The translations under genes and the position numbers were made by a program. Under the pieces are notes generated by a model. That model saw only the letters and a list, made by a program, of their open reading frames with translations, did not search any database and was not told the origin of the DNA. A stretch of DNA of 63,997 nucleotides, filler included, from Elsinoe ampelina (lineage: Eukaryota): assembly GCA_010093995.1 (NCBI GenBank). It is 4 parts of 3 records of this genome, joined end to end, with 100 filler letters (N's around TTAATTAATTAA, not from the genome) between each part and the next. Parts side by side here need not be neighbours in the genome. Positions count along the whole stretch, not along the records: positions 28,171 to 58,606 come from ML992501.1; 3 more parts are not named here. The stretch is one strand, 5' to 3'. This document shows positions 1 through 63,997 of this stretch, piece by piece (the stretch's first letter is position 1; the number at the start of each line of letters is the position of its first letter).

Positions 1-316
1 TAGTTACTATTGTTACTAGTAATTATAAGCTAAACTAATAGTAAATTCTTACTAATAATTAGCTAACACTAACAATTATAAGCAATTATAAAGAGATAAA
101 GTAATAAGCTAATTACTTTACTTACATGTAACAGGACAGTTCTCTAGCTTTAGTAATCTATACTAGAGGGGGAGTGTTGTAATAGAAGGCTGGTATAGCT
201 TCTCTGGTACTAAAGAACTGGTACTAATAAGTTAGCGCACGCACAGTAGATAAATCGGTTATTGTAACTCTCTGAATGAAACACACGTCTCTCGATCCGA
301 TTTGCTAGTTACAACA
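1..316 (+). mobile_element. 3' end of a RIP-mutated Ty1/copia retrotransposon: 3' region, polypurine tract (165-174) and 3' LTR (175-316, 142 bp)
   Basis: The LTR starts TGTTGTAA and ends TTACAACA (8-bp terminal inverted repeat), preceded by AGAGGGGGAG. It is near-identical, by transitions, to ~28866-29181 and to the reverse complement of 54146-~54460. Strong TpA excess. Confidence 0.93.
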
Positions 317-923
317 TCCACCGCTTCGCGCGACCCACATTCCAGAAACGACGTGTCGTACAAACAGTCCTCAAAAATGACAATATCCTATGCGCACTTG
401 GAACCTGTCAGAAGTCAGACAGACCTAGCCGATGCATATTTGCGATAACACTGCCATGGAAGAGCTACTCATTTGTCTACGACGACCTCAAAGACAGGGA
501 CGGCTATGGAGGAGATAGGCCGGACTTGGTCAAGAGCGGCACAGAAGTTGACGGCCAGGTAAGAGGTTTCCTTTTTGCTGGGTAGTGTGTTTGGAACGAC
601 CAGAGGACACAAGTGAGACTGATATGGTCGAGCACGTCGAGAACGCGCAGATACTCAGAAAGACAACCAGATTGGAGCATTGATGCAGACGTTGAGGTGG
701 TCGGCATCATCCTACTGACTCCAACCATAATGATATTATCTCCAAATGCAAGTCCCAGATCATTAAAGCCCACAACGATGCTGCCTCTACCATATACATG
801 AACCTGTAGGTAAGTAGATCAGGTCTTCGGACATCTGTTAGTCCTTGCCCGTTCCATTTCTTATCTAGATCTATCGAATGGTATGCTGGAATTTACCTGA
901 AATCATCTCTTTCGTTTTTACAC

Positions 924-2578
924 TCACACAGCAGCCGTCCTCTCCACCCTCTCGTCTCGATCCTTGACATCACTTTCACTCGTTCTGACCTTCTCAAGTG
1001 CTTGACCGACAAGCTGCTCCTCCTTCTTGTGTGACGCTTCTTCCTCCTCGGCAGCGGCAACGGTGTCGATGGCGCCGAAGATCTTGTCCATGCGCTCAAG
1101 AGAGATACCTTTCGTCTCTGGTAGTATGAAGAAGACGGCAATCTGGCAGTATTAGCTAAGCATGCAGGTAGGACGGAGTGACACTTACCAGTGCTGTCAT
1201 GTTGAGCGAGAAGAGTAGCCAGTAACTCCTCGGTCCGACCTGCTCGGTGAACAGCGGCCATGGCTGAGTGAGAGCGATCAGACATGCTGCTTGACCGATT
1301 GCTGAGATACCGAATGCTCGTTCGCGGACGTGGCCGGGGAAGATCTCAGTGGCAACAGTAGGAGCGATGGGACCATTGGAGAAGCATTACGTGAGGCCGA
1401 CGATGAAAAGCATGGCTACTTCGGCGACAGCAGCAGAGCGGTTGTCGTTGTTGGGGAAGGAGGTGGTGAGGGAGGAGAGGACGAGCAAAGCAGCGGATTG
1501 TATGGCGAAGCCGGTGAGTAAGAGAGCTCGGCGACCGAATCTGTCCACCGTGACGGTGTTGACGAAGACGATGAGGAGTTGCAGCACTGATTGAATGCCG
1601 TTGATGGCAAGGGCTTGACCTCCCCCGTTCCAGCCCAGGGACTGATAGATGAGCACTGCATATACTGTCACGGATGCTATACCGCCGAATTGCTGTAGAC
1701 TCATGGCGAAGATGCCATACAAGAGTCGTTTGCGAAGACCACGATCTTTCCAGATACCGAGGTAGCCAGGTGTGAAGCGCTTCCGGAACTCACGAGATGC
1801 TACCAGCTCATGGAATTCTCGTTGAACATGCTCATCTGTAGGGACACCGTTGCGAAGCCAGGCAAGCTGCTTCAAGGCTCTCTCTGGCTGTTCTGGGTAG
1901 TGCTCGAGTAGCCATCTTGGAGATTCTGGATACCAGAATGACAGGACTATGAACAGAGCTCCGATGGGTACTTGGATCAAATTGGAGACCCTCCATGCGA
2001 CGTTGTAAGGCTCTCGGTACTTGCTCATGCCATAGCCGGTCCAGAATGCGATGAGTGTTCCGAGTTGATATCCGAATTGAGAAAGGAAGCCGACGAAACT
2101 GCCTCGCAGCTTCGTCGGACTACACTCGGCGATGTACAAATTGGAGGAGATGTATACTATCCCAAAGCCGAGACCCCTGCCAGATGTCAGCACGGTTTGG
2201 CCCACGAACAAGAGTGGCACCTTACGTTATCAATCGTCCAAGGATGAGTACACCGAATGTGTTTGGCACGACTTGTACTACCACACCCACGAACATGATC
2301 AAGATCGCTATCCTGAGAGCCCATAGCCTACCAAGCCAAGATGCGAGAACAGGGCCGAAATAAAGATAGCTCAGTGCTGTAGTTGCCCATGGGATAATGG
2401 CGAATATGCCTGAACGATTCGCGTCGATCTTGTAATAGTCGATAAATTGTTGGTCTGCAATGATTGCAACGATGACTCCAGCATCGTAACCATTGTACGA
2501 GGTTGCAAGAACAGTACCTAGCAATAGCTTGACGGATCTCCTGTCCTCTGGCACTACCAATCGCTCATACCAACCCAT
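924..2578 (-). pseudogene. MFS sugar porter with one in-frame premature stop (TAA at 1387-1389)
   Basis: Sugar-porter motifs GYDAG, YIAECSPTKLRG, PESPRWL, LQQFGG, VDRFGRR, GPI...EIFP and PETKGISLERMD. Two canonical introns (~2177-2225, ~1143-1188). The reading frame continues through the TAA as GLT*CFSNGPIAPTVATEIFP. Confidence 0.8.
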
Positions 2579-3165
2579 CTTGCTGTCTTGTGCTGGAGAA
2601 CGAAAGGAGAGATGGGTTGAACGGGAAATATTTCCAACTTACATAGCCCACCTGCAATCGATGTCCATCAGTCTCGGCACGTCTATCCTCTCGTCATCGC
2701 AGAAGTTGGTGGGAGAGGTCATGGCCAAGCTCCAAGGCCCCCCTCGCCTCACGACATGGGGTCCGCCACAAAACGCCCCCAGATTTCCCCGCCTTGACCC
2801 CCAAACTTTCCCGATCTTGGGGCCTTTCCTCCCCGATCTCTGACAATAAGAGCAAGATCGACATTCTTTGACTCAATTTCACTCCCACCTGAACCACAGA
2901 TGCAAGCACTTCCCGTCTCCGGCGGGGTTGTGGGAGCTGTCAATATCGCGTGCCGGTCAGCCATTTACGCGCGTGGCTCGCCGCATCTTACACCGAACAT
3001 GTAACGATGATCGCTGGACTGTTGGGTGTTGGGTTGGAGAAGGATGATCTGACTTACACGTGGTCTACAGTGCCGACATGCCATCGGTCGAAGGTGGGGG
3101 ACGGAAGAGGGGTACAGATATCTGAGGGTTGGGAAGAGCTTGGCCTCTCAACACATCGACACAAC
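2579..3165. promoter_or_regulatory. Divergent promoter between the sugar porter and GH127, with several CreA-type SYGGRG sites
   Basis: Head-to-head genes. SYGGRG matches on either strand near 2593 (CTGGAG), 2778 (CCCCAG), 2787 (CCCCGC), 2922 (GCGGGG) and 3094 (GTGGGG). The motif is short, so support is weak. Confidence 0.4.
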
Positions 3166-5298
3166 ATGGCACAACCTCAAGTCAGCTTTTTGCAGACGAA
3201 GCTGAAGCCTGGTAGTTTCTTGGATCGCAAGAGGGAGGCTGTCCGCAAGAACACTCTGCTCTACCAGCTGGACGTCTTGAAGAAGACAGGCCGATATGAC
3301 GCCTTCAAGCTCGAATGGCAGGACGTCTACAAAGACGAGCCAGATCACTGGCCGGTGCCAAATCACCTGTTCTGGGATTCTGACGTTGGCAAGTGGATCG
3401 AAGCTGCAGTATATTTCATCCATGATCAGAAGAATGAAACGATAGAGAAGGCCATTCACGAGCTGGTGGGCATGATTCGGTCAGCCCAGCAAGACGATGG
3501 ATATCTGAACATACACTTCACGGTCGTGGCGCCAAAGGAACGATTCACCAATTTCCGTGACCTTCACGAACTGTACAATGCAGGACATCTCATCGAGGCA
3601 GCAGTGGCTCACCACGACCTTTACGGTAATGACGAGCTCCTTGAGCCCTTGGTCAAGTACGTCGACCTCTTCTGTAAGACCCTTGGTCCAGGCAAGGACC
3701 AGAAACACGGCTACCCAGGTCACCCAGAGATCGAGATTGCTCTCATCCGGCTGTATGAGGTGACCAAGGATTCAAAGCATCTGGAGCTTGCGCAGTACTT
3801 CATCGACGAGCGCGGCAACCCACAGGGTCAAGACGGAAAGCACTTCTACACAGTTGAGGCCGAGGCCCGTGGTGAACGGCCGTACGAACGACCCAACTAC
3901 TACCCACAGCCCAAGTCTTACTGGTACAACACCGCCCACAAACCAATCCTCGAGCAAGACTCGGTCGAAGGCCACAGCGTTCGATCGATGTACTTGCTCA
4001 CCGCGGTGGCAGCTCTGGACAAGTACCGGCAGCGTGAAGACTATCGTGACGCCTTATCACGCTTGTGGAACAACATGGTTGACAAGAAGATGTACCTAAC
4101 TGGCGGCATTGGAGCAATGAAGCAATGGGAAGGCTTTGGTATTGATTACTTCCTGCCGCACAGCACAGATGAAGGAGGCTGCTACTCCGAGACCTGCGCA
4201 GCGATCGGCGTAATGATGCTCGCCGAGAGGATGCTCCAGATCGACCTTGACAGCAAGTACGCCGATGTGCTTGAATTGTGTCTGTACAACTCTATGCTTT
4301 GCGGTATGAGTGTCGATGGCAAACGCTTCACCTACGTCAACCAGCTCGCATCGTCGGATGCAGATCCAGATCAAAAAGCTGCTTGGTTCACTTGTGCATG
4401 CTGTCCCCCCAACGTATCACGAACACTCGGATTCGTCGCTGGATACCTCACAACCACCTCGAAAGATGACGAGAAGAAGACGGCACAGATCAATGTCCAC
4501 GTACCTGCAGCCGGCGTCACCTCCTTGAACGTGGGTGGAAAGAAAGTGGAGCTTGAGGTAGATTCAAACTGGCCGTGGGATGGCTCGGTCAAATTCAGCC
4601 TGAAGGCTTCTGACATCAAGACGGGTATTGCAGTGCGCATACCTGAATGGGCATCATCATCGTACAAGGTATGTCTTCCGCTCCAGAGCCCCCCCTCAAC
4701 CACTAACGAAGCCCAGATCTCGCCCTCAGCCGATTCGAGCAAGGTAGAGAAAGGATACCTGCATCTCAACTCCGACTTCACCGCGTCCAATAGCAGCTTC
4801 ACAATTGACTTCCCCATGACCCCTCGCTTTGTCGCTCCTCACCCCTTTACCAACCAGAACGTCGTCGCTCTCGCTCGTGGACCTCTCATTTACTGCGTCG
4901 AGGATGTCGACAACAATTGGGTAACGGACCACTTTAAGACTCTCCAGCTCAGTGTTCAACCTCAGCCGCCGAAAGTCTCCGAGTCACAGGTCAACGACAA
5001 AGTGACAGGCGAAGACTTCATCATGCTGCACATCGATGAGCAATTCAGCTTTATGAAACTAGGCGAGGTCAAAGCTCCCCATTCCACCGCTCTCGCCGCG
5101 GTGGCTGATATGGGAGGCGGGAAGAAGCCCAGCTTCACTCTGCCGTCGGGTGATGGTGGAACTGTCAATGGTTCGGTCAAAGGCAAGGTGAAGTCTCCAG
5201 ACGGCAAGGAAGTGGAGAAGCTCAATTTTGTGCCTTACTACTTCAGAGCCAATAGGGAGGGCAAGGGTCACATGCGAGTCGGTATCAGAATTGGATAA
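3166..5298 (+). CDS. GH127 beta-L-arabinofuranosidase (DUF1680/HypBA1-like), probably intracellular
   Basis: Motifs FWDSDVGKWIE, HELYNAGHLIEA, GHPEIE, EGHSVR, YSETCAAIG and CACCPPN. Likely in-frame 48-nt intron at 4669-4716 (GTATGT...CTAAC...CAG). Likely start is MAQPQ at 3166, not the ORF-track start at 2950. Confidence 0.93.
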   Translation: MAQPQVSFLQTKLKPGSFLDRKREAVRKNTLLYQLDVLKKTGRYDAFKLEWQDVYKDEPDHWPVPNHLFWDSDVGKWIEAAVYFIHDQKNETIEKAIHELVGMIRSAQQDDGYLNIHFTVVAPKERFTNFRDLHELYNAGHLIEAAVAHHDLYGNDELLEPLVKYVDLFCKTLGPGKDQKHGYPGHPEIEIALIRLYEVTKDSKHLELAQYFIDERGNPQGQDGKHFYTVEAEARGERPYERPNYYPQPKSYWYNTAHKPILEQDSVEGHSVRSMYLLTAVAALDKYRQREDYRDALSRLWNNMVDKKMYLTGGIGAMKQWEGFGIDYFLPHSTDEGGCYSETCAAIGVMMLAERMLQIDLDSKYADVLELCLYNSMLCGMSVDGKRFTYVNQLASSDADPDQKAAWFTCACCPPNVSRTLGFVAGYLTTTSKDDEKKTAQINVHVPAAGVTSLNVGGKKVELEVDSNWPWDGSVKFSLKASDIKTGIAVRIPEWASSSYKVCLPLQSPPSTTNEAQISPSADSSKVEKGYLHLNSDFTASNSSFTIDFPMTPRFVAPHPFTNQNVVALARGPLIYCVEDVDNNWVTDHFKTLQLSVQPQPPKVSESQVNDKVTGEDFIMLHIDEQFSFMKLGEVKAPHSTALAAVADMGGGKKPSFTLPSGDGGTVNGSVKGKVKSPDGKEVEKLNFVPYYFRANREGKGHMRVGIRIG

Positions 5299-5829
5299 TA
5301 GTGATGTAGTGTCTCAATGAAGGAGTGTTCGTTTTTGCGAGGACATGCTTTAGAATCGGTTCATTCACCGCGGTTGCCTCGACGCATCGATACATGAGCT
5401 CGTCTCCTCCCGTGCACTGAATGTACTGGCCTTATGATCCGATCATAAGAATAATCTCCTTCCAATGCCACATCGGACGATACGCTGGCAGGATGTGAAG
5501 AAATGAAACTAACAGAGGCGTGTGGACAGTTTTCAGCCGCCGCTCAGGCACGCTTTTAGCGCGAGAATCCCACCAATGACACGGTGTTCTTGTCAATGGG
5601 AAGCTGTTTTTAACAAGACCGTGCCCCGCTAATCGCTCATTCAACAATGGTTTCGCCCACGCCTTTACCTGAATTTTCCTGATCTCCTCGAGGCGTCCCA
5701 GGCACAATTTCAATCTCGCCGTGCATCACTAATTAGCATGGTGCATTGTTAAGTACATACTCTTCCCTACATCTCATCCTCTCCTCCCAAATACAAAGCC
5801 GACTGCGAAATCGACTTTCCACCAGAAAC

Positions 5830-6513
5830 ATGCCTCGCCCTCGCGCAGGAGAGTCCTGTGGCGCCACCTTCCTGGTCATCTTCCGGTTCATCACAATCTT
5901 CATTGCGCTGGCCGCCTTTGCATGTCTCATCTGGCTCGCGATCGCTCGAAAAATTACCTATTTCGCAACATATGCTGCGGTGAGTCGAGAAGAGGGCATC
6001 GGTCGGGCACGCACTAACAGCATTCACAGCCACTGTTGTCAGTTGGAGTAAACCTCGCAGAGATCATCCCATTGCTGAACAGGAAGCGCTCCATAAGGCG
6101 ACCTAATCCAGCCGTAGCGGTCATTCTCGACGTCTTCATCTGGCTCTTTTGCGCTGGCGTCATGATCGAGGCGGTGGTACGCACATACGCAACCAACTTC
6201 AACGATATGGACTTCAGCAGCAGCGATTATCCTCTTGATAAGAGCGACTATCGCTATACTCACTCTAGCGCCCTGGCGTTCATAATCCTGTTGCTGCTGG
6301 CCGCGGTTGGGTACGTGATACCTCCGTGGCTTTCTGATCATGCTAACCAGAAGCAGTGGTCTACACTTGATATTCACCATCGTCAATTGCGTATATTGTT
6401 GCGCGAGAAGGCGAGACATGAGAAAGGTCGAGCAGGAACCTATCCGCATGGTACCGTCTCAGTATCAGAACCCACCACCGCATTTCGCTCAGACTGGCCC
6501 CCGCTACGGTTGA
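5830..6513 (+). CDS. Small multi-TM (MARVEL-like) membrane protein, 3 exons; 3' end uncertain
   Basis: Four hydrophobic segments are joined in frame by two canonical introns (GTGAGT...CTAAC...CAG; GTACGT...CTAAC...CAG), followed by a Cys/basic stretch (CVYCCARRR) and a P/Q-rich tail. Confidence 0.55.
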
Positions 6514-9250
6514 AGTTTCAACCAAGGCCTCTGATTTTCGACCCCGCAGTAGAGTATATCGCTGGCTAGCTACACCTGAATCTTCCCACAACCAGCTCAG
6601 GCAAGCCTGTCTATCAGTCACCGAGAGCGTCAGCACAGATCTACCCGCAAAGCGTCGTACTCTCCCGCGGAAGCGTCCCCAGCAACCTCCACATGACTAC
6701 CCTGACTCGGACGATGATGATCAAGGACAGAATGAGAGCGTCCCTGCCGAGGATGAGAGGCTCAACACTCGAGCTGCAAAATTTATGCCTCTTCACAATA
6801 AAGAAGCATACTGGGAGGACATTGAGCACGACCATGAGGAGCTCGAACAGGACTCGCAGAAGCACCCTCCAGAGGTGGAAGTGAGTACCGGCAATATTCA
6901 CGTGGTTTCATTCAGGTCGAAGTGCCTCATCGCCATTCTGTCGCTGTTTCAGCCCATTCATCAGCTAAAAGACATACACCCTCTCCCAAAAGAGCTCCAC
7001 ACCGTCACTGTTGGGTATTAGTCCCTTCTCGGCCTGACCGATCTTCACTTTCTCTTCCGTCTGTTCATCTTCTCGGTACCGGAGCACATCCAGCAACTAT
7101 ACGGCCAGTCCACATGGGTTCTGAAGTGGCTGGCAGATCTGTACAGCAACAGCTTCTGGAGTGAAAGTGTTGCACTACGTCCAATGGTGTATAAGATGGT
7201 TGGGGCTCGCGTCAAACACGGCTCGGCCGAAGCTAGACCGGCTCTTCACGCCCTTCGGGCCAGGGTGAAGGTGCATTCACCATCGCAATGTGGGCCGTGA
7301 CCAGCAAATTGAGCAAGGTTACGGCCACCCAAACGTCTCAGGCATTAGCAACAATCGTCATGGCTTCGATCGTGCTTCTGGGCTGGAGGATGGCCGATTC
7401 TGATTCCACCACCACTCACCGTTTGCACAACGCCCTGTCACGATCACCTCGGATGTACTGGAAGTGCCATTAAACCTGGACTGGGCAAGGAAACACCTGG
7501 AGAGCTTGGCCCCCTTAGGACCAGATTCCCCCAGCTGTGCCGCGATGAACGTTTAACGTGGCCGCGGCGAAGAAGTACCTGGACTCACTCAAGTCTCCGT
7601 CTTACCAGGAGATGAGCCCCGAGGTGGATGTACGGCCGCAAGGTTAAAGGCAAGGAGACTCCGCCAGTGACTGCTTTGGACGCCGCTCAGGCAGAAACAG
7701 ACTGTCGTCGAAGCGTTGCAGATCTATAAAACAAGCATTGGAAAAGAAGGACGACCCGTTATCCGGAAGCGACATTGTACCTCTCGCCAACAGCAGACGT
7801 ACCACCAAATTCAACTGAAGGGTACAGATGCAAGATTTCTTTTCAGAGAGCGACATTGTACCATGACGCAAGCGTGCAAGGACCACTGCACGCAAGACTG
7901 TCGTCGCTCCCGACTCGGATATCGACGGCTTCGGGAAACGATGCCAGACTTCGAGACAGAGGCGGACCCAGAGGATACAGATGCGAAGATCGACGAGCTT
8001 CAGAATGTTGTACAATCGAATGGCACAAAGCTCTTCACCAATCTCCAAAGCCTCGAGAGCGAGGAGCAGATATCCATTGAAGCTCACGCCTGCTGAGTCA
8101 CAGACGGAGACTGACAGCGATCAAGACCTCTGACAGACTACGCGATCCGTTCCGATGTTCGATTGGCGGAACCCACCATTCGTGAGCCTCTCAACCACAG
8201 ACTCCGACATCAACAGTTTCCGCCAAAAGACGCATTCAGGTATGGTTTCAACGAATTTTCAATCACTCAAAAACCTCGTCGCGATCCCACCTAGCGATCG
8301 GTTAGTGACCCTGAATTTCTGGTCGCTGATCGGTCTCATTGGCGTAGAGCTTTTCCATCGTCTCTTCATCGCCTGCACACCTCCCCATATCCAACGGAAG
8401 TACGGACTGTACGGGTAAGACGAATGGGATATGGCATGGATCATTGATCTGTACGACAAGCACGGGTTTTGGTCAGAGTACCGAGCAATCGGCCCATCGG
8501 CCTACAAGATCGGTTGTATCAGATATCAAGGACGCGACGGTGAGGATCTGATCGAGCGTCTCCTCGATCGGCGAGTCCTTCGATGGTTTCCGACATTCTT
8601 CATACCACGGCAGCACCATGCCAGCCACTGAACGACGGTTCAAAGAGCATCGCAAGAATATCAATACTTTCTCCAGAAAGTTCTGTGTATGTGGAAAAGC
8701 GGTGACTGCACTGCACTGCTACCGTGTGGAACTTGTGTTATAGCCATCAATATTGTGAGCAGAGAAGAAAGAGTGAGGATCCAGCCGGATTATTTTGATT
8801 GAATAGAATGCGAACTCACGTGCTTCAAGGTGGCAAAAAAGGTCGATCCGTGTTGGTATTGCCAACCCGAAGACCCCAAACCTGCTTCGTAATCGGCCGT
8901 GTTGCGGTTCGAACATACGCCCATGCGGGACAGCTAAGGTTTGTAGCGATCTTAAAGGCATGATCAGGTGCCGAGGGGCCTCCCCAGGCATGACCGCAGC
9001 GCACCCCTGGACGAAGCTGGCGACTGAGAAGTATAAGATGGCAATTCTCGTGGAGGACATGATTACTACCAGTCACCTGGGATTGGCAAGGCAGCTCCAG
9101 CGTCAACAGGCGAGTTGCCATGCAGCATGTAGTCCTTGCTCGCTCCTGCCTTCTTGCGCGGGCTAGCAGAATGACCGCCTCTCACGATGCTCCCCCCTCG
9201 ATGCTGGACCATGTATCAAGTCCGACTCCATTTCTATCTTCCATCTGGCC

Positions 9251-11215
9251 ATGGACAATGAAATTGTGGATATCCGCATCGGCAATCGCAGCGTCCCAGC
9301 ATCATACGTCCCGCTTCGAACCTCGACCCGGCAGGACAATGTTAAGTTCAGGAATCTTGTAGTAGAAAGCGTCAAGGCAAATCCCGACGAGCCACTCGTC
9401 ATGTAAGCTAGCTCTACCTATCGATGACCGTCGCTGACCATTCGCAGTGCTCTGAACAGCTTTGCGCCGTACCTCGAAGACATGCTAGCTACCTGTATCG
9501 ACAACCACGACATCGCTCTCGGCCTCATCAATCGTGAAGTCCAATTTTCGGAGACAGTGCAGCTACCACAAAGCGCCGATCGGCGGGCTGGTCAAGTGCC
9601 CTGGACGTTCATCATAGATCAGATGAACCTCCCAGAAGTGTACAGATGGTCCTTCGGGCAAGATCATTCGAGGGAGCAGCACACGAACAATGGTATAATC
9701 AGACCACTCGTGGATTACCAATCCGGTGCTGATATCGGCAGTCGACAGCTACCGCTTGCGCGTCGGAGCATGGGTATGCGATCAAGGGGCATATCGCTTC
9801 GACAGCAAAGTCCCAGTAGTTGTGATCTACATGAGGCCGACCGAGATCGCCGAAAACATCGTTCAATCTCATCTATTCCCGCACATCTTCAAGGCAGCCG
9901 CTACCTACGACGATCGGAATGCAGATGACGCCATCTGCTGGGTGTTCTATCAAATCTACAACCTTTTGTCCGACTGGCAGAACATTATCAGTGAAGTTGG
10001 CAAGAAGCTGAATGCTGCGGTGGGGGCTCGCTCCCAATCACCTCACCATGAAACATACTGATCTTCGGCGTAGGAAATTGATAGTCGCAAGCGAGACCTG
10101 CCCATCAAGAACCGTACCAGAAGACTGCACCGAGAAGTCGACCACATTTATGCGCTTAACGAGCATCTGAGATTCCACATGCGATGCTTCAGAAAGCTCT
10201 CAAAGTTCAAGATCGTCGAGGCATACGAGAACAAGCATGGAGACACGATATGGGAGATCATGGATGATGCACTGGACGACCTCGGACAGTACGACAACTA
10301 CCTCGATTCAATGAAGGAGCGCTTCACCAATCTCATCGAGCTGGAGTTCAATATAGAAAATGCCACTCAGTGTCAGTCAGACCTCACCTGTCGCCATGCA
10401 AGATCAGGCTGACCACAACCACAGCGGCTAATGCCCGATTCCTCTCGATCCTCGGCGCCCTCTTCATACCCGTCTCCTTTGCAGCAGTATCGAGTCCTAC
10501 CACCCAGCAGCCACTGTTCGCTGACGCCTCCCAGAGCATCTTTGGATTCTCCTCCATACACTGGCCGCCAATCTACTACGTCTACGTTGCCGTCCCAATA
10601 TTCTTGATCAGCCTTGCGCTCGTCCTCATCCTACCATCCTACATGTCCGATAACCAGAACAATGCTTTCCCGTCCCACCGCAAGCGAATCCAGCTCAATC
10701 CCTCGGACTTTACACTCATTGGCAATGAGATCCCAGACTCTCAAGAAGCGCCAGCATCAGACGAATCAGCCGCAGCCTCACCTCTTCTCGAGCCCGACAA
10801 GCCATCCGAATACCTGCGACCAGATCACTACCAAGAGCGAAGGAGGAAGAATCCGATGCAGACGTTCTACGGCATGCAGCAAGCCCAAGGCGTGGTCGGT
10901 AGTAGAAGGAAGAATCTGCACGACGAGGAGATGAGGAGGGAGCGAATGCATCTGAGAGACTTTGAGAGGGAGGTGAACCGAGCAGGAGGACGGAGACACA
11001 GAAGGAGGAAAGAAGACCTGACATCGTACGAGAGGGACTTGTGGCCAAGGATGAAGAAGGTGAGAGCTTCAACAGATGGATCTATGGACGAGCCATCACA
11101 GCCTCGCCGAGGAAGGAGGAGTGTGACATGGGTAGACCAAAGACCAGGAGAAGACGTCGATGTCGAGCGACTCGGCAGCATGCGCAGGCGAGCGAGAAGC
11201 GAAGGATCCGAGTAA
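9251..11215 (+). CDS. CorA-like (Mg2+ transporter-fold) membrane protein, about 6 exons
   Basis: Spliced model MDNEIVD... gives a helical stalk (DSMKERFTNLIELEFNIENA), TM1 LSILGALFIPVSFAASIFG, a second TM helix and a long charged tail. Introns near 9403, 9693, 10020, 10371 and 10487. Confidence 0.7.
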
Positions 11216-11303
11216 ACTACCACAACCTGAGAGAATCACCCACACAACTGTTCATAAACGTCTCCCATTTCTATTCACATATATAATTTCCCCTCCTTCG
11301 TTT

Positions 11304-13037
11304 CTACTTGCCCCCCAAAATCTTCTCCGTCTGGTACAGATCCACATACTTGTCCACCTCCATCGCATACAACGACTTTGGATCATTCCCCAGCTTGACC
11401 AACTGATCCACTTTGGCCTTGTCAAAATGCGGCGTGATGTGCCTCAAATACTTTGCCATAATCTCGGGCTTGGCCTCCTCTCGCCTCCACTTGTGCCCCA
11501 GCGGCGCCTCCACCACCTCCTCTTCCAGCACCGTGCCGTCATTGAGCGTCACGGTCAAGGCGTTGCTGATGGTCCGCTTCTCGGGATCGTGGTAGTCGGC
11601 CGTGAACCGCGGGTCTTCGACGCAGGAGATGCGCTTGCGGAGGTCCTCCACGAGGGGCGAGGTGGCCGCCTCGCTGCTGTCGGTGTAGTCTGTCGCTTCG
11701 AGGCGGTCGAAGACGAACATTGTCGCGACCATGTACTGCACGCAGTGGTCGCGGTCGGCGAAGTTGTCCATTGCCTTGAACTGCTTGTCGATGATGCGGA
11801 TGCAGGCTTCGTGGGTGCGGTTGACGACGGATTTGATGTCGGCGGCGGATTTGCCCTGGTCGCGGAGTTTCTTGTTGATGCGCTTGGCGGCTTCGATGGC
11901 GGTTTGGGAGTGGAATTCGGCCGGGTACGAGACTTTGAAGAGGACGTTCTCCATGACGTATTCGCCGTAGGGACGCTGGAATTCGAATTTCTTGCCTTTG
12001 AAGAGGACGTCGTAGAAGCCCCAGGTGGGGGCGGAGAGGACGGTCGCCATGCCGCCTTCGCCGTTGAGGACTTTGAGGCAGAGGTTGACGGCGCGTTGGC
12101 AGGCGTCGCCTGCGGCCCAGCTCTTGCGGGACATGGTGTTGGGGGAGTGGCGGTATGTTCTCAAGCTTTGGCCGTCTACGAAGGCTTGGGAGATGGCGTC
12201 GCGGGTTTGGCTCTCGGTCATGCCCAGCATCTTGCTCACTACCGCGGTGGAGGCGACCTTGACGTTTACGACGTGGTCGAGGCCGACCTTGTTGAAGGAG
12301 TTTTCGAGGGCCAAGCATCCCTGGATCTCGTGTGCCTTGATCATACCCTCCAATACATCCTTGACGGTCAAGATCTTGCCCTGGCCAATGTTTCCCCCAG
12401 CACGATTGGTGCGGGATACCCAGTCGGCTACAGCGAGGATGGCTCCGAGGTTATCAGAGGGGTGGCCCCACTCGGCGGCGAGCCAGCAGTCGTTGAAGTC
12501 GAGCCATCGGATCATGGCACCGATGTTGAAAGCGCCATTGACAGGGTCGAGCTGGTAAGGGGTACCTGGTACCTTGGTGCCGTTGGGGACGACGGTGCCG
12601 GGGACGATTGGTCCGAGGTTGTTTGTGCAGTGGGGGAACTCGAGGGCCTTGAGACCGCAGCCGAGGGTGTCGAGGAAGACGAAGCGTGCAGTATCAAGCT
12701 AGGAGGTCAGCAATTGGCGGCCACGTTCTGGTCGAAGACGTACAGCAAGCTCAGAGTTGACCTGGTAGTTGTGGATGTAGTTGGCCATGTCCGAGATTTC
12801 AGAGTCAAATTCCCTTGCACCAGCACGAGGCTCGGCAGTAGCATCGCTGCTGGGCACGCTTTGCTTTGTCGTAGACATTGTGAATGCTCTCGAGGTTTGG
12901 AGGGTTGAAGAGACTGCAGGAGTTGGTCGGACGGTGCTCAGACGAGGGGTGGAGAAGCTTCCGGTTGTGCGGGCAGAAGATCTGGATGTGAGGGTCCTGA
13001 AGGCGGTCCTGCTGATGCGCTGAGCAGTCAGGGACAT
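11304..13037 (-). CDS. PDH1: Mitochondrial 2-methylcitrate dehydratase (MmgE/PrpD family)
   Basis: Motifs IRWLDFNDCWLAAEWGHPSDN, YRHSPNTMSRKSWAAGDA, FKVSYPAEFH and ADRDHC. R/S/T-rich targeting peptide. One intron at ~12699-12743. Confidence 0.96.
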
Positions 13038-13368
13038 TTCGTGGGTTTCTCAATGCCTCAAATTGAGCACGTCAAAGGGCAATGGATGGTGTTGACAGAG
13101 CAGAGCAATTTTTTGTTTGGAGAGGAGGGGGAGAAGCACCTCACATGCAGCAGGCCGTGTCCGTCATTTGCGCCGATGCAAGCCGATGCCAAGAACAGCC
13201 GAGGTTGATGGAATATCTACTAGTACTATTGATTACAGCTCAGGTATATCTCAGTTCTTCAACCTGAACCCCCTTGCTACTGATATACAAGCATTATCAA
13301 CATACCCAAGAATATTCTGAATGGTCATTGAGCTTGTGATCCTGCCTGGCTTTGCTGTCTCTGGCTTT

Positions 13369-14229
13369 TTAGCGCCTCGATCGCATGCTAATTCCCATCT
13401 GACTCAAGCATAGATCGCACAAGACTGCGTAGCATATGAGGCACTGGTATGTGCCGTGTCCGGTGTCCTCTGTGCACAAGTCACACTCGGTATCGTCAAT
13501 CAGGTGGATGAAGTCATGCTCGCATTCTCTGCCGTCAGGAGCAGAGCCGGTGCTACTTTCAGACGCTTCGCCCGAAGTGTCCCCAGTATTGCTTTTAACA
13601 GATGAGATCGCCTCTCTCGGCCGCTTGTCTGCAATGTGATGTCTCATCCGGAGGACTTGCGCATGGTACATTTGCTCGAATTGCCGCAGTATCAGGTCTG
13701 CATGTGATGTTCCAGCTTCTGCGGATTCCTGGGGCATGTCCTCGGTGGCGTGCTCGAATGGTTGCACCATCCTAGTTGTATAAGGTCGAGCAGTGTCGCA
13801 GGTGCACGCACTCCATTGCTCTCCACAAAAGTAACAGAATTCGAAACCACACGTGCAACTAAGAACAGTCAGCTCGGTTCCTGTCAACAATCATGACGGC
13901 ACTCACGTCATATGGCTGCAATCGCTTGTTAGCTCGAGCAAGATACCGCATCGACACCTCTGCCAGCCCTGGGCCTTAGCGGATGCCAGGAACTCGGTAT
14001 CTGTTTCTCCAAGTTCAATGTCGTGGTACCGGGCATCGACATTTGGGCGAAGTCTGCTAAAGATGCCACCCATGTCGATCAGCCCGTCGTGTGGTGTCTG
14101 GCTATTAATGTTGCCTTCCGAATCCCATTCGTTATGTTGGGCTCGCCTTGCCTTGTACTCGAAGCGGAGCGAGCGTGTAATCGACAAGGAGGAGAGCAAA
14201 GGAGCAAGACAGACCTGTATATCAACCAT
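13369..14229 (-). pseudogene. Truncated RBR (Ariadne-like) E3 ligase fragment: Rcat/RING2 module plus Cys-rich C-terminus
   Basis: GWQRCRCGILLELTSDCSHMT|CTCGFEFCYFCGEQWSACTC spans a canonical intron (~13860-13907). C-terminal CEH...CDLC...CLICYAVLCDLC. No intact RING1/IBR upstream, where the frames contain stops. Confidence 0.55.
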
Positions 14230-15922
14230 GATGCTGACTTCATAAGGACCAGATAGAATTCATTGTCGGCATGTACAGGGCAGTCGAGCTTACGGAGGCT
14301 ATTTCCTCGCAGCGGGTAGGTCCATTCAGAAGTCTACATGCTTGACCATCAACCTAGCATGTTCACCTAGCATGATGACCGTGAAGAAATCGTTCATTGC
14401 AACCTGCGAGCACAAGTGTTGCCGCCAACTTACAGTGGTCGTAGGGAGTCCTTGAGAATGGATTGAGCTGGAATGACATGTTACGGGCCAGTTCAGCTTG
14501 CTTTTCCCGGTAGCTCGTGAAGAAGCAACCAAGTGTTCAGAGGGGAAGATTTCCTGGATGGGCCACGACACTACTTGATCTGGATGGGCTTACGATCAAG
14601 TCAAGATAGACTGCAGGCAGTGACAGCAAAATGCGGCTCCTTCGGGATATTGCCCAACTCGTCAATACAGTAGCGAATCGCCCAGTCGTTTCCCACCACC
14701 ATGTTGAGAACCACGAGCCTGGATATCGTAAACTTTACGGCTAAAACTCAAAGAATTGACCAGCTTACAATCAGCGCTCCTCACATCTCCCGCGGGCTAA
14801 ATTTGAGCATGGCACACGTTTTTGATGGGATCCTCTGTGGCTGTCTGGGAAATGGTTGGGCGGCTCGTCGGACACGGTATCTCGTGCCAATCTACAGTAT
14901 CTCAAAACCACGAACCGAGCTATTCAAACACTAGCGATCACATTTGAGCCACTGTAGTCATCGATAACCGGGCTGCAGCTCAAAGAGATGAATGATGCAT
15001 CTCGAAGGGCAATCATTGCCAGACCAGGGCTACGACGCCGTTTCGACCGACCTCGATGCTGTGATGGCACAAGTCGTCGTCTCAGAATAACAGCCAAAAG
15101 CCAAGCTAGATCTCCTCTACCTACCTCATCATCAGCGGCTGCTTGTCAAAATGCTTGCGACCGCAGATCCACAACGAACTCTAGACGGCCCGACGAGATC
15201 CCAGAACTCTGATGGTGACAAGGTGTCGGAGAGCAAAAGGAACAGGCCAAAGGCGGCCTTGTCCTGCACTCAAAGCGGGCTGATCATTGTCGCTAGCGGC
15301 TTGACACTCCTAGTGTCGTCCCAAACAGTCGACAGCACACACTCTGGTGTCAATTTGGTGCCCCGTGGCCCCCCTGCCATGCACGTCGATCCACAAGCCG
15401 TCTTCTAGCCTGGAGCTTCCTCCTTCCCACCACTTGACACCACCGCCACGTCGAGAGTCCACCATGAACTATCAAGACGGCGTGGCCGCTATCTATCTTC
15501 CTTTTCAAAGCAAGATTTCTCGTTCTTCCTGCATGATAAAACCCTCAATCTGCTCTAGCGGCGGTCTCAACGCATCCCTGCCCGTGGCTGATTTTCCACT
15601 TCCGGACCACATGCATGTCGCAGGGAGCTCATCCTATCTCGACCGCGTCCCGTTTGTACAAACTTGGGTTTGCATGAGGCTTACAGCTGTATCCTGCAGG
15701 TTCCAGCTCAAATACTTTTCCTGTCCTGCATGCCCTTTCTCCTTATCACTCGTCTTCTCCCGGAAGTATTTCATTCTTCTTCCATTCCACTCGCTACTTT
15801 AACATAAACTGCACCGTGTTTCTCTGCATAACGACTTTACGACTCTAATCAAAGCCGAGACCGCTGTCTCGAACATTCAAATTGTACTATCGTCTATAAC
15901 GGTCCGCCGACTTCCAACGGTC

Positions 15923-17303
15923 ATGGCGACTCCTGTCCGCCAACCCTCTCCGGACAATGAGAACTCTACTTCTGCCAGAACTAACCCATTCACCACTCCA
16001 GCACAATCAATGCCTGCCTCAGCCATTGGGTCCACGACTGCCTCGTCGTATGGCGTTCAGCCTCCGACACAGCGATACTTCCACTCAAGACGTGTGAAGA
16101 AGGGAGAAGTCGAAAAGCCATGGTTGGACAAGGTTGATCCCAAGGAGAAGTGGGTCACCATCATCCCTCTCGTCGGTATCCTCGCCGGTCTGGCCGTCAC
16201 TGGTTTCCTCGTCTATGATGGTCTGAGGAGTGTGGCTCACAACAACTACTGCCCGGTATTGATGGAAGATTGGTCAAATGGATGGAACCCTGATGTCTGG
16301 ACAAAAGAGGTGGAGCTTGGTGGTTACGGGTCAGTAAGACGAAACTTGAGATGTGGACAAGTCTGACAATAGCAGTAACGGACAATTCGAGCAGACCACT
16401 GCTACCCAGGAGAATGTCTTCGTTCAGGATGGCATGCTCTACATCAAGCCGACTCTCCAGGATGCCTCTCTCATCGAGGAGGACTCCACCATCAACCTCC
16501 TCGCCGACGGTACCTGCACATCCACCCTCTGGCGTGACTGCGTAGTCTCCACCAACACCACCAATGGCACCATCGTCAACCCAGTCAAGTCCGGTCGTAT
16601 CAACACTAAGCTCGGCGCCAACATCAAGTTCGGAAAGGTCGAGGTCGAAGCCAAGCTGCCCGCTGGTGATTGGCTCTGGCCAGCCATCTGGATGATGCCC
16701 ACCGAGTCTGTCTATGGTGTCTGGCCAAGATCTGGTGAAATCGATATCATGGAATCTCGCGGTAACAACTACACCCATCCTCAAGGTGGTAACAACGTCA
16801 TCTCGTCGACCCTCCACTGGGGCCCTGTCCCGTCCGCCGATGGTTGGTTCCGCAACAACGTCAAGCGTCAGGCTCTGCACACCACCTACGCAAAGGGCTT
16901 CCACACTTTTGGTGTTGAGTGGTCCGAGAAGTACATGTTCTCCTACATCGACACCCGTCTCCTTCAAGTCATGTACGTCAACTTTGACACCACCTTCTGG
17001 GAGCGTGGAAACTTCCCTGCCGCCACCGACAACGGTACCGCCCTGATCAACCCATGGGGATCCGGCACAAAGGCCGCCCCCTTCGACCAGAACTTCTTCC
17101 TCATCATCAATGTAGCCGTCGGTGGCACCAACGGTTGGTTCGGTGATGGATTCCTCGGCAAGCCATGGGTCGATCTCGCCCCCAACGCCAAGCAGCAGTT
17201 CTGGGAGGGTCGCGACCAATGGTACCCTACCTGGCAGCCGGATGGACAGCTGATTGTCAAGAACGTCAAGATTTGGCAGCAACAGGGTCACAACGGTTGT
17301 TAA
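15923..17303 (+). CDS. Type II membrane-anchored GH16 (beta-1,3-glucanase / glucan-binding-protein-like)
   Basis: WLWPAIWMMP and the catalytic motif SGEIDIMESRGN; PFDQNFFLIINVAVGG; single TM helix near residues 77-98; intron at 16330-16375. Confidence 0.93.
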
Positions 17304-19347
17304 AAGCCTTCACTTCTTCAACCCACTGTTCTTCAGATACCTTTGGCTACTTTTTGGGGCCGGCGTCGGGCTTTGGTATGGGATGCGCATCATGACGGTC
17401 AACTTGATAATGCGCTGGCATGTGAATGTGATATAGATAGTTTCTTTGCATTTAGCACTACAGACAGAATCCAGAACAGAATTCTTCACGCCTCGACTTT
17501 AGCGACTTGCGTCTCAAGGACCGTGTCTCGTAGTGTTGTTCATGGTGGCGTCAACGTGAGTTGGAATCGCGGACACTCAGCAACGACACTATTGTTGAGG
17601 CACCGGTCTCATCTCCATCCATCGCCCGAGCTGTAGTTGTCGTTGAGTCTACATCCCGCTGCAGCATGCCGTCTATACACGTACATGCCATCCGCAGACT
17701 ACCAGACATGTACCGGACACTCGGCTGGACCAAGATCTCCGAATCCGTATATCAAATGTCAAGATCTGGGATAAATCAGAGTTGGCACTAAGCCTTGCGA
17801 GCTCACACTGAGGCTGTCAACCCTCACCAAACCGTTGGTCTAACCACGACCGGTGCAGCTCCGGGTTGCCTGTAGCAGCAATTAACGGTCCGCTCCAGAC
17901 TCTGCAGCAAATCTCATTTGAGACCGGCTGGATAAATTTTGTGCAGTAGATTGTTGCTAGAGGATACCGCCATGTTCCGGAGCCTGTATCTCGATTCTTC
18001 CATGCCAAGGGCAAGTTGACGAAGCAGCGGTATTGGAGAAGGTGAGGTGGAGTTCGGGATATGGGAGTCAGCGAAAGATGTTGCTGTACACACCTGCAGA
18101 CACAATACAGCACATCCCAAATCGGGTTGTCTCCCTTCATCGAACCAGCAGCACCATGCTCTTCATACTCCCACCTCTCTCCACGTCTCAAATGCCGCAG
18201 ATCATGCTGATATCTGGTATAGACAGAATCAAGCTCTGGCCGTTATCAAACGTCTACAAGCGAAACTAACCACTCATTTCTCACATCGTCTCTCCAGCAC
18301 AGCCAGGCAGCTCATGTTAGACAGATGTACAGGTCCAGAGCAGTCCAAGATCATCGATAAGAGACGGCATGAAAGAGATACTGATATCTTGGATGGTGTA
18401 AGATTGACAATCCGGGAGGGGAAGGCTGGGATCTGGGTGCTGAGTCAATGTAGATCAGCCACCTAGCACCTTCAATGTTGGATAACACCAAACAGATCCT
18501 ACCAGACAGCAATGAGTCTTTTACACCACTCGGAGAATTGAGTAAGCGGACGTAATGGTAAGGATGTCAGAAGAACAGCCTACACCCTCTGCTTGACCCG
18601 AGGTCCATCAGAAGTGGTCAAAGCAGAGAACTTTCCATGATCGAACTTCATTTGCTCATCCATACTTCTTCTATCCACATCCAGTATCAGGTCGATCATC
18701 AGTATCCATCTCCTTCTTCATCAATTCTCCTCACGATGTTTCTTGATGCTGAGTGGAGCATCTGCAAACCGTTGGTTTGTGTTTCTCATGTCAAACGTTA
18801 CTTCAACGTCACCGCTCACTAGTACACCTGCATCTGGCATTACCTGTACATTACACCACATACAATCGCAACGGTATTGTCTAGGAGCCAATATGCTTGA
18901 AACCGACTCTCAATAACCTCTTGGCCACTCAGTCCAGGTCCTCGGACCTATTCCACACCGGCCCAACGCCCTCGCAAATCATTCGTGCCGACCACAGGCC
19001 CAGGCATTGGTCGACACCGTTGTCCACCTTGAAGATATCAAGAATGCTGCTAGAGTAAGTAATCTCAACGGCGGCCCGTCGCTGTGCTGTTGCCGTCTCA
19101 TTGGTGTACCTGTGCTTCCCGAGCCCATTTCACTACCACGATTCCCCGATTGCTTCGTTCCCTTGTTTCTGCCCGTACACACTGCTCGTGTTGCGTAGAG
19201 GTATCTCACCTACAGTCTTTCGTTCATTACCATACCCACGCTCCCTTCACGTCAGCCGAAAGGCAGCAGTTGACAGTAGCAAGAGTAGGACACACTCACA
19301 CATAGATTGGGACTAATCGACCTTGACTGGTCCAGCCAACCGGCATA

Positions 19348-22300
19348 ATGGACTCTGTCAAGAACTACTTTGTGGGTGGCAAGCCCACACCCGAACAGGA
19401 TAAGGCAGCGAGGAGGGCTAGCAAACGCATGTCTATCAGGCAGAGCCGCCTTTCTGGAGTCCCGTCGACCATCGATGAATCTTCGCCCGCCCAACCCGAG
19501 TTCACCACTTTCGAGTCCTTTGGCCAGTCCATGGCCGAACGGCAATCTTTGCCAAAGTTCGAGCCCACGAACAACCACCGTTTCTCTCGATTCTCTTTCC
19601 TCAGCAATGTCACACAGGAATCCTCGGCAGAAGAGATCGAGGCTGCTAGGAAGTCCTTCCGTATGTCCATGTCCGGCTACTCGAGTAACAACCACAACCG
19701 CAGAACAACAATGTTCACCGATCACTCTGTAATGAGCGATATCGCCGAGTCAGTGGTGGAAGACAGCGTGGCCGGCAGTGACGAAAAGGAAGAGACGAGC
19801 GAAAACATTCTCGACGAACTCAAGCACGAAATCATGGTCAACTACCTTTTCCAACAACAATGTGCACGTCTCTGGATCGCCGACGGGACCGGTGAAGTCG
19901 AAGGTGTGATGCTCAAGAAGAGCAGAGGAAATTACTTGGCCTGTCCGCCGGCTCTCGCAGACTCATTGTTCGCCGACTCTTGCGTCGAGCTGAACGTGCA
20001 GTGTGCCATGACGGTTAACTCGCGTGTCATCAAGACCTTCTTGGCCTGGACGCCGGACGCTATCGATGTGCCCCTCACCAACGGTCTGCGTGTGCAGGTC
20101 TTACCAACAATGGAGGATCTGCCGGCGGCAAAGAAGCATCAGTTCGCCGCTTTCGTGGCCGACGAGGCATTGCTTGTTGTGTGGGATGACGACGTCCATA
20201 ACCTCATCAAGCGAGCGAAATTCATCGAGGATGAGCTGATGGAGCTGGTTTGGTCTTCGGGCGAGGAGGAGCAAGTGGAGGAGGAGGAGGGTGCGAAGAA
20301 AGGCCCTGGCGTTGTGGAGGCGAGATATGATCCTGTCACTGGAGAGGAGTTGCCAGAAGACCGACCCACGAACTTGCAGAACACAGTCCTGGTCTCGTTC
20401 ACACTTGTCATTATTCTTGGCCTTTTGGGTGCCGGTTTCCGTCAAGTGGCTATCGAGATCTCCGTCGACTACAACTGGTACCGTCTGTTCTTCTTCCTCC
20501 TCACACCCGTCCAGGTCTTCTTCACATTGGTAAGTCGGACCTACAGCCGATGGCTAGCGAAGCTGACCATCACAGTTCTTCGCCCAGGTTATTGTTGGAT
20601 GTACCGCACAAATCATCGGTCCCATCAAGCAAGTCACCTCAAACTCCCGATTCTACTCCGCCCTGCTTCCTCGCCGCATCACGCCAAAAGACGGCGAGCC
20701 GCTTCCCCATGTCACTATCCAATGCCCTGTGTACAAGGAGGGTCTTGAGGGTGTGATTGCCCCCACCGTCAAATCTGTCAAAGCCGCCATGTCGACCTAC
20801 GAACTTCAAGGCGGCTCCTGCAACATGTTATTCCACGACGACGGTCTCCAACTCATCGACGAAGAAGAACGCAACGCTCGCATCGACTTTTACACCGACA
20901 ACAACATCGGCTGGACCGCCCGTCCCAAGCACGGCTCCGAAGGCTTCGTCCGCAAGGGTAAATTCAAGAAAGCCTCCAACATGAACTTCGGCATGATGGT
21001 ATCCTGCAACGTCGAAGCCAAGCTAGAAAAAATCGACCGCCACGCCAACTGGAACCAGAACGACGAGGCCGAAGCGTACGGTACCGCACTTCAAGAAGTC
21101 CTCGACGAACACGGACGCGCGTGGGCCGACGGCAACATCCGCATGGGCGACTACATCATCATCATCGACTCGGACACCCGTGTACCAGAAGACTGTATCC
21201 TCGACGCCGTCTCCGAGATGGAGCGCTCCCCTTTCGTCGGCATCATGCAGTTCTCCTCCGGTGTCATGCAGGTCACATGGACTTTCTTCGAAAACGGCAT
21301 CACTTACTTCACCAACCTGATCTACTCTGCCATCAAGTACACCGTGGCCAACGGTGACGTGGCGCCTTTCGTCGGTCACAATGCGATTCTCAGGTGGCAA
21401 GCCATCCAGCAAGTCAGCTACTTCGACGAGGACGGGTATGAGAAGTTCTGGGCAGAAAACACCGTGTCCGAGGACTTCGACATGTCTCTCCGTCTGCAGT
21501 GTAACGGGTATGTCCCCCTTTCCCCTTCTCCCTCCCTCGCTACCCCATAGGTCTCCGCTAACAATCCCAGCTACATCATCCGCCTCGCCGCCTGGGCCGG
21601 CGAAGGCTTCCAAGAAGGCGTGTCGCTCACCGTGTACGACGAACTGGCTCGCTGGGAGAAATACGCCTACGGATGCAACGAGCTGCTCTTCCAACCGCTC
21701 TTGTACTGGTTCACGCAGGGACCGCTCACGCCGCTGTGCAAGGAGTTCTTGTTCTCGCAGATTCGTATGACTTCGAAGATTACGATCTTGTCGTACATCG
21801 GCACCTACTATGCTATTGGAGCTGCTTGGATTCTCACGCTCGTTAACTACTTTGCTATTGGTTGGTTCAACGGGTATCTCGGTATGTGCACAGGGAATGA
21901 GTGGGTGGAATTGAGCTGACGATCTGGCAGACAAGTACTACCTCGACTCCTGGAATGTGTGGTTCGGTCTCGTCATCGTCTTCGTCGGTCTCGGAAACGT
22001 GTCTCTGGCTGTCATGAGATATCGTATCGGCGAGGCTACGCTGATTGGGTCTTTCCTGGAGAACATCAAGTGGATTCCTATGTTCGTTGTTTTCTTGGGT
22101 GGTCTCTCTATTCATGGTAAGTCAAGCCTTTCTACTCTTCCGAAGGACGAATCTAACGTCGCAACAGTCTCTCAAGCTCTACTGTCGCACATGTTCATCT
22201 GGGAGGTACGTCATTCCGCCCTCGTCGTCGCCGCTGGTCGGGGTCGGCTTCCATGCCTTCCCCGGCCACCACCGACCTCAAAACTTGATCTAGAAACATG

Positions 22301-22672
22301 CTAACATGCTCAGATGTCCTGGGGCAGCACGGTGAAGGAAGCGGCGTTCAGTAATGCCCGTGCGTTTAATCATATCAACCTTGTCCTGAAATTGCTCACT
22401 GCAGCTCCGGAAAGGTCCCCCCCTCGTTTGAACTTCTACTGACACTCTCTGCAGTCATCGAGCTTCAACTGATCTGGGGCGGATACCGCAACACCCTTTT
22501 CATATCGGTACTTTGTCTCTCTTGCATGTTGATCCTCGGAACCGCCTCCTTTGTACCCTACGACTGGAAGATCAACTCCTTCTTGGCTTGGTGGCCCATG
22601 CTGTCTTGTTGGATGTCGCATCTTCTGTTGCCCATCGCGTTGAACCCAGCGCTGATGACCTTCTCCTTCTAA
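19348..22672 (+). CDS. Processive GT2 glycosyltransferase (multi-TM glucan synthase-like), about 7 exons
   Basis: Motifs KKASNMN, IIDSDTRVP, VGHNAILRW, VSEDFDM and ELARWEKYAYG (ExxRW). The spliced model ends ...LLPIALNPALMTFSF* at 22672. Confidence 0.92.
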
Positions 22673-23297
22673 GCGATCCGGAGAGTCCGGTATCGACTTT
22701 GATGTGTTTTTGCACGGGGTGGCAAATTTTTGCTATCCGGGTGGACGCCAAGCCTTACGACGCCAACGAGCTGTCGAGGGCATTCTTTCCTTTGTCAGAA
22801 CAAGCATCATATCATGTACATATAGACAGAGAGCACTGTAGAGCGTCTTGTAAGACTACTACCCAGATCATGCATATCGAGGTTTCCGACCTTTCACAAC
22901 AGTGCAAGCATACGCAGTTCCTGTGATACCGTGCTGGTTTGAACTGACTATAAAACCATCACTGAAAATCCAGTGAGCCAATCACAATTACCTCTGCCGC
23001 CACGATTTGCTGCTCGGTATAGTCAGCCTTACAGAGTGTAACTGCAGGTGCCAAGGGGGCTGCAGTGCCACGGAACTACCTAGCAGTCAGAAGCATATCA
23101 CCGAGCAAGTCTCTTAATATGCCATCGATGAGATACGCATGTGAGTCTGAGTAGAAGATAAGCTATGTAAGGAAGATGCATTGACATTGTGGCTGGGAAG
23201 GCGCTTGTATCTGATCATGTTCGAGGAGACTACTTTCCGCTCCCAGTAGATTCTGCCACGGTGATAGTACCGCCGGCTGTCAATTGTATGTCGTGCC

Positions 23298-25717
23298 TCA
23301 TGATCTCCGGGCTCTCTGCCCCGCCGACGCCGCACAAGCTCTGCAGTAGAGTCCATCATCTTTGGCAGCAAATTTTCGGACTTGTGGCTCATTAGACCTC
23401 GTCATTTTTTCCTCCACGCCGATGCACCCGTCGACTAGACCTGCGTCACAATGTACATCCGCCCCTGCATTGCGAAGCAGATTTGCAGCTTGATGGACCG
23501 CTAGAGATGCTGACGAGTACTTGTTGCTTTTTTCTGCATCCCGACAGTAGACACAGCGATACTCCGAACCGACCAGCATGATACTCATCTTTGCTGGCAA
23601 CAGAAAGTAAAAGCTGATGTAGCACACTGAGCATAGAATGGGTTTGAGAAGCTCCCCAGTTGGGTCTCTCTTCGCGGCGTCCAGTTTCGCCTCTGCTTTT
23701 TTTCGCTCCAGAGCAGTCTTGTCGTCATTTAGGGCGGGCTTACGGCGCGCATGATCCCGATAGTGTTCCCGACAAGTGTAACACAGCACCTTTAACTCGT
23801 CTTTGTGCCGCTGCACAACATACCAACGCTTCTGTTTGGTTCCCTTCGGCTCCTGTTCTTCGCAACGCTGACAAATAGGATATTCGCCCTTATCACGATT
23901 GTCTCGGAGACTTTGTTGCGCTGCCAGAAGAGCGACTTCTCCCTGTGTGGGCAGTTCTTTGTGATGCTCATACCATGACCCACATCGGGTGCATAGATGG
24001 TATTGATTGTCTTTTGATAGAACGTGGGATCTCGATATGTTCCGATCCCAATAGGCCAAGGATTCTTGAATGCCGCAATTGTCACATTTGGCGTTATGAC
24101 CCTTGGTGTCGCGAACCATACCGTAGTGATCCGTACGGTCGATTTCTGCACGAGTTGGTAGAGGTTTTCCTTGTGACAGGTGCTTGTAGCAGTTCCGACA
24201 GTAGTAACCCCCAAGTGGATTCCCATTGTGTGCCAGATAGCGCTGAGCTCCACCCGTAGGCATTGCTGTCTTGGGATGTGTGTCGTGTGGACATTCCGAA
24301 TTTTGGCAGGGCTGAATCGTTTTGGCAAGCTCATTGTTGAAACCCTGACTGAGTTGAAAGGCATTGTTGGTCCCTTCCCAGAAGACTTGCGGAAATCCTG
24401 CTGTACGACGTACCTCGTCCACCATGTCGTAGATGAACTTCATGCGGAATGGGGATGACCATTCGTGACGCTCGGGGTTTTGGAAGCCATGGTCGATGAT
24501 CGTCCAGAAAGCTTCCAAGAGACGAAGAAAGCCGTCCGCGATGCCGACCGGTGGTATGCATAACTCGACAAAGCGTGCCTCAGCGTCGTTCCGATCGAAC
24601 CAGCGATAGACGCGGAACGTCTGTTTTTGCAAGCGAATGCTAGCCTCATGTGTCACCTGACGACCGTTATTCCTCGGCATAGTCGATCCATCGTGTGCGG
24701 AAAACTCAACGCCATCCATCCAGATGTTGGAGAGGAACTCGTCGAGCAAGCCATCGATTTCTCCAGACTCAGATCGGATGCCGAGAATCTTGTAGGCTAC
24801 AGGTCCGACCAGAGTACGATCCGTCCAGAAGCTGTGATCACGGTACAGCCTTGCAAGCCATTGGCGATCGAATGCCTCCGCACCATACTTCTCTTGAATG
24901 CCCGCGGGAGTAGAGCCGATGAAGAGACGGAAGAAAAAGTCTGGGTCAGTCATACCGAATAATGCCCAATAAGCGAAAGTAGCGAGCCGTTGATCTTCCG
25001 GCAGATCCCTCAAATCCTTGACAGACGTGACACGCCTGAACAGAGTCGTAATTCCCACTAAACACTTGGCTCGGAATGCGTTCACCGCTGGGTTATTGGT
25101 CTTCATATCGACGTTCGGTGGCGACTTCCAGTCCCATGTAGGTAGGTCTCTTGCGGCTTTCCAGGTCCAATTCCTGACGACTGAGGGGTGTGGTATTGTC
25201 GGGGTCATCAGAGTCTGCATGTTCCGGGACGTACTCTGCATCTTCGATGAGCTGCAGCTTATCCCTCCGTCCGTTCAGCTCAAGGCCTTCAACTCCGACT
25301 ACAGGCGCTCCAGCGTCTGACGCGTTTTTGTTGGTATCGCTGACAGAGACCGGCGACTCTGTCCCGTCCAGCAAGTCTCCGTTGCTTGTTCCGATGAGGC
25401 TGTGAGTGACTTGGTCGATGGTGAGTGTGCTGCTGGGTGAGACGAATCGCGGTCTCTTGCCGGAAGTGATGCTGTCATCCTACAGAGGGTCAATTTATGA
25501 CCGGGTCTACTTTGATAGAATGGCATACTGAAGGTCTAATCGCTTCTTCGGTGGTAGTACCAGCGGGGCTGCTCACGGACGACTGCAAAATTTGCAGCTC
25601 TGTCTGTGAATCCACTTCCTCCAAAACTGCTGCTGTCCTCTTTGACCGTCGTTTCTTCTTTCCTGTCTTGACGTGCTGCGATCGGACGCGTATCCTCCCT
25701 CCATCTGGCATGGACAT
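23298..25717 (-). CDS. Putative GIY-YIG-like endonuclease with five C2-C2 zinc-finger-like repeats; basic NLS-like N-terminus
   Basis: The 647-aa ORF (23298-25241) has VAY..HDGST..GRQVTH..LLEAFW..GTN followed by five paired Cys-knuckle repeats. An upstream exon (KTGKKKRRSKR) joins via a canonical 49-nt intron at 25480-25528. Joining to the long ORF needs a +1 shift or a 61-nt intron at 25174-25234. Confidence 0.6.
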
Positions 25718-26571
25718 GATCGCGTGATTGATGTGTACAGAATGTCGACGAAGAACAAGGTGCTGACAGCCAGCAGGAAGGAAAGGGAAGTGGACAAGAT
25801 TTCTTTCGCCAGAATGTGAACTCCAAGTTTGCTGGTTTCACCTTGTCGCGGGGCAAGCACATGTCGACCGCCGCATCACTATCATCCCGCGGCTCGGGGG
25901 CAGGACAAACGACCACACCCTCATTCGCTTTGAAAGATGCAGGCATGCCAATTTAAAAAATGTGCCGACGCGGCTATATCCAGGACGATAGGAGTGACCA
26001 GAGCAAGACAGGGCCATGGCTTTCTGGTCCACGAGTCATCCTCATCACCATCGTTAGCTCCATATTCTGAGGTCACTTCAGCTAACAGATGTGACCTACC
26101 TATCACTCCACTATTCCCTTCGCGGGCAGCTGGCGACGACGCGCAGAACGCGCTGTTGGTGTGGCGAGCGAGCATGGCCAATATCACATTGAGGGCTGTA
26201 CAGCCCACCAGTACAAGTCGCGTTCATCGCAATCCTCTTCTGGGGCGCTTTCTCTGTATGACAGCGACCAAAGATGTCACTGCTTCTCTACGGCACGTGG
26301 CACGTTGACCAGCAGCGTTGTGGCTTTCCTCCACGACCTGCGGCTAAATGGTCCTGAGGAAAATCGTCCATTCGATCCATTTCCTGAGTGCCAGAAATCG
26401 AAGCAGCAAGCTAAGCTGACAAGCTTCACAGTAAGATCAGGAGCGGTGCACAAAATATCCAGCAATCTGGAGGCTTTTGTTCGAGAGAGAAGTGCGCGTT
26501 GTGGTGGACATATGATTAGCCCGCTAACCACATTCAGTATAGCTCTGCCGCATACCGACTGCCGTAAAACT

Positions 26572-29181
26572 TGTTGTAATGGAAGGCTGGTACAGCTTCT
26601 CTGGTACAGCTTCTCTGGTACTGATGAGTCAGCGCACGCACAGTAGATAAATCGGTTATTGTAACTCTCTAAATGAAACACACGTCTCTCGATCTGATTT
26701 GCTAGTTATAACAGGTTATAAGCCCGGCGCTTCTATAAAAGCACTTAAAGCTATAGTAAATTAAGCATGTTATTATTAAAAGGATTACTAAGCCGCCTAC
26801 ACTAAATTCTAGACTAGCTATATTAAGATAAACACTTATAGTAGCCCGTATTAACCCTTTAATTAAACAGTTTAAACGGCTTAAACAAGCTAATTACATT
26901 AATTAAATTAATAGGCCTTTAGCTAATTACTATTATTATGTCTAGATTAGCAAAAATGCTCGAGACTTAGATTCTTAAGAGAGAAAGTAACTATAATACT
27001 TAAAGATTAACCCTTAAGGTAGCCCTCCTTAAAAAGAATATACTTAGATATGCAATTTATAACATTAACTAGATACTAGCAGTTATAAAGCCTAAAGAAC
27101 TAGCCCTAGATACTAGTAAAGGCACTAAGGCAATCTATAAGGTTAGGAATAAGACCTAGTATAAGAATAATAGAATTACTTATAGTATTATTATAATAAG
27201 GATTTATAAATCTATTAGACCTTACTATAGTATAACTTAGAAGACTTTAAAGGAACTTCTAGACACTATTAAAGCTATATTTAAACCTGTTGTTTTATAT
27301 AAGCTATATATAGCTATCTATAACCTTAATAAGGTAATTATAACAAGTTATAACACCTAAAGGTACTATAAAGATTTTATAAAGTACTATTATTAATATA
27401 CTATTACTATAGAGCAAAGAGTAAGCACTATTAGTACTAAACTAAATAAGTTTAAGCTCCCTCTATACTATATTAAGACTATGTTTATTATAGGAATAGA
27501 GACTACTAAATAGTTAAGGAGCTAGAGATCTAACCTTAACTATAAGAAGAGTCTTAAAGAGATAATAGACTCTCTTAGAATATAGAAGCCCCTATATAAT
27601 AGAAGAACTAATCTAAACCCTATTTATAGAGTAGCTAGTTATATTAAGGACTAATACACTTAGTATACTTATTATATCTACTCTAATATAGATTACTTTA
27701 AGTAGTACCCTAAGAAAGTACTAAAGAGTTAAAGTAAAAGGAATAACAAAGATAAGTTAAATAATAAAGGCATAAAGGCTAAAGGCAAAGGTAATAAGTT
27801 AAAGACTAAGAAAGTTAGAGGTTAAGTAGCTATTTAAGAATCTAAAGAACTTACTAAGGTAGGTAAATTAGATAAATGCTCTAACACTAATGTTAATATT
27901 ATTATACTAGTCTATAGAGTAGTAGTAGTGTCTATATTATTATCCTTAACCTATAGCAAGAATAGAGTAATTTATAACTCTAGTGTGTTAAGGCACTTTA
28001 TTAAAGACAGGTTATAGTTCTTAATAATTAAAGTATATAAAGGTGTTCTTAAATTTAAATAAGCTATTAGNNNNNNNNNNNNNNNNNNNNNNNNNNNNNN
28101 NNNNNNNNNNNNNNTTAATTAATTAANNNNNNNNNNNNNNNNNNNNNNNNNNNNNNNNNNNNNNNNNNNNATTAGTGCTATAGTAGACTACTCTACTAGT
28201 AGCACTAGAAGCTATTAAAGCAGTAGAGTAGTTAGTAGATCTAGTAAGGTTAACTTACTTAGTTAGATCCTTAACTAGAATAGAATTAGTAACTACTAGA
28301 TATACACTACAGGTACTAAAGGCCTAGACTACTATAGACCTCTAAACAGAATATAAGTTAGCATAGTTATAATAACTAATTATCCTAAGCCTAAGGAGAG
28401 TATTCTAGATTATATCGGCTAACTATTAAGTTAAAGTCTAAGTTAATTAGGCTATTAATGTTAGCTTATGCTATTAATGCTTTATAGCTACTTACTAAGA
28501 GTATTAAGATAAGTAATTAGTCTTATAGTAGTATTATAATTAACATTAGAAGTACTAGGTAACCTTAATAGAGGATTTCTCTTCTTACTACTACCTCCGC
28601 TACCTAGTAAACTACTTAGAGTACTAGCACTAGTAGTAATGCTACTAATGCCTAGCTGTTACTACACTATAGCGCTTATGTTATAAGTGTTATTAATGTA
28701 GTATAGTAAGAAGATAAAAGTGTTATATAAAAGAAAAGGCTACTACTATAAGTATAATAAAGGAAAGAGAAATTATAAAGAGGCTAGTTAGATACTTATA
28801 TCTCTTTAATTAAGACTTATAAGCTAGTCTATTTACATAAACAATAGCTGCCTAGCTATTATTAATAGTTACTATTATTGCTAGCAATTATAAGCTAAAC
28901 TAATAGTAAATTCTCACTAATAATTAGCTAACACTAACAATTATAAGTAATTATAAAGAGATAAAGTAATAAGCTAATCACTTTACTTACATGTAATAGG
29001 ATAGTTCTCTAGCTTTAGTAATCTATACTAGAGAGGGAGTGTTATAATAGAAGGCTAGTATAGCTTCTCTAGTACTAAAGAACTGGTACTGATAAGTCAG
29101 CACACGCACAGTAGATAAATTGGTTATTGTAACTCTCTGAATGAAACACACGTCTCTCGATCCGATTTGCTAGTTACAACA
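26572..29181 (+). mobile_element. RIP-inactivated Ty1/copia LTR retrotransposon with both LTRs (26572-26713, 29040-29181) and TSD AAACT; interior collapsed at an assembly gap
   Basis: AAACT flanks both ends (26567-26571, 29182-29186). PBS GGTTATAAGCCCGGCGC follows the 5' LTR and a PPT precedes the 3' LTR. Reversing RIP restores a gag zinc-knuckle-like stretch (~27660-27720) and the protease motif IYDSGASRHF (~27970-28000). Confidence 0.95.
28071..28170. other. Scaffolding gap with artificial six-frame-stop linker (N44-TTAATTAATTAA-N44); the same at 58607-58706 and 61111-61210
   Basis: An identical 100-nt pattern occurs three times, always inside repeats. Confidence 0.95.
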
Positions 29182-29787
29182 AAACTTGGCCAAATTTTGC
29201 CCACCTGATTTGCCAGCGATGCCTACCTATGGATACAGGTTCAATATCGTGCTATCAAGTCTGTAAGATTGCGGTGGTGGTCATGCCTGAGAGTAAAGCC
29301 GTCTCAGCCTCAGTTGGCGATTTACAAAGGATTGCTACCAACCTTTCGCTTGATGACTTACTGCTATCTGATCTGACGATGTCCGTTAGGAAACTTCTTG
29401 AAGCTTTGCCCACAGAACCTCGGTCGGCATCAAGCTCTTGCTTGATGTTCGGGAACGGCACACTGTGTCTCGGGAGGACTGACCCGAGCACGTACCATTC
29501 GTCTCACTGCTTCCCGTTGCCCGACAGCCCATGGCCTTCAAGCCTCCGAATATGTCTTGAAGGGTTTGTATCCTGCTTCTCGGACTCTTGACACAGATTT
29601 GATCCAAACCTCTCTTCGCGCTCCGGTTCTGATCCCACGGCACAGAAAGCACCCCAGTCCCGCACACTTTCACACCACCTCAATCACTCATGGGCACTCC
29701 TATATCACCCACCTCCACAACCCCTCTCCACCTTCACCTCCCTCCAATCTTCACACGACCACATCACCTCCATCCACCACAAGAATC

Positions 29788-30387
29788 ATGTCCACCACCC
29801 TCTCCCCCACCGCCATGGCCACGCAAGCCCAAGCGCGCATCGAGCTCGCCTCAAAGGCCCCTCTCCACCCCTCGGACGTGCTTTAACGACCACGCTAACC
29901 CATCGCAGTACAGAGATCGAGTCCGCGAGGTGATCAAGCAGGGCAAAGCCGCAAGTGCGTAAAACACCTTCATGCCCTCAGTGACACTGTGACGGCGGGT
30001 TGAGGGAGGGGGATACTACCAGCTCTGAACACATGAGTGGTAGGACTTGACTGATGCTTGACAGCCGCCCTCGAGGGTGGGGTGCTAATGAGCTGCAGCT
30101 GACGCGATGATCGCGGAGGCGATGGAGCGGTATGAGGGTGGGGTTGTGCCGCCTCCTGCGTCGAACAGAGGAGGATTGGTATTGCCGCATCAGCAGGTGT
30201 TGGGACAGCTCGAGGGGGTGGAGGAGGCGAAGAGGGAGAGGAAGATTAAGGTGAGTCTGTGCGCGGAGAGGGAAGGGGAGGGTACCGATGTTTGTAGCCT
30301 TTGCCTAAGAGGAAGAGGGCGGGGGGAGATGCTGATGAGGAGATGGCGAAGATTACGAAGAGGTTGAAGATTGGAGACCTTGCTTGA
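29788..30387 (+). CDS. Small hypothetical protein (multi-exon, basic NLS-like PLPKRKR tail)
   Basis: Splice-like signals join MSTTLSPT..., YRDRVREVIKQGK, DAMIAEAMERYEGG... and PLPKRKRAGGDADEEM...*. The first putative intron is implausibly short (31 nt), so the model is uncertain. Confidence 0.4.
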
Positions 30388-31234
30388 TTTCCGAGAGTGG
30401 TCAAGATTGAGGCAAACATTAGGCCGTAGACTCGACTCTTGAGATGCTGTGGCCAGTATGGCCATCATCTGACTGGTGCTATCGTTGTACGGGTAGTTGA
30501 TGAACCAATGATGTGGGTGTGTGAAGATACCACAGGGAGTCAGACTGATACACCGAGCGCCTATACTCGGTCGACCCGGGAACACCGAACCATCCTCCGG
30601 AGGTTGGCGAACTTCTCGCTCTGTGCATGCTAGAACAAAGCATGAAGTGAAAGAACGTTCCCGACAGGACTTGCGTGCGCTTGATGATCTTTCAAGATGG
30701 CCTCGTTCATATCTGTTTGACCCCGGCATGTTGAGGTTGGGACAATTCCCTACCAGGTAGGACAAATGAGATCACAGCCGTGCGGCTTGTGGCATTGCGT
30801 GTAATTGCAACAGTGGTGAACATCAGGGACGATCTGCGAAGCAGTCATTACGCAGGGGCATTATTCAACATACCAACTGCTATCACCTCATCAGCATTGG
30901 TCATCGGGCCTCCCATTACCTCCCTCCTTTCCCAGTCCTTTTCAGTTGCAGCCATCAGCCCTGGAAAGGAGAGCACCCTGACCAGGAGAAATGACGGGAG
31001 CCATGGCTTCTCTTTCAAGGTGGAAGAATCGTGAGAATGGCAGGCATTAGATGAGCCGAAGTTGAGACCCGGGCGGCGGGACAAAGATACGAGTATATTG
31101 CTGTGGCAAAAACGATACATCAAGTGATGCGGTCCGAAAGAAGCCTTCAATCCGATTGCGTTGTCGAGCTTCCTCCAACAAGGGCGTGACTCCAAATCCA
31201 CCTCTTACGACGATAACTTCGCAAATACTTGGTA

Positions 31235-31657
31235 TTAGTCCAGATGTGAATATGCTATCGGGCTGTTCCTATATTCCACAAGATCCGAAGCAGATGGCCA
31301 GACCTCCTTCCCGCTACCACGGCGAGACGAATCCTCCTTCTCGTCGAAGTACTTTGCTTCTTTCAGTTCGAAGTCATCCTGACCGGCAGTATATCCATGT
31401 GCAGTAACATGAACTACCCTATCCGACTGGTCACTATTCTTGAAGGCAAACGTAGCATGCCACCCATTAGGGTCTTTCTGGTGGGCGCCATTGATGGAAG
31501 TCGTGTTGTGGATGTCAGATCTTATCAGTATCTCCTTGGGATGCAATTGCTGGTCTCGAGCAGCGGCGTACGCCAAAGCAACAAGCTTGTCCTTTCTTGA
31601 CCTGGGAATAGAATTCCTTGCATAGAAGAAGTACTTGACAAGATTGACGGTAGACAT
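31235..31657 (-). CDS. 140-aa hypothetical protein with His-containing motifs (RSDIHNT, DPNGWHAT, HVTAHGY)
   Basis: Clean ORF with globular composition. A branch site and acceptor (CTAAC...TCAG) lie immediately before the ATG, implying an upstream exon. Confidence 0.65.
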   Translation of the reverse strand: MSTVNLVKYFFYARNSIPRSRKDKLVALAYAAARDQQLHPKEILIRSDIHNTTSINGAHQKDPNGWHATFAFKNSDQSDRVVHVTAHGYTAGQDDFELKEAKYFDEKEDSSRRGSGKEVWPSASDLVEYRNSPIAYSHLD

Positions 31658-32344
31658 CTGACATAGACGTTAGTATTGAGGCAACATGTGAGAGACTATG
31701 ATCTGGTAGTACTATGAAGGTATGAACTACTCAGGGGTGAGCAGTGCACGGAGCTGCTGAAAGGAGAGATGAAAATAGTGGTGAACTTCGATATTGGTCT
31801 ACACAGAGGAGGAACTCTGAAGGCGAAGGTAAGATTTGCAGGACACAATGTAGTCGTTGCACATTGGGGGAACAACTCACTTATTATATGGTGGAGAAGA
31901 GTCTCTCGAGCCGCCGGGCTTGAGATCAGTGCCGCACGCATGGTCATATGCGGGACGCTGTTGCAGCATTGATGTTGCCACGATGCATCAGAACCAAAGA
32001 ATGCTCAGCCTGGTTTGAGGTTTGCATGATAGGTAGCGACATGATTTACTTGGAACCAGGTGCCAGGGCGACTATTCGGGGTCGTTGAGCGGATGACCCA
32101 ATCAGCTTTCGTAAGTTCCCCACTCGATTCCTTTGTGAAACCGAGCAAGCGCTCGTTGTGCAACAGCACTCGACGTCCATATTGACCAGATTAGCACTCC
32201 TAATTATGCGATGCTCGTCCAATGGCTGGTAGGAGTAGGATACCCGTCTCCTTGCTCTCCTCGATCCATCGCCAAAGAGCTTTCCTGCCATGCATGGTAG
32301 ATAAAATAAAGCCGCACAATCACAGGTTCACAGTCAGTGCAACC

Positions 32345-33692
32345 ATGGCGGTCCATTCGATGCATCAAACACCCGATACGGGAAAAATTGTCTGGTACCG
32401 TTGGATTGATCATGTCGAGCGTCTCGAGATGTACAGGACGGGAGGATACCATCCTGTCATGATTGACGATGAACTCAACAACCGTTACCGGGTGGTAGAC
32501 AAACTGGGTTGGGGTGGCTACTCAGTCGTATGGCTGGCGCACGACACTTGGAATCAGCGATTCGTCGCCTTGAAAGTCTGTACGGCTAATGGGGAAGTTG
32601 CTCGAAGAGAACCACGGATCTTGCGTGACTTATCGACACACGCTCACCAAGACCTCATACCAGCAGTGCTGGACGAGTTCGTGCTCCACGGACCGAATGG
32701 TCAGCATGTCTGTTACTCTCTACCTCCTGCTCAAGGCGACCTCGGCGAGGCTTCTTTCTCTCGCCTGTTCTCGCTCGAAGTAGCACGGATTCTAGCCGCT
32801 AGATTATGCATTGCTGTCCGACATGTCCATTCAAAGGGCTACGTCCACGGCGGTGAGTTTGCAACATTAGAACGTCTTCTTCTCTTCCTGATACATTCAA
32901 GACATTCACTTGCGCAATGCGCTCTCGACACTACCTTCTTCGCTCGACCACATGACAATTTCTGCCTTTCGCGAGAAGTACGGCGAACCTGAGACCGAAC
33001 AAGTGCGACGAAGAGACGGGCAACCACTGACCGAGAACGTACCTGCAAAGGCCGTGATTCCTCTCAATCTCGGAAAACGAGCCGATCAATACACCACCAC
33101 CGACGCCGCCGGGTTGATGCTCAGCGACTTTGGCGAAGCCTTCAGACCCAGCAATGAGCAACGTTTGGGGCGCGATTGTCATGTCCCTTTACTGAAGAGA
33201 GCACCGGAGACCTTTTTCGAACCTGACGAGCCTCTTTCTTTTGGCTCAGACATCTGGAGCCTTGGCGTCGCCATCTGGGACCTGGTAGCAATGAAGACAC
33301 TCTTTGCCGAGATGGAACCGCCGGACGAGATCGTTGCCGAGCAGATCGAGGTCCTTGGCGCGGACGGCTTTCCAAAGGAATGGCAAGAGAAATTCGACTC
33401 TCCGGTCGTGTTGGGCGTAGGTGAGGGTCAAGCGTTCCCTCGCAGACCAGGAGGAGAAAGGGAGGTGTGGCCGACTCTTGAGGAAGCATTCGAATCATCC
33501 GTGCAGAATTACAGGAAGGATGAAAAAAATATCGGTCTAATAGGGGTTGAAGAGAAAGAAGCTATCCTTCGTCTATTAAGGAGGATGCTTGTCTTTAAAC
33601 CCAACGAACGGATTAGTGCCTCAGAGGTTCTCGCTTCGGAATGGATGGTCAAATGGGCGTTGCCCGAGTTGCAGCGAGCCCAACACGGGTGA
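32345..33692 (+). CDS. SRPK-like (CMGC) Ser/Thr protein kinase
   Basis: YRTGGYHPV, KLGWGGYSVVWLA, VALKV, HG|DIHLRN across an intron (~32853-32901), SDFGEA, RAPE, SDIWSLG and PNERISA. Confidence 0.92.
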
Positions 33693-33921
33693 TGCGTAGT
33701 GATCGCATGCAAGTGTGGTACCAACGAGCTCAAAGGCAGACCATCGGAGCGAATGATGGACGCTTGATACTGGGCGGTGGATACTCATGTTCGTGATGAG
33801 ACTTACGCCGGATTTTCTGGTATGGCTACATCTCGCAGGTCAGACGTCCGGAAGTCGATGTACAAGACATATATTTGATGGCATCCATACCTGCTTTAAT
33901 TGACGACTCTCCCCTTACTCA

Positions 33922-34553
33922 TCACGACTTATCCGGCACACAAAACCCCTCAAACTCCTCCCACGCCGTCTCCAAATCATCATTCACCACTACCTTGTCA
34001 TGCACCCCGGTCCTCGCAAACTCCAACTCTTTCTCCGCCTGCTTCAGCCTCTCCAGAATCGCCTCCTCCGTATCCGTGCCCCTCCCCCTCAACCTCTGCT
34101 CCAGTACCTCGACGCTCGGCGGCTGTAAGAATAGAAACCTCGCCTTCAAATGGCTATTCTTCACCTGCTTCACACCCTCCATCTCAATGTCCAGTATACA
34201 CGTCTTGCCTGTGCTGGTCACGTCATCGACGGCCGCGAAGGAGGTGCCGTACATGTTTGAGCCGAATTGGGCGTGCTCGATGAAGCCGCCTTCGGAGATT
34301 TTGGTTTGGAAGTCTTCTTTGCTGACGTAGTGGTAGTCTTTGCCGTGTTCTTCGCCGGGGCGGGGGGAGCGGGTGGTGTGTGAGACGGAGAAGCCGAAGC
34401 GGTCGGGGTATTTCTCGAGGAGGCGCTTGAGCAGGGTGGATTTGCCAGAGCCAGAGGGGCCGGAGACGACTATGGGTTGGTTTGTGGGGGCTGGGAGTGT
34501 TAGAGACGTAAAGTGATTACGGGTTGGGAGGGGAAAGACGTACTTGGTGCCAT
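33922..34553 (-). CDS. GUK1: Guanylate kinase
   Basis: [50 protein letters not shown] and [11 protein letters not shown]. One intron after the first codons. Confidence 0.96.
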
Positions 34554-35232
34554 TGTGAAGGTTCGAGGAGGAGAGAGTCGAGGTGGGTGTGGTGTCAGGG
34601 TGTGGGTTATGGCAATCAGTCTGTTGCAGATTGAGGAGGTTCTCATCAATTCATGCAAATTCGCGAGGAGTCAAACGATGCATGAGTCCATTGAGTAGTC
34701 ATTCATTGAAGAGTCATGAAGCTGTTGTAGACAAAGAGATACTTGGCGATCAAATGGTGGACCCTGCGTGCCTGCAACAGCGGGGCACGCTGCAAGGAAC
34801 ATGACCATGAAATAAATCATTGAAAGGGTAAACCTACCAGACAGAATTAGACTGTGCAGCAAATCAGCCGGACCATTCTCCATCAACCCTGTAATCGAAT
34901 AACTTGCTCATTCGTCTCGTGTCACGCTGAGGTGAGCATTCATCCGCCGCCCAAAAGTGTCCGGAAGAAGAGCACGCCATCCCCCCCGAAAGGTCCCTTT
35001 GATCCCGCCCTCGGTTTCACCGCAGTCACATCGCTTAATAAAGGCCCTGTAATCTGCCGCCACAACTACAAGCTGCAGCCCGCTCAAGAGTTGTACCAAC
35101 CCGCCACCCATCCTCCATCAAAGTCCAAGTAACGATCCCATCATCCTCACCACCGAGTCTCCCTCAATCGACCCCCAACGCGTCACCGCACCCACAGCCT
35201 CCACTCCCCACTACTCCACCAATCCAACCACA

Positions 35233-35531
35233 ATGGCCGAACACACCTACGACTTTGACATCGCCATGAGCTGTGGCGGCTGCTCCGGCGCCGTGGAGCG
35301 CGTGCTCAAGAAACTCGACGGTATGCCTGCCTCTTCTCCCATGTCCCCGTCCAGACCAACCAGCTGACCAATCGCCCAGGCGTCAAGACCTACGAAGTCT
35401 CCCTCGAGAAGCAGACCGCCCACATTGTCGCCGAGGACTCGCTCGACTACGCCACTGTGCTGGAGAAGATCAAGAAGACGGGAAAGCAAGTCAAGAGCGG
35501 GTCGGCGGATGGAGTGCCGCAGTCTGTTTGA
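35233..35531 (+). CDS. ATX1: Copper chaperone Atx1 (HMA domain); not in the ORF track
   Basis: Spliced MAEHTYDFDIAMSCGGCSGAVERVLKKLD|GVKTYEVSLEKQ...IKKTGKQV contains the MxCxxC and KKTGK motifs. Confidence 0.96.
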
Positions 35532-35682
35532 GGGGACCACCGGCGGTGCCCTGGAGGACAAGAGCGTCGAGGGCGGTCAGGGAGAGAGATTGTGCATTGG
35601 GTAGGGAGTCAGAGGGTAGCGCAAGATATCCATACAATTCATACTATTTACAACCACCTACGCCTTGTGCCACGCTCTGGGA

Positions 35683-37059
35683 TTAGAACCTCGCCTCGAC
35701 TTTCTGCTCTGTATCTTGCAGAGCCCAGTCATTTCGGGCCTTCTTGCTCCTCGCCTTGTCGACCTGGGACTTTGTGAAGCCCTTTGCTTCTGTCGCTGGA
35801 TTGTAGCCTAATCCATTCTTCCGGCCTACCTCGTCGTTGCTGACGCTTTGCGCCTCTTTGCCGTCCGCCCGCTTGTATACGGTTACGACGACCGCACCTC
35901 CAAGCCCGAGGTTGTGTTGCAGACACGCCTTGGTTCCCTTAACCAGCCGATTGTTGGCCCAGCCTCTGAGGTGCCAGACGAGTTCCGCGCATTGAGCCAG
36001 ACCTGTAGCGCCGAGAGGGTGGCCTTTCGAGATGAGCCCGCCACTGGGGTTGATCACGTACTTTCCCCCGTAGGTGATATCGCCGTTCCGTACCAGCTCA
36101 TGTGCCTTCCCCTTCTCGCTCAGTCCCAAAGCATCGATGACGATCATCTCGTTCGCCGAGAAGCAATCGTGCAGCTCCACCACACTAACGTCCTTGACCG
36201 TCACCTTCGCCTCATCCAACGCCGTCTTTGCCGCAATCTGATTCATCCCATACCCCATGAGATCAATACTGCTCTTGCTGAACAAACTCGGCTGATCCGT
36301 CGCCAAACACTGGCCTGCAATCAACACCGCCTGCTCCTTCAAATGCGGCCTCGCATCCAAGAACGCCTGACTGACCACCACCACCGCGGCGCCCCCATCA
36401 CTCGTCGGACAACACTGCAACTTCGTCAACGGCGCATGAATCATCGGACTCTTGAGCACCTGATCCAACGTATACTCGTCCGTAAACTGACTGTACGGAT
36501 TCCTTTTACTATGCTCATGATTCACCCTCGCAATCTCGGCAAAATCCTCCTCCTTGGCCCCATACTTCTCAATATACTCCCTCCCCGCGTTGCCAAACAT
36601 CTGCGCCGCACCAGGGGCATTCGTGATGCCTCTCGTCTCCTTCATCATCTGCGCCGTCGTCCCCGTCGGGTTCGCCCTGTCGTTGAAGAAACTCTGCAGG
36701 CTGCCGGGGAACATTTTCTCGAACCCCACCACCAGCGAGCAGTCGGACATGCCGCTCGAGACGAACTTGCGGGCGATGGCGAGGCCGGTGCTGCCCGTCG
36801 AGCAATTGTTGTTGACGTTGAAGATGGGGATGGATGTCATGCCGAATTGGTAGAAGACTCGTTGCCCGCATGTGCTGTCGCCGTAGCAGTAGCAGGCGAT
36901 GCCGTGGTCGACGTCGTCGTAGTTGATTTGGGCGTCTAGGAGGGCTTTGATGCCGGCTTCGAACCCGAGTTCGGTGTAGTCGATTTTGCCCCGGGGTTTG
37001 ACGAATTTGGTCATGCCTACGCCGAGGACGTAGGCGGGGGCGGAGGTCTTGGGTGCCAT
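35683..37059 (-). CDS. SCP2-type thiolase (nonspecific lipid-transfer protein / SCP-X thiolase), probably peroxisomal
   Basis: NVNNNCSTGS, LQCCPTSDG, VELHDCFSANE, NPSGGLISKGHPLGATG and QHNLGLGG; C-terminal ARF (PTS1-like). Likely start is MAPKTS. Confidence 0.94.
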   Translation of the reverse strand: MAPKTSAPAYVLGVGMTKFVKPRGKIDYTELGFEAGIKALLDAQINYDDVDHGIACYCYGDSTCGQRVFYQFGMTSIPIFNVNNNCSTGSTGLAIARKFVSSGMSDCSLVVGFEKMFPGSLQSFFNDRANPTGTTAQMMKETRGITNAPGAAQMFGNAGREYIEKYGAKEEDFAEIARVNHEHSKRNPYSQFTDEYTLDQVLKSPMIHAPLTKLQCCPTSDGGAAVVVVSQAFLDARPHLKEQAVLIAGQCLATDQPSLFSKSSIDLMGYGMNQIAAKTALDEAKVTVKDVSVVELHDCFSANEMIVIDALGLSEKGKAHELVRNGDITYGGKYVINPSGGLISKGHPLGATGLAQCAELVWHLRGWANNRLVKGTKACLQHNLGLGGAVVVTVYKRADGKEAQSVSNDEVGRKNGLGYNPATEAKGFTKSQVDKARSKKARNDWALQDTEQKVEARF

Positions 37060-37626
37060 GGTGGTGCGAGGTCTGTGATCAGGAGTTGGATTGGGAAACC
37101 TGGTAGATGAAGAGTGGGAGTATTGTAGAGATGGACAGCTCCCCATGGGGATCACCTCCGCGGTCAGGGATGCGGGGGCGGATCAAGCTCATTCCCGCTT
37201 TACCGAGGGATGGGGTGGGATGAGTGATACGGCACACTGTGAAAAGTGCAGAGTTGTGCAAGACTATGCAGGGAGATATGCATGGCATAGAAGAGCTGCG
37301 CGATGTTCATCTTTCTTCGCTGTCCGATCCAACATGTCACTTGCGAATCCACCAAAGGACGGAAACATGACGGGTGAGTCAAGCATCATTTCGGATCACC
37401 ATCAAAGATAAGAAGCGTGTCTGCAATGACTGTGATCATGACGGTCGTCTATCAAACACTAGGTCTAGATTCTAGTGAGAGTATATCATCCTCCTGGTGT
37501 AGTGTATGTGTATCGACTTTTTCCCTTCCGAATGCCATGCAAGTAGCAGCCATATCCCATCTCAAACGCCTGCATCCCAACGCTCGAACGCAGCAAAATC
37601 AACGATCACCTGCCATAGTGGAGTAT

Positions 37627-38256
37627 TCAGGCCATCATCTTTCCGTCCATCTTTTGCCTCTCCCGCTCCAACGCAAAGACCTTCCTGCTCATCTCCAATA
37701 CCGACTCAAATCCCTCTCGTCCTTTAATCGCGTTCTGCCTGAAGCGATCGACTGTGAACTCCTCGATACTGTTCTTGATCTTCTGCCATCCTCCGCATAA
37801 CGCGATGATTTTGGCGTGTTGATCAAACACCGTCTTGCCATTTGGGTTCTCAGGACACGGACGATAGACGACCGTCTCCCGTACTGATAGCAGGTCGGAC
37901 CAGGTCATGTTCATGCTGCACATTGTGACCTTCTTCGCCTTCGGATCGACATAGGATGTCTCGTAGACGTGTGATACTTCTTTGCCGCCGAGGAACGAGT
38001 TGAGCCAGGCTGGTGCCGATTGCTTGCAAGTGATGAGTCGTTCAGTTCGGAGCTGGATAGACTGTCAGATATGCCGCTATCATATTTAATAAGCTCAACC
38101 TACAATTCCTGTATTCGGATCCACATGCCGATTTAATGTGTCCACCGCGATAACATGTGTGCTCTTATCATTCCATGGCGAATACTTCTGCCAATTCGCT
38201 GTCGAAACAAAGTCCCATGAGTAGTTGAACTCATGCTGTGACGCGAAAATCTTCAT
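37627..38256 (-). CDS. UPS2: PRELI/MSF1 mitochondrial lipid-transfer protein
   Basis: MKIFASQHEFNYSWDFVSTANWQKYSPWNDKSTHVIAVDTL...GI|LRTERLITCKQSAP...FRQNAIKGREGFESVL; one intron. Confidence 0.92.
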
Positions 38257-39923
38257 CGCTAATTTGCTGGTCGTGTGAGGGTCGATATCGAGCCCGGGTG
38301 AAGTCGTAAGAACTTTTCCAGAGCACGCGAGTGAATCAGGATCGGACGTTGAACGAACGTTGATTTATAGACTGAAGGCTGGACTCGCTGGATAAAGATC
38401 GTGAGTCGTGAAACAGCGCTGATAGAGAGTGTCGAAAGACAGAACTGACTGGTTGAAGTTGAGGCGGAAGAAATTCGCCATGGAGCGTGTCGAAATGGGT
38501 GAAGGGATCTCCGCCTTCGGGATCTGGAAGCAAATCTATTGGATGCAATCGCCAGATTTCCTTGGCCACCACGCTTTGGATCCGATCCGGCCCGAGCGCA
38601 TCTGGGCGTTTCGCGAACCATTTGTGGTTTCTGTTTCTTGACATGTGATGGTCAAAGGTCGTGTGCTTCCATACCAACCACGCGTCGCGACTCAAAACAC
38701 GCACCGAGTCATCTAGGATATCCACCAAGACGTGTCGGTATCTTCGCGTTCGCTCTGATTACTCTCGGATGCTATGCCAACAACCAAACATATTCAGGTC
38801 TGCAGCTGAGCGTCACAGTGGAGACATTTGCGAGTAATCAAAACAATGGAAGCAAGTATATGAACCAGCGTAGGTACAGTTTGGAACCCACCAAATGCAT
38901 GCAAAGGAGATCTTGTTCTTTTCATTCAATACAATACCTACCAGAACACACCTAAATAACCTCTCTGCGCGTCCATACCATGGTTTCTCAAAAGCTGTTG
39001 CTCTTCTCGCGCTATCTCAAGCTGGTACAAGCTCGACAACATGGTCAAGACAGGTCAGGACTTGGTCACTCTCAGCGGTAAGTCATCCGACGAAGCAGAC
39101 GGTACGTTCCTGATATCGTTCAGGAGGTTCTACCTACAACTACACAACCCGACGCTTGGTTAAAGCTTGCCATGAATCAGACACCGTCATTGAGGCAAAT
39201 GCAGGGTTGGTTCGTACACTATCACAACCGGTAACATATACTGAACATGCCAGTGATTCCGTCACGAGTGATACGGCTTGGTGCTCAAGTATTGGCGTCG
39301 GTCTTCTCAAGACCAGAGAGATTGAACATACTCAAGGCATTGTGAACGAAATGACCATGGAATGACATGAGGAACACATGAAAGATAGAAACCCGAAACG
39401 TGGATATACGACTTACAGGTAGATGATCATACATTAACGATGAACATGAATGAGGTCAAATTTTGGAGCTGAGCACCGTCTGCCAGCATTTCCGTACCCT
39501 CCACAGTCGCGGTTCAACGCAATTGGGACTGACCGTCTTGTTAAAAGTGCCCCAAAACGGCCCCGCGCAATGGTGAAAAAGCCCTGCAAAGTTCCAAAGT
39601 GTTCGACACTGACTCTCCCCTCTTACCTCCCACGGTTACTTGACGTGAGAAATGCACAATCATCACGTCTGCCAATTCCTACATGTCTTGCAGAACGGAA
39701 GACAATTCTCTCCGACTCTCAAAAAACCTCGGACTCCGGGACCTGACAGACCTCCGTCTTTGCATGAGCTCCATCTTTCCATCGTCACGGGCGAGGAGTG
39801 ATGATGCAAGAATGCTGCAAGCAGACGCCTGTCCCGTTCATCCTCCATTGCTCTTTGGACATGATTGACAGGCAAACGACTATTGATTAATAGGTCAAGT
39901 ACCTTTCGCATCCATAAGTACTC

Positions 39924-40655
39924 ATGTCTTCCTCAAGAATCGCCCGTCGCATCCTCCGTTCCAACCTCCCAATTTGCACAAGAACAGCTCCAAGTACCAG
40001 ACACATCTCCCACAGAACCTTCACCACCACCCGCACCTTCAACATGCCCGGAGACGTCAAAGACATCGGTCCAGACGCCGATCCCTCGGTCGTCAAGCAA
40101 TACGACCGCGACACCCCAACAGACAAGCAAATCAGCGACTTCTTCGGCCTGGCCGACTCCCTCAAAACATGCCTCATGACCACGCAACGCCCCAACATCG
40201 GCCCCGTCTCCCGCGCCATGGCCATCGCCAAACGTGACGGACCGGACTTCCTCTTCCTCGCCAACCGCAACAGCAGCAAATTCAAAGACCTCGACCACGA
40301 CAAGACGGTCCAGCTCACATTCCAGGACAGCTCGAGCCAGAACTGGGCCAGCGTCACAGGCAAAGCCACGACCACCAGCAACTCGGACCCGAGGATCAAG
40401 GAGCTCAACAACCCTTTCGCGTCGGCGTGGTTCGGCGATCTCGGCGATGGAGTGCATACGGGCAAGACGGAAGACCCGAGGATGTCGTTGATTGAGGTCA
40501 AGGCGGATTATATTACTTATTGGATCAGTACGAGCACCAAGCTGGGGTTCCTCAAGGAGATTGCAGAGGCGAATTTGACGGGCAAGGTGGCTACTACGGG
40601 GCTTACGAGGGAGCTGAAGGGGAGTGAGATTGAGCAGGCGAGGAAGCAGAAGTGA
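39924..40655 (+). CDS. bli-3: Bli-3-like FMN-binding split-barrel (pyridoxamine-phosphate-oxidase-like / general stress) protein
   Basis: CLMTT...PVSRAMA, FLFLAN..S.K, WASVTGKA, AWFGDLGDGVHTG..EDPR and GKVA..G..REL. Possible mitochondrial presequence. Confidence 0.85.
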   Translation: MSSSRIARRILRSNLPICTRTAPSTRHISHRTFTTTRTFNMPGDVKDIGPDADPSVVKQYDRDTPTDKQISDFFGLADSLKTCLMTTQRPNIGPVSRAMAIAKRDGPDFLFLANRNSSKFKDLDHDKTVQLTFQDSSSQNWASVTGKATTTSNSDPRIKELNNPFASAWFGDLGDGVHTGKTEDPRMSLIEVKADYITYWISTSTKLGFLKEIAEANLTGKVATTGLTRELKGSEIEQARKQK

Positions 40656-40919
40656 CTAGGTCATGGGGAGGAGGGTGTGGTAGGGAAGGCCAAGGGGTGG
40701 GTGGCGAGTAAGTTGTGAGAGCTAAAATCAGCCTGTAGCAATAATACAAGGTCCAGAAGGGCTATGACCATAGTTCTGATTGTTTCAACCTTCTATTGCG
40801 GTTATCTGCCAGGCTCTACGCGCTGTGTTGCTCCCGGTCTACTAGACTACAGGTCCTCCTTGCTGGGTCATGCAATTTTCGTTCCGTCAAAGTGGCCCCT
40901 ACAGCCTCTGCTTCTCCAG

Positions 40920-41757
40920 TCATGAGTAGTAATGTGACATCTCCAAGCCAGCTCTCTTGAAGCCGCACTTGACGTAGAATCCCTCATTCGCTTCCGAACA
41001 GTCCAGTATGCTCTGTACCATGTCAGCTATCAGGTTTCTCTTCACGACGGGCAGATCACTGACCTTGTAGCACCCGACCTTCTCTGCCACATAGTCTAGC
41101 GCTTGTATTATCCTCAACCCGAGCTTCTTCCCTTGTTGGTCCTTGGCGACTGCAATATCTTCAATGTGTCCTACGAGGCCGAGTTCGTGTATGCTGGGAG
41201 GTGATCAGTATCAGTCCCATCTTGATGTACACTCAGCAAGCATCTCTCCCGCTGCCCGCGGAAACTCTTCTGCACACCTCTCCCCTGCTCCTCCTGCACC
41301 TCCTGCTCCACCTCCATGCCCTCCCTACCTCAGCTTCCCTCTCCCCCACCCACGTCCTCCTGCTTGATTCCAAAATCAAACATCCTCCTCGTGTCCCTCC
41401 TAATCCCCCCCTGCTCACGCCCGACCCACCCTCCCAATTCTCCAAACCAAAGGAAAGAGCAACTTACAACTTCCTCTCGACAACCAACGCCCCCGTCCCC
41501 ACCACCTTCTCCTCCCCATCCAATATAACCAAAACATGATACCCCACCCCGCTCCCCGTCTGACTACTGCTCATCTCATCGAACCTCTTCCCGAATGCCT
41601 CCTCGCTGATGTCCCCCACCGTCGTCAGAACCCGGAGCACGTCGAGGAATCCCGTCGAGTAGTCGCTTTTTTGGAGGGGGCGGATTGTGTAGCCTTCTGG
41701 GAGGGCGGAGGAGACTTGGGGTGAGATGAGGGAGGGGGGGAAGAGGGGGGGAGACAT
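40920..41757 (-). CDS. GNA1: Glucosamine-6-phosphate N-acetyltransferase, 3 exons
   Basis: LPEGYTIRPL, FLDVLRVLTTVG, LVVERK|FIHELGLVGHIEDIAVAKDQQGKKLG and GCYK|SILDCSEANEGFYVKCG. Confidence 0.96.
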
Positions 41758-42175
41758 TTTCTTTGTCGAGTGGGCGGGGGTTGGAGGTAAGGCGGTGGTG
41801 GATGGGTGGGTGGTGGAATTGGAGGCGGATTCGGCAGGGGTGTATGAGGTGGATTGCGGGTTGTGTAATCGGTGTTTGTGGAAGTCGAGGAAGGAGTTGC
41901 AGAGCTGTTGAGGTTGACGGAGCTGTGTGTCGGTGAGATGGACAGCGTGCATGACAAAATTGTGGACCCTGGAGGCTTGCCCCGCTGCCCCTCCACCACC
42001 TCTCGACAGATAGTCCTGCGGCACGTTGCGATTGTGAGCCAGGCGTGTTTCATTGAGTAGCTATCAGACAAATGTCAAGGACGTCGGCGTGGCTAAGAGC
42101 AAGTTGGCTATGCACAACACGATGGGTTATGCTCGAAGGGCGTCTATTGATCATAATTCATAGCTATATACAAGC

Positions 42176-44322
42176 TTAGTACCCAAAGGCTTCAGTATGC
42201 AGGTAGATACCCTGCGCTCCTGTGCCTTTGTGTACCGCCCTCTCATCACTGAGCTGCACCATAGTATTTCGGACATCGTTGATCAGTCCTTGAGGACCGC
42301 AGGCCAAAACAGCACTCTCGCCCAATGCCTGCTCCAAAGACGTCCTCATAATATCCTTGAGCATGGGTCGTCCCGAGTACAGGTTGATCTCGGGATGCAG
42401 TAATGACATTTCCGTGGCTGGCTTCTTGACGTCGTCGAAACTACTCGAGTCGTCGCCACTGCCAGGCGCTTCGACGCCACAGCAGTTGCAAGTGCAGAGC
42501 GGCGCCGAAGTGTCGTTCTCGTCAATGTCGCCTCGGCAACAGCAGACTCGGTGTCCACGGGGCTGCTCCTCGATGATCTCGATGGTGGTCTTCTCATCCT
42601 TCCCTGAGACTGAAACATCCTCACTGATCGGAGCAGCACAAGGGGTGATCTCATCTTTTTCCTGAGGACCGACATGGAGGCTCTTCCGGAATGAAGCAAG
42701 CGTGGAGTTGTGTTTGGTTGTGAACTCATCGTCGCAAGTGACGTAAAGGCTAATGCTGACCTGAACATCCTTGCCAGAGAGTCGTACCTGCTTGGTGTCC
42801 TCAATGACTCTGCTGAGCTGTTGTCTGAACCATTCGAGTTGTTTGCCCGATTTGACGACCCAGACGTACTTGACATGCCTGGTCACGACTTGAGCTCCGG
42901 ATGTCCATCGATGAACGATATCGCGAAGAAGTGGCGTTGTAAACGTCGCACCAGTACTACCAGTGAACAAAACTACACTGTCGAATTGCTCGAGAGGTCG
43001 GACTCGTCCATACGGCCCCTCGATGGCTACGTGTTTCGTAGGCTTATATTCGGGATCGCGCTGTCGGATGCGTCTGTCGTGGAGCGACATGTAACGTACT
43101 GTCGCGCCATTTCGACGTTGCACGATGAATTCCATCTTGTCATCGCTCGGAATAGAAGAGATGGTGAATGGATGAGCCTGAAATGGCGCCAAGGCATGGC
43201 ACGACAGGAAGACGTGTTGACCAGGCCGCCACTTGCACGGTGGCTCAAACATTGTGATCTTCGTGCAGCCTCCCGGTAGTGTTTCGAATTGTGCTCTACT
43301 CCCCCAAAGATCGCGGTGACTACCCGATGCATCTGGCTGAGCATGGAATTTGAATAGGTTGTTGTAAAGGTAGTAGCCACCACGGAGGAGACGATCGAAG
43401 AAGAAGTAGCCGACACAAATCCAAACAAACACTCGATGTTGTTCCGGAATATGGAGGTAGATCAACGTGATCAGCGCGGTGAAGGAGACAATGTGCTGTA
43501 TCACAAAGATTTCGTATGCCCAGCCCCGGATCGGTGTCATGGAGCTGAACACGATCCATGCTAAAACAGCCCATGCCGCAATACCTCGTTGAGTGATCGG
43601 GTCGGATTTGACCTTGCGGGGAATGTACTTGTACCGATCCCAGTCAGAGAACCAGAAGCCCATATGAATGGTAGCCGAGATGAACAGCACCCGCGACACC
43701 CATCTGTGCAGCCAATTGATTCTCTCGTAGGAAGTGCCTGCGAGGGCACCAAGTATGTTCCGCTTCCCCGCCAGGAGAAAGATCAATGGTAATTGAGCCA
43801 CCGTGATATGCCCTGTCCGGTATCCAATATCTTGCCAGTCGAACCTGCTTCTTGTATTGTAACCATAGAAGGACAATACCAGTATCGTGACCAAATTCGC
43901 GAGGACCAGGCTGACCTTGCCAATGGTTGGAACTTGACCGATAGTCCGTGATGGTATATTGTAAGCGAATGCGGGCGCGTTGGAGACCTCTCGTAGTAAT
44001 GCTGTCGCGGACGCCATGCCGACTGCAAGGACAGACGTAGGCTTTGCTGGTGTCGAACTCGCTGAGCGTAATCTGAGCGCGTAAGTCTCTATTCCTGCTC
44101 ATGACCGACATACACTGCTTACCTCTGCCATCGCAAGAACTTTGTGTAGAGGTTGATCATGGTAAAGGCTCCGATGACTGCTCCCACGGCAGCCCAGTAC
44201 ATTTGTTGAAGGTAATCGTTGTCCGGTATGCCATCTCCACCACCAGATCCCATCCCGCTCATACCACTCATGCTGCTGGAGCTCGAAGAGCTGCCGCTCA
44301 TGGAGTGCCCGCTATGTGACAT
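42176..44322 (-). CDS. Ferric/cupric reductase (FRE/NOX-type flavocytochrome), 2 exons, Met/His/Ser-rich N-terminus
   Basis: Heme His motifs (WLHRW, TIHMG, IQHIV, YLHIP), FAD-binding WRPGQH and HPFTISS, NADPH-binding EGPYG and GSTGATF, CGP, and a C-terminal HTEAFGY. Intron at ~44072-44121. Confidence 0.95.
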
Positions 44323-44918
44323 GCTGGCGATTGAGCGACCCCTCTGCCGTTCAGTGGAGTTGATCGAAATAGAGACTCTTGTGGCGCAAGTAAAGATCAG
44401 AAATGAAGAACCACTCGTGGCGCTGACATTACCCTAGCGGCTTACCCACGAGGTCTGTGTAAAAAGCAGCACATGGCAGCGAGTTTCACCAAACCAACGG
44501 TACTCCGTTTGAGCCGCAGGATAATATCAAAGTTCCTTGTCCATGAGGGTCTCGGAGGTCTAGCGTGGCGGAAGTGGATTCGCTTTATTCTCGGCGGTGC
44601 CAAATTTGGCTGTTTTGGGAAGCTGGCGTTGAATTGAGCAAGTTTCCAAAGTCCTCGGACTCGACGACCAAAGACAATCACCGGCTCGGTGGCCACTCTG
44701 CCGGTCATCAGGGTAGCAATGTCTGACGAAAGCCACTCCTTTCAACCTCAATCTCACTTCTCATCACCAGCTGGAGGCAGAATAACTAGAGTCATCAACC
44801 TGCTTAGCCTGCAATAATTGCCGCCAAAGCCCTCACACCGAACGGTTGACTTCAGACAAAGCCCACAGGGCAAGCTGAACACGACAAGTCTGTCAAAACC
44901 ACAGCATTACCCTTCAAA

Positions 44919-45512
44919 ATGGAGCGAAGACATTCACAAGACTCCATGTCGATGGCCATGTACTTCACCACAGCACAAGATACGCCTCTCTGGTCGCAGA
45001 CTTGGACACCGACCTCGACTGGAGCGTACGCAGGCACATGCATCTTCTTAATTGTTCTTGCCATCATTTCGAGAGGACTCGCTGCTTTCAGACAACGATT
45101 GGAGGTCAAATGGCACGACGCAGCTATCAACCGCCGGTATATTGTCGTTGCTGGTGGTAGTAATGAAGGTCAGCTCAGCAATCAATTGAAGGAGGAAGGC
45201 GAGGGAGGTGTCCTGACTGCTCGGGGAATCGACGAGAATGTGCAAGTCATCAAGACCAAGGCAAGGTCACGGGAAGGCACTCCATGGAGAGTATCGACAG
45301 ATCTTCCGCGTGCTGGTATCTTCACTGTTCAGGCTGGAGTCGGCTATCTCCTGTGAGTACGCTCAAGTGCAAGAATGGTTCTTAAGCTAACATTCTATAG
45401 CATGTTGGCAGTTATGACATTCAACGTGGGATACTTCTTGTCGATACTGGTTGGTTTGTTCGTGGGTGAAGTTGCTCTTGGACGCTTTACCTCACACTAC
45501 GTTGAGCATTAG
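44919..45512 (+). CDS. Ctr-family copper transporter, 2 exons
   Basis: N-terminal MSMAMYF, TPLWS..WTP, YAGTCIFL, GYLL|MLAVMTFNVGYF (MxxxM), GLFVG (GxxxG) and a C-terminal His. Confidence 0.95.
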
Positions 45513-45944
45513 CGAGGGTGTAGACACTGGGCTCAAGCATGACTATAGAAATGACCAAATACCAATAATAACTACCACTCGTAACTTATCTGATGTGAGC
45601 TGATTGCACGCCTGGATCTTCCTGATCCAAGGGATCCACAGGCACAAACGACAATTGTGGGGTAAAACTCGCTCAAACTCCGCAAGCGCCTCCTGCTCAG
45701 ACCCCTTTTCGCCTATTTTCCGCCCAATTGCCCTGCATTGATCGACGAGCTTGGCCTCAGAAAATTGATGAAACGCTGGAATCCAGAAACACATCTGGCT
45801 CGCCTGCCGCGTTGGGCCGGCTACTGGTAATTTGAGGCGTTTGAATCACCGTGATGGTTTGTACAAAAGGAATGCTTTGCCCTCCCAATCGCGTGTCTGT
45901 AACACCACTATCTCCCCACCAATCCAACACCTCAACCAACAAAC

Positions 45945-46720
45945 ATGAAGCAATTCGCCGTTCTCGCGGGCCTGGCGCCCCTCGCTGCAGCTCACTGGGA
46001 GTTGGTTTATCCAGCACAGCGTCAAACTGGCAATGAAGACACCATGCCCTCATTCCCTTGTGGTGGTGTCGACACAGTCTCCAGCAACAGGACTCGCTTT
46101 CCAATCAGTGGCGCTCCGATCCAATTGAATATGGGGCACACAGAGTACAATGTGCAGGTCCTCATGGCTCTCGGAAACGAGCCAGGCAGCGCCTTCAACT
46201 ACGTCTTGGTGCCCACCTTCACCGAAGAAGGACCGGATAACTTCTGCATTGGCGCGGGCACTCTGCAATTCCCCGAAGGTCTCAACATCACAGACGGCAC
46301 CAATGCTACTATCCAAGTAGTCACCAACGGCGACAGTGGCGGAGGCCTTTATAACGTGAGACATATCAATGTGGCAACAAGCACCTCGCTGACATGACAC
46401 AGTGTGCCGACGTTACGTTCACCTCCACCCCTCTGACCACCGAAGAATATGGCCGCAACTGCCAGAACAGCACTGGTGTCGAGACTCGTCCCCTCGAAGG
46501 TGCCGCCCGCAATGCCAACGAAACCTCTTCGGGTCACAGCCACGGAGGCGACGACGATGATGACGACAGCAGCAGCGGATCAGCCAACTCTACCACCAAC
46601 AGCACTAGTTCCAGCGCCGGCTCCACCACCTCTTCCAGCAGCGGTCTTGCTTCGCAGGCTACTTTGGCTTCCTGGGGTATGGCTGCCATGGGTATTGCGG
46701 CTGGTGTCATGGCTCTGTAA
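45945..46720 (+). CDS. GPI-anchored Bim1/X325-like (LPMO-like His-brace) copper-binding protein, 2 exons
   Basis: The signal peptide ends AAA, leaving a mature His1 (HWELVYP..R). Also FPCGG, a second His in MGHTE, NATIQVVTNGD..GGLYN|CADVTF (intron 46356-46402), a Ser/Thr linker and a hydrophobic GPI signal. Confidence 0.88.
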
Positions 46721-47521
46721 GAGACAAGTGCTTTTCAGCGTGGTGCATAGCGATGAGATACTCCAACGGCGAATGAAAGGCCAAGTGGTCAACTCAAGCT
46801 CTCCCTCAAGCGTCTATTGTGAGCCTGCGGGTGCAATTGTCGAAGCGGTGTCTTTGCTGGTTGCACTACCAGGCAGGTATAGTGAGCCTCGAAAAGACTA
46901 CAATATTTCCTGGTGAGAACTAGACGCTGGTCCAGGCTTGAAGCAGCACTACAGGATCTTGCCAGAAGCTCCGCTGATTCAGCTGTTTGACACGACACAG
47001 TCGCTCTCAATTGAGCGTTTGCATCCGGAAGAGGACTTTCCGCGTGCCGACCGTGTTTTTTTGCAATTTGCCAGGGCTCGGATCTCTCAACCGAAGCCCT
47101 GAGCTTTTCATCGGACAGATTTTGGCCGCTTTGGTTAGGGCTACGGACTTGGCGGGTAAAGTTGTCCCACTTCCCCTTCACATGCCCTCTTCATGGTCAC
47201 TTTCATCAAGCCACCACGACAAAAGGTAGCATTCCGCGTTTCGTAATCGGTGACAAAACATGTGCTGCTTTCAAATCTGGGATTGACATGGCGTGTGCAA
47301 TTAGGGAAGTATTTGACACGGTAGGTTGATTAAAGCATCTGGCCCGGCTACACAGACATCAATACTCTGCATCGGCACTCCATCGGACTTCAGCAAGACA
47401 CTGATCACAAGTCTTACCACCGCAGCTTTCACCATTCACAAGTCCCCTCTGTCTGTCTCCTTTCTTCACTTGCATCTGATTCCTACCAACATCAGCACAC
47501 ACCCATACCATCACCACCACA

Positions 47522-48748
47522 ATGGCAGAGACCAAAGACATCTTCATCATAGGCGGCTCCTACGCTGCCGTCAACACAGCTCACTACATCCTCAAATTCA
47601 TCTTCCCAACCCTCAGCACACCCCATCGCCTCGTCCTCGTCTCTCCCACCTCCTCACTCTACCACCGCATCGCCGCCCCCCGCGCCATCCTCTCCCCCGA
47701 ACTCTACCCCGAAGAAAAAGCCTTCTACCCAATCGCTCCAGCTTTCTCGCAGTACCCTGCCAGCCAATTCGAATTCGTCCTCGGCACCGCCACATCCATA
47801 GACTCCTCTTCTCAAACCCTCCACCTCTCCGTCTCCTCTCAACCCACCTCCCGCTCATACCACGCCCTCATCCTCGCCACCGGCGCCCGCAGCCAAGACC
47901 CCACCCTCTCCTCCCAAGGCGGCCCCCAAGACGAAATCACCTCCGCCCTCACCACCATCCAAACCCAGCTCAAAACCGCCCACACCGTCATCGTCGGCGG
48001 CGGCGGCCCCGCGGGCGTCGAAGCAGCCAGCGAAATCGGGGAATACCTCAACGGCAAACCAGGCTGGTTCGGGAGCAAGCCACGCAAGGTCGAGATCCGC
48101 CTCATCACAGGCGGGGACCAGCTCCTCCCTGTCCTGCGCCCTGCACTGGGGAAGCAAGCGGAGAACATGATCCGGGATCTAGGCGTGGAGACGACGTACA
48201 AGACACGTATCGAGGGGACGGAAAAGTTGGCGGACGGCAGGACGAGGGTCAAGCTTGACAATGGGGAGACGGTGGATGCGGATGTGTATATTAATGCGAT
48301 CGGGACGGTGCCGATGACGGGGTACGTGCCTGGTAGTTGGTTGGACGGGAAGAAGAGGGTGAAGGTGAGTAAGGCGTTGAGGGTTGAGGGGGCGGAGAGG
48401 GTGTATGCTGTTGGAGACGTGCATGATCAGACGAGAGGGGGCATGTTGGATTTGTACGACAGTATTCCCGTGTTGGCGACGAATTTGAAGACGGATTTGC
48501 TCGAGGCGGAGGGGAGGAAGAGGACGCATGAGGATAGGTTGTTTGAGGGGAAGAAGGATGAGTCGCAGGTGGTCACGATTGGGCAGAGTAAAGGCGTGGG
48601 CGCGTTTGGAGGGATAAAGTTGCCGAGTGTCGTGATTTGGGGCCTGAAGGGGAGGGATTACATGTCTGGTATGACCAAGTCGGCGATCGAGGGGAACAAG
48701 TGGAAGAAGGAGGTGGCGTGGAAGGCGACGCCGCTCAAGGCTGCGTAG
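47522..48748 (+). CDS. AIF/AMID(FSP1)-like FAD-dependent pyridine nucleotide oxidoreductase
   Basis: IIGGSYAA, LILATGA, IVGGGGPAGVEAASEI, VYAVGDV and KGRDY. Confidence 0.92.
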   Translation: MAETKDIFIIGGSYAAVNTAHYILKFIFPTLSTPHRLVLVSPTSSLYHRIAAPRAILSPELYPEEKAFYPIAPAFSQYPASQFEFVLGTATSIDSSSQTLHLSVSSQPTSRSYHALILATGARSQDPTLSSQGGPQDEITSALTTIQTQLKTAHTVIVGGGGPAGVEAASEIGEYLNGKPGWFGSKPRKVEIRLITGGDQLLPVLRPALGKQAENMIRDLGVETTYKTRIEGTEKLADGRTRVKLDNGETVDADVYINAIGTVPMTGYVPGSWLDGKKRVKVSKALRVEGAERVYAVGDVHDQTRGGMLDLYDSIPVLATNLKTDLLEAEGRKRTHEDRLFEGKKDESQVVTIGQSKGVGAFGGIKLPSVVIWGLKGRDYMSGMTKSAIEGNKWKKEVAWKATPLKAA

Positions 48749-50429
48749 GTAGATGAGGGCGGAGGTGGTAGTTATTTTCGGCATTGCGGTGTGGATCTTG
48801 GTATGATTGATTATGCTTTTGGAGTGCAGATACCTTAATCGATGATGCTTGTTGAGAACCAACCCTGCTTGAGAATCAAGGGAAGTGGGTACTGGACTGG
48901 TTTGGCGTGGAGAGCCGCATGGAGGCGGAGTCACTTCCGAACCATACAAACTACTGCTCGGGCTTCATGTCGTGATACACCGACCGGGGATTTTATGGTG
49001 GCTTTAGTGCTACGCTAGTAGTATGCCTTGTCGAGGTGTGTGATACAGCATTTCCGTTACTCCGGTTGAGTCGAGTAAGATGTTGTCATGTCCTACCATG
49101 CCAGGTCTTTGATGCTCAAAACCGAGGGTGGCCTTGATGAAACACTCCACAATCACGAAAGCTTGGCCAACTGCTGATCACAAACTGAGGCCGCAGAATG
49201 TCCGAGATCGCTTACCACCACCGGTCCATACCACGGAACGTGCTCCGCCAATCTTTACATTGTCTAGCGGTGAAGAACAATTGTATCAAAATGATCGCAT
49301 GATTCTCACATCCTGCAGAGAGGCTTGTATACCCGAACCGTACCTTTCAGGTAGCGTGACCATTCTGTGATTTCTTCTGGTCGTCTGCGCGTCCATGACA
49401 GCGTCCATCAACGCAGGGCTCGGCCTAGTGCGGCTCGAAACAACAAAATTGAATGGCGGGGTAGAGCAAAAACACACCAGATTGGAGCCACGTCGGCGGC
49501 TTCGACGTCATGGGCCCAGAAAAATCGACGCTGCGGTAAACATCATCTTTCGTTCCCACGAGTCCCGGTAAGGCCAGGCCCGAACGGGGCTTCTGTATTA
49601 AAAGATTGACCTTCTTGTCGGAATGTTGCATTTTGCTCTTCCTTCGTTTGTGAAACCATTCGACCTCCCATACCCACGTATCGATAGGAACGACAGCGGG
49701 ATATAGCCTCTCTGTTCCGTGTCGATCTTCAATTTCATCGCCAAGATCAGCCTATCGTCTTATTCTCGAATCGGCTATACCATTTCATCCACGACTTCCG
49801 ATATTTCTCAACCAGTTTCGTGACAGCGAAGGAAGGGTAACACGGCACCGAACTTCGCAAGATGGCCGGTCTGGCTCTGAAAGGGTAAGTGAACGACCTC
49901 ACACTTACTGGTGCAAATTGCAGGGTGGCGTGGAGTTTTATAGTCCAGTCATTTGCGCTTCAGAGCTGGCCATGATGAGTTCGCAACATGTGACAGCCAG
50001 CGATGCCTTGAGCAGCCTGTGCCTGTTGATATTGTCCTCTTCTGCTTCATCCGTCACTTCCATAATCGAATGAAGCGGATGATAATATCGACAACGACAT
50101 GGCGGCTGCTGGAATGCTTCCCTGGTTGACAGGGCACATTTTCGAACTCATGATGGTCACGTAAGTCTTTGAATTCGCATTTGATGCCGGGCGACGTCGA
50201 TTCATATCGGCTTCTCCCGCGCCTGCCTTTTGCACCAGCACCTCACCTCCGATTCACCACTTCATCCCGCTGCACATTCACAGACACATTCGGATTGCCT
50301 GCAGAGCTCCTTGTTTGCGCCAGCTGCTTGCTGCGTGAATACAAGTCTGCTCTGCTTGTGCATTCCGATTGTTGATTCCTCATCCTCCAATCCTCCACCA
50401 CTCCACCACTTTACACATCCAACCCCATC

Positions 50430-51324
50430 ATGCCAGTGAATACCACAGGGCTAAGAGCATTGTGCTGGAGTATCCTTTATGGAGTAGATAAAATCCCCGA
50501 TACATGGTTCGACAAGATTCCTTATTACCAATCCGAAGAAGCCAAGCAAGCGAAAAAGTCTTCGAAACGATCTAAGAAAGAAGGCCGACATCGCCGAAAT
50601 GCCTCCGCCGACGACAAATACTACGAGGATCATTACGCCCGTCGCTCCGGTGACCGCAGACGCAGACGCTCTTACGACGATGAGGACCCTGACCTCGACG
50701 ACGACAATCACAAGTACGCTCACAGACGCAGTCGGGATGATGGCAGGCGAGGTCACGACCCTGAACGCCGTGGCTACGATGGAGCAGGGAATGGTGATTA
50801 CGCTCAACCTCGCGCTCACAGAGCGAACGAGTATCCTGTGAACCATGCAAGCGTAGTCCCTCAAGCTCATCCGAGTGCGAACGGATATGGCTATCCGGCA
50901 GTAAGTCAACAGCTATGATGAAAGAAGAAACCAGATACTGACAATTCACCAGAACGGCACTGCTGTTGGAAGCGCAACCTACACTGGTCAGCAGAACTTC
51001 GATCGTCCACCCTCCTCCGGTCCAGTCCCTGGCTATGTTCCCTATTCCAACATTTACAACGGCAGTCCCACTCAAGCCAACTATCCCCCTGGCGATCAAT
51101 TCGGTAGCAGGCATGGCTCCACCCAGCACAACGGCCCTCCTTCAGCACACCCACGCCAGCCAAAGTTTGACGAGCCTCGTGGATACCACGGACGAAGGAG
51201 GGACTCACGCTACGATTCTGACTCGTACGACTCCGATGATTCCCGTCGTCATCGTCGTCGCCATCGTTCTCGTGACCGTGCTTCGTCACATGCAGGACAC
51301 CGTCGCGCATCCACTTGGAAGTAA
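50430..51324 (+). CDS. Hypothetical low-complexity R/D/Y/P-rich protein, 2 exons
   Basis: N-terminus ILYGVDKIPDTWFDKIP. A canonical intron (50901-~50952) joins an in-frame second exon ending ...RASTWK*. Confidence 0.7.
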
Positions 51325-51789
51325 TCGACAGGTGGTGGCTTGATATGGAGGTCGTACAAACTTCGTCGGAAGGATTCAGCACAACAGAATGGTCGAATAA
51401 GATTGATCGATGCACACCGCCTAAACGGCAATCACAACGAGTTGAACGAGGGACGAACTTGGCGCACAGGACAAGCATGAATTTTCTCGATTTCGAGCAT
51501 CATCAAAGTGGAGAAAGCATTCACGGCGGATCATGAATGCATCGAGCGAAACGGCACGGGTCAAGCAGCTTTGCTTTTGCGAATAAAATAGCATACCACA
51601 ATAAATCCCGAACATCCAAGCTGACTGGTCACTTTGTAGACCACCTTTTGATCCGTGAGCTGCTCTGGGCCGTACCTGCGTGAATGCACATCAGCCCTCC
51701 CAGGCATGCATGCTGAACATCCCCTCGTGCGTTTCTGGCCAGTGGAGCACTCCGCCGATCTTGATGATCACTTCTTGGCGGAGGACTTC

Positions 51790-54145
51790 AGCCTCTATAA
51801 GCTTAACAAAGAGTAATCTTTAAGGAGTAATAACTTTATGAATTAGTCCCCTTTTAAGCTGTAAATTAGTAGAGGATAAAGCTAAGGTTAAGCGCTTTTA
51901 ATTAATATAGATATTAATGAATTTTATTATAAGTTTATATAAGGTTAGTAAAACTTCTTAAAACACTTATCTCGAACATAGAGTAGTTTATTACACCTTA
52001 AATAAATTCAATTAGTCTTATATATATACTCTTTAACGCCTTAAATATAAAGCTAGTAGTAGTAATAGTAATATATAATAGATAAGGCTATAGTTATTTA
52101 GTAACTATAAGGCTAGAGGAGGCGCTCTAGTAGTAGCTTAGTATTCTTAGTAATATAGCCTCGGTAGTGTAACTTCTTTAAATTGCTAACTATAACCTCT
52201 CTAGCTCTTACTCTTCTTTATATTATATTAGGAGGTTACTTAGCATCTATAAGCCTTACTCCTTTAACAAGTAAAGCTTAAGCTAATTAATAGTAAAAGA
52301 GGTAGTAAATAGTATAGTAGCTATACTTAACTCCGTCGCTAAAGAGCTAAGTAAATATCTAAAAGGCGTTAATAATAGAGCACTCTAATAGCTAGAAGAA
52401 GAGTAGTATCTAATTGTATAAGACTCTTAATTAGAGTAAATATAATACTCTATATTAATTAGTAATATCTACCGCTTCTATAAAGTAATTATATCTAACT
52501 ACTACTACTAGTAATTAAAGTACCTTCTCTATAGCCTTACTCTATATACTTTACACTTGCTCTTTAAACTATCTATCTTAATAGTATATAGCCGGCCGCT
52601 ACTAGATAGCCTTAATAAGCTTATAAGGCTTATAAAGAGTTATAAGGAAGTATACTAGGAGGCGGTCTTACTATAAAATTAAGTAAACTAAGTTATCTAT
52701 CTAGAGAGGTAAAGTAGTAGTATATAAGGTTATTTAGGAGCTTAAGATTATACTTAATCTGCCCTATTTAAGCTATAACTTCTTCTTATTAATCCGGCTA
52801 TACTCTTTTAGATAGAACTTCGAGGTTAGCCTTATAGTACTAGTAGCGCTAATACTAAGTCTTTAGAGGCTAATAAAGAGTAGTATATTAGAGAAGAGAT
52901 TATTATAGAATAGAGAGAACTAGTAGCAAATCCTTAGTAGTTGCTATACTAAGTAAATTACTACTTATAAGGTTTATAATAATTTAATATTACTTACCTC
53001 TAAGGGCTTAGTTACTAGAAGGCTATAATATAAAGTAGAGCGACTTATAAAGAGAAATATAAAGGTATAGCTACATTTATAGAGTAATAATATCTTATAT
53101 CCTTATATAATTAGCTTATTCTTTATTAGGTAAGTATACTTTAATCTTCTAGTAAATTGTACTATAGTCTTATTAATAGTAACCTCTATAGCTAGTATAA
53201 TATATAACCTCTAGCGCTCTCTAAGATACTTCGCTAACTTCTTTACCTTATTAAACATAGACTACTATTATAGTAAATTTACTAGAAGAAGATCGTTATA
53301 GATATAAAAGAAGCGCTTTAACTACTAGAAGTAATTAAGTAAGAAATATTAACTAATAAGGTGTTAAGGCTTCTATATATTACAACTCTAGTACTCTATA
53401 ACTAGCGACTATTAGTATAGGCTAAAGTAGATAATTTACACTAGCTAGATTATTAGTTTACTCTTCGAAGTTAGTTTCTACTTCCTTAGCCTCTTTATAG
53501 ATTTAGTTAGTACTCTAGCACCTCTTAAAGCTACGTATTAGTTAGTGTAATTAGTAAGATACTTAAAGAGCTAGTCTATAAAGAAGAGCTAGAATAGGAG
53601 GAGTAGCTAGTTATCTTTATCCTCTACTTCTAAGCCTTTAGGTAGGTGTAATTCTCTATCTTTATAATTAATCTAAATTAGCTTAAAGGCTAGCTTATTA
53701 TCTAGTAGATTATTTGTCCTTATAACCTCTAGTACTAGTATAGCCTCCTTAGCCTTCTCTTTCTTCTCTAAGGCTCTAACTTCTTTATATATCTCTAAGT
53801 TAACCTTATTCTCTACCTTAGAGCTAGTATAATCCTCTATAGTTATACGCTAGAAGGCACTACTAGGAGAATTATAAGAGCTTAGAAGTAGTAGAGGAGT
53901 AGAGGCGAACTATATATAATAGCCCTTATTAGTAGTAGCTATAGCAATTCTTATTACACCTTTAAAAGCTTAATATTATAAAGTTATAGCCTTTTCTACA
54001 TCTTTATAGCACTAATAGTAGTAAAGAATATTAAATTCATAGCTAAGTCTACTAATTACTTCGATTTTAGTAAGTATTACTAAGAAATTAGAGTCGGCTA
54101 TGTCTAGCGCTAAAACTAGCTAAAAATTTTTACTAGATTAGGGGA
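51790..54145 (-). mobile_element. RIP-destroyed piggyBac DNA transposon (DDD transposase relic); ends approximate
   Basis: Reversing RIP on the minus strand gives IDETMVQFTGRS..KNKP..GYK (~53100-53177), DNLFS (~52890-52910), LGIGATGTVR (~52830-52860) and YN.FMGAVDIADQYR..W.PLFFWLL (~52385-52495), i.e. all three catalytic-Asp motifs in order. Confidence 0.85.
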
Positions 54146-57100
54146 TGTTATAACTAGCAAATTAGATTAAGAGACGTATATTTTATTTAGAGAATTATAA
54201 TAACTAATTTATCTACTATATATGTACTAACTTATTAGTGCTAGTTCTTTAGTACTAGAGAAGCTATACTAGCCTTCTATTATAATACTCTCTCTCTAGT
54301 ATAGATTATTAAAGCTAGAGAACTATTCTATTATATATAAGTAAAGTAATTAGCTTATTACTTTATCTCTTTATAATTGCTTATAATTGTTAGTGTTAGC
54401 TAATTATTAGTAAGAATTTACTATTAGTTTAGCTTATAATTACTAGTAATAATAGTAACTATTAACAATAGCTAGGTAGCTATTGTTTATATAAATAGAC
54501 TAGCTTATAAGTCTTAATTAAAGAGATATAAGTATCTAGCTAGCCTCTTTATAATTTCTCCTTTCTTTATTATACTTATAGTAGTAGCCTTTTCTTTTAT
54601 ATAACACTTTTACCTTCTTACTATACTATATTAATAACACTTATAACATAAGCGCTATAGTATAGTAATAGCTAGGCATTAGTAGCATTACTACTAGTGC
54701 TAGTGCTCTAAGTAGTCTACTAGGTAGTAGAGGTAGTAGTAAGAAGAGAAATTCTCTATTAAGGTTACCTAGTACTTTTAATGTTAATTATAATACTACT
54801 ATAAGACTAATTACTTATCTTAATACTCTTAGTAAGTAGCTATAAAGCATTAATAGCACAAGCTAACATTAATAGCCTAATTAACCTAGACTTTAACTTA
54901 ATAGTTAGCCGATATAATCTAGAATACTCTCCTTAGGCTTAGGATAATTAGTTATTATAACTATACTAACTTATATTCTATCTAGAGGTCTATAGTAGTC
55001 TAGGCCTTTAGTACCTATAGTATATACCTAGTAGTTACTAATTCTATTCTAGTTAAGGATCTAACTAAGTAAGTTAACTTTACTAGATCTACTAACTACT
55101 CTACTACTTTAATAGCTTCTAGTGCTACTAGTAGAGTAGTTTACTATAGCACTAATTACTATACTAAGTATTAGGGATCTAACTCTAGTAATAATTAGAG
55201 TAAGGGTAGGGGTAGCAAGTTTAGTAAGTATATTACTTTGCCTAGTTAGCTTAATAAGGCCTATACTTGCTATACTTATAGCAACTAATATACTAGATGT
55301 TCCTTAGCTAACTATACTCTAACTCTAAGGCCTATTAGCTCTCCTAAACCTATAAGGACCCTAAGTAGCTTAAGGGTTATTACCTAGTCTATTCTATATA
55401 GCCTAATACACCTACTAATAGAGCTTCTAAGGTCTGTCTCTTTTAGTAGTACTTTGCCTTAGAAGTTCTTACTAAGGGCCTATATACTAGAAGTATTATT
55501 AGATGTAGTTAATACTTTAATAACTTATACTAACTCTTACTACTTTATAGTAGTCTCTATAAACTTTATAGATCCTACTAACCTAACTGCTACTAAGGTT
55601 TATAACTTAGCTACTATAGTAATAAACTATATAATAGAGCTTATAAGAATTATAGCTACTAGCTACTCTAGTTAGCTTTCTCCTATTTATGCCTTTATAC
55701 TAAGCCTAGCGCTAATAAGGTATAGTAGGTCTAGATCTAATACTTCTATAAGGTCTACTAGTAGTAATAAGAGAAGAGGTTCTCCTTCTATAAAGAAGTA
55801 ATTAAAGGTAGGAAATAGATAAGGATTATTAAAGGTAATAATAGTACTAAGTAGTAGATATAGCTTAGGCATAAGTAGCTAGTAATAGAGTTATAATAGC
55901 TTTTCCTTTCTCTCTTCTTAATAATAAAGTAATTTACTTTAAGCTTTAGACAAATAAGATAGCTTAATAAGTAGTAGTAGTATAAATAATATACTTAAAA
56001 TAATAATATATATAAAATCTAAATAAGTATATAGCGTAGATATACACTAAGTAATTAGCCTTTACTAATTAATTAAGGATCTTATTAGGAGACTTAGGCT
56101 TTATAAGTATATTAGCTAATTACTAAGTTATATTAATATACTTAAGCTTAATTACTCTAAGTTTATACTACTCTCTATAGTAGTAATTCCTTAGATTAAT
56201 ATACTTAGATCTCCTTAAGTTAGTATAATCTCTTATAAGTTTAATAGCTAATTTATTATTAATAAAGACTATAGTTAGACTAAGGTAGATATTAGTAAGT
56301 AGCCTAAGTTTAATAATAAAGTTTCTTAACTAATTAATCTCTCTATAGGTCTTAGTAAGGGTAAGGTATTTAGCCTTAGTGCTTAATAATATAATAATCT
56401 TCTATAGCCTTAACTTCTAAATAACTAGTACACTAAGTATATAAATAATAGTACTAGATATAGATCTTGTAGTTAATCTATCTCTAGTAAAGTCTAAGTT
56501 AGAGTAGGCTTTAATTATATTAGCTAATAGTTTATTAGTCTTCCTAAAGGTAAAGCCCTTTATAATAGTCCTATTAATATACCTCTAGATCTATTTAGCT
56601 ATAACTACATAAGCTATAGTTAGATTCTAAAGGAACCTAGCTAGGTAATTAGTAGTATAGCTAATATTAGGCCTTATATTATTAGCTAGATATTATAATT
56701 TACTAATAATTCTATTAAATGTCTTATAGTACTAAGTATTAACTTAGCTATTAGTTAGTTTATAGAGTTAATTAATAGGATACTTTATAGTTCTTACTTA
56801 GTAAAGATTATAACCTTTAAGCTTCTCCTTAAAGTAGTGTAATTACTTAATCTTAATTAAGTCCTTAGTTCTATAAAGTTAAACACTAAGGAAGAGGTTT
56901 AAGTTTATAATCTTTATTAGAAACTTAAGATAAAGATCTTTAACTAGCTTATCTATATACTTCTACCTAGTAGTAATAATCCTAAAGTTATTAATATATA
57001 TAAGAACTATATAATACTTATTAATAAAGAGACAAGTATTACTATAGAATCTAATAAAACTAAGTAATAGAAGTGCCTTAACTATAGTGTTATACTAGAG

Positions 57101-58606
57101 AGTAGTAGCTTACTTAAGCCTATATAAGCCCTTTATAAGAATAATAAGCTTGTCCTATTTACTAGAAATTAGTACGCCTTCTAGGCAGGAGATATAGTTC
57201 TTAATATTAATATCTAGTCTAAGGAATATAGTAACTATATCTACTATTATAATAACCTAGTTATAATAAAGAGTATATACAAGGATTACTCTCCTAGTTT
57301 TAGCTCTTAGTATTAGTATAAAGGTTCTAACAAAGTTAATATCTACTCTTTAAGTAAAGCTCCTTATAGTCTAATAAGCCTTATATCTTTTAACTTTGCT
57401 ATTTATAAGCCTCTTAGTCTTAAAGACCTATTTGCCTATTATTAGCCTAACACCTCTTAGTGCCTATAATTTCTTAATAATTAAAAAGGTTTTAGAGTTA
57501 GTTAGAGCTTTCTACTCTATCTCTATTATAGCTTACTAGTAATAACCTTTAGGAGAGAATAGTATATCTCTTACTATTTATAGGTCTAGCTTAAAATTAA
57601 TAGCTATAGATCTAATAATCTTACTATTATTAAGTTTTTTATAATTAATCTAGCGATATGTTTTAAGAGACCTTCTAATAGTTTCTTATAGTAAGAGAGA
57701 TCTTTTCCTTTTACTAGTTAGAGGTTATATATTAAATAATATAATAAGAAAGTTAACATCCTTATTCTATATATATATTAGTAGTTAATTAACATTAACT
57801 ATAGGATCAAAGGTTAAATATAGTTTACTAATAACTTTAGGTAGTAGTATTATAAGGTCTTTACTCTTATAGTTAGTAATAACAAGTTACTTCCTCTATT
57901 TATTAATAGGTTAAGGATTCTGTTTAGGATATTAGTATTACTCTCTCTATTCTTTAATAGGGGTAGATAATTGTTATTTATATCTAAGGATTAAAGGGTA
58001 GTTAGATGTTAGTTATTTAGCTTAAGGTTATTTAGCCTAGGTAGTTTATAGATTCTTATAACTAAAGGGTAGTTAATTATAGCTATAGTCTTAATTATAA
58101 TCGCTACTAAATGTCCGCTCCCCTTAAAGCTATAAAGCCTTAGGTTGTTATATCTATAGGATATATAGCTATTTAATGACTTATATTACTTAGTCTTTAT
58201 AGACTATGTCCTTATTAAATATTACATAGAGTAATATAATAATCTTTCCCTTCTAGGCTTACTAAGTATAATACTAATAAGGTATCTAGATAAGGTAATT
58301 AGTTATTAAGTCATTCTATATACTAACATACTAACTAAGTAGTACTTTAGCTTAGAATTTATATAATTTAGAAACATATTAGTTATAGATATAGGCTCTA
58401 TAGCTAAAGCGTCTAATATAAGTTAATAAGACTAGCCTATTATTATTAAGAAGATTCTTTCTTAGCTCTTATATAGAGATCTTCTTAGTTTTAGTATAGG
58501 TAATTCTATTACTAATATAGATTATAAACTTTATAACTATATACTAGAGTTTAAGAGGTACTCTATAATTAATAAAGATATATCTTATTCTAAGAATAAT
58601 TACTTT
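54146..58606 (-). mobile_element. RIP-inactivated Ty1/copia copy: 3' LTR (54146-54287), PPT, long 3' region, RNase H and RT
   Basis: The reverse complement matches the LTR and 3' region at 28171-29181, and the RT/RNase H relic matches 62600-63997. Confidence 0.92.
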
Positions 58607-58706
58607 NNNNNNNNNNNNNNNNNNNNNNNNNNNNNNNNNNNNNNNNNNNNTTAATTAATTAANNNNNNNNNNNNNNNNNNNNNNNNNNNNNNNNNNNNNN
58701 NNNNNN

Positions 58707-61110
58707 AACTATATAAGCTATAGTTAGATTCTAAAGGAACCTAGCTAGGTAATTAGTAGCATAGCTAATATTACGCCTTATATTGTTAGCTAGATATTAT
58801 AATTCACTAATAATTCTATTAAATGTCTTATAGTACTAAGTATTAACTTAGCTATTAGTTAGTTTATAGAGTTAATTAATAGAATACTTTATAGTTCTTA
58901 CTTAGTAAAGATTATAATCTTTAAGCTTCTCCTTTAAGTAGTATAATTACTTAATCTTAATTAAGTTCTTAGTTCTATAAAGTTAAACACTAAGGAAGAG
59001 GTTTAAGTTTATAATCTTTATTAGAAACTTAAGATAAAGATCTTTAACTAGCTTATCTATATGCTTCTACCTAGTAGTAATAATCCTAAAGTTATTAACA
59101 TATATAAGAACTATATAATACTTGTTAATAAAGAGACAGGCATTACTATAGAATCTAATAAAACTAAGTAATAGAAGTGCCTTAACTATAGCGTTATACT
59201 AGAGGGCAGCAGCTTACTTAAGCCTATATAAGCCCTTTATAAGAACAATAAGCTTGTCCTATTTGCTAGGAATTAGTACGCCTTCTAAGTAGGAGATATA
59301 GTTCTTAATATTAATGTCTAGTCTAAGGAATATAGTAACTATATCTACTATTATAATAACCTAGTTATAATAAAGAGCATATACAAGAATTACTCTCCTA
59401 GTTTTAGCTCTTAGTATTAGTATAAAGGTTCTAACAAAGTTAATATCTGCTCTTTAAGTAAAGCTCCTTATAGTCTAATAAGCCTTATATCTTTTAACTT
59501 TACTATTAGTAAGCCTCTTAGTCTTAAAGACCTATTTGCCTATTATTAGCCTAACACCTCTTAGTGCCTAAGATTTCTTAATAATTAAAAAGGTTTTAGA
59601 GTTAGTTAGAGCCTTCTACTCTACCTCTATTATAGCTTACTAGTAATAACCTTTAGGAGAGAATAGTATATCTCTTACTANNNNNNNNNNAGCTATAGAT
59701 TTAATAATCTTACTATTATTAAGTTTCTTATAATTAATCTAGTAATATGTTCTAAGGGACCTTCTAATAGTTTCTTATAGTAAGAGAGATCTCTTCCTTT
59801 TACTAGTTAGAGGTTATATATTAAATAGTATAATAAGGAAGTTAATATCCTTATTCTATATATATATTAGTAGTTAATTAACATTAACTATAGGATTAAA
59901 GGTTAAATATAGTTCACTAATAACTTTAGGTAGTAGTGTTATAAGGTCTTTACCTTTATAATTAGTAACATTAAGTTACTTCCCTTGTTTATTAATAGGT
60001 TAAAGATCTAGTTTAGGATGTTAGTATTGCTCCTTCTATTCTTTAATAGGGGTAGATAATTATTATTTATATCTAGGGATAGAAGGGTAGTTAGATGTTA
60101 GTTGTTTAACTTAAGGTTATTTAGCCTAAGTAGTTTATAGATTCTTATAACTAAAGGGTAGTTAGTTATAGCTATAGCCTTAATTATAATTACTACTAAA
60201 TGTCTACTCCCCCTAAAGCTATAAAGCCTTAGGTTGTTATACCTATAGGATATATAGCTATTTAATGACTTATATTGCCTAGTCTTTATAGACTATATTC
60301 TTATTAAATGTTATATAGGGTAATATAATAATCTTTCCCTTCTAGGCTTACTAAGCATAATACTAATAGAGTATTTAGATAAGGTAATTAGTTGTTAAGT
60401 TATTCTATATACTAATATACTAACTAAGTAGTACTCTAGCTTAGAATTTGTATAATTTAGAAACATGTTAGTTATAGATATAGGCTCTATAGCTAAAGCG
60501 TCTAATGTAAGTTAATAAGACTAGTCTATTATTATTAAGAAGATCCTTTCTAAGCTCTTATATAGGGATCTTCTTAGTTTTAGTGTAGGTAATTCTATTA
60601 CTAATGTAAATTATAAACTCTATAACTATATACTAGAGTTTAAGGGGTACTCTATAATTAACAAAGATGTACCTTGTTCTAAGAATAACTACTTTATTAG
60701 TGGCCTTAGATTTACTATTCTAGTATTAAGTATTAGGTGTAGAGATGTTCTATCTCTACTCTTTAAGATAAATAGCTATTGCTAGTTTATAGTTCCTAAA
60801 TTTACCTCCTCTATTAGAGATAAAGATAAATAAAAGCTTATTATAGGCTATTTTATTCCTTATATAGATAAGTTTAATTACTACTAGTATATTACTCTTA
60901 AGAAAGAGAATAGTAATAAACTTATATTTACTTTTACTATATATTATAAGGAGAAGGTATTTATAGCCCTTACTTAACTATAGTTTAATAGGACTAATAA
61001 GGTCTAGATAGAGCTTATCTAGTAAGTATTTTAGTATATCCCTTAGTTCCCTTAACACTACTCTCTATGTCTTTAATATAGTATATAGTTTATAGTAGCT
61101 AAGATCTAAT
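58707..61110 (-). mobile_element. Second copia pol fragment (RT to integrase), RIP-mutated
   Basis: Repeats ~56605-58606 with mostly transition differences and extends further toward the integrase. Confidence 0.9.
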
Positions 61111-61210
61111 NNNNNNNNNNNNNNNNNNNNNNNNNNNNNNNNNNNNNNNNNNNNTTAATTAATTAANNNNNNNNNNNNNNNNNNNNNNNNNNNNNNNNNN
61201 NNNNNNNNNN

Positions 61211-63997
61211 TAAGCTATTAGATTAGAAGAACTTTAAATATTAGATCTTAGCTACTATAAACTATGTGCTATATTAAAGGTATAGAGAGTAGTATTAAGA
61301 GAACTAAGGGATATACTAAAGTGCTTACTAGATAAGCTTTATCTAGACCTTGTTAGTTCTATTAAACTATAGTTAAGTAAAGGCTATAAATACCTTCTCT
61401 TTATAATATGTAGTAAGAGCAAGTACAAGTTTATTACTATTCTCTTCCTTAAGAGTAATACACTAGCAGTAATTAAACTTATTTATATAAGGAATAAAAT
61501 AGCCTATAATAAGCTTTTATTTATCTTTATCTCTAATAGAGGGGGTAAATTTAAGAACTATAAACTAGTAATAGCTATTTATCTTAAAGAGTAGAGATAG
61601 AACATCTCTATACCTAATACTTAATACTAAAATAGTAAATCTAAGGCTACTAACAAAGTAGTTATTCTTAGAACAAGGTATATCTTTGTTAATTATAGAG
61701 CACCTCTTAAACTCTAGTATATAGTTATAGAGTTTGTAATTTACATTAGTAATAGAATTACCTATACTAAAACTAAGAAGATCCCTATATAAGAGCTAAG
61801 AAAGAATCTTCTTAATAATAATAGGCTAGTCTTATTAACTTACATTAGACGCTTTAGCTATAGAGCCTATATCTATAACTAATATGTTTCTAAATTATAC
61901 AAATTCTAAGCTAGAGCACTACTTAGTTAGTATGTTAGTATATAAAACAACTTAATAACTAATTACCTTATCTAGATACCCTATTAGTATTATGCTTAGT
62001 AAGCCTAGAAGGAAAAGATTATTATATTACTCTATATAACATTTAATAAGGATATAGTCTATAAAGACTAGGTAATATAAGTTATTAAATAGCTATGTAT
62101 CCTATAGGTATAATAACCTAAGGCTTTATAGCTTTAGGGGGAGTAGATATTTAGTAGTAATCATAATTAAGGCTATAGCTATAATTAACTACCCTTTAGT
62201 TATAAGAATCTATAAACTACCTAGGCTAAATAACCTTAAGCTAAACAACTAACATCTAACTACTCTTTAATTCCTAGATATAAACAACAATTATCTACCC
62301 CTATTAAAGAATAGAGGGAGTAATACTAACATCCTAAACTAGATCCTTAACCTATTAATAAACAGGGGAAGTAACTTGTTATTGCTAACTATAAGAGTAA
62401 AGACCTTATAATACTACTACTTAAAGTTATTAGTGAACTACATTTAACCTTTAATCCTATAGTTAATATTAATTAACTACTAATATATATATAGAATAAG
62501 GATGTTAACTTCCTTATTACACTATTTAATATACAACCTTTAACTAGTAAAAGGAAGAGATCTCTCTTACTATAAGAAACTATTAGAAGGTCCCTTAGAA
62601 CACATCGCTAGATTAATTATAAGAAACTTAATAATAGCAAGATTATTAGATCTATAGCTACTAATTTTAAGCTAGACCTACAAATAGTAAGAGATGTACT
62701 ATCCTCTCCTAAAGGTTATTACTAGTAAGCTATAATAGAGATAGAGTAGAAGGCTCTAACTAACTCTAAAACCTTTTTGATTATTAAGAAATTATAGGCA
62801 CTAAGAGGTGTTAGGCTAATAACAGGCAAATAGGTCTTTAAGACTAAGAGACTTACAAATAGCAAAGTTAAAAGATATAAGGCTCGTTAGACTATAAGGA
62901 GCTTTACTTAAAGAGTAGGTATTAACTTTATTAGAACTTTTATACTAACACTAAGAGCTAAAACTAGGAGAGTAATCCTTGCATATGCTCTTTATTATAA
63001 CTAGGTTATTATAACAGTAGATGCAGTTACTATATTCCTTAGACTAGACATTAATATTAAGAACTATATCTCCTACCTAGAAGGCGTACTAATTCCTAGC
63101 AAATAGGACAAGCTTATTGTTCTTATAAAGGGCTTATATAGGCTTAAGTAAGCTGCTACCCTCTAGTATAACGCTATAGTTAAGGCACTTCTATTACTTA
63201 GTTTTATTAGATCCTATAGTAATGCCTGTCTCTTTATTAACAAGTATTACATAGTTCTTATATATATTAATAACTTTAGGATTATTGCTACTAGGTAGAA
63301 GTATATAGACAAGCTAGTTAAAGATCTTTATCTTAAGTTTCTAATAAAGATTATAAACTTAAACCTCTTCCTTAGTGTTTAACTTTATAGAACTAAGGAC
63401 TTAATTAAGATTAAGCAATTATACTACTCTAAGGAGAAGCTTAAAGGTTATAATCTTCACTAAGCAAGAACTATAAAGCATCCTATTAATTAACTCTATA
63501 AACTAACTAATAGCTAAGTTAATGCTTAGTACTATAAGACATTTAATAGAATTATTAGTGAATTGTAATATCTAGCTAACAACACAAGGCCTAATATTAG
63601 CTATGCTACTAATTACCTAGCTAGGTTCCTTTAGAATCTAACTATAGCTTATGTAGTTATAGCTAAACAGATCTAGAGGTATATTAATAGAACTATTATA
63701 AAGGGCCTTACCTTTAGGAAGACTAATAGACTATTAGTTAACATAATTAAGGCCTACTCTAACTTAGACTTTGCTAGAGATAGATTAACTACAAGATCTA
63801 TATCTAGTACTATTATTTATATGCTTAGTGCACTAGTTATTTAGAAGTTAAGGCTATAGAAGATTATTATGTTATTAAGTACTAAGGCTAAATACCTTAC
63901 CCTTACTAAGACCTATAGAGAGATTAATTAGTTAAGAAACCTTATTATTAAACTTAGGCTACTTACTAATATCTACCTTAGTCTAACTATAGTTTTT
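61211..63997 (+). mobile_element. Third copia pol fragment (integrase-RT-RNase H), RIP-mutated, opposite orientation
   Basis: De-RIP reading gives KWVFKTKR..KVERYKAR, KGLYGLKQAA, YVDD, RPDISYA, AYSDSDFAGD and SSTEAEY in the copia order IN-RT-RH. Confidence 0.93.

What the first reader, a model, noticed from the sequence alone, without database searches (positions are those of the whole stretch)
42176..46720. Three-gene copper acquisition cluster: reductase, Ctr importer and Bim1/X325-like cuproprotein
Seen: FRE and CTR are divergent across about 600 bp, and a GPI-anchored His1 protein follows CTR after about 430 bp. All three carry extra metal-ligand patches (FRE MSHSGHSM..MSGMSGM and CCC..CTCNCC; CTR MSMAM; Bim1-like GHSHGGDDDDDD). 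Known: Ctr imports Cu(I), FRE enzymes reduce Cu(II), and Cryptococcus Bim1 is an LPMO-like Cu(II)-binding surface protein acting with Ctr1. Inference: a physically clustered capture-reduce-import relay in an ascomycete, which would give genomic-context evidence for the function of X325-like proteins and name the partner reductase. I cannot confirm whether this clustering has been reported.
Basis: partly seen in the sequence, partly recalled or inferred. Interest (0 to 1): 0.82.

Follow-up and report, generated by a model that had tools for sequence, protein, structure and literature searches.

The report
Conserved fungal copper-uptake gene trio
A plant-infecting fungus keeps three copper genes side by side (a metal reductase, a copper importer and a copper-binding surface protein); the trio is real and widespread in moulds, and the same neighbours were described in Aspergillus in 2008, though the surface protein was not then recognised as a copper binder.

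Summary
Confirmed. The window (its Ctr and Bim1-like proteins are identical to Elsinoe ampelina records) holds three intact, spliced genes: a 698-aa FRE reductase, a divergent 181-aa Ctr1/CtrA2-type importer and a 242-aa X325/Bim1-like protein (mature His1, His49, loop Asp; fold matches LaX325). The linkage is not unique: 16 of 20 informative non-redundant metagenome loci of this clade carry all three genes, across at least Dothideomycetes and Eurotiomycetes plus two unassigned lineages, one with an inversion, while flanks turn over. The Mac1 site TGCTCA is in 14 of 14 trimmed FRE-CTR spacers (24 seen, 7.7 expected). It is the orthologue of Aspergillus fumigatus Afu6g02800-02820, described as adjacent, co-induced and deleted together in 2008; FRE-CTR pairs under Mac1 are also published. 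Not found in ten literature searches: that Afu6g02800 (and Coccidioides/Histoplasma ELI-Ag1) is Bim1/X325, or that the trio is a conserved module. Best reading: a Mac1-controlled copper-starvation uptake module (0.8); direct hand-over between the proteins is untested. Several lineages break the trio, and the Bim1 His/Asp linker patch is not conserved. The scan found this cluster before in a lichen fungus (e1-7652920).

The parts
42176..44322 (-). FRE-family metalloreductase, 698 aa, Fre10/Afu6g02820 type; exons 44322-44123 and 44072-42176, intron 44073-44122; Met/His-rich N-terminus, haem-type His pairs H189/H203 and H260/H274, FAD and NADPH domains, Cys-rich insert at about residues 574-597
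   Evidence: link to Afu6g02820 through its published qPCR oligos matching the L033 FRE stretch
44635..44645 (-). Mac1/CuRE-like site AAACtTGCTCA in the shared FRE-CTR spacer (core TGCTCA 44635-44640); the only AAACNTGCTCA in the 64-kb window
   Evidence: core motif from F. oxysporum ChIP-seq
44919..45512 (+). Ctr copper importer, 181 aa, Ctr1/CtrA2 type; intron 45353-45400; M10/M12/M14 ahead of TM1, M146-xxx-M150, G163-xxx-G167
45694..45699 (+). second TGCTCA, upstream of the Bim1-like gene; lacks the AAAC extension, so weaker
45945..46720 (+). X325/Bim1-like histidine-brace protein, 242 aa; intron 46356-46402; signal peptide 1-16, His17 (mature His1), His65 (His49), Asp130 on a Gly-rich loop, Ser/Thr linker, hydrophobic C-terminal GPI-type signal

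Best explanation
An old, vertically inherited copper-starvation uptake module of filamentous ascomycetes. At low copper a Mac1-type factor binds TGCTCA in the shared FRE-CTR spacer and upstream of the Bim1-like gene (motif enrichment shown here; binding inferred from orthologues). The GPI-anchored X325 protein holds Cu(II) at the cell surface with His1, His49 and a loop Asp (residues and fold shown; binding inferred from LaX325/Bim1). The FRE passes electrons from cytosolic NADPH through FAD and two haems to surface Cu(II) (domains shown; substrate inferred). The Ctr1-type trimer imports Cu(I) (established for the orthologue CtrA2). Most likely the X325 protein is a local copper reservoir that releases Cu(II) to the Met-rich ends of FRE and Ctr, with or without lasting protein contact; that last step is pure inference.
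For: Domains and motifs intact, genes spliced. Profile match to LaX325 at E 7.5e-19 with His1 and His49 in register. The alignment-based model has 137 residues at pLDDT 90 or more, and its top four Foldseek hits are LaX325 chains, E about 1e-10, target TM 0.79-0.82. Trio in 16 of 20 informative locus groups, kept after an inversion in L046-48. FRE, CTR and BIM trees give the same main groups, while flanking genes are shared mostly within groups. TGCTCA: 24 seen vs 7.7 expected, in 14 of 14 trimmed FRE-CTR spacers, rank 3 of 2021 hexamers behind two TATA repeats; 20 vs 8.1 upstream of BIM, 12 of 15; 0 of 500 shuffles reach either count. Literature: CtrA2 is a high-affinity importer and MacA target, down 4.85-fold in copper. 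F. oxysporum fre10, grouped with Afu6g02820, is a Mac1 ChIP target. In P. destructans a Bim1-like gene and the next-numbered reductase gene both rise with BCS (logFC 1.91 and 1.52) and fall with copper. The A. fumigatus trio rises together with ctrC, the Fre9 orthologue and Mn-SOD, a set that resembles the Mac1 regulon (my inference).
Against: No copper-dependent expression data for this organism. In the window alone one TGCTCA per spacer is not above background (0.7 per kb). The 15 spacer sets are related, so the shuffle test overstates significance, and the AAAC extension was read off the same spacers. 4 of 20 informative groups lack CTR and FRE within the DNA held (L017, L020, L026, L040). 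F. oxysporum ctr1a is reported as unclustered, P. destructans CTR genes carry distant locus tags, and C. immitis ELI-Ag1 and its co-induced copper transporter are five tags apart. In A. fumigatus under copper excess Afu6g02820 is higher in wild type than in the aceA mutant, which does not fit a pure starvation gene. Histoplasma Mac1 depletion did not change CTR1 or CTR2 (which of these is the orthologue was not tested). Cu(II)-Bim1 is hardly reduced by ascorbate and loses copper with H2O2, which its authors read as an off-switch. Other X325 proteins have developmental phenotypes.
Confidence: 0.8

Rival explanations
1. Co-regulated but not a relay: FRE and Ctr do the uptake, while the X325 protein buffers copper in the wall or serves wall structure, metallation of secreted enzymes or development, and is linked only through shared Mac1 control.
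For: Bim1 is not redox-active and sheds copper with H2O2. C. neoformans cbi1 mutants have wall defects. X325 homologues affect morphogenesis. The gene can stand without CTR and FRE and still keep a TGCTCA upstream (L017, L020).
Against: C. neoformans Bim1 is reported to interact with Ctr1 and to be needed at low copper. The clustered Ctr is of that Ctr1 type by the F. oxysporum alignment and tree. None of 6 long-flank groups of the distant X325 subfamily sits near CTR or FRE (L059 has only 1.2 kb upstream).
Confidence: 0.3
2. An oxidative-stress module: the trio is switched on by superoxide or host oxidants, and its job is to protect against them, copper supply to Cu/Zn-SOD being only one route.
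For: The A. fumigatus trio was induced by normal but not CGD neutrophils, and the triple deletion failed to grow on menadione.
Against: No added H2O2 or neutrophil sensitivity. macA loss also lowers SOD activity and radical resistance, so the phenotype follows from copper shortage. The conserved spacer motif is the Mac1 site.
Confidence: 0.1
3. Reductive iron uptake support: FRE reduces Fe(III) and Ctr supplies copper for the ferroxidase.
For: FRE family membership; Mac1 also touches iron genes in A. fumigatus.
Against: The triple deletion grew normally on iron-limited medium (stated as data not shown). The FRE N-terminus is Met-rich in all loci printed. I did not look for iron permease or ferroxidase genes in the flanks by profile; none stood out among shared flanking ORFs.
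Confidence: 0.05
4. Chance persistence of ancestral gene order with no selection on the linkage.
For: The trees are congruent, as plain inheritance predicts. A few flanking genes are shared across groups (L034/L037 with L049; L020 with L049). The trio is broken in several lineages.
Against: No flanking gene is shared by more than two of the four main groups, whereas the trio is in all four. It survives an inversion (L046-48; convergent CTR in L019). All three genes are copper-related and the spacers share a copper-regulator motif.
Confidence: 0.05

Closest known systems
Aspergillus fumigatus Afu6g02800 (GPI protein) - Afu6g02810 (ctrA2) - Afu6g02820 (metalloreductase), Sugui et al. 2008, PMC2481287
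   Same: Same three neighbours in the same locus-tag order. Afu6g02800 (P0289, EAL85759.1) is PF20238 at E 1.5e-37 and 47.5% identical to the window protein over 183 columns. CtrA2 matches the window Ctr type. Afu6g02820 oligos match the clustered FRE of L033.
   Different: The passages and section read treat it as an iron/copper and oxidative-stress locus with a GPI protein of unknown kind; they show no low-copper test, no Bim1/X325 assignment and no survey of conservation. Gene orientation in A. fumigatus was not seen directly.
Cryptococcus neoformans Bim1/Cbi1 with Ctr1 (Cuf1 regulon); LaX325 (PDB 6IBH/6IBI/6IBJ)
   Same: Family, fold, His1/His49/loop-Asp site, GPI-type tail, Ctr1-type partner.
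   Different: Basidiomycete. No linkage to Ctr or FRE genes is mentioned in the passages read; no partner reductase named. The Asp loop is one residue longer here, and the position holds His or Glu in 30 of 129 homologues.
Divergent FRE-CTR pairs under Mac1: F. oxysporum fre9/ctr3 and fre12/ctr1b (PMC11563359); A. nidulans freC/ctrA, 110 of 127 species (PMC7705104)
   Same: Head-to-head reductase and importer sharing a promoter with TGCTCA sites.
   Different: Other paralogues: Ctr3-type importers, or Fre9/Fre12 reductases. The third gene beside fre9/ctr3 is a SAM-domain gene. No Bim1-like gene is named (0 occurrences of Bim1 in the F. oxysporum main text).
Pseudogymnoascus destructans CTR/BLP/MRed model (PMC12113139; bioRxiv 10.64898/2026.03.13.711597)
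   Same: Proposes the same capture-reduce-import logic in an ascomycete from co-induction.
   Different: Based on expression, not linkage. BLP2 (VC83_03095) and a reductase (VC83_03096) have consecutive tags, which the passages read do not remark on; the CTR genes lie elsewhere. Their orthology to this clade was not tested.

Membership tests
X325 / Bim1-like (PF20238) | Profile match above the curated cut-off | tested here: met
   121.5 bits against a cut-off of 27, profile positions 2-140 of 140
X325 / Bim1-like (PF20238) | Mature protein starts with His after a signal peptide | tested here: met
   AAA|H at 16/17, aligned with His1 of the LaX325 chain; invariant in the 18-row alignment. Cleavage itself not predicted by a tool or measured.
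X325 / Bim1-like (PF20238) | Second His and an Asp on a Gly-rich loop as further copper ligands | tested here: met
   His65 (mature 49) aligns with LaX325 His49; Asp130 lies on the same loop as LaX325 Asp122, with a one-residue gap. Columns: H 123 of 129; D/H/E 93/16/14 of 129. Ligand set as described.
X325 / Bim1-like (PF20238) | LPMO-like beta-sandwich closest to LaX325, not to AA9/10/11 | tested here: met
   LaX325 at E 4e-11 to 1.4e-10; next hit AA11 at E 4.8e-4
X325 / Bim1-like (PF20238) | C-terminal GPI anchor | tested here: inconclusive
   Ser/Thr linker and hydrophobic C-terminus by inspection; homologues are annotated as GPI-anchored; no predictor run
X325 / Bim1-like (PF20238) | Binds Cu(II), no polysaccharide-cleaving activity | not testable with these tools
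   Shown for Bim1 and LaX325, not for this protein
Ctr1/CtrA2-type copper importer (PF04145) | Met ahead of TM1, MxxxM in TM2, GxxxG in TM3, three hydrophobic segments | tested here: met
   M12/M14, M146-M150, G163-G167; 146 bits; sequence type matches CtrA2/Ctr1a rows by eye. The motif list is established knowledge, recalled.
Ctr1/CtrA2-type copper importer (PF04145) | Cu(I) import at the plasma membrane | not testable with these tools
   Known for CtrA2
FRE metalloreductase | Ferric-reductase membrane domain with two His pairs, FAD and NADPH domains | tested here: met
   PF01794, PF08022, PF08030; H189/H203 and H260/H274
FRE metalloreductase | Cu(II) rather than Fe(III) as substrate | not testable with these tools
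   Inferred from context, Met-rich N-terminus and regulation of orthologues
Mac1 regulon | TGCTCA site in the promoters | tested here: met
   Present in the window and enriched across orthologous spacers; not enriched in the window taken alone
Mac1 regulon | Induction at low copper that depends on Mac1 | not testable with these tools
   No condition data for the runs laid
Afu6g02800-02820 cluster orthologues | Each gene orthologous and adjacent | tested here: met
   BIM by sequence and tree; CTR by published alignment; FRE only through short oligos and Eurotiales loci L029/L033; adjacency in A. fumigatus
True LPMO (AA9/AA10/AA11) | No third protein ligand in the copper plane; LPMO family profile | tested here: not met
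   Only PF20238 hit; loop Asp present; LPMO folds far weaker

The most novel reading that the evidence does not exclude
The clustered X325 clade is the dedicated third component of an ancestral Pezizomycotina copper-uptake machine in which the Fre10/Afu6g02820-type reductase unloads copper from the histidine brace (by direct electron transfer or by a local burst of H2O2/superoxide), catches it on its own Met-rich N-terminus and hands Cu(I) to Ctr1/CtrA2, with the conserved cytosolic Cys cluster as a copper feedback switch. This would name the unknown cupric reductase of A. fumigatus and give the antigen ELI-Ag1 a function as a copper-scavenging histidine-brace protein.
Probability: 0.3. Interest if true: 0.78.

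Novelty: new member of a known kind. Interest (0 to 1): 0.5.

Why it matters
How Bim1 gives up its copper, and from where it gets it, is stated as open, and a 2019 review draws the A. fumigatus cupric reductase as unknown. The conserved trio names one reductase and one importer as candidates and points to a triple-deletion strain made in 2008 whose low-copper growth is not reported in the parts read. It also separates a copper-uptake clade of X325 proteins from an unlinked subfamily, and suggests a role for a vaccine antigen named only by how it was found. It is a useful synthesis rather than a new kind of system: every part, the FRE-CTR pairing and the A. fumigatus adjacency are in print, and UniRef names already carry the BIM1-like label for many homologues.

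Tried and rejected
No whole genome is held for this window. Viral contigs gave no relative. The single-sequence structure model was unusable, mean pLDDT 36.6; it was redone with a 129-row alignment. Complex prediction of the Bim1-like domain (17-176) with a Ctr trimer: no answer, score 0.00 in two runs, alignments not used, controls not folded; no evidence either way. A FRE-Bim1 prediction was not run (one job only). No run is on record as RNA and no conditions are given, so copper regulation could not be read; contig depth was not used to rank genes. No contig covers 44544-44674, where the TGCTCA site lies, and none spans two genes; this is at most a weak hint. The first motif ranking was topped by Met-codon words from coding ends; it was repeated on trimmed spacers, L033 dropped as too short. 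A Fisher test on linked against unlinked loci is not relied on, because the loci are related. Accession order is not always gene order: E. batatas tags KVT40_002876 and _003500 share a contig length but are far apart, and several A. melanogenum pairs differ by 3 to 84 numbers. The Bim1-like His/Asp linker patch was rejected as a core part (17 of 89). The class of L046-48 and of L018/L038/L045/L049 could not be fixed, for lack of named relatives. F. oxysporum FOXG_02393 and the P. destructans genes could not be fetched. The original Bim1 paper is not held; the original X325 paper and the A. fumigatus Mac1 RNA-seq papers were not read; 5 of 17 F. oxysporum supplements were not searched. Any of these may mention the linkage. 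Look-ups of earlier findings by place and by sequence were empty.
Full report
Observation. Splice enumeration gave a minus-strand FRE from ATG 44322 to stop 42176, a plus-strand CTR at 44919-45512 (181 aa) and a plus-strand Bim1-like gene at 45945-46720 (242 aa), with spacers of 596 and 432 bp. Contigs from four public runs skip 44073-44122 and 45353-45400 in 4 of 4 runs and 46356-46402 in 3 of 4, which fixes FRE at 698 aa. The runs are only guessed to be RNA and carry no conditions. Pfam assigns PF01794, PF08022 and PF08030 to FRE, PF04145 to CTR and PF20238 to the third gene, all above cut-off. The CTR is 100% identical to an Elsinoe ampelina record and the third protein equals P0138 of the same species.

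The Bim1-like protein. His17 follows AAA. A profile of 18 homologues finds one PDB sequence, LaX325 (E 7.5e-19), with His1 and His49 in register and LaX325 Asp122 on the same Gly-rich loop as Asp130 here, one gap apart. In a 129-row alignment His65 is kept in 123 rows and position 130 is Asp, His or Glu in 93, 16 and 14; 91 of these rows came from a pattern-filtered list and the rest were picked by coverage. The model from that alignment has 137 residues at pLDDT 90 or more; Foldseek ranks four LaX325 chains first (E 4e-11 to 1.4e-10) and true LPMOs from E 4.8e-4 down. The GHSHGGD patch is not a family trait: 17 of 89 full-length homologues have two or more His in the linker.

CTR and FRE. The CTR has Met ahead of TM1, MxxxM and GxxxG and matches by eye the CtrA2/Ctr1a rows of a published alignment (PMC11563359, supplement 3); that paper's tree lists CtrA2 with the Ctr1 group (supplement 4). 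FRE has His pairs 189/203 and 260/274. Its Met-rich N-terminus is seen in all 14 loci printed and the CCC...CxC insert in 13 of 14. The insert lies within the NADPH-domain match, so I infer it is cytosolic; an outside N-terminus is my inference from a seven-helix reading, of which the hydropathy scan found five.

Linkage. One scan of metagenome contigs gave 74 loci, 51 groups at 95% DNA identity. Of 38 groups in the closer clade, 20 have enough flank to judge: 16 carry FRE, CTR and BIM (two, L018 and L038, with only the FRE 5' end at the contig edge; L053 with fragmented frames) and 4 carry neither partner in the DNA held (L017, L020, L026, L040; L020 has 1.1 kb downstream only). Five more short groups show CTR beside BIM; 13 are too short. 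Of 13 groups in a distant subfamily (about 30% identity) 6 have a long flank and none shows a partner. The usual order is the window's; L046-48 have CTR and FRE on the other side, still head to head. Consecutive accession numbers for CTR and BIM occur in E. ampelina, E. australis (two assemblies), Sphaceloma murrayae and seven Aureobasidium melanogenum pairs, with exceptions noted under Tried and rejected. Trees of BIM (41 rows; L053 left out as short), FRE and CTR (14 rows each) give a Dothideomycete group, a Eurotiomycete group, an unassigned group (L045, L049, and L018, L038 in the BIM tree) and a long-branch L046. Among 21 stretches compared, flanking genes are shared mostly within these groups, with two cross-group cases.

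Regulation. The Mac1 core TGCTCA was taken from F. oxysporum ChIP-seq (PMC11563359, passages). In trimmed FRE-CTR spacers it occurs 24 times against 7.7 expected, in 14 of 14, ranking third of 2021 hexamers behind two TATA repeats found in one or two spacers; upstream of BIM 20 against 8.1, in 12 of 15; no shuffle of 500 reached either count. The extended form AAACNTGCTCA is in 8 of 15 and 5 of 15 spacers, absent from the other 240 kb, and its only copy in the window is at 44635-44645; this extension was read from the same spacers, so that count is circular. The spacers are related, and in the window alone the hexamer is at background level.

What is known. Sugui et al. 2008 (PMC2481287; passages and section 19) report Afu6g02800 (GPI protein), Afu6g02810 and Afu6g02820 as adjacent, higher with normal than CGD neutrophils, and deleted together: menadione-sensitive, not H2O2- or neutrophil-sensitive, normal on low iron. 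The Afu6g02800 protein is PF20238 and 47.5% identical to the window protein; the paper's oligos for Afu6g02820 translate to words resembling the clustered FRE of L033. CtrA2 is a MacA-controlled high-affinity importer and the A. fumigatus cupric reductase is drawn as unknown (PMC6514546, passages). Divergent FRE-CTR pairs are described in F. oxysporum and A. nidulans (PMC7705104; passages and section 19). A CTR/BLP/reductase model is proposed for P. destructans (PMC12113139: abstract, passages, supplement rows; bioRxiv 10.64898/2026.03.13.711597, passages). Bim1 biology comes from PMC9258870 (introduction and passages), PMC7924993 (passages) and PMC7529816 (passages). ELI-Ag1 of Coccidioides and Histoplasma is PF20238 with all three ligands; in C. 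immitis it and a copper transporter five tags away both rise about 7.1 log2 in young spherules (PMC8150946, passages and table rows). Ten searches (listings only, some cut at 20-30 rows) showed no paper tying Afu6g02800 or ELI-Ag1 to Bim1/X325 or describing the trio as conserved; the two original 2020 papers were not read.

Results against. The trio is broken in 4 of 20 groups and, by locus tags, in F. oxysporum, P. destructans and C. immitis. Afu6g02820 depends partly on AceA under copper excess (PMC8425704, passages). Histoplasma Mac1 controls CTR3 but not CTR1 or CTR2 (PMC9040751, passages). Cu(II)-Bim1 resists ascorbate and sheds copper with H2O2. X325 homologues have developmental roles (PMC9695133, passages; PMC9550227, one passage).

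Mechanism and verdict. Shown here: intact spliced genes, family membership, ligand residues, fold, wide linkage, motif enrichment. Taken from orthologues: Cu(I) import, Mac1 control, Cu(II) binding. Inferred: that this FRE reduces copper and that the X325 protein feeds it. I put a copper-starvation uptake module at 0.8 and a direct three-protein relay at about 0.3; the first rival overlaps with the best reading, since it differs only in the X325 protein's role. The locus is a new member of a cluster already described in A. fumigatus; the added value is the identification of its third gene, its breadth and its testable partners. An earlier scan note on a lichen fungus (e1-7652920) reached the same view; I had found the 2008 paper before reading it. 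Interest 0.5.

Noticed in passing
window 26001-30000 and 52001-63997: AT-rich blocks (GC 0.24-0.38) with high TpA/ApT (1.6-2.2) and low (CpA+TpG)/(ApC+GpT), the pattern of repeat-induced point mutation on old repeats; the cluster lies about 5 kb from the larger block.
   Followed up: partly
window 47522-48748 (+): Pyr_redox_2 flavoprotein (AIF/AMID-like by my recall) just downstream of the Bim1-like gene; also beside it in L008, L011, L012 and 7 kb away in L017, but not in other groups.
   Followed up: partly
window about 40900-41955 (-): Gene resembling glucosamine-6-phosphate N-acetyltransferase (label recalled; the exon scanned had no Pfam hit) next to FRE; also near FRE in L011/L012.
   Followed up: partly
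window about 42530-42600 (-), FRE residues about 574-597: Cys-rich insert CCC...D(E/D)...CxC(x)C inside the NADPH domain, kept in 13 of 14 clustered FREs down to the long-branch L046; metallothionein-like, role unexplained.
   Followed up: partly
window 44574-44579: A second hexamer, GTGGAT, is enriched in FRE-CTR spacers (17 copies, 10 of 14, z 5.4) and present here; factor unknown.
   Followed up: no
L056, L059, L061-L069: Distant X325 subfamily with His at the third-ligand position (LALHG, LAVHG, AARHG) and no CTR or FRE nearby; His also replaces Asp in L040, L046 and a Capronia protein.
   Followed up: partly
L017 and L020: Bim1-like gene keeps flanking genes seen at clustered loci and an AAAC-type TGCTCA upstream, but CTR and FRE are gone from the DNA held: likely secondary break-up.
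   Followed up: partly
L053:465-7087: FRE and Bim1-like matches come in several pieces and shifted frames; decay or assembly error.
   Followed up: no
P0255, P0268 (not in window): Expression library immunization antigen 1 of Coccidioides and Histoplasma is a PF20238 protein with His1, second His and loop Asp.
   Followed up: partly
F. oxysporum FOXG_02393 (paper): Uncharacterised Mac1 target divergent from fre10, the Afu6g02820-type reductase; predicted here to be the Bim1-like gene, sequence not seen.
   Followed up: no
window 1390-37182: Other genes by Pfam: sugar transporter, GH127, GH16, DUF7928 with GT2, protein kinase, guanylate kinase, thiolase-like protein; also PRELI (37630-38064) and a pyridoxamine-oxidase-like gene (39918-40655). 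None is copper-related.
   Followed up: no
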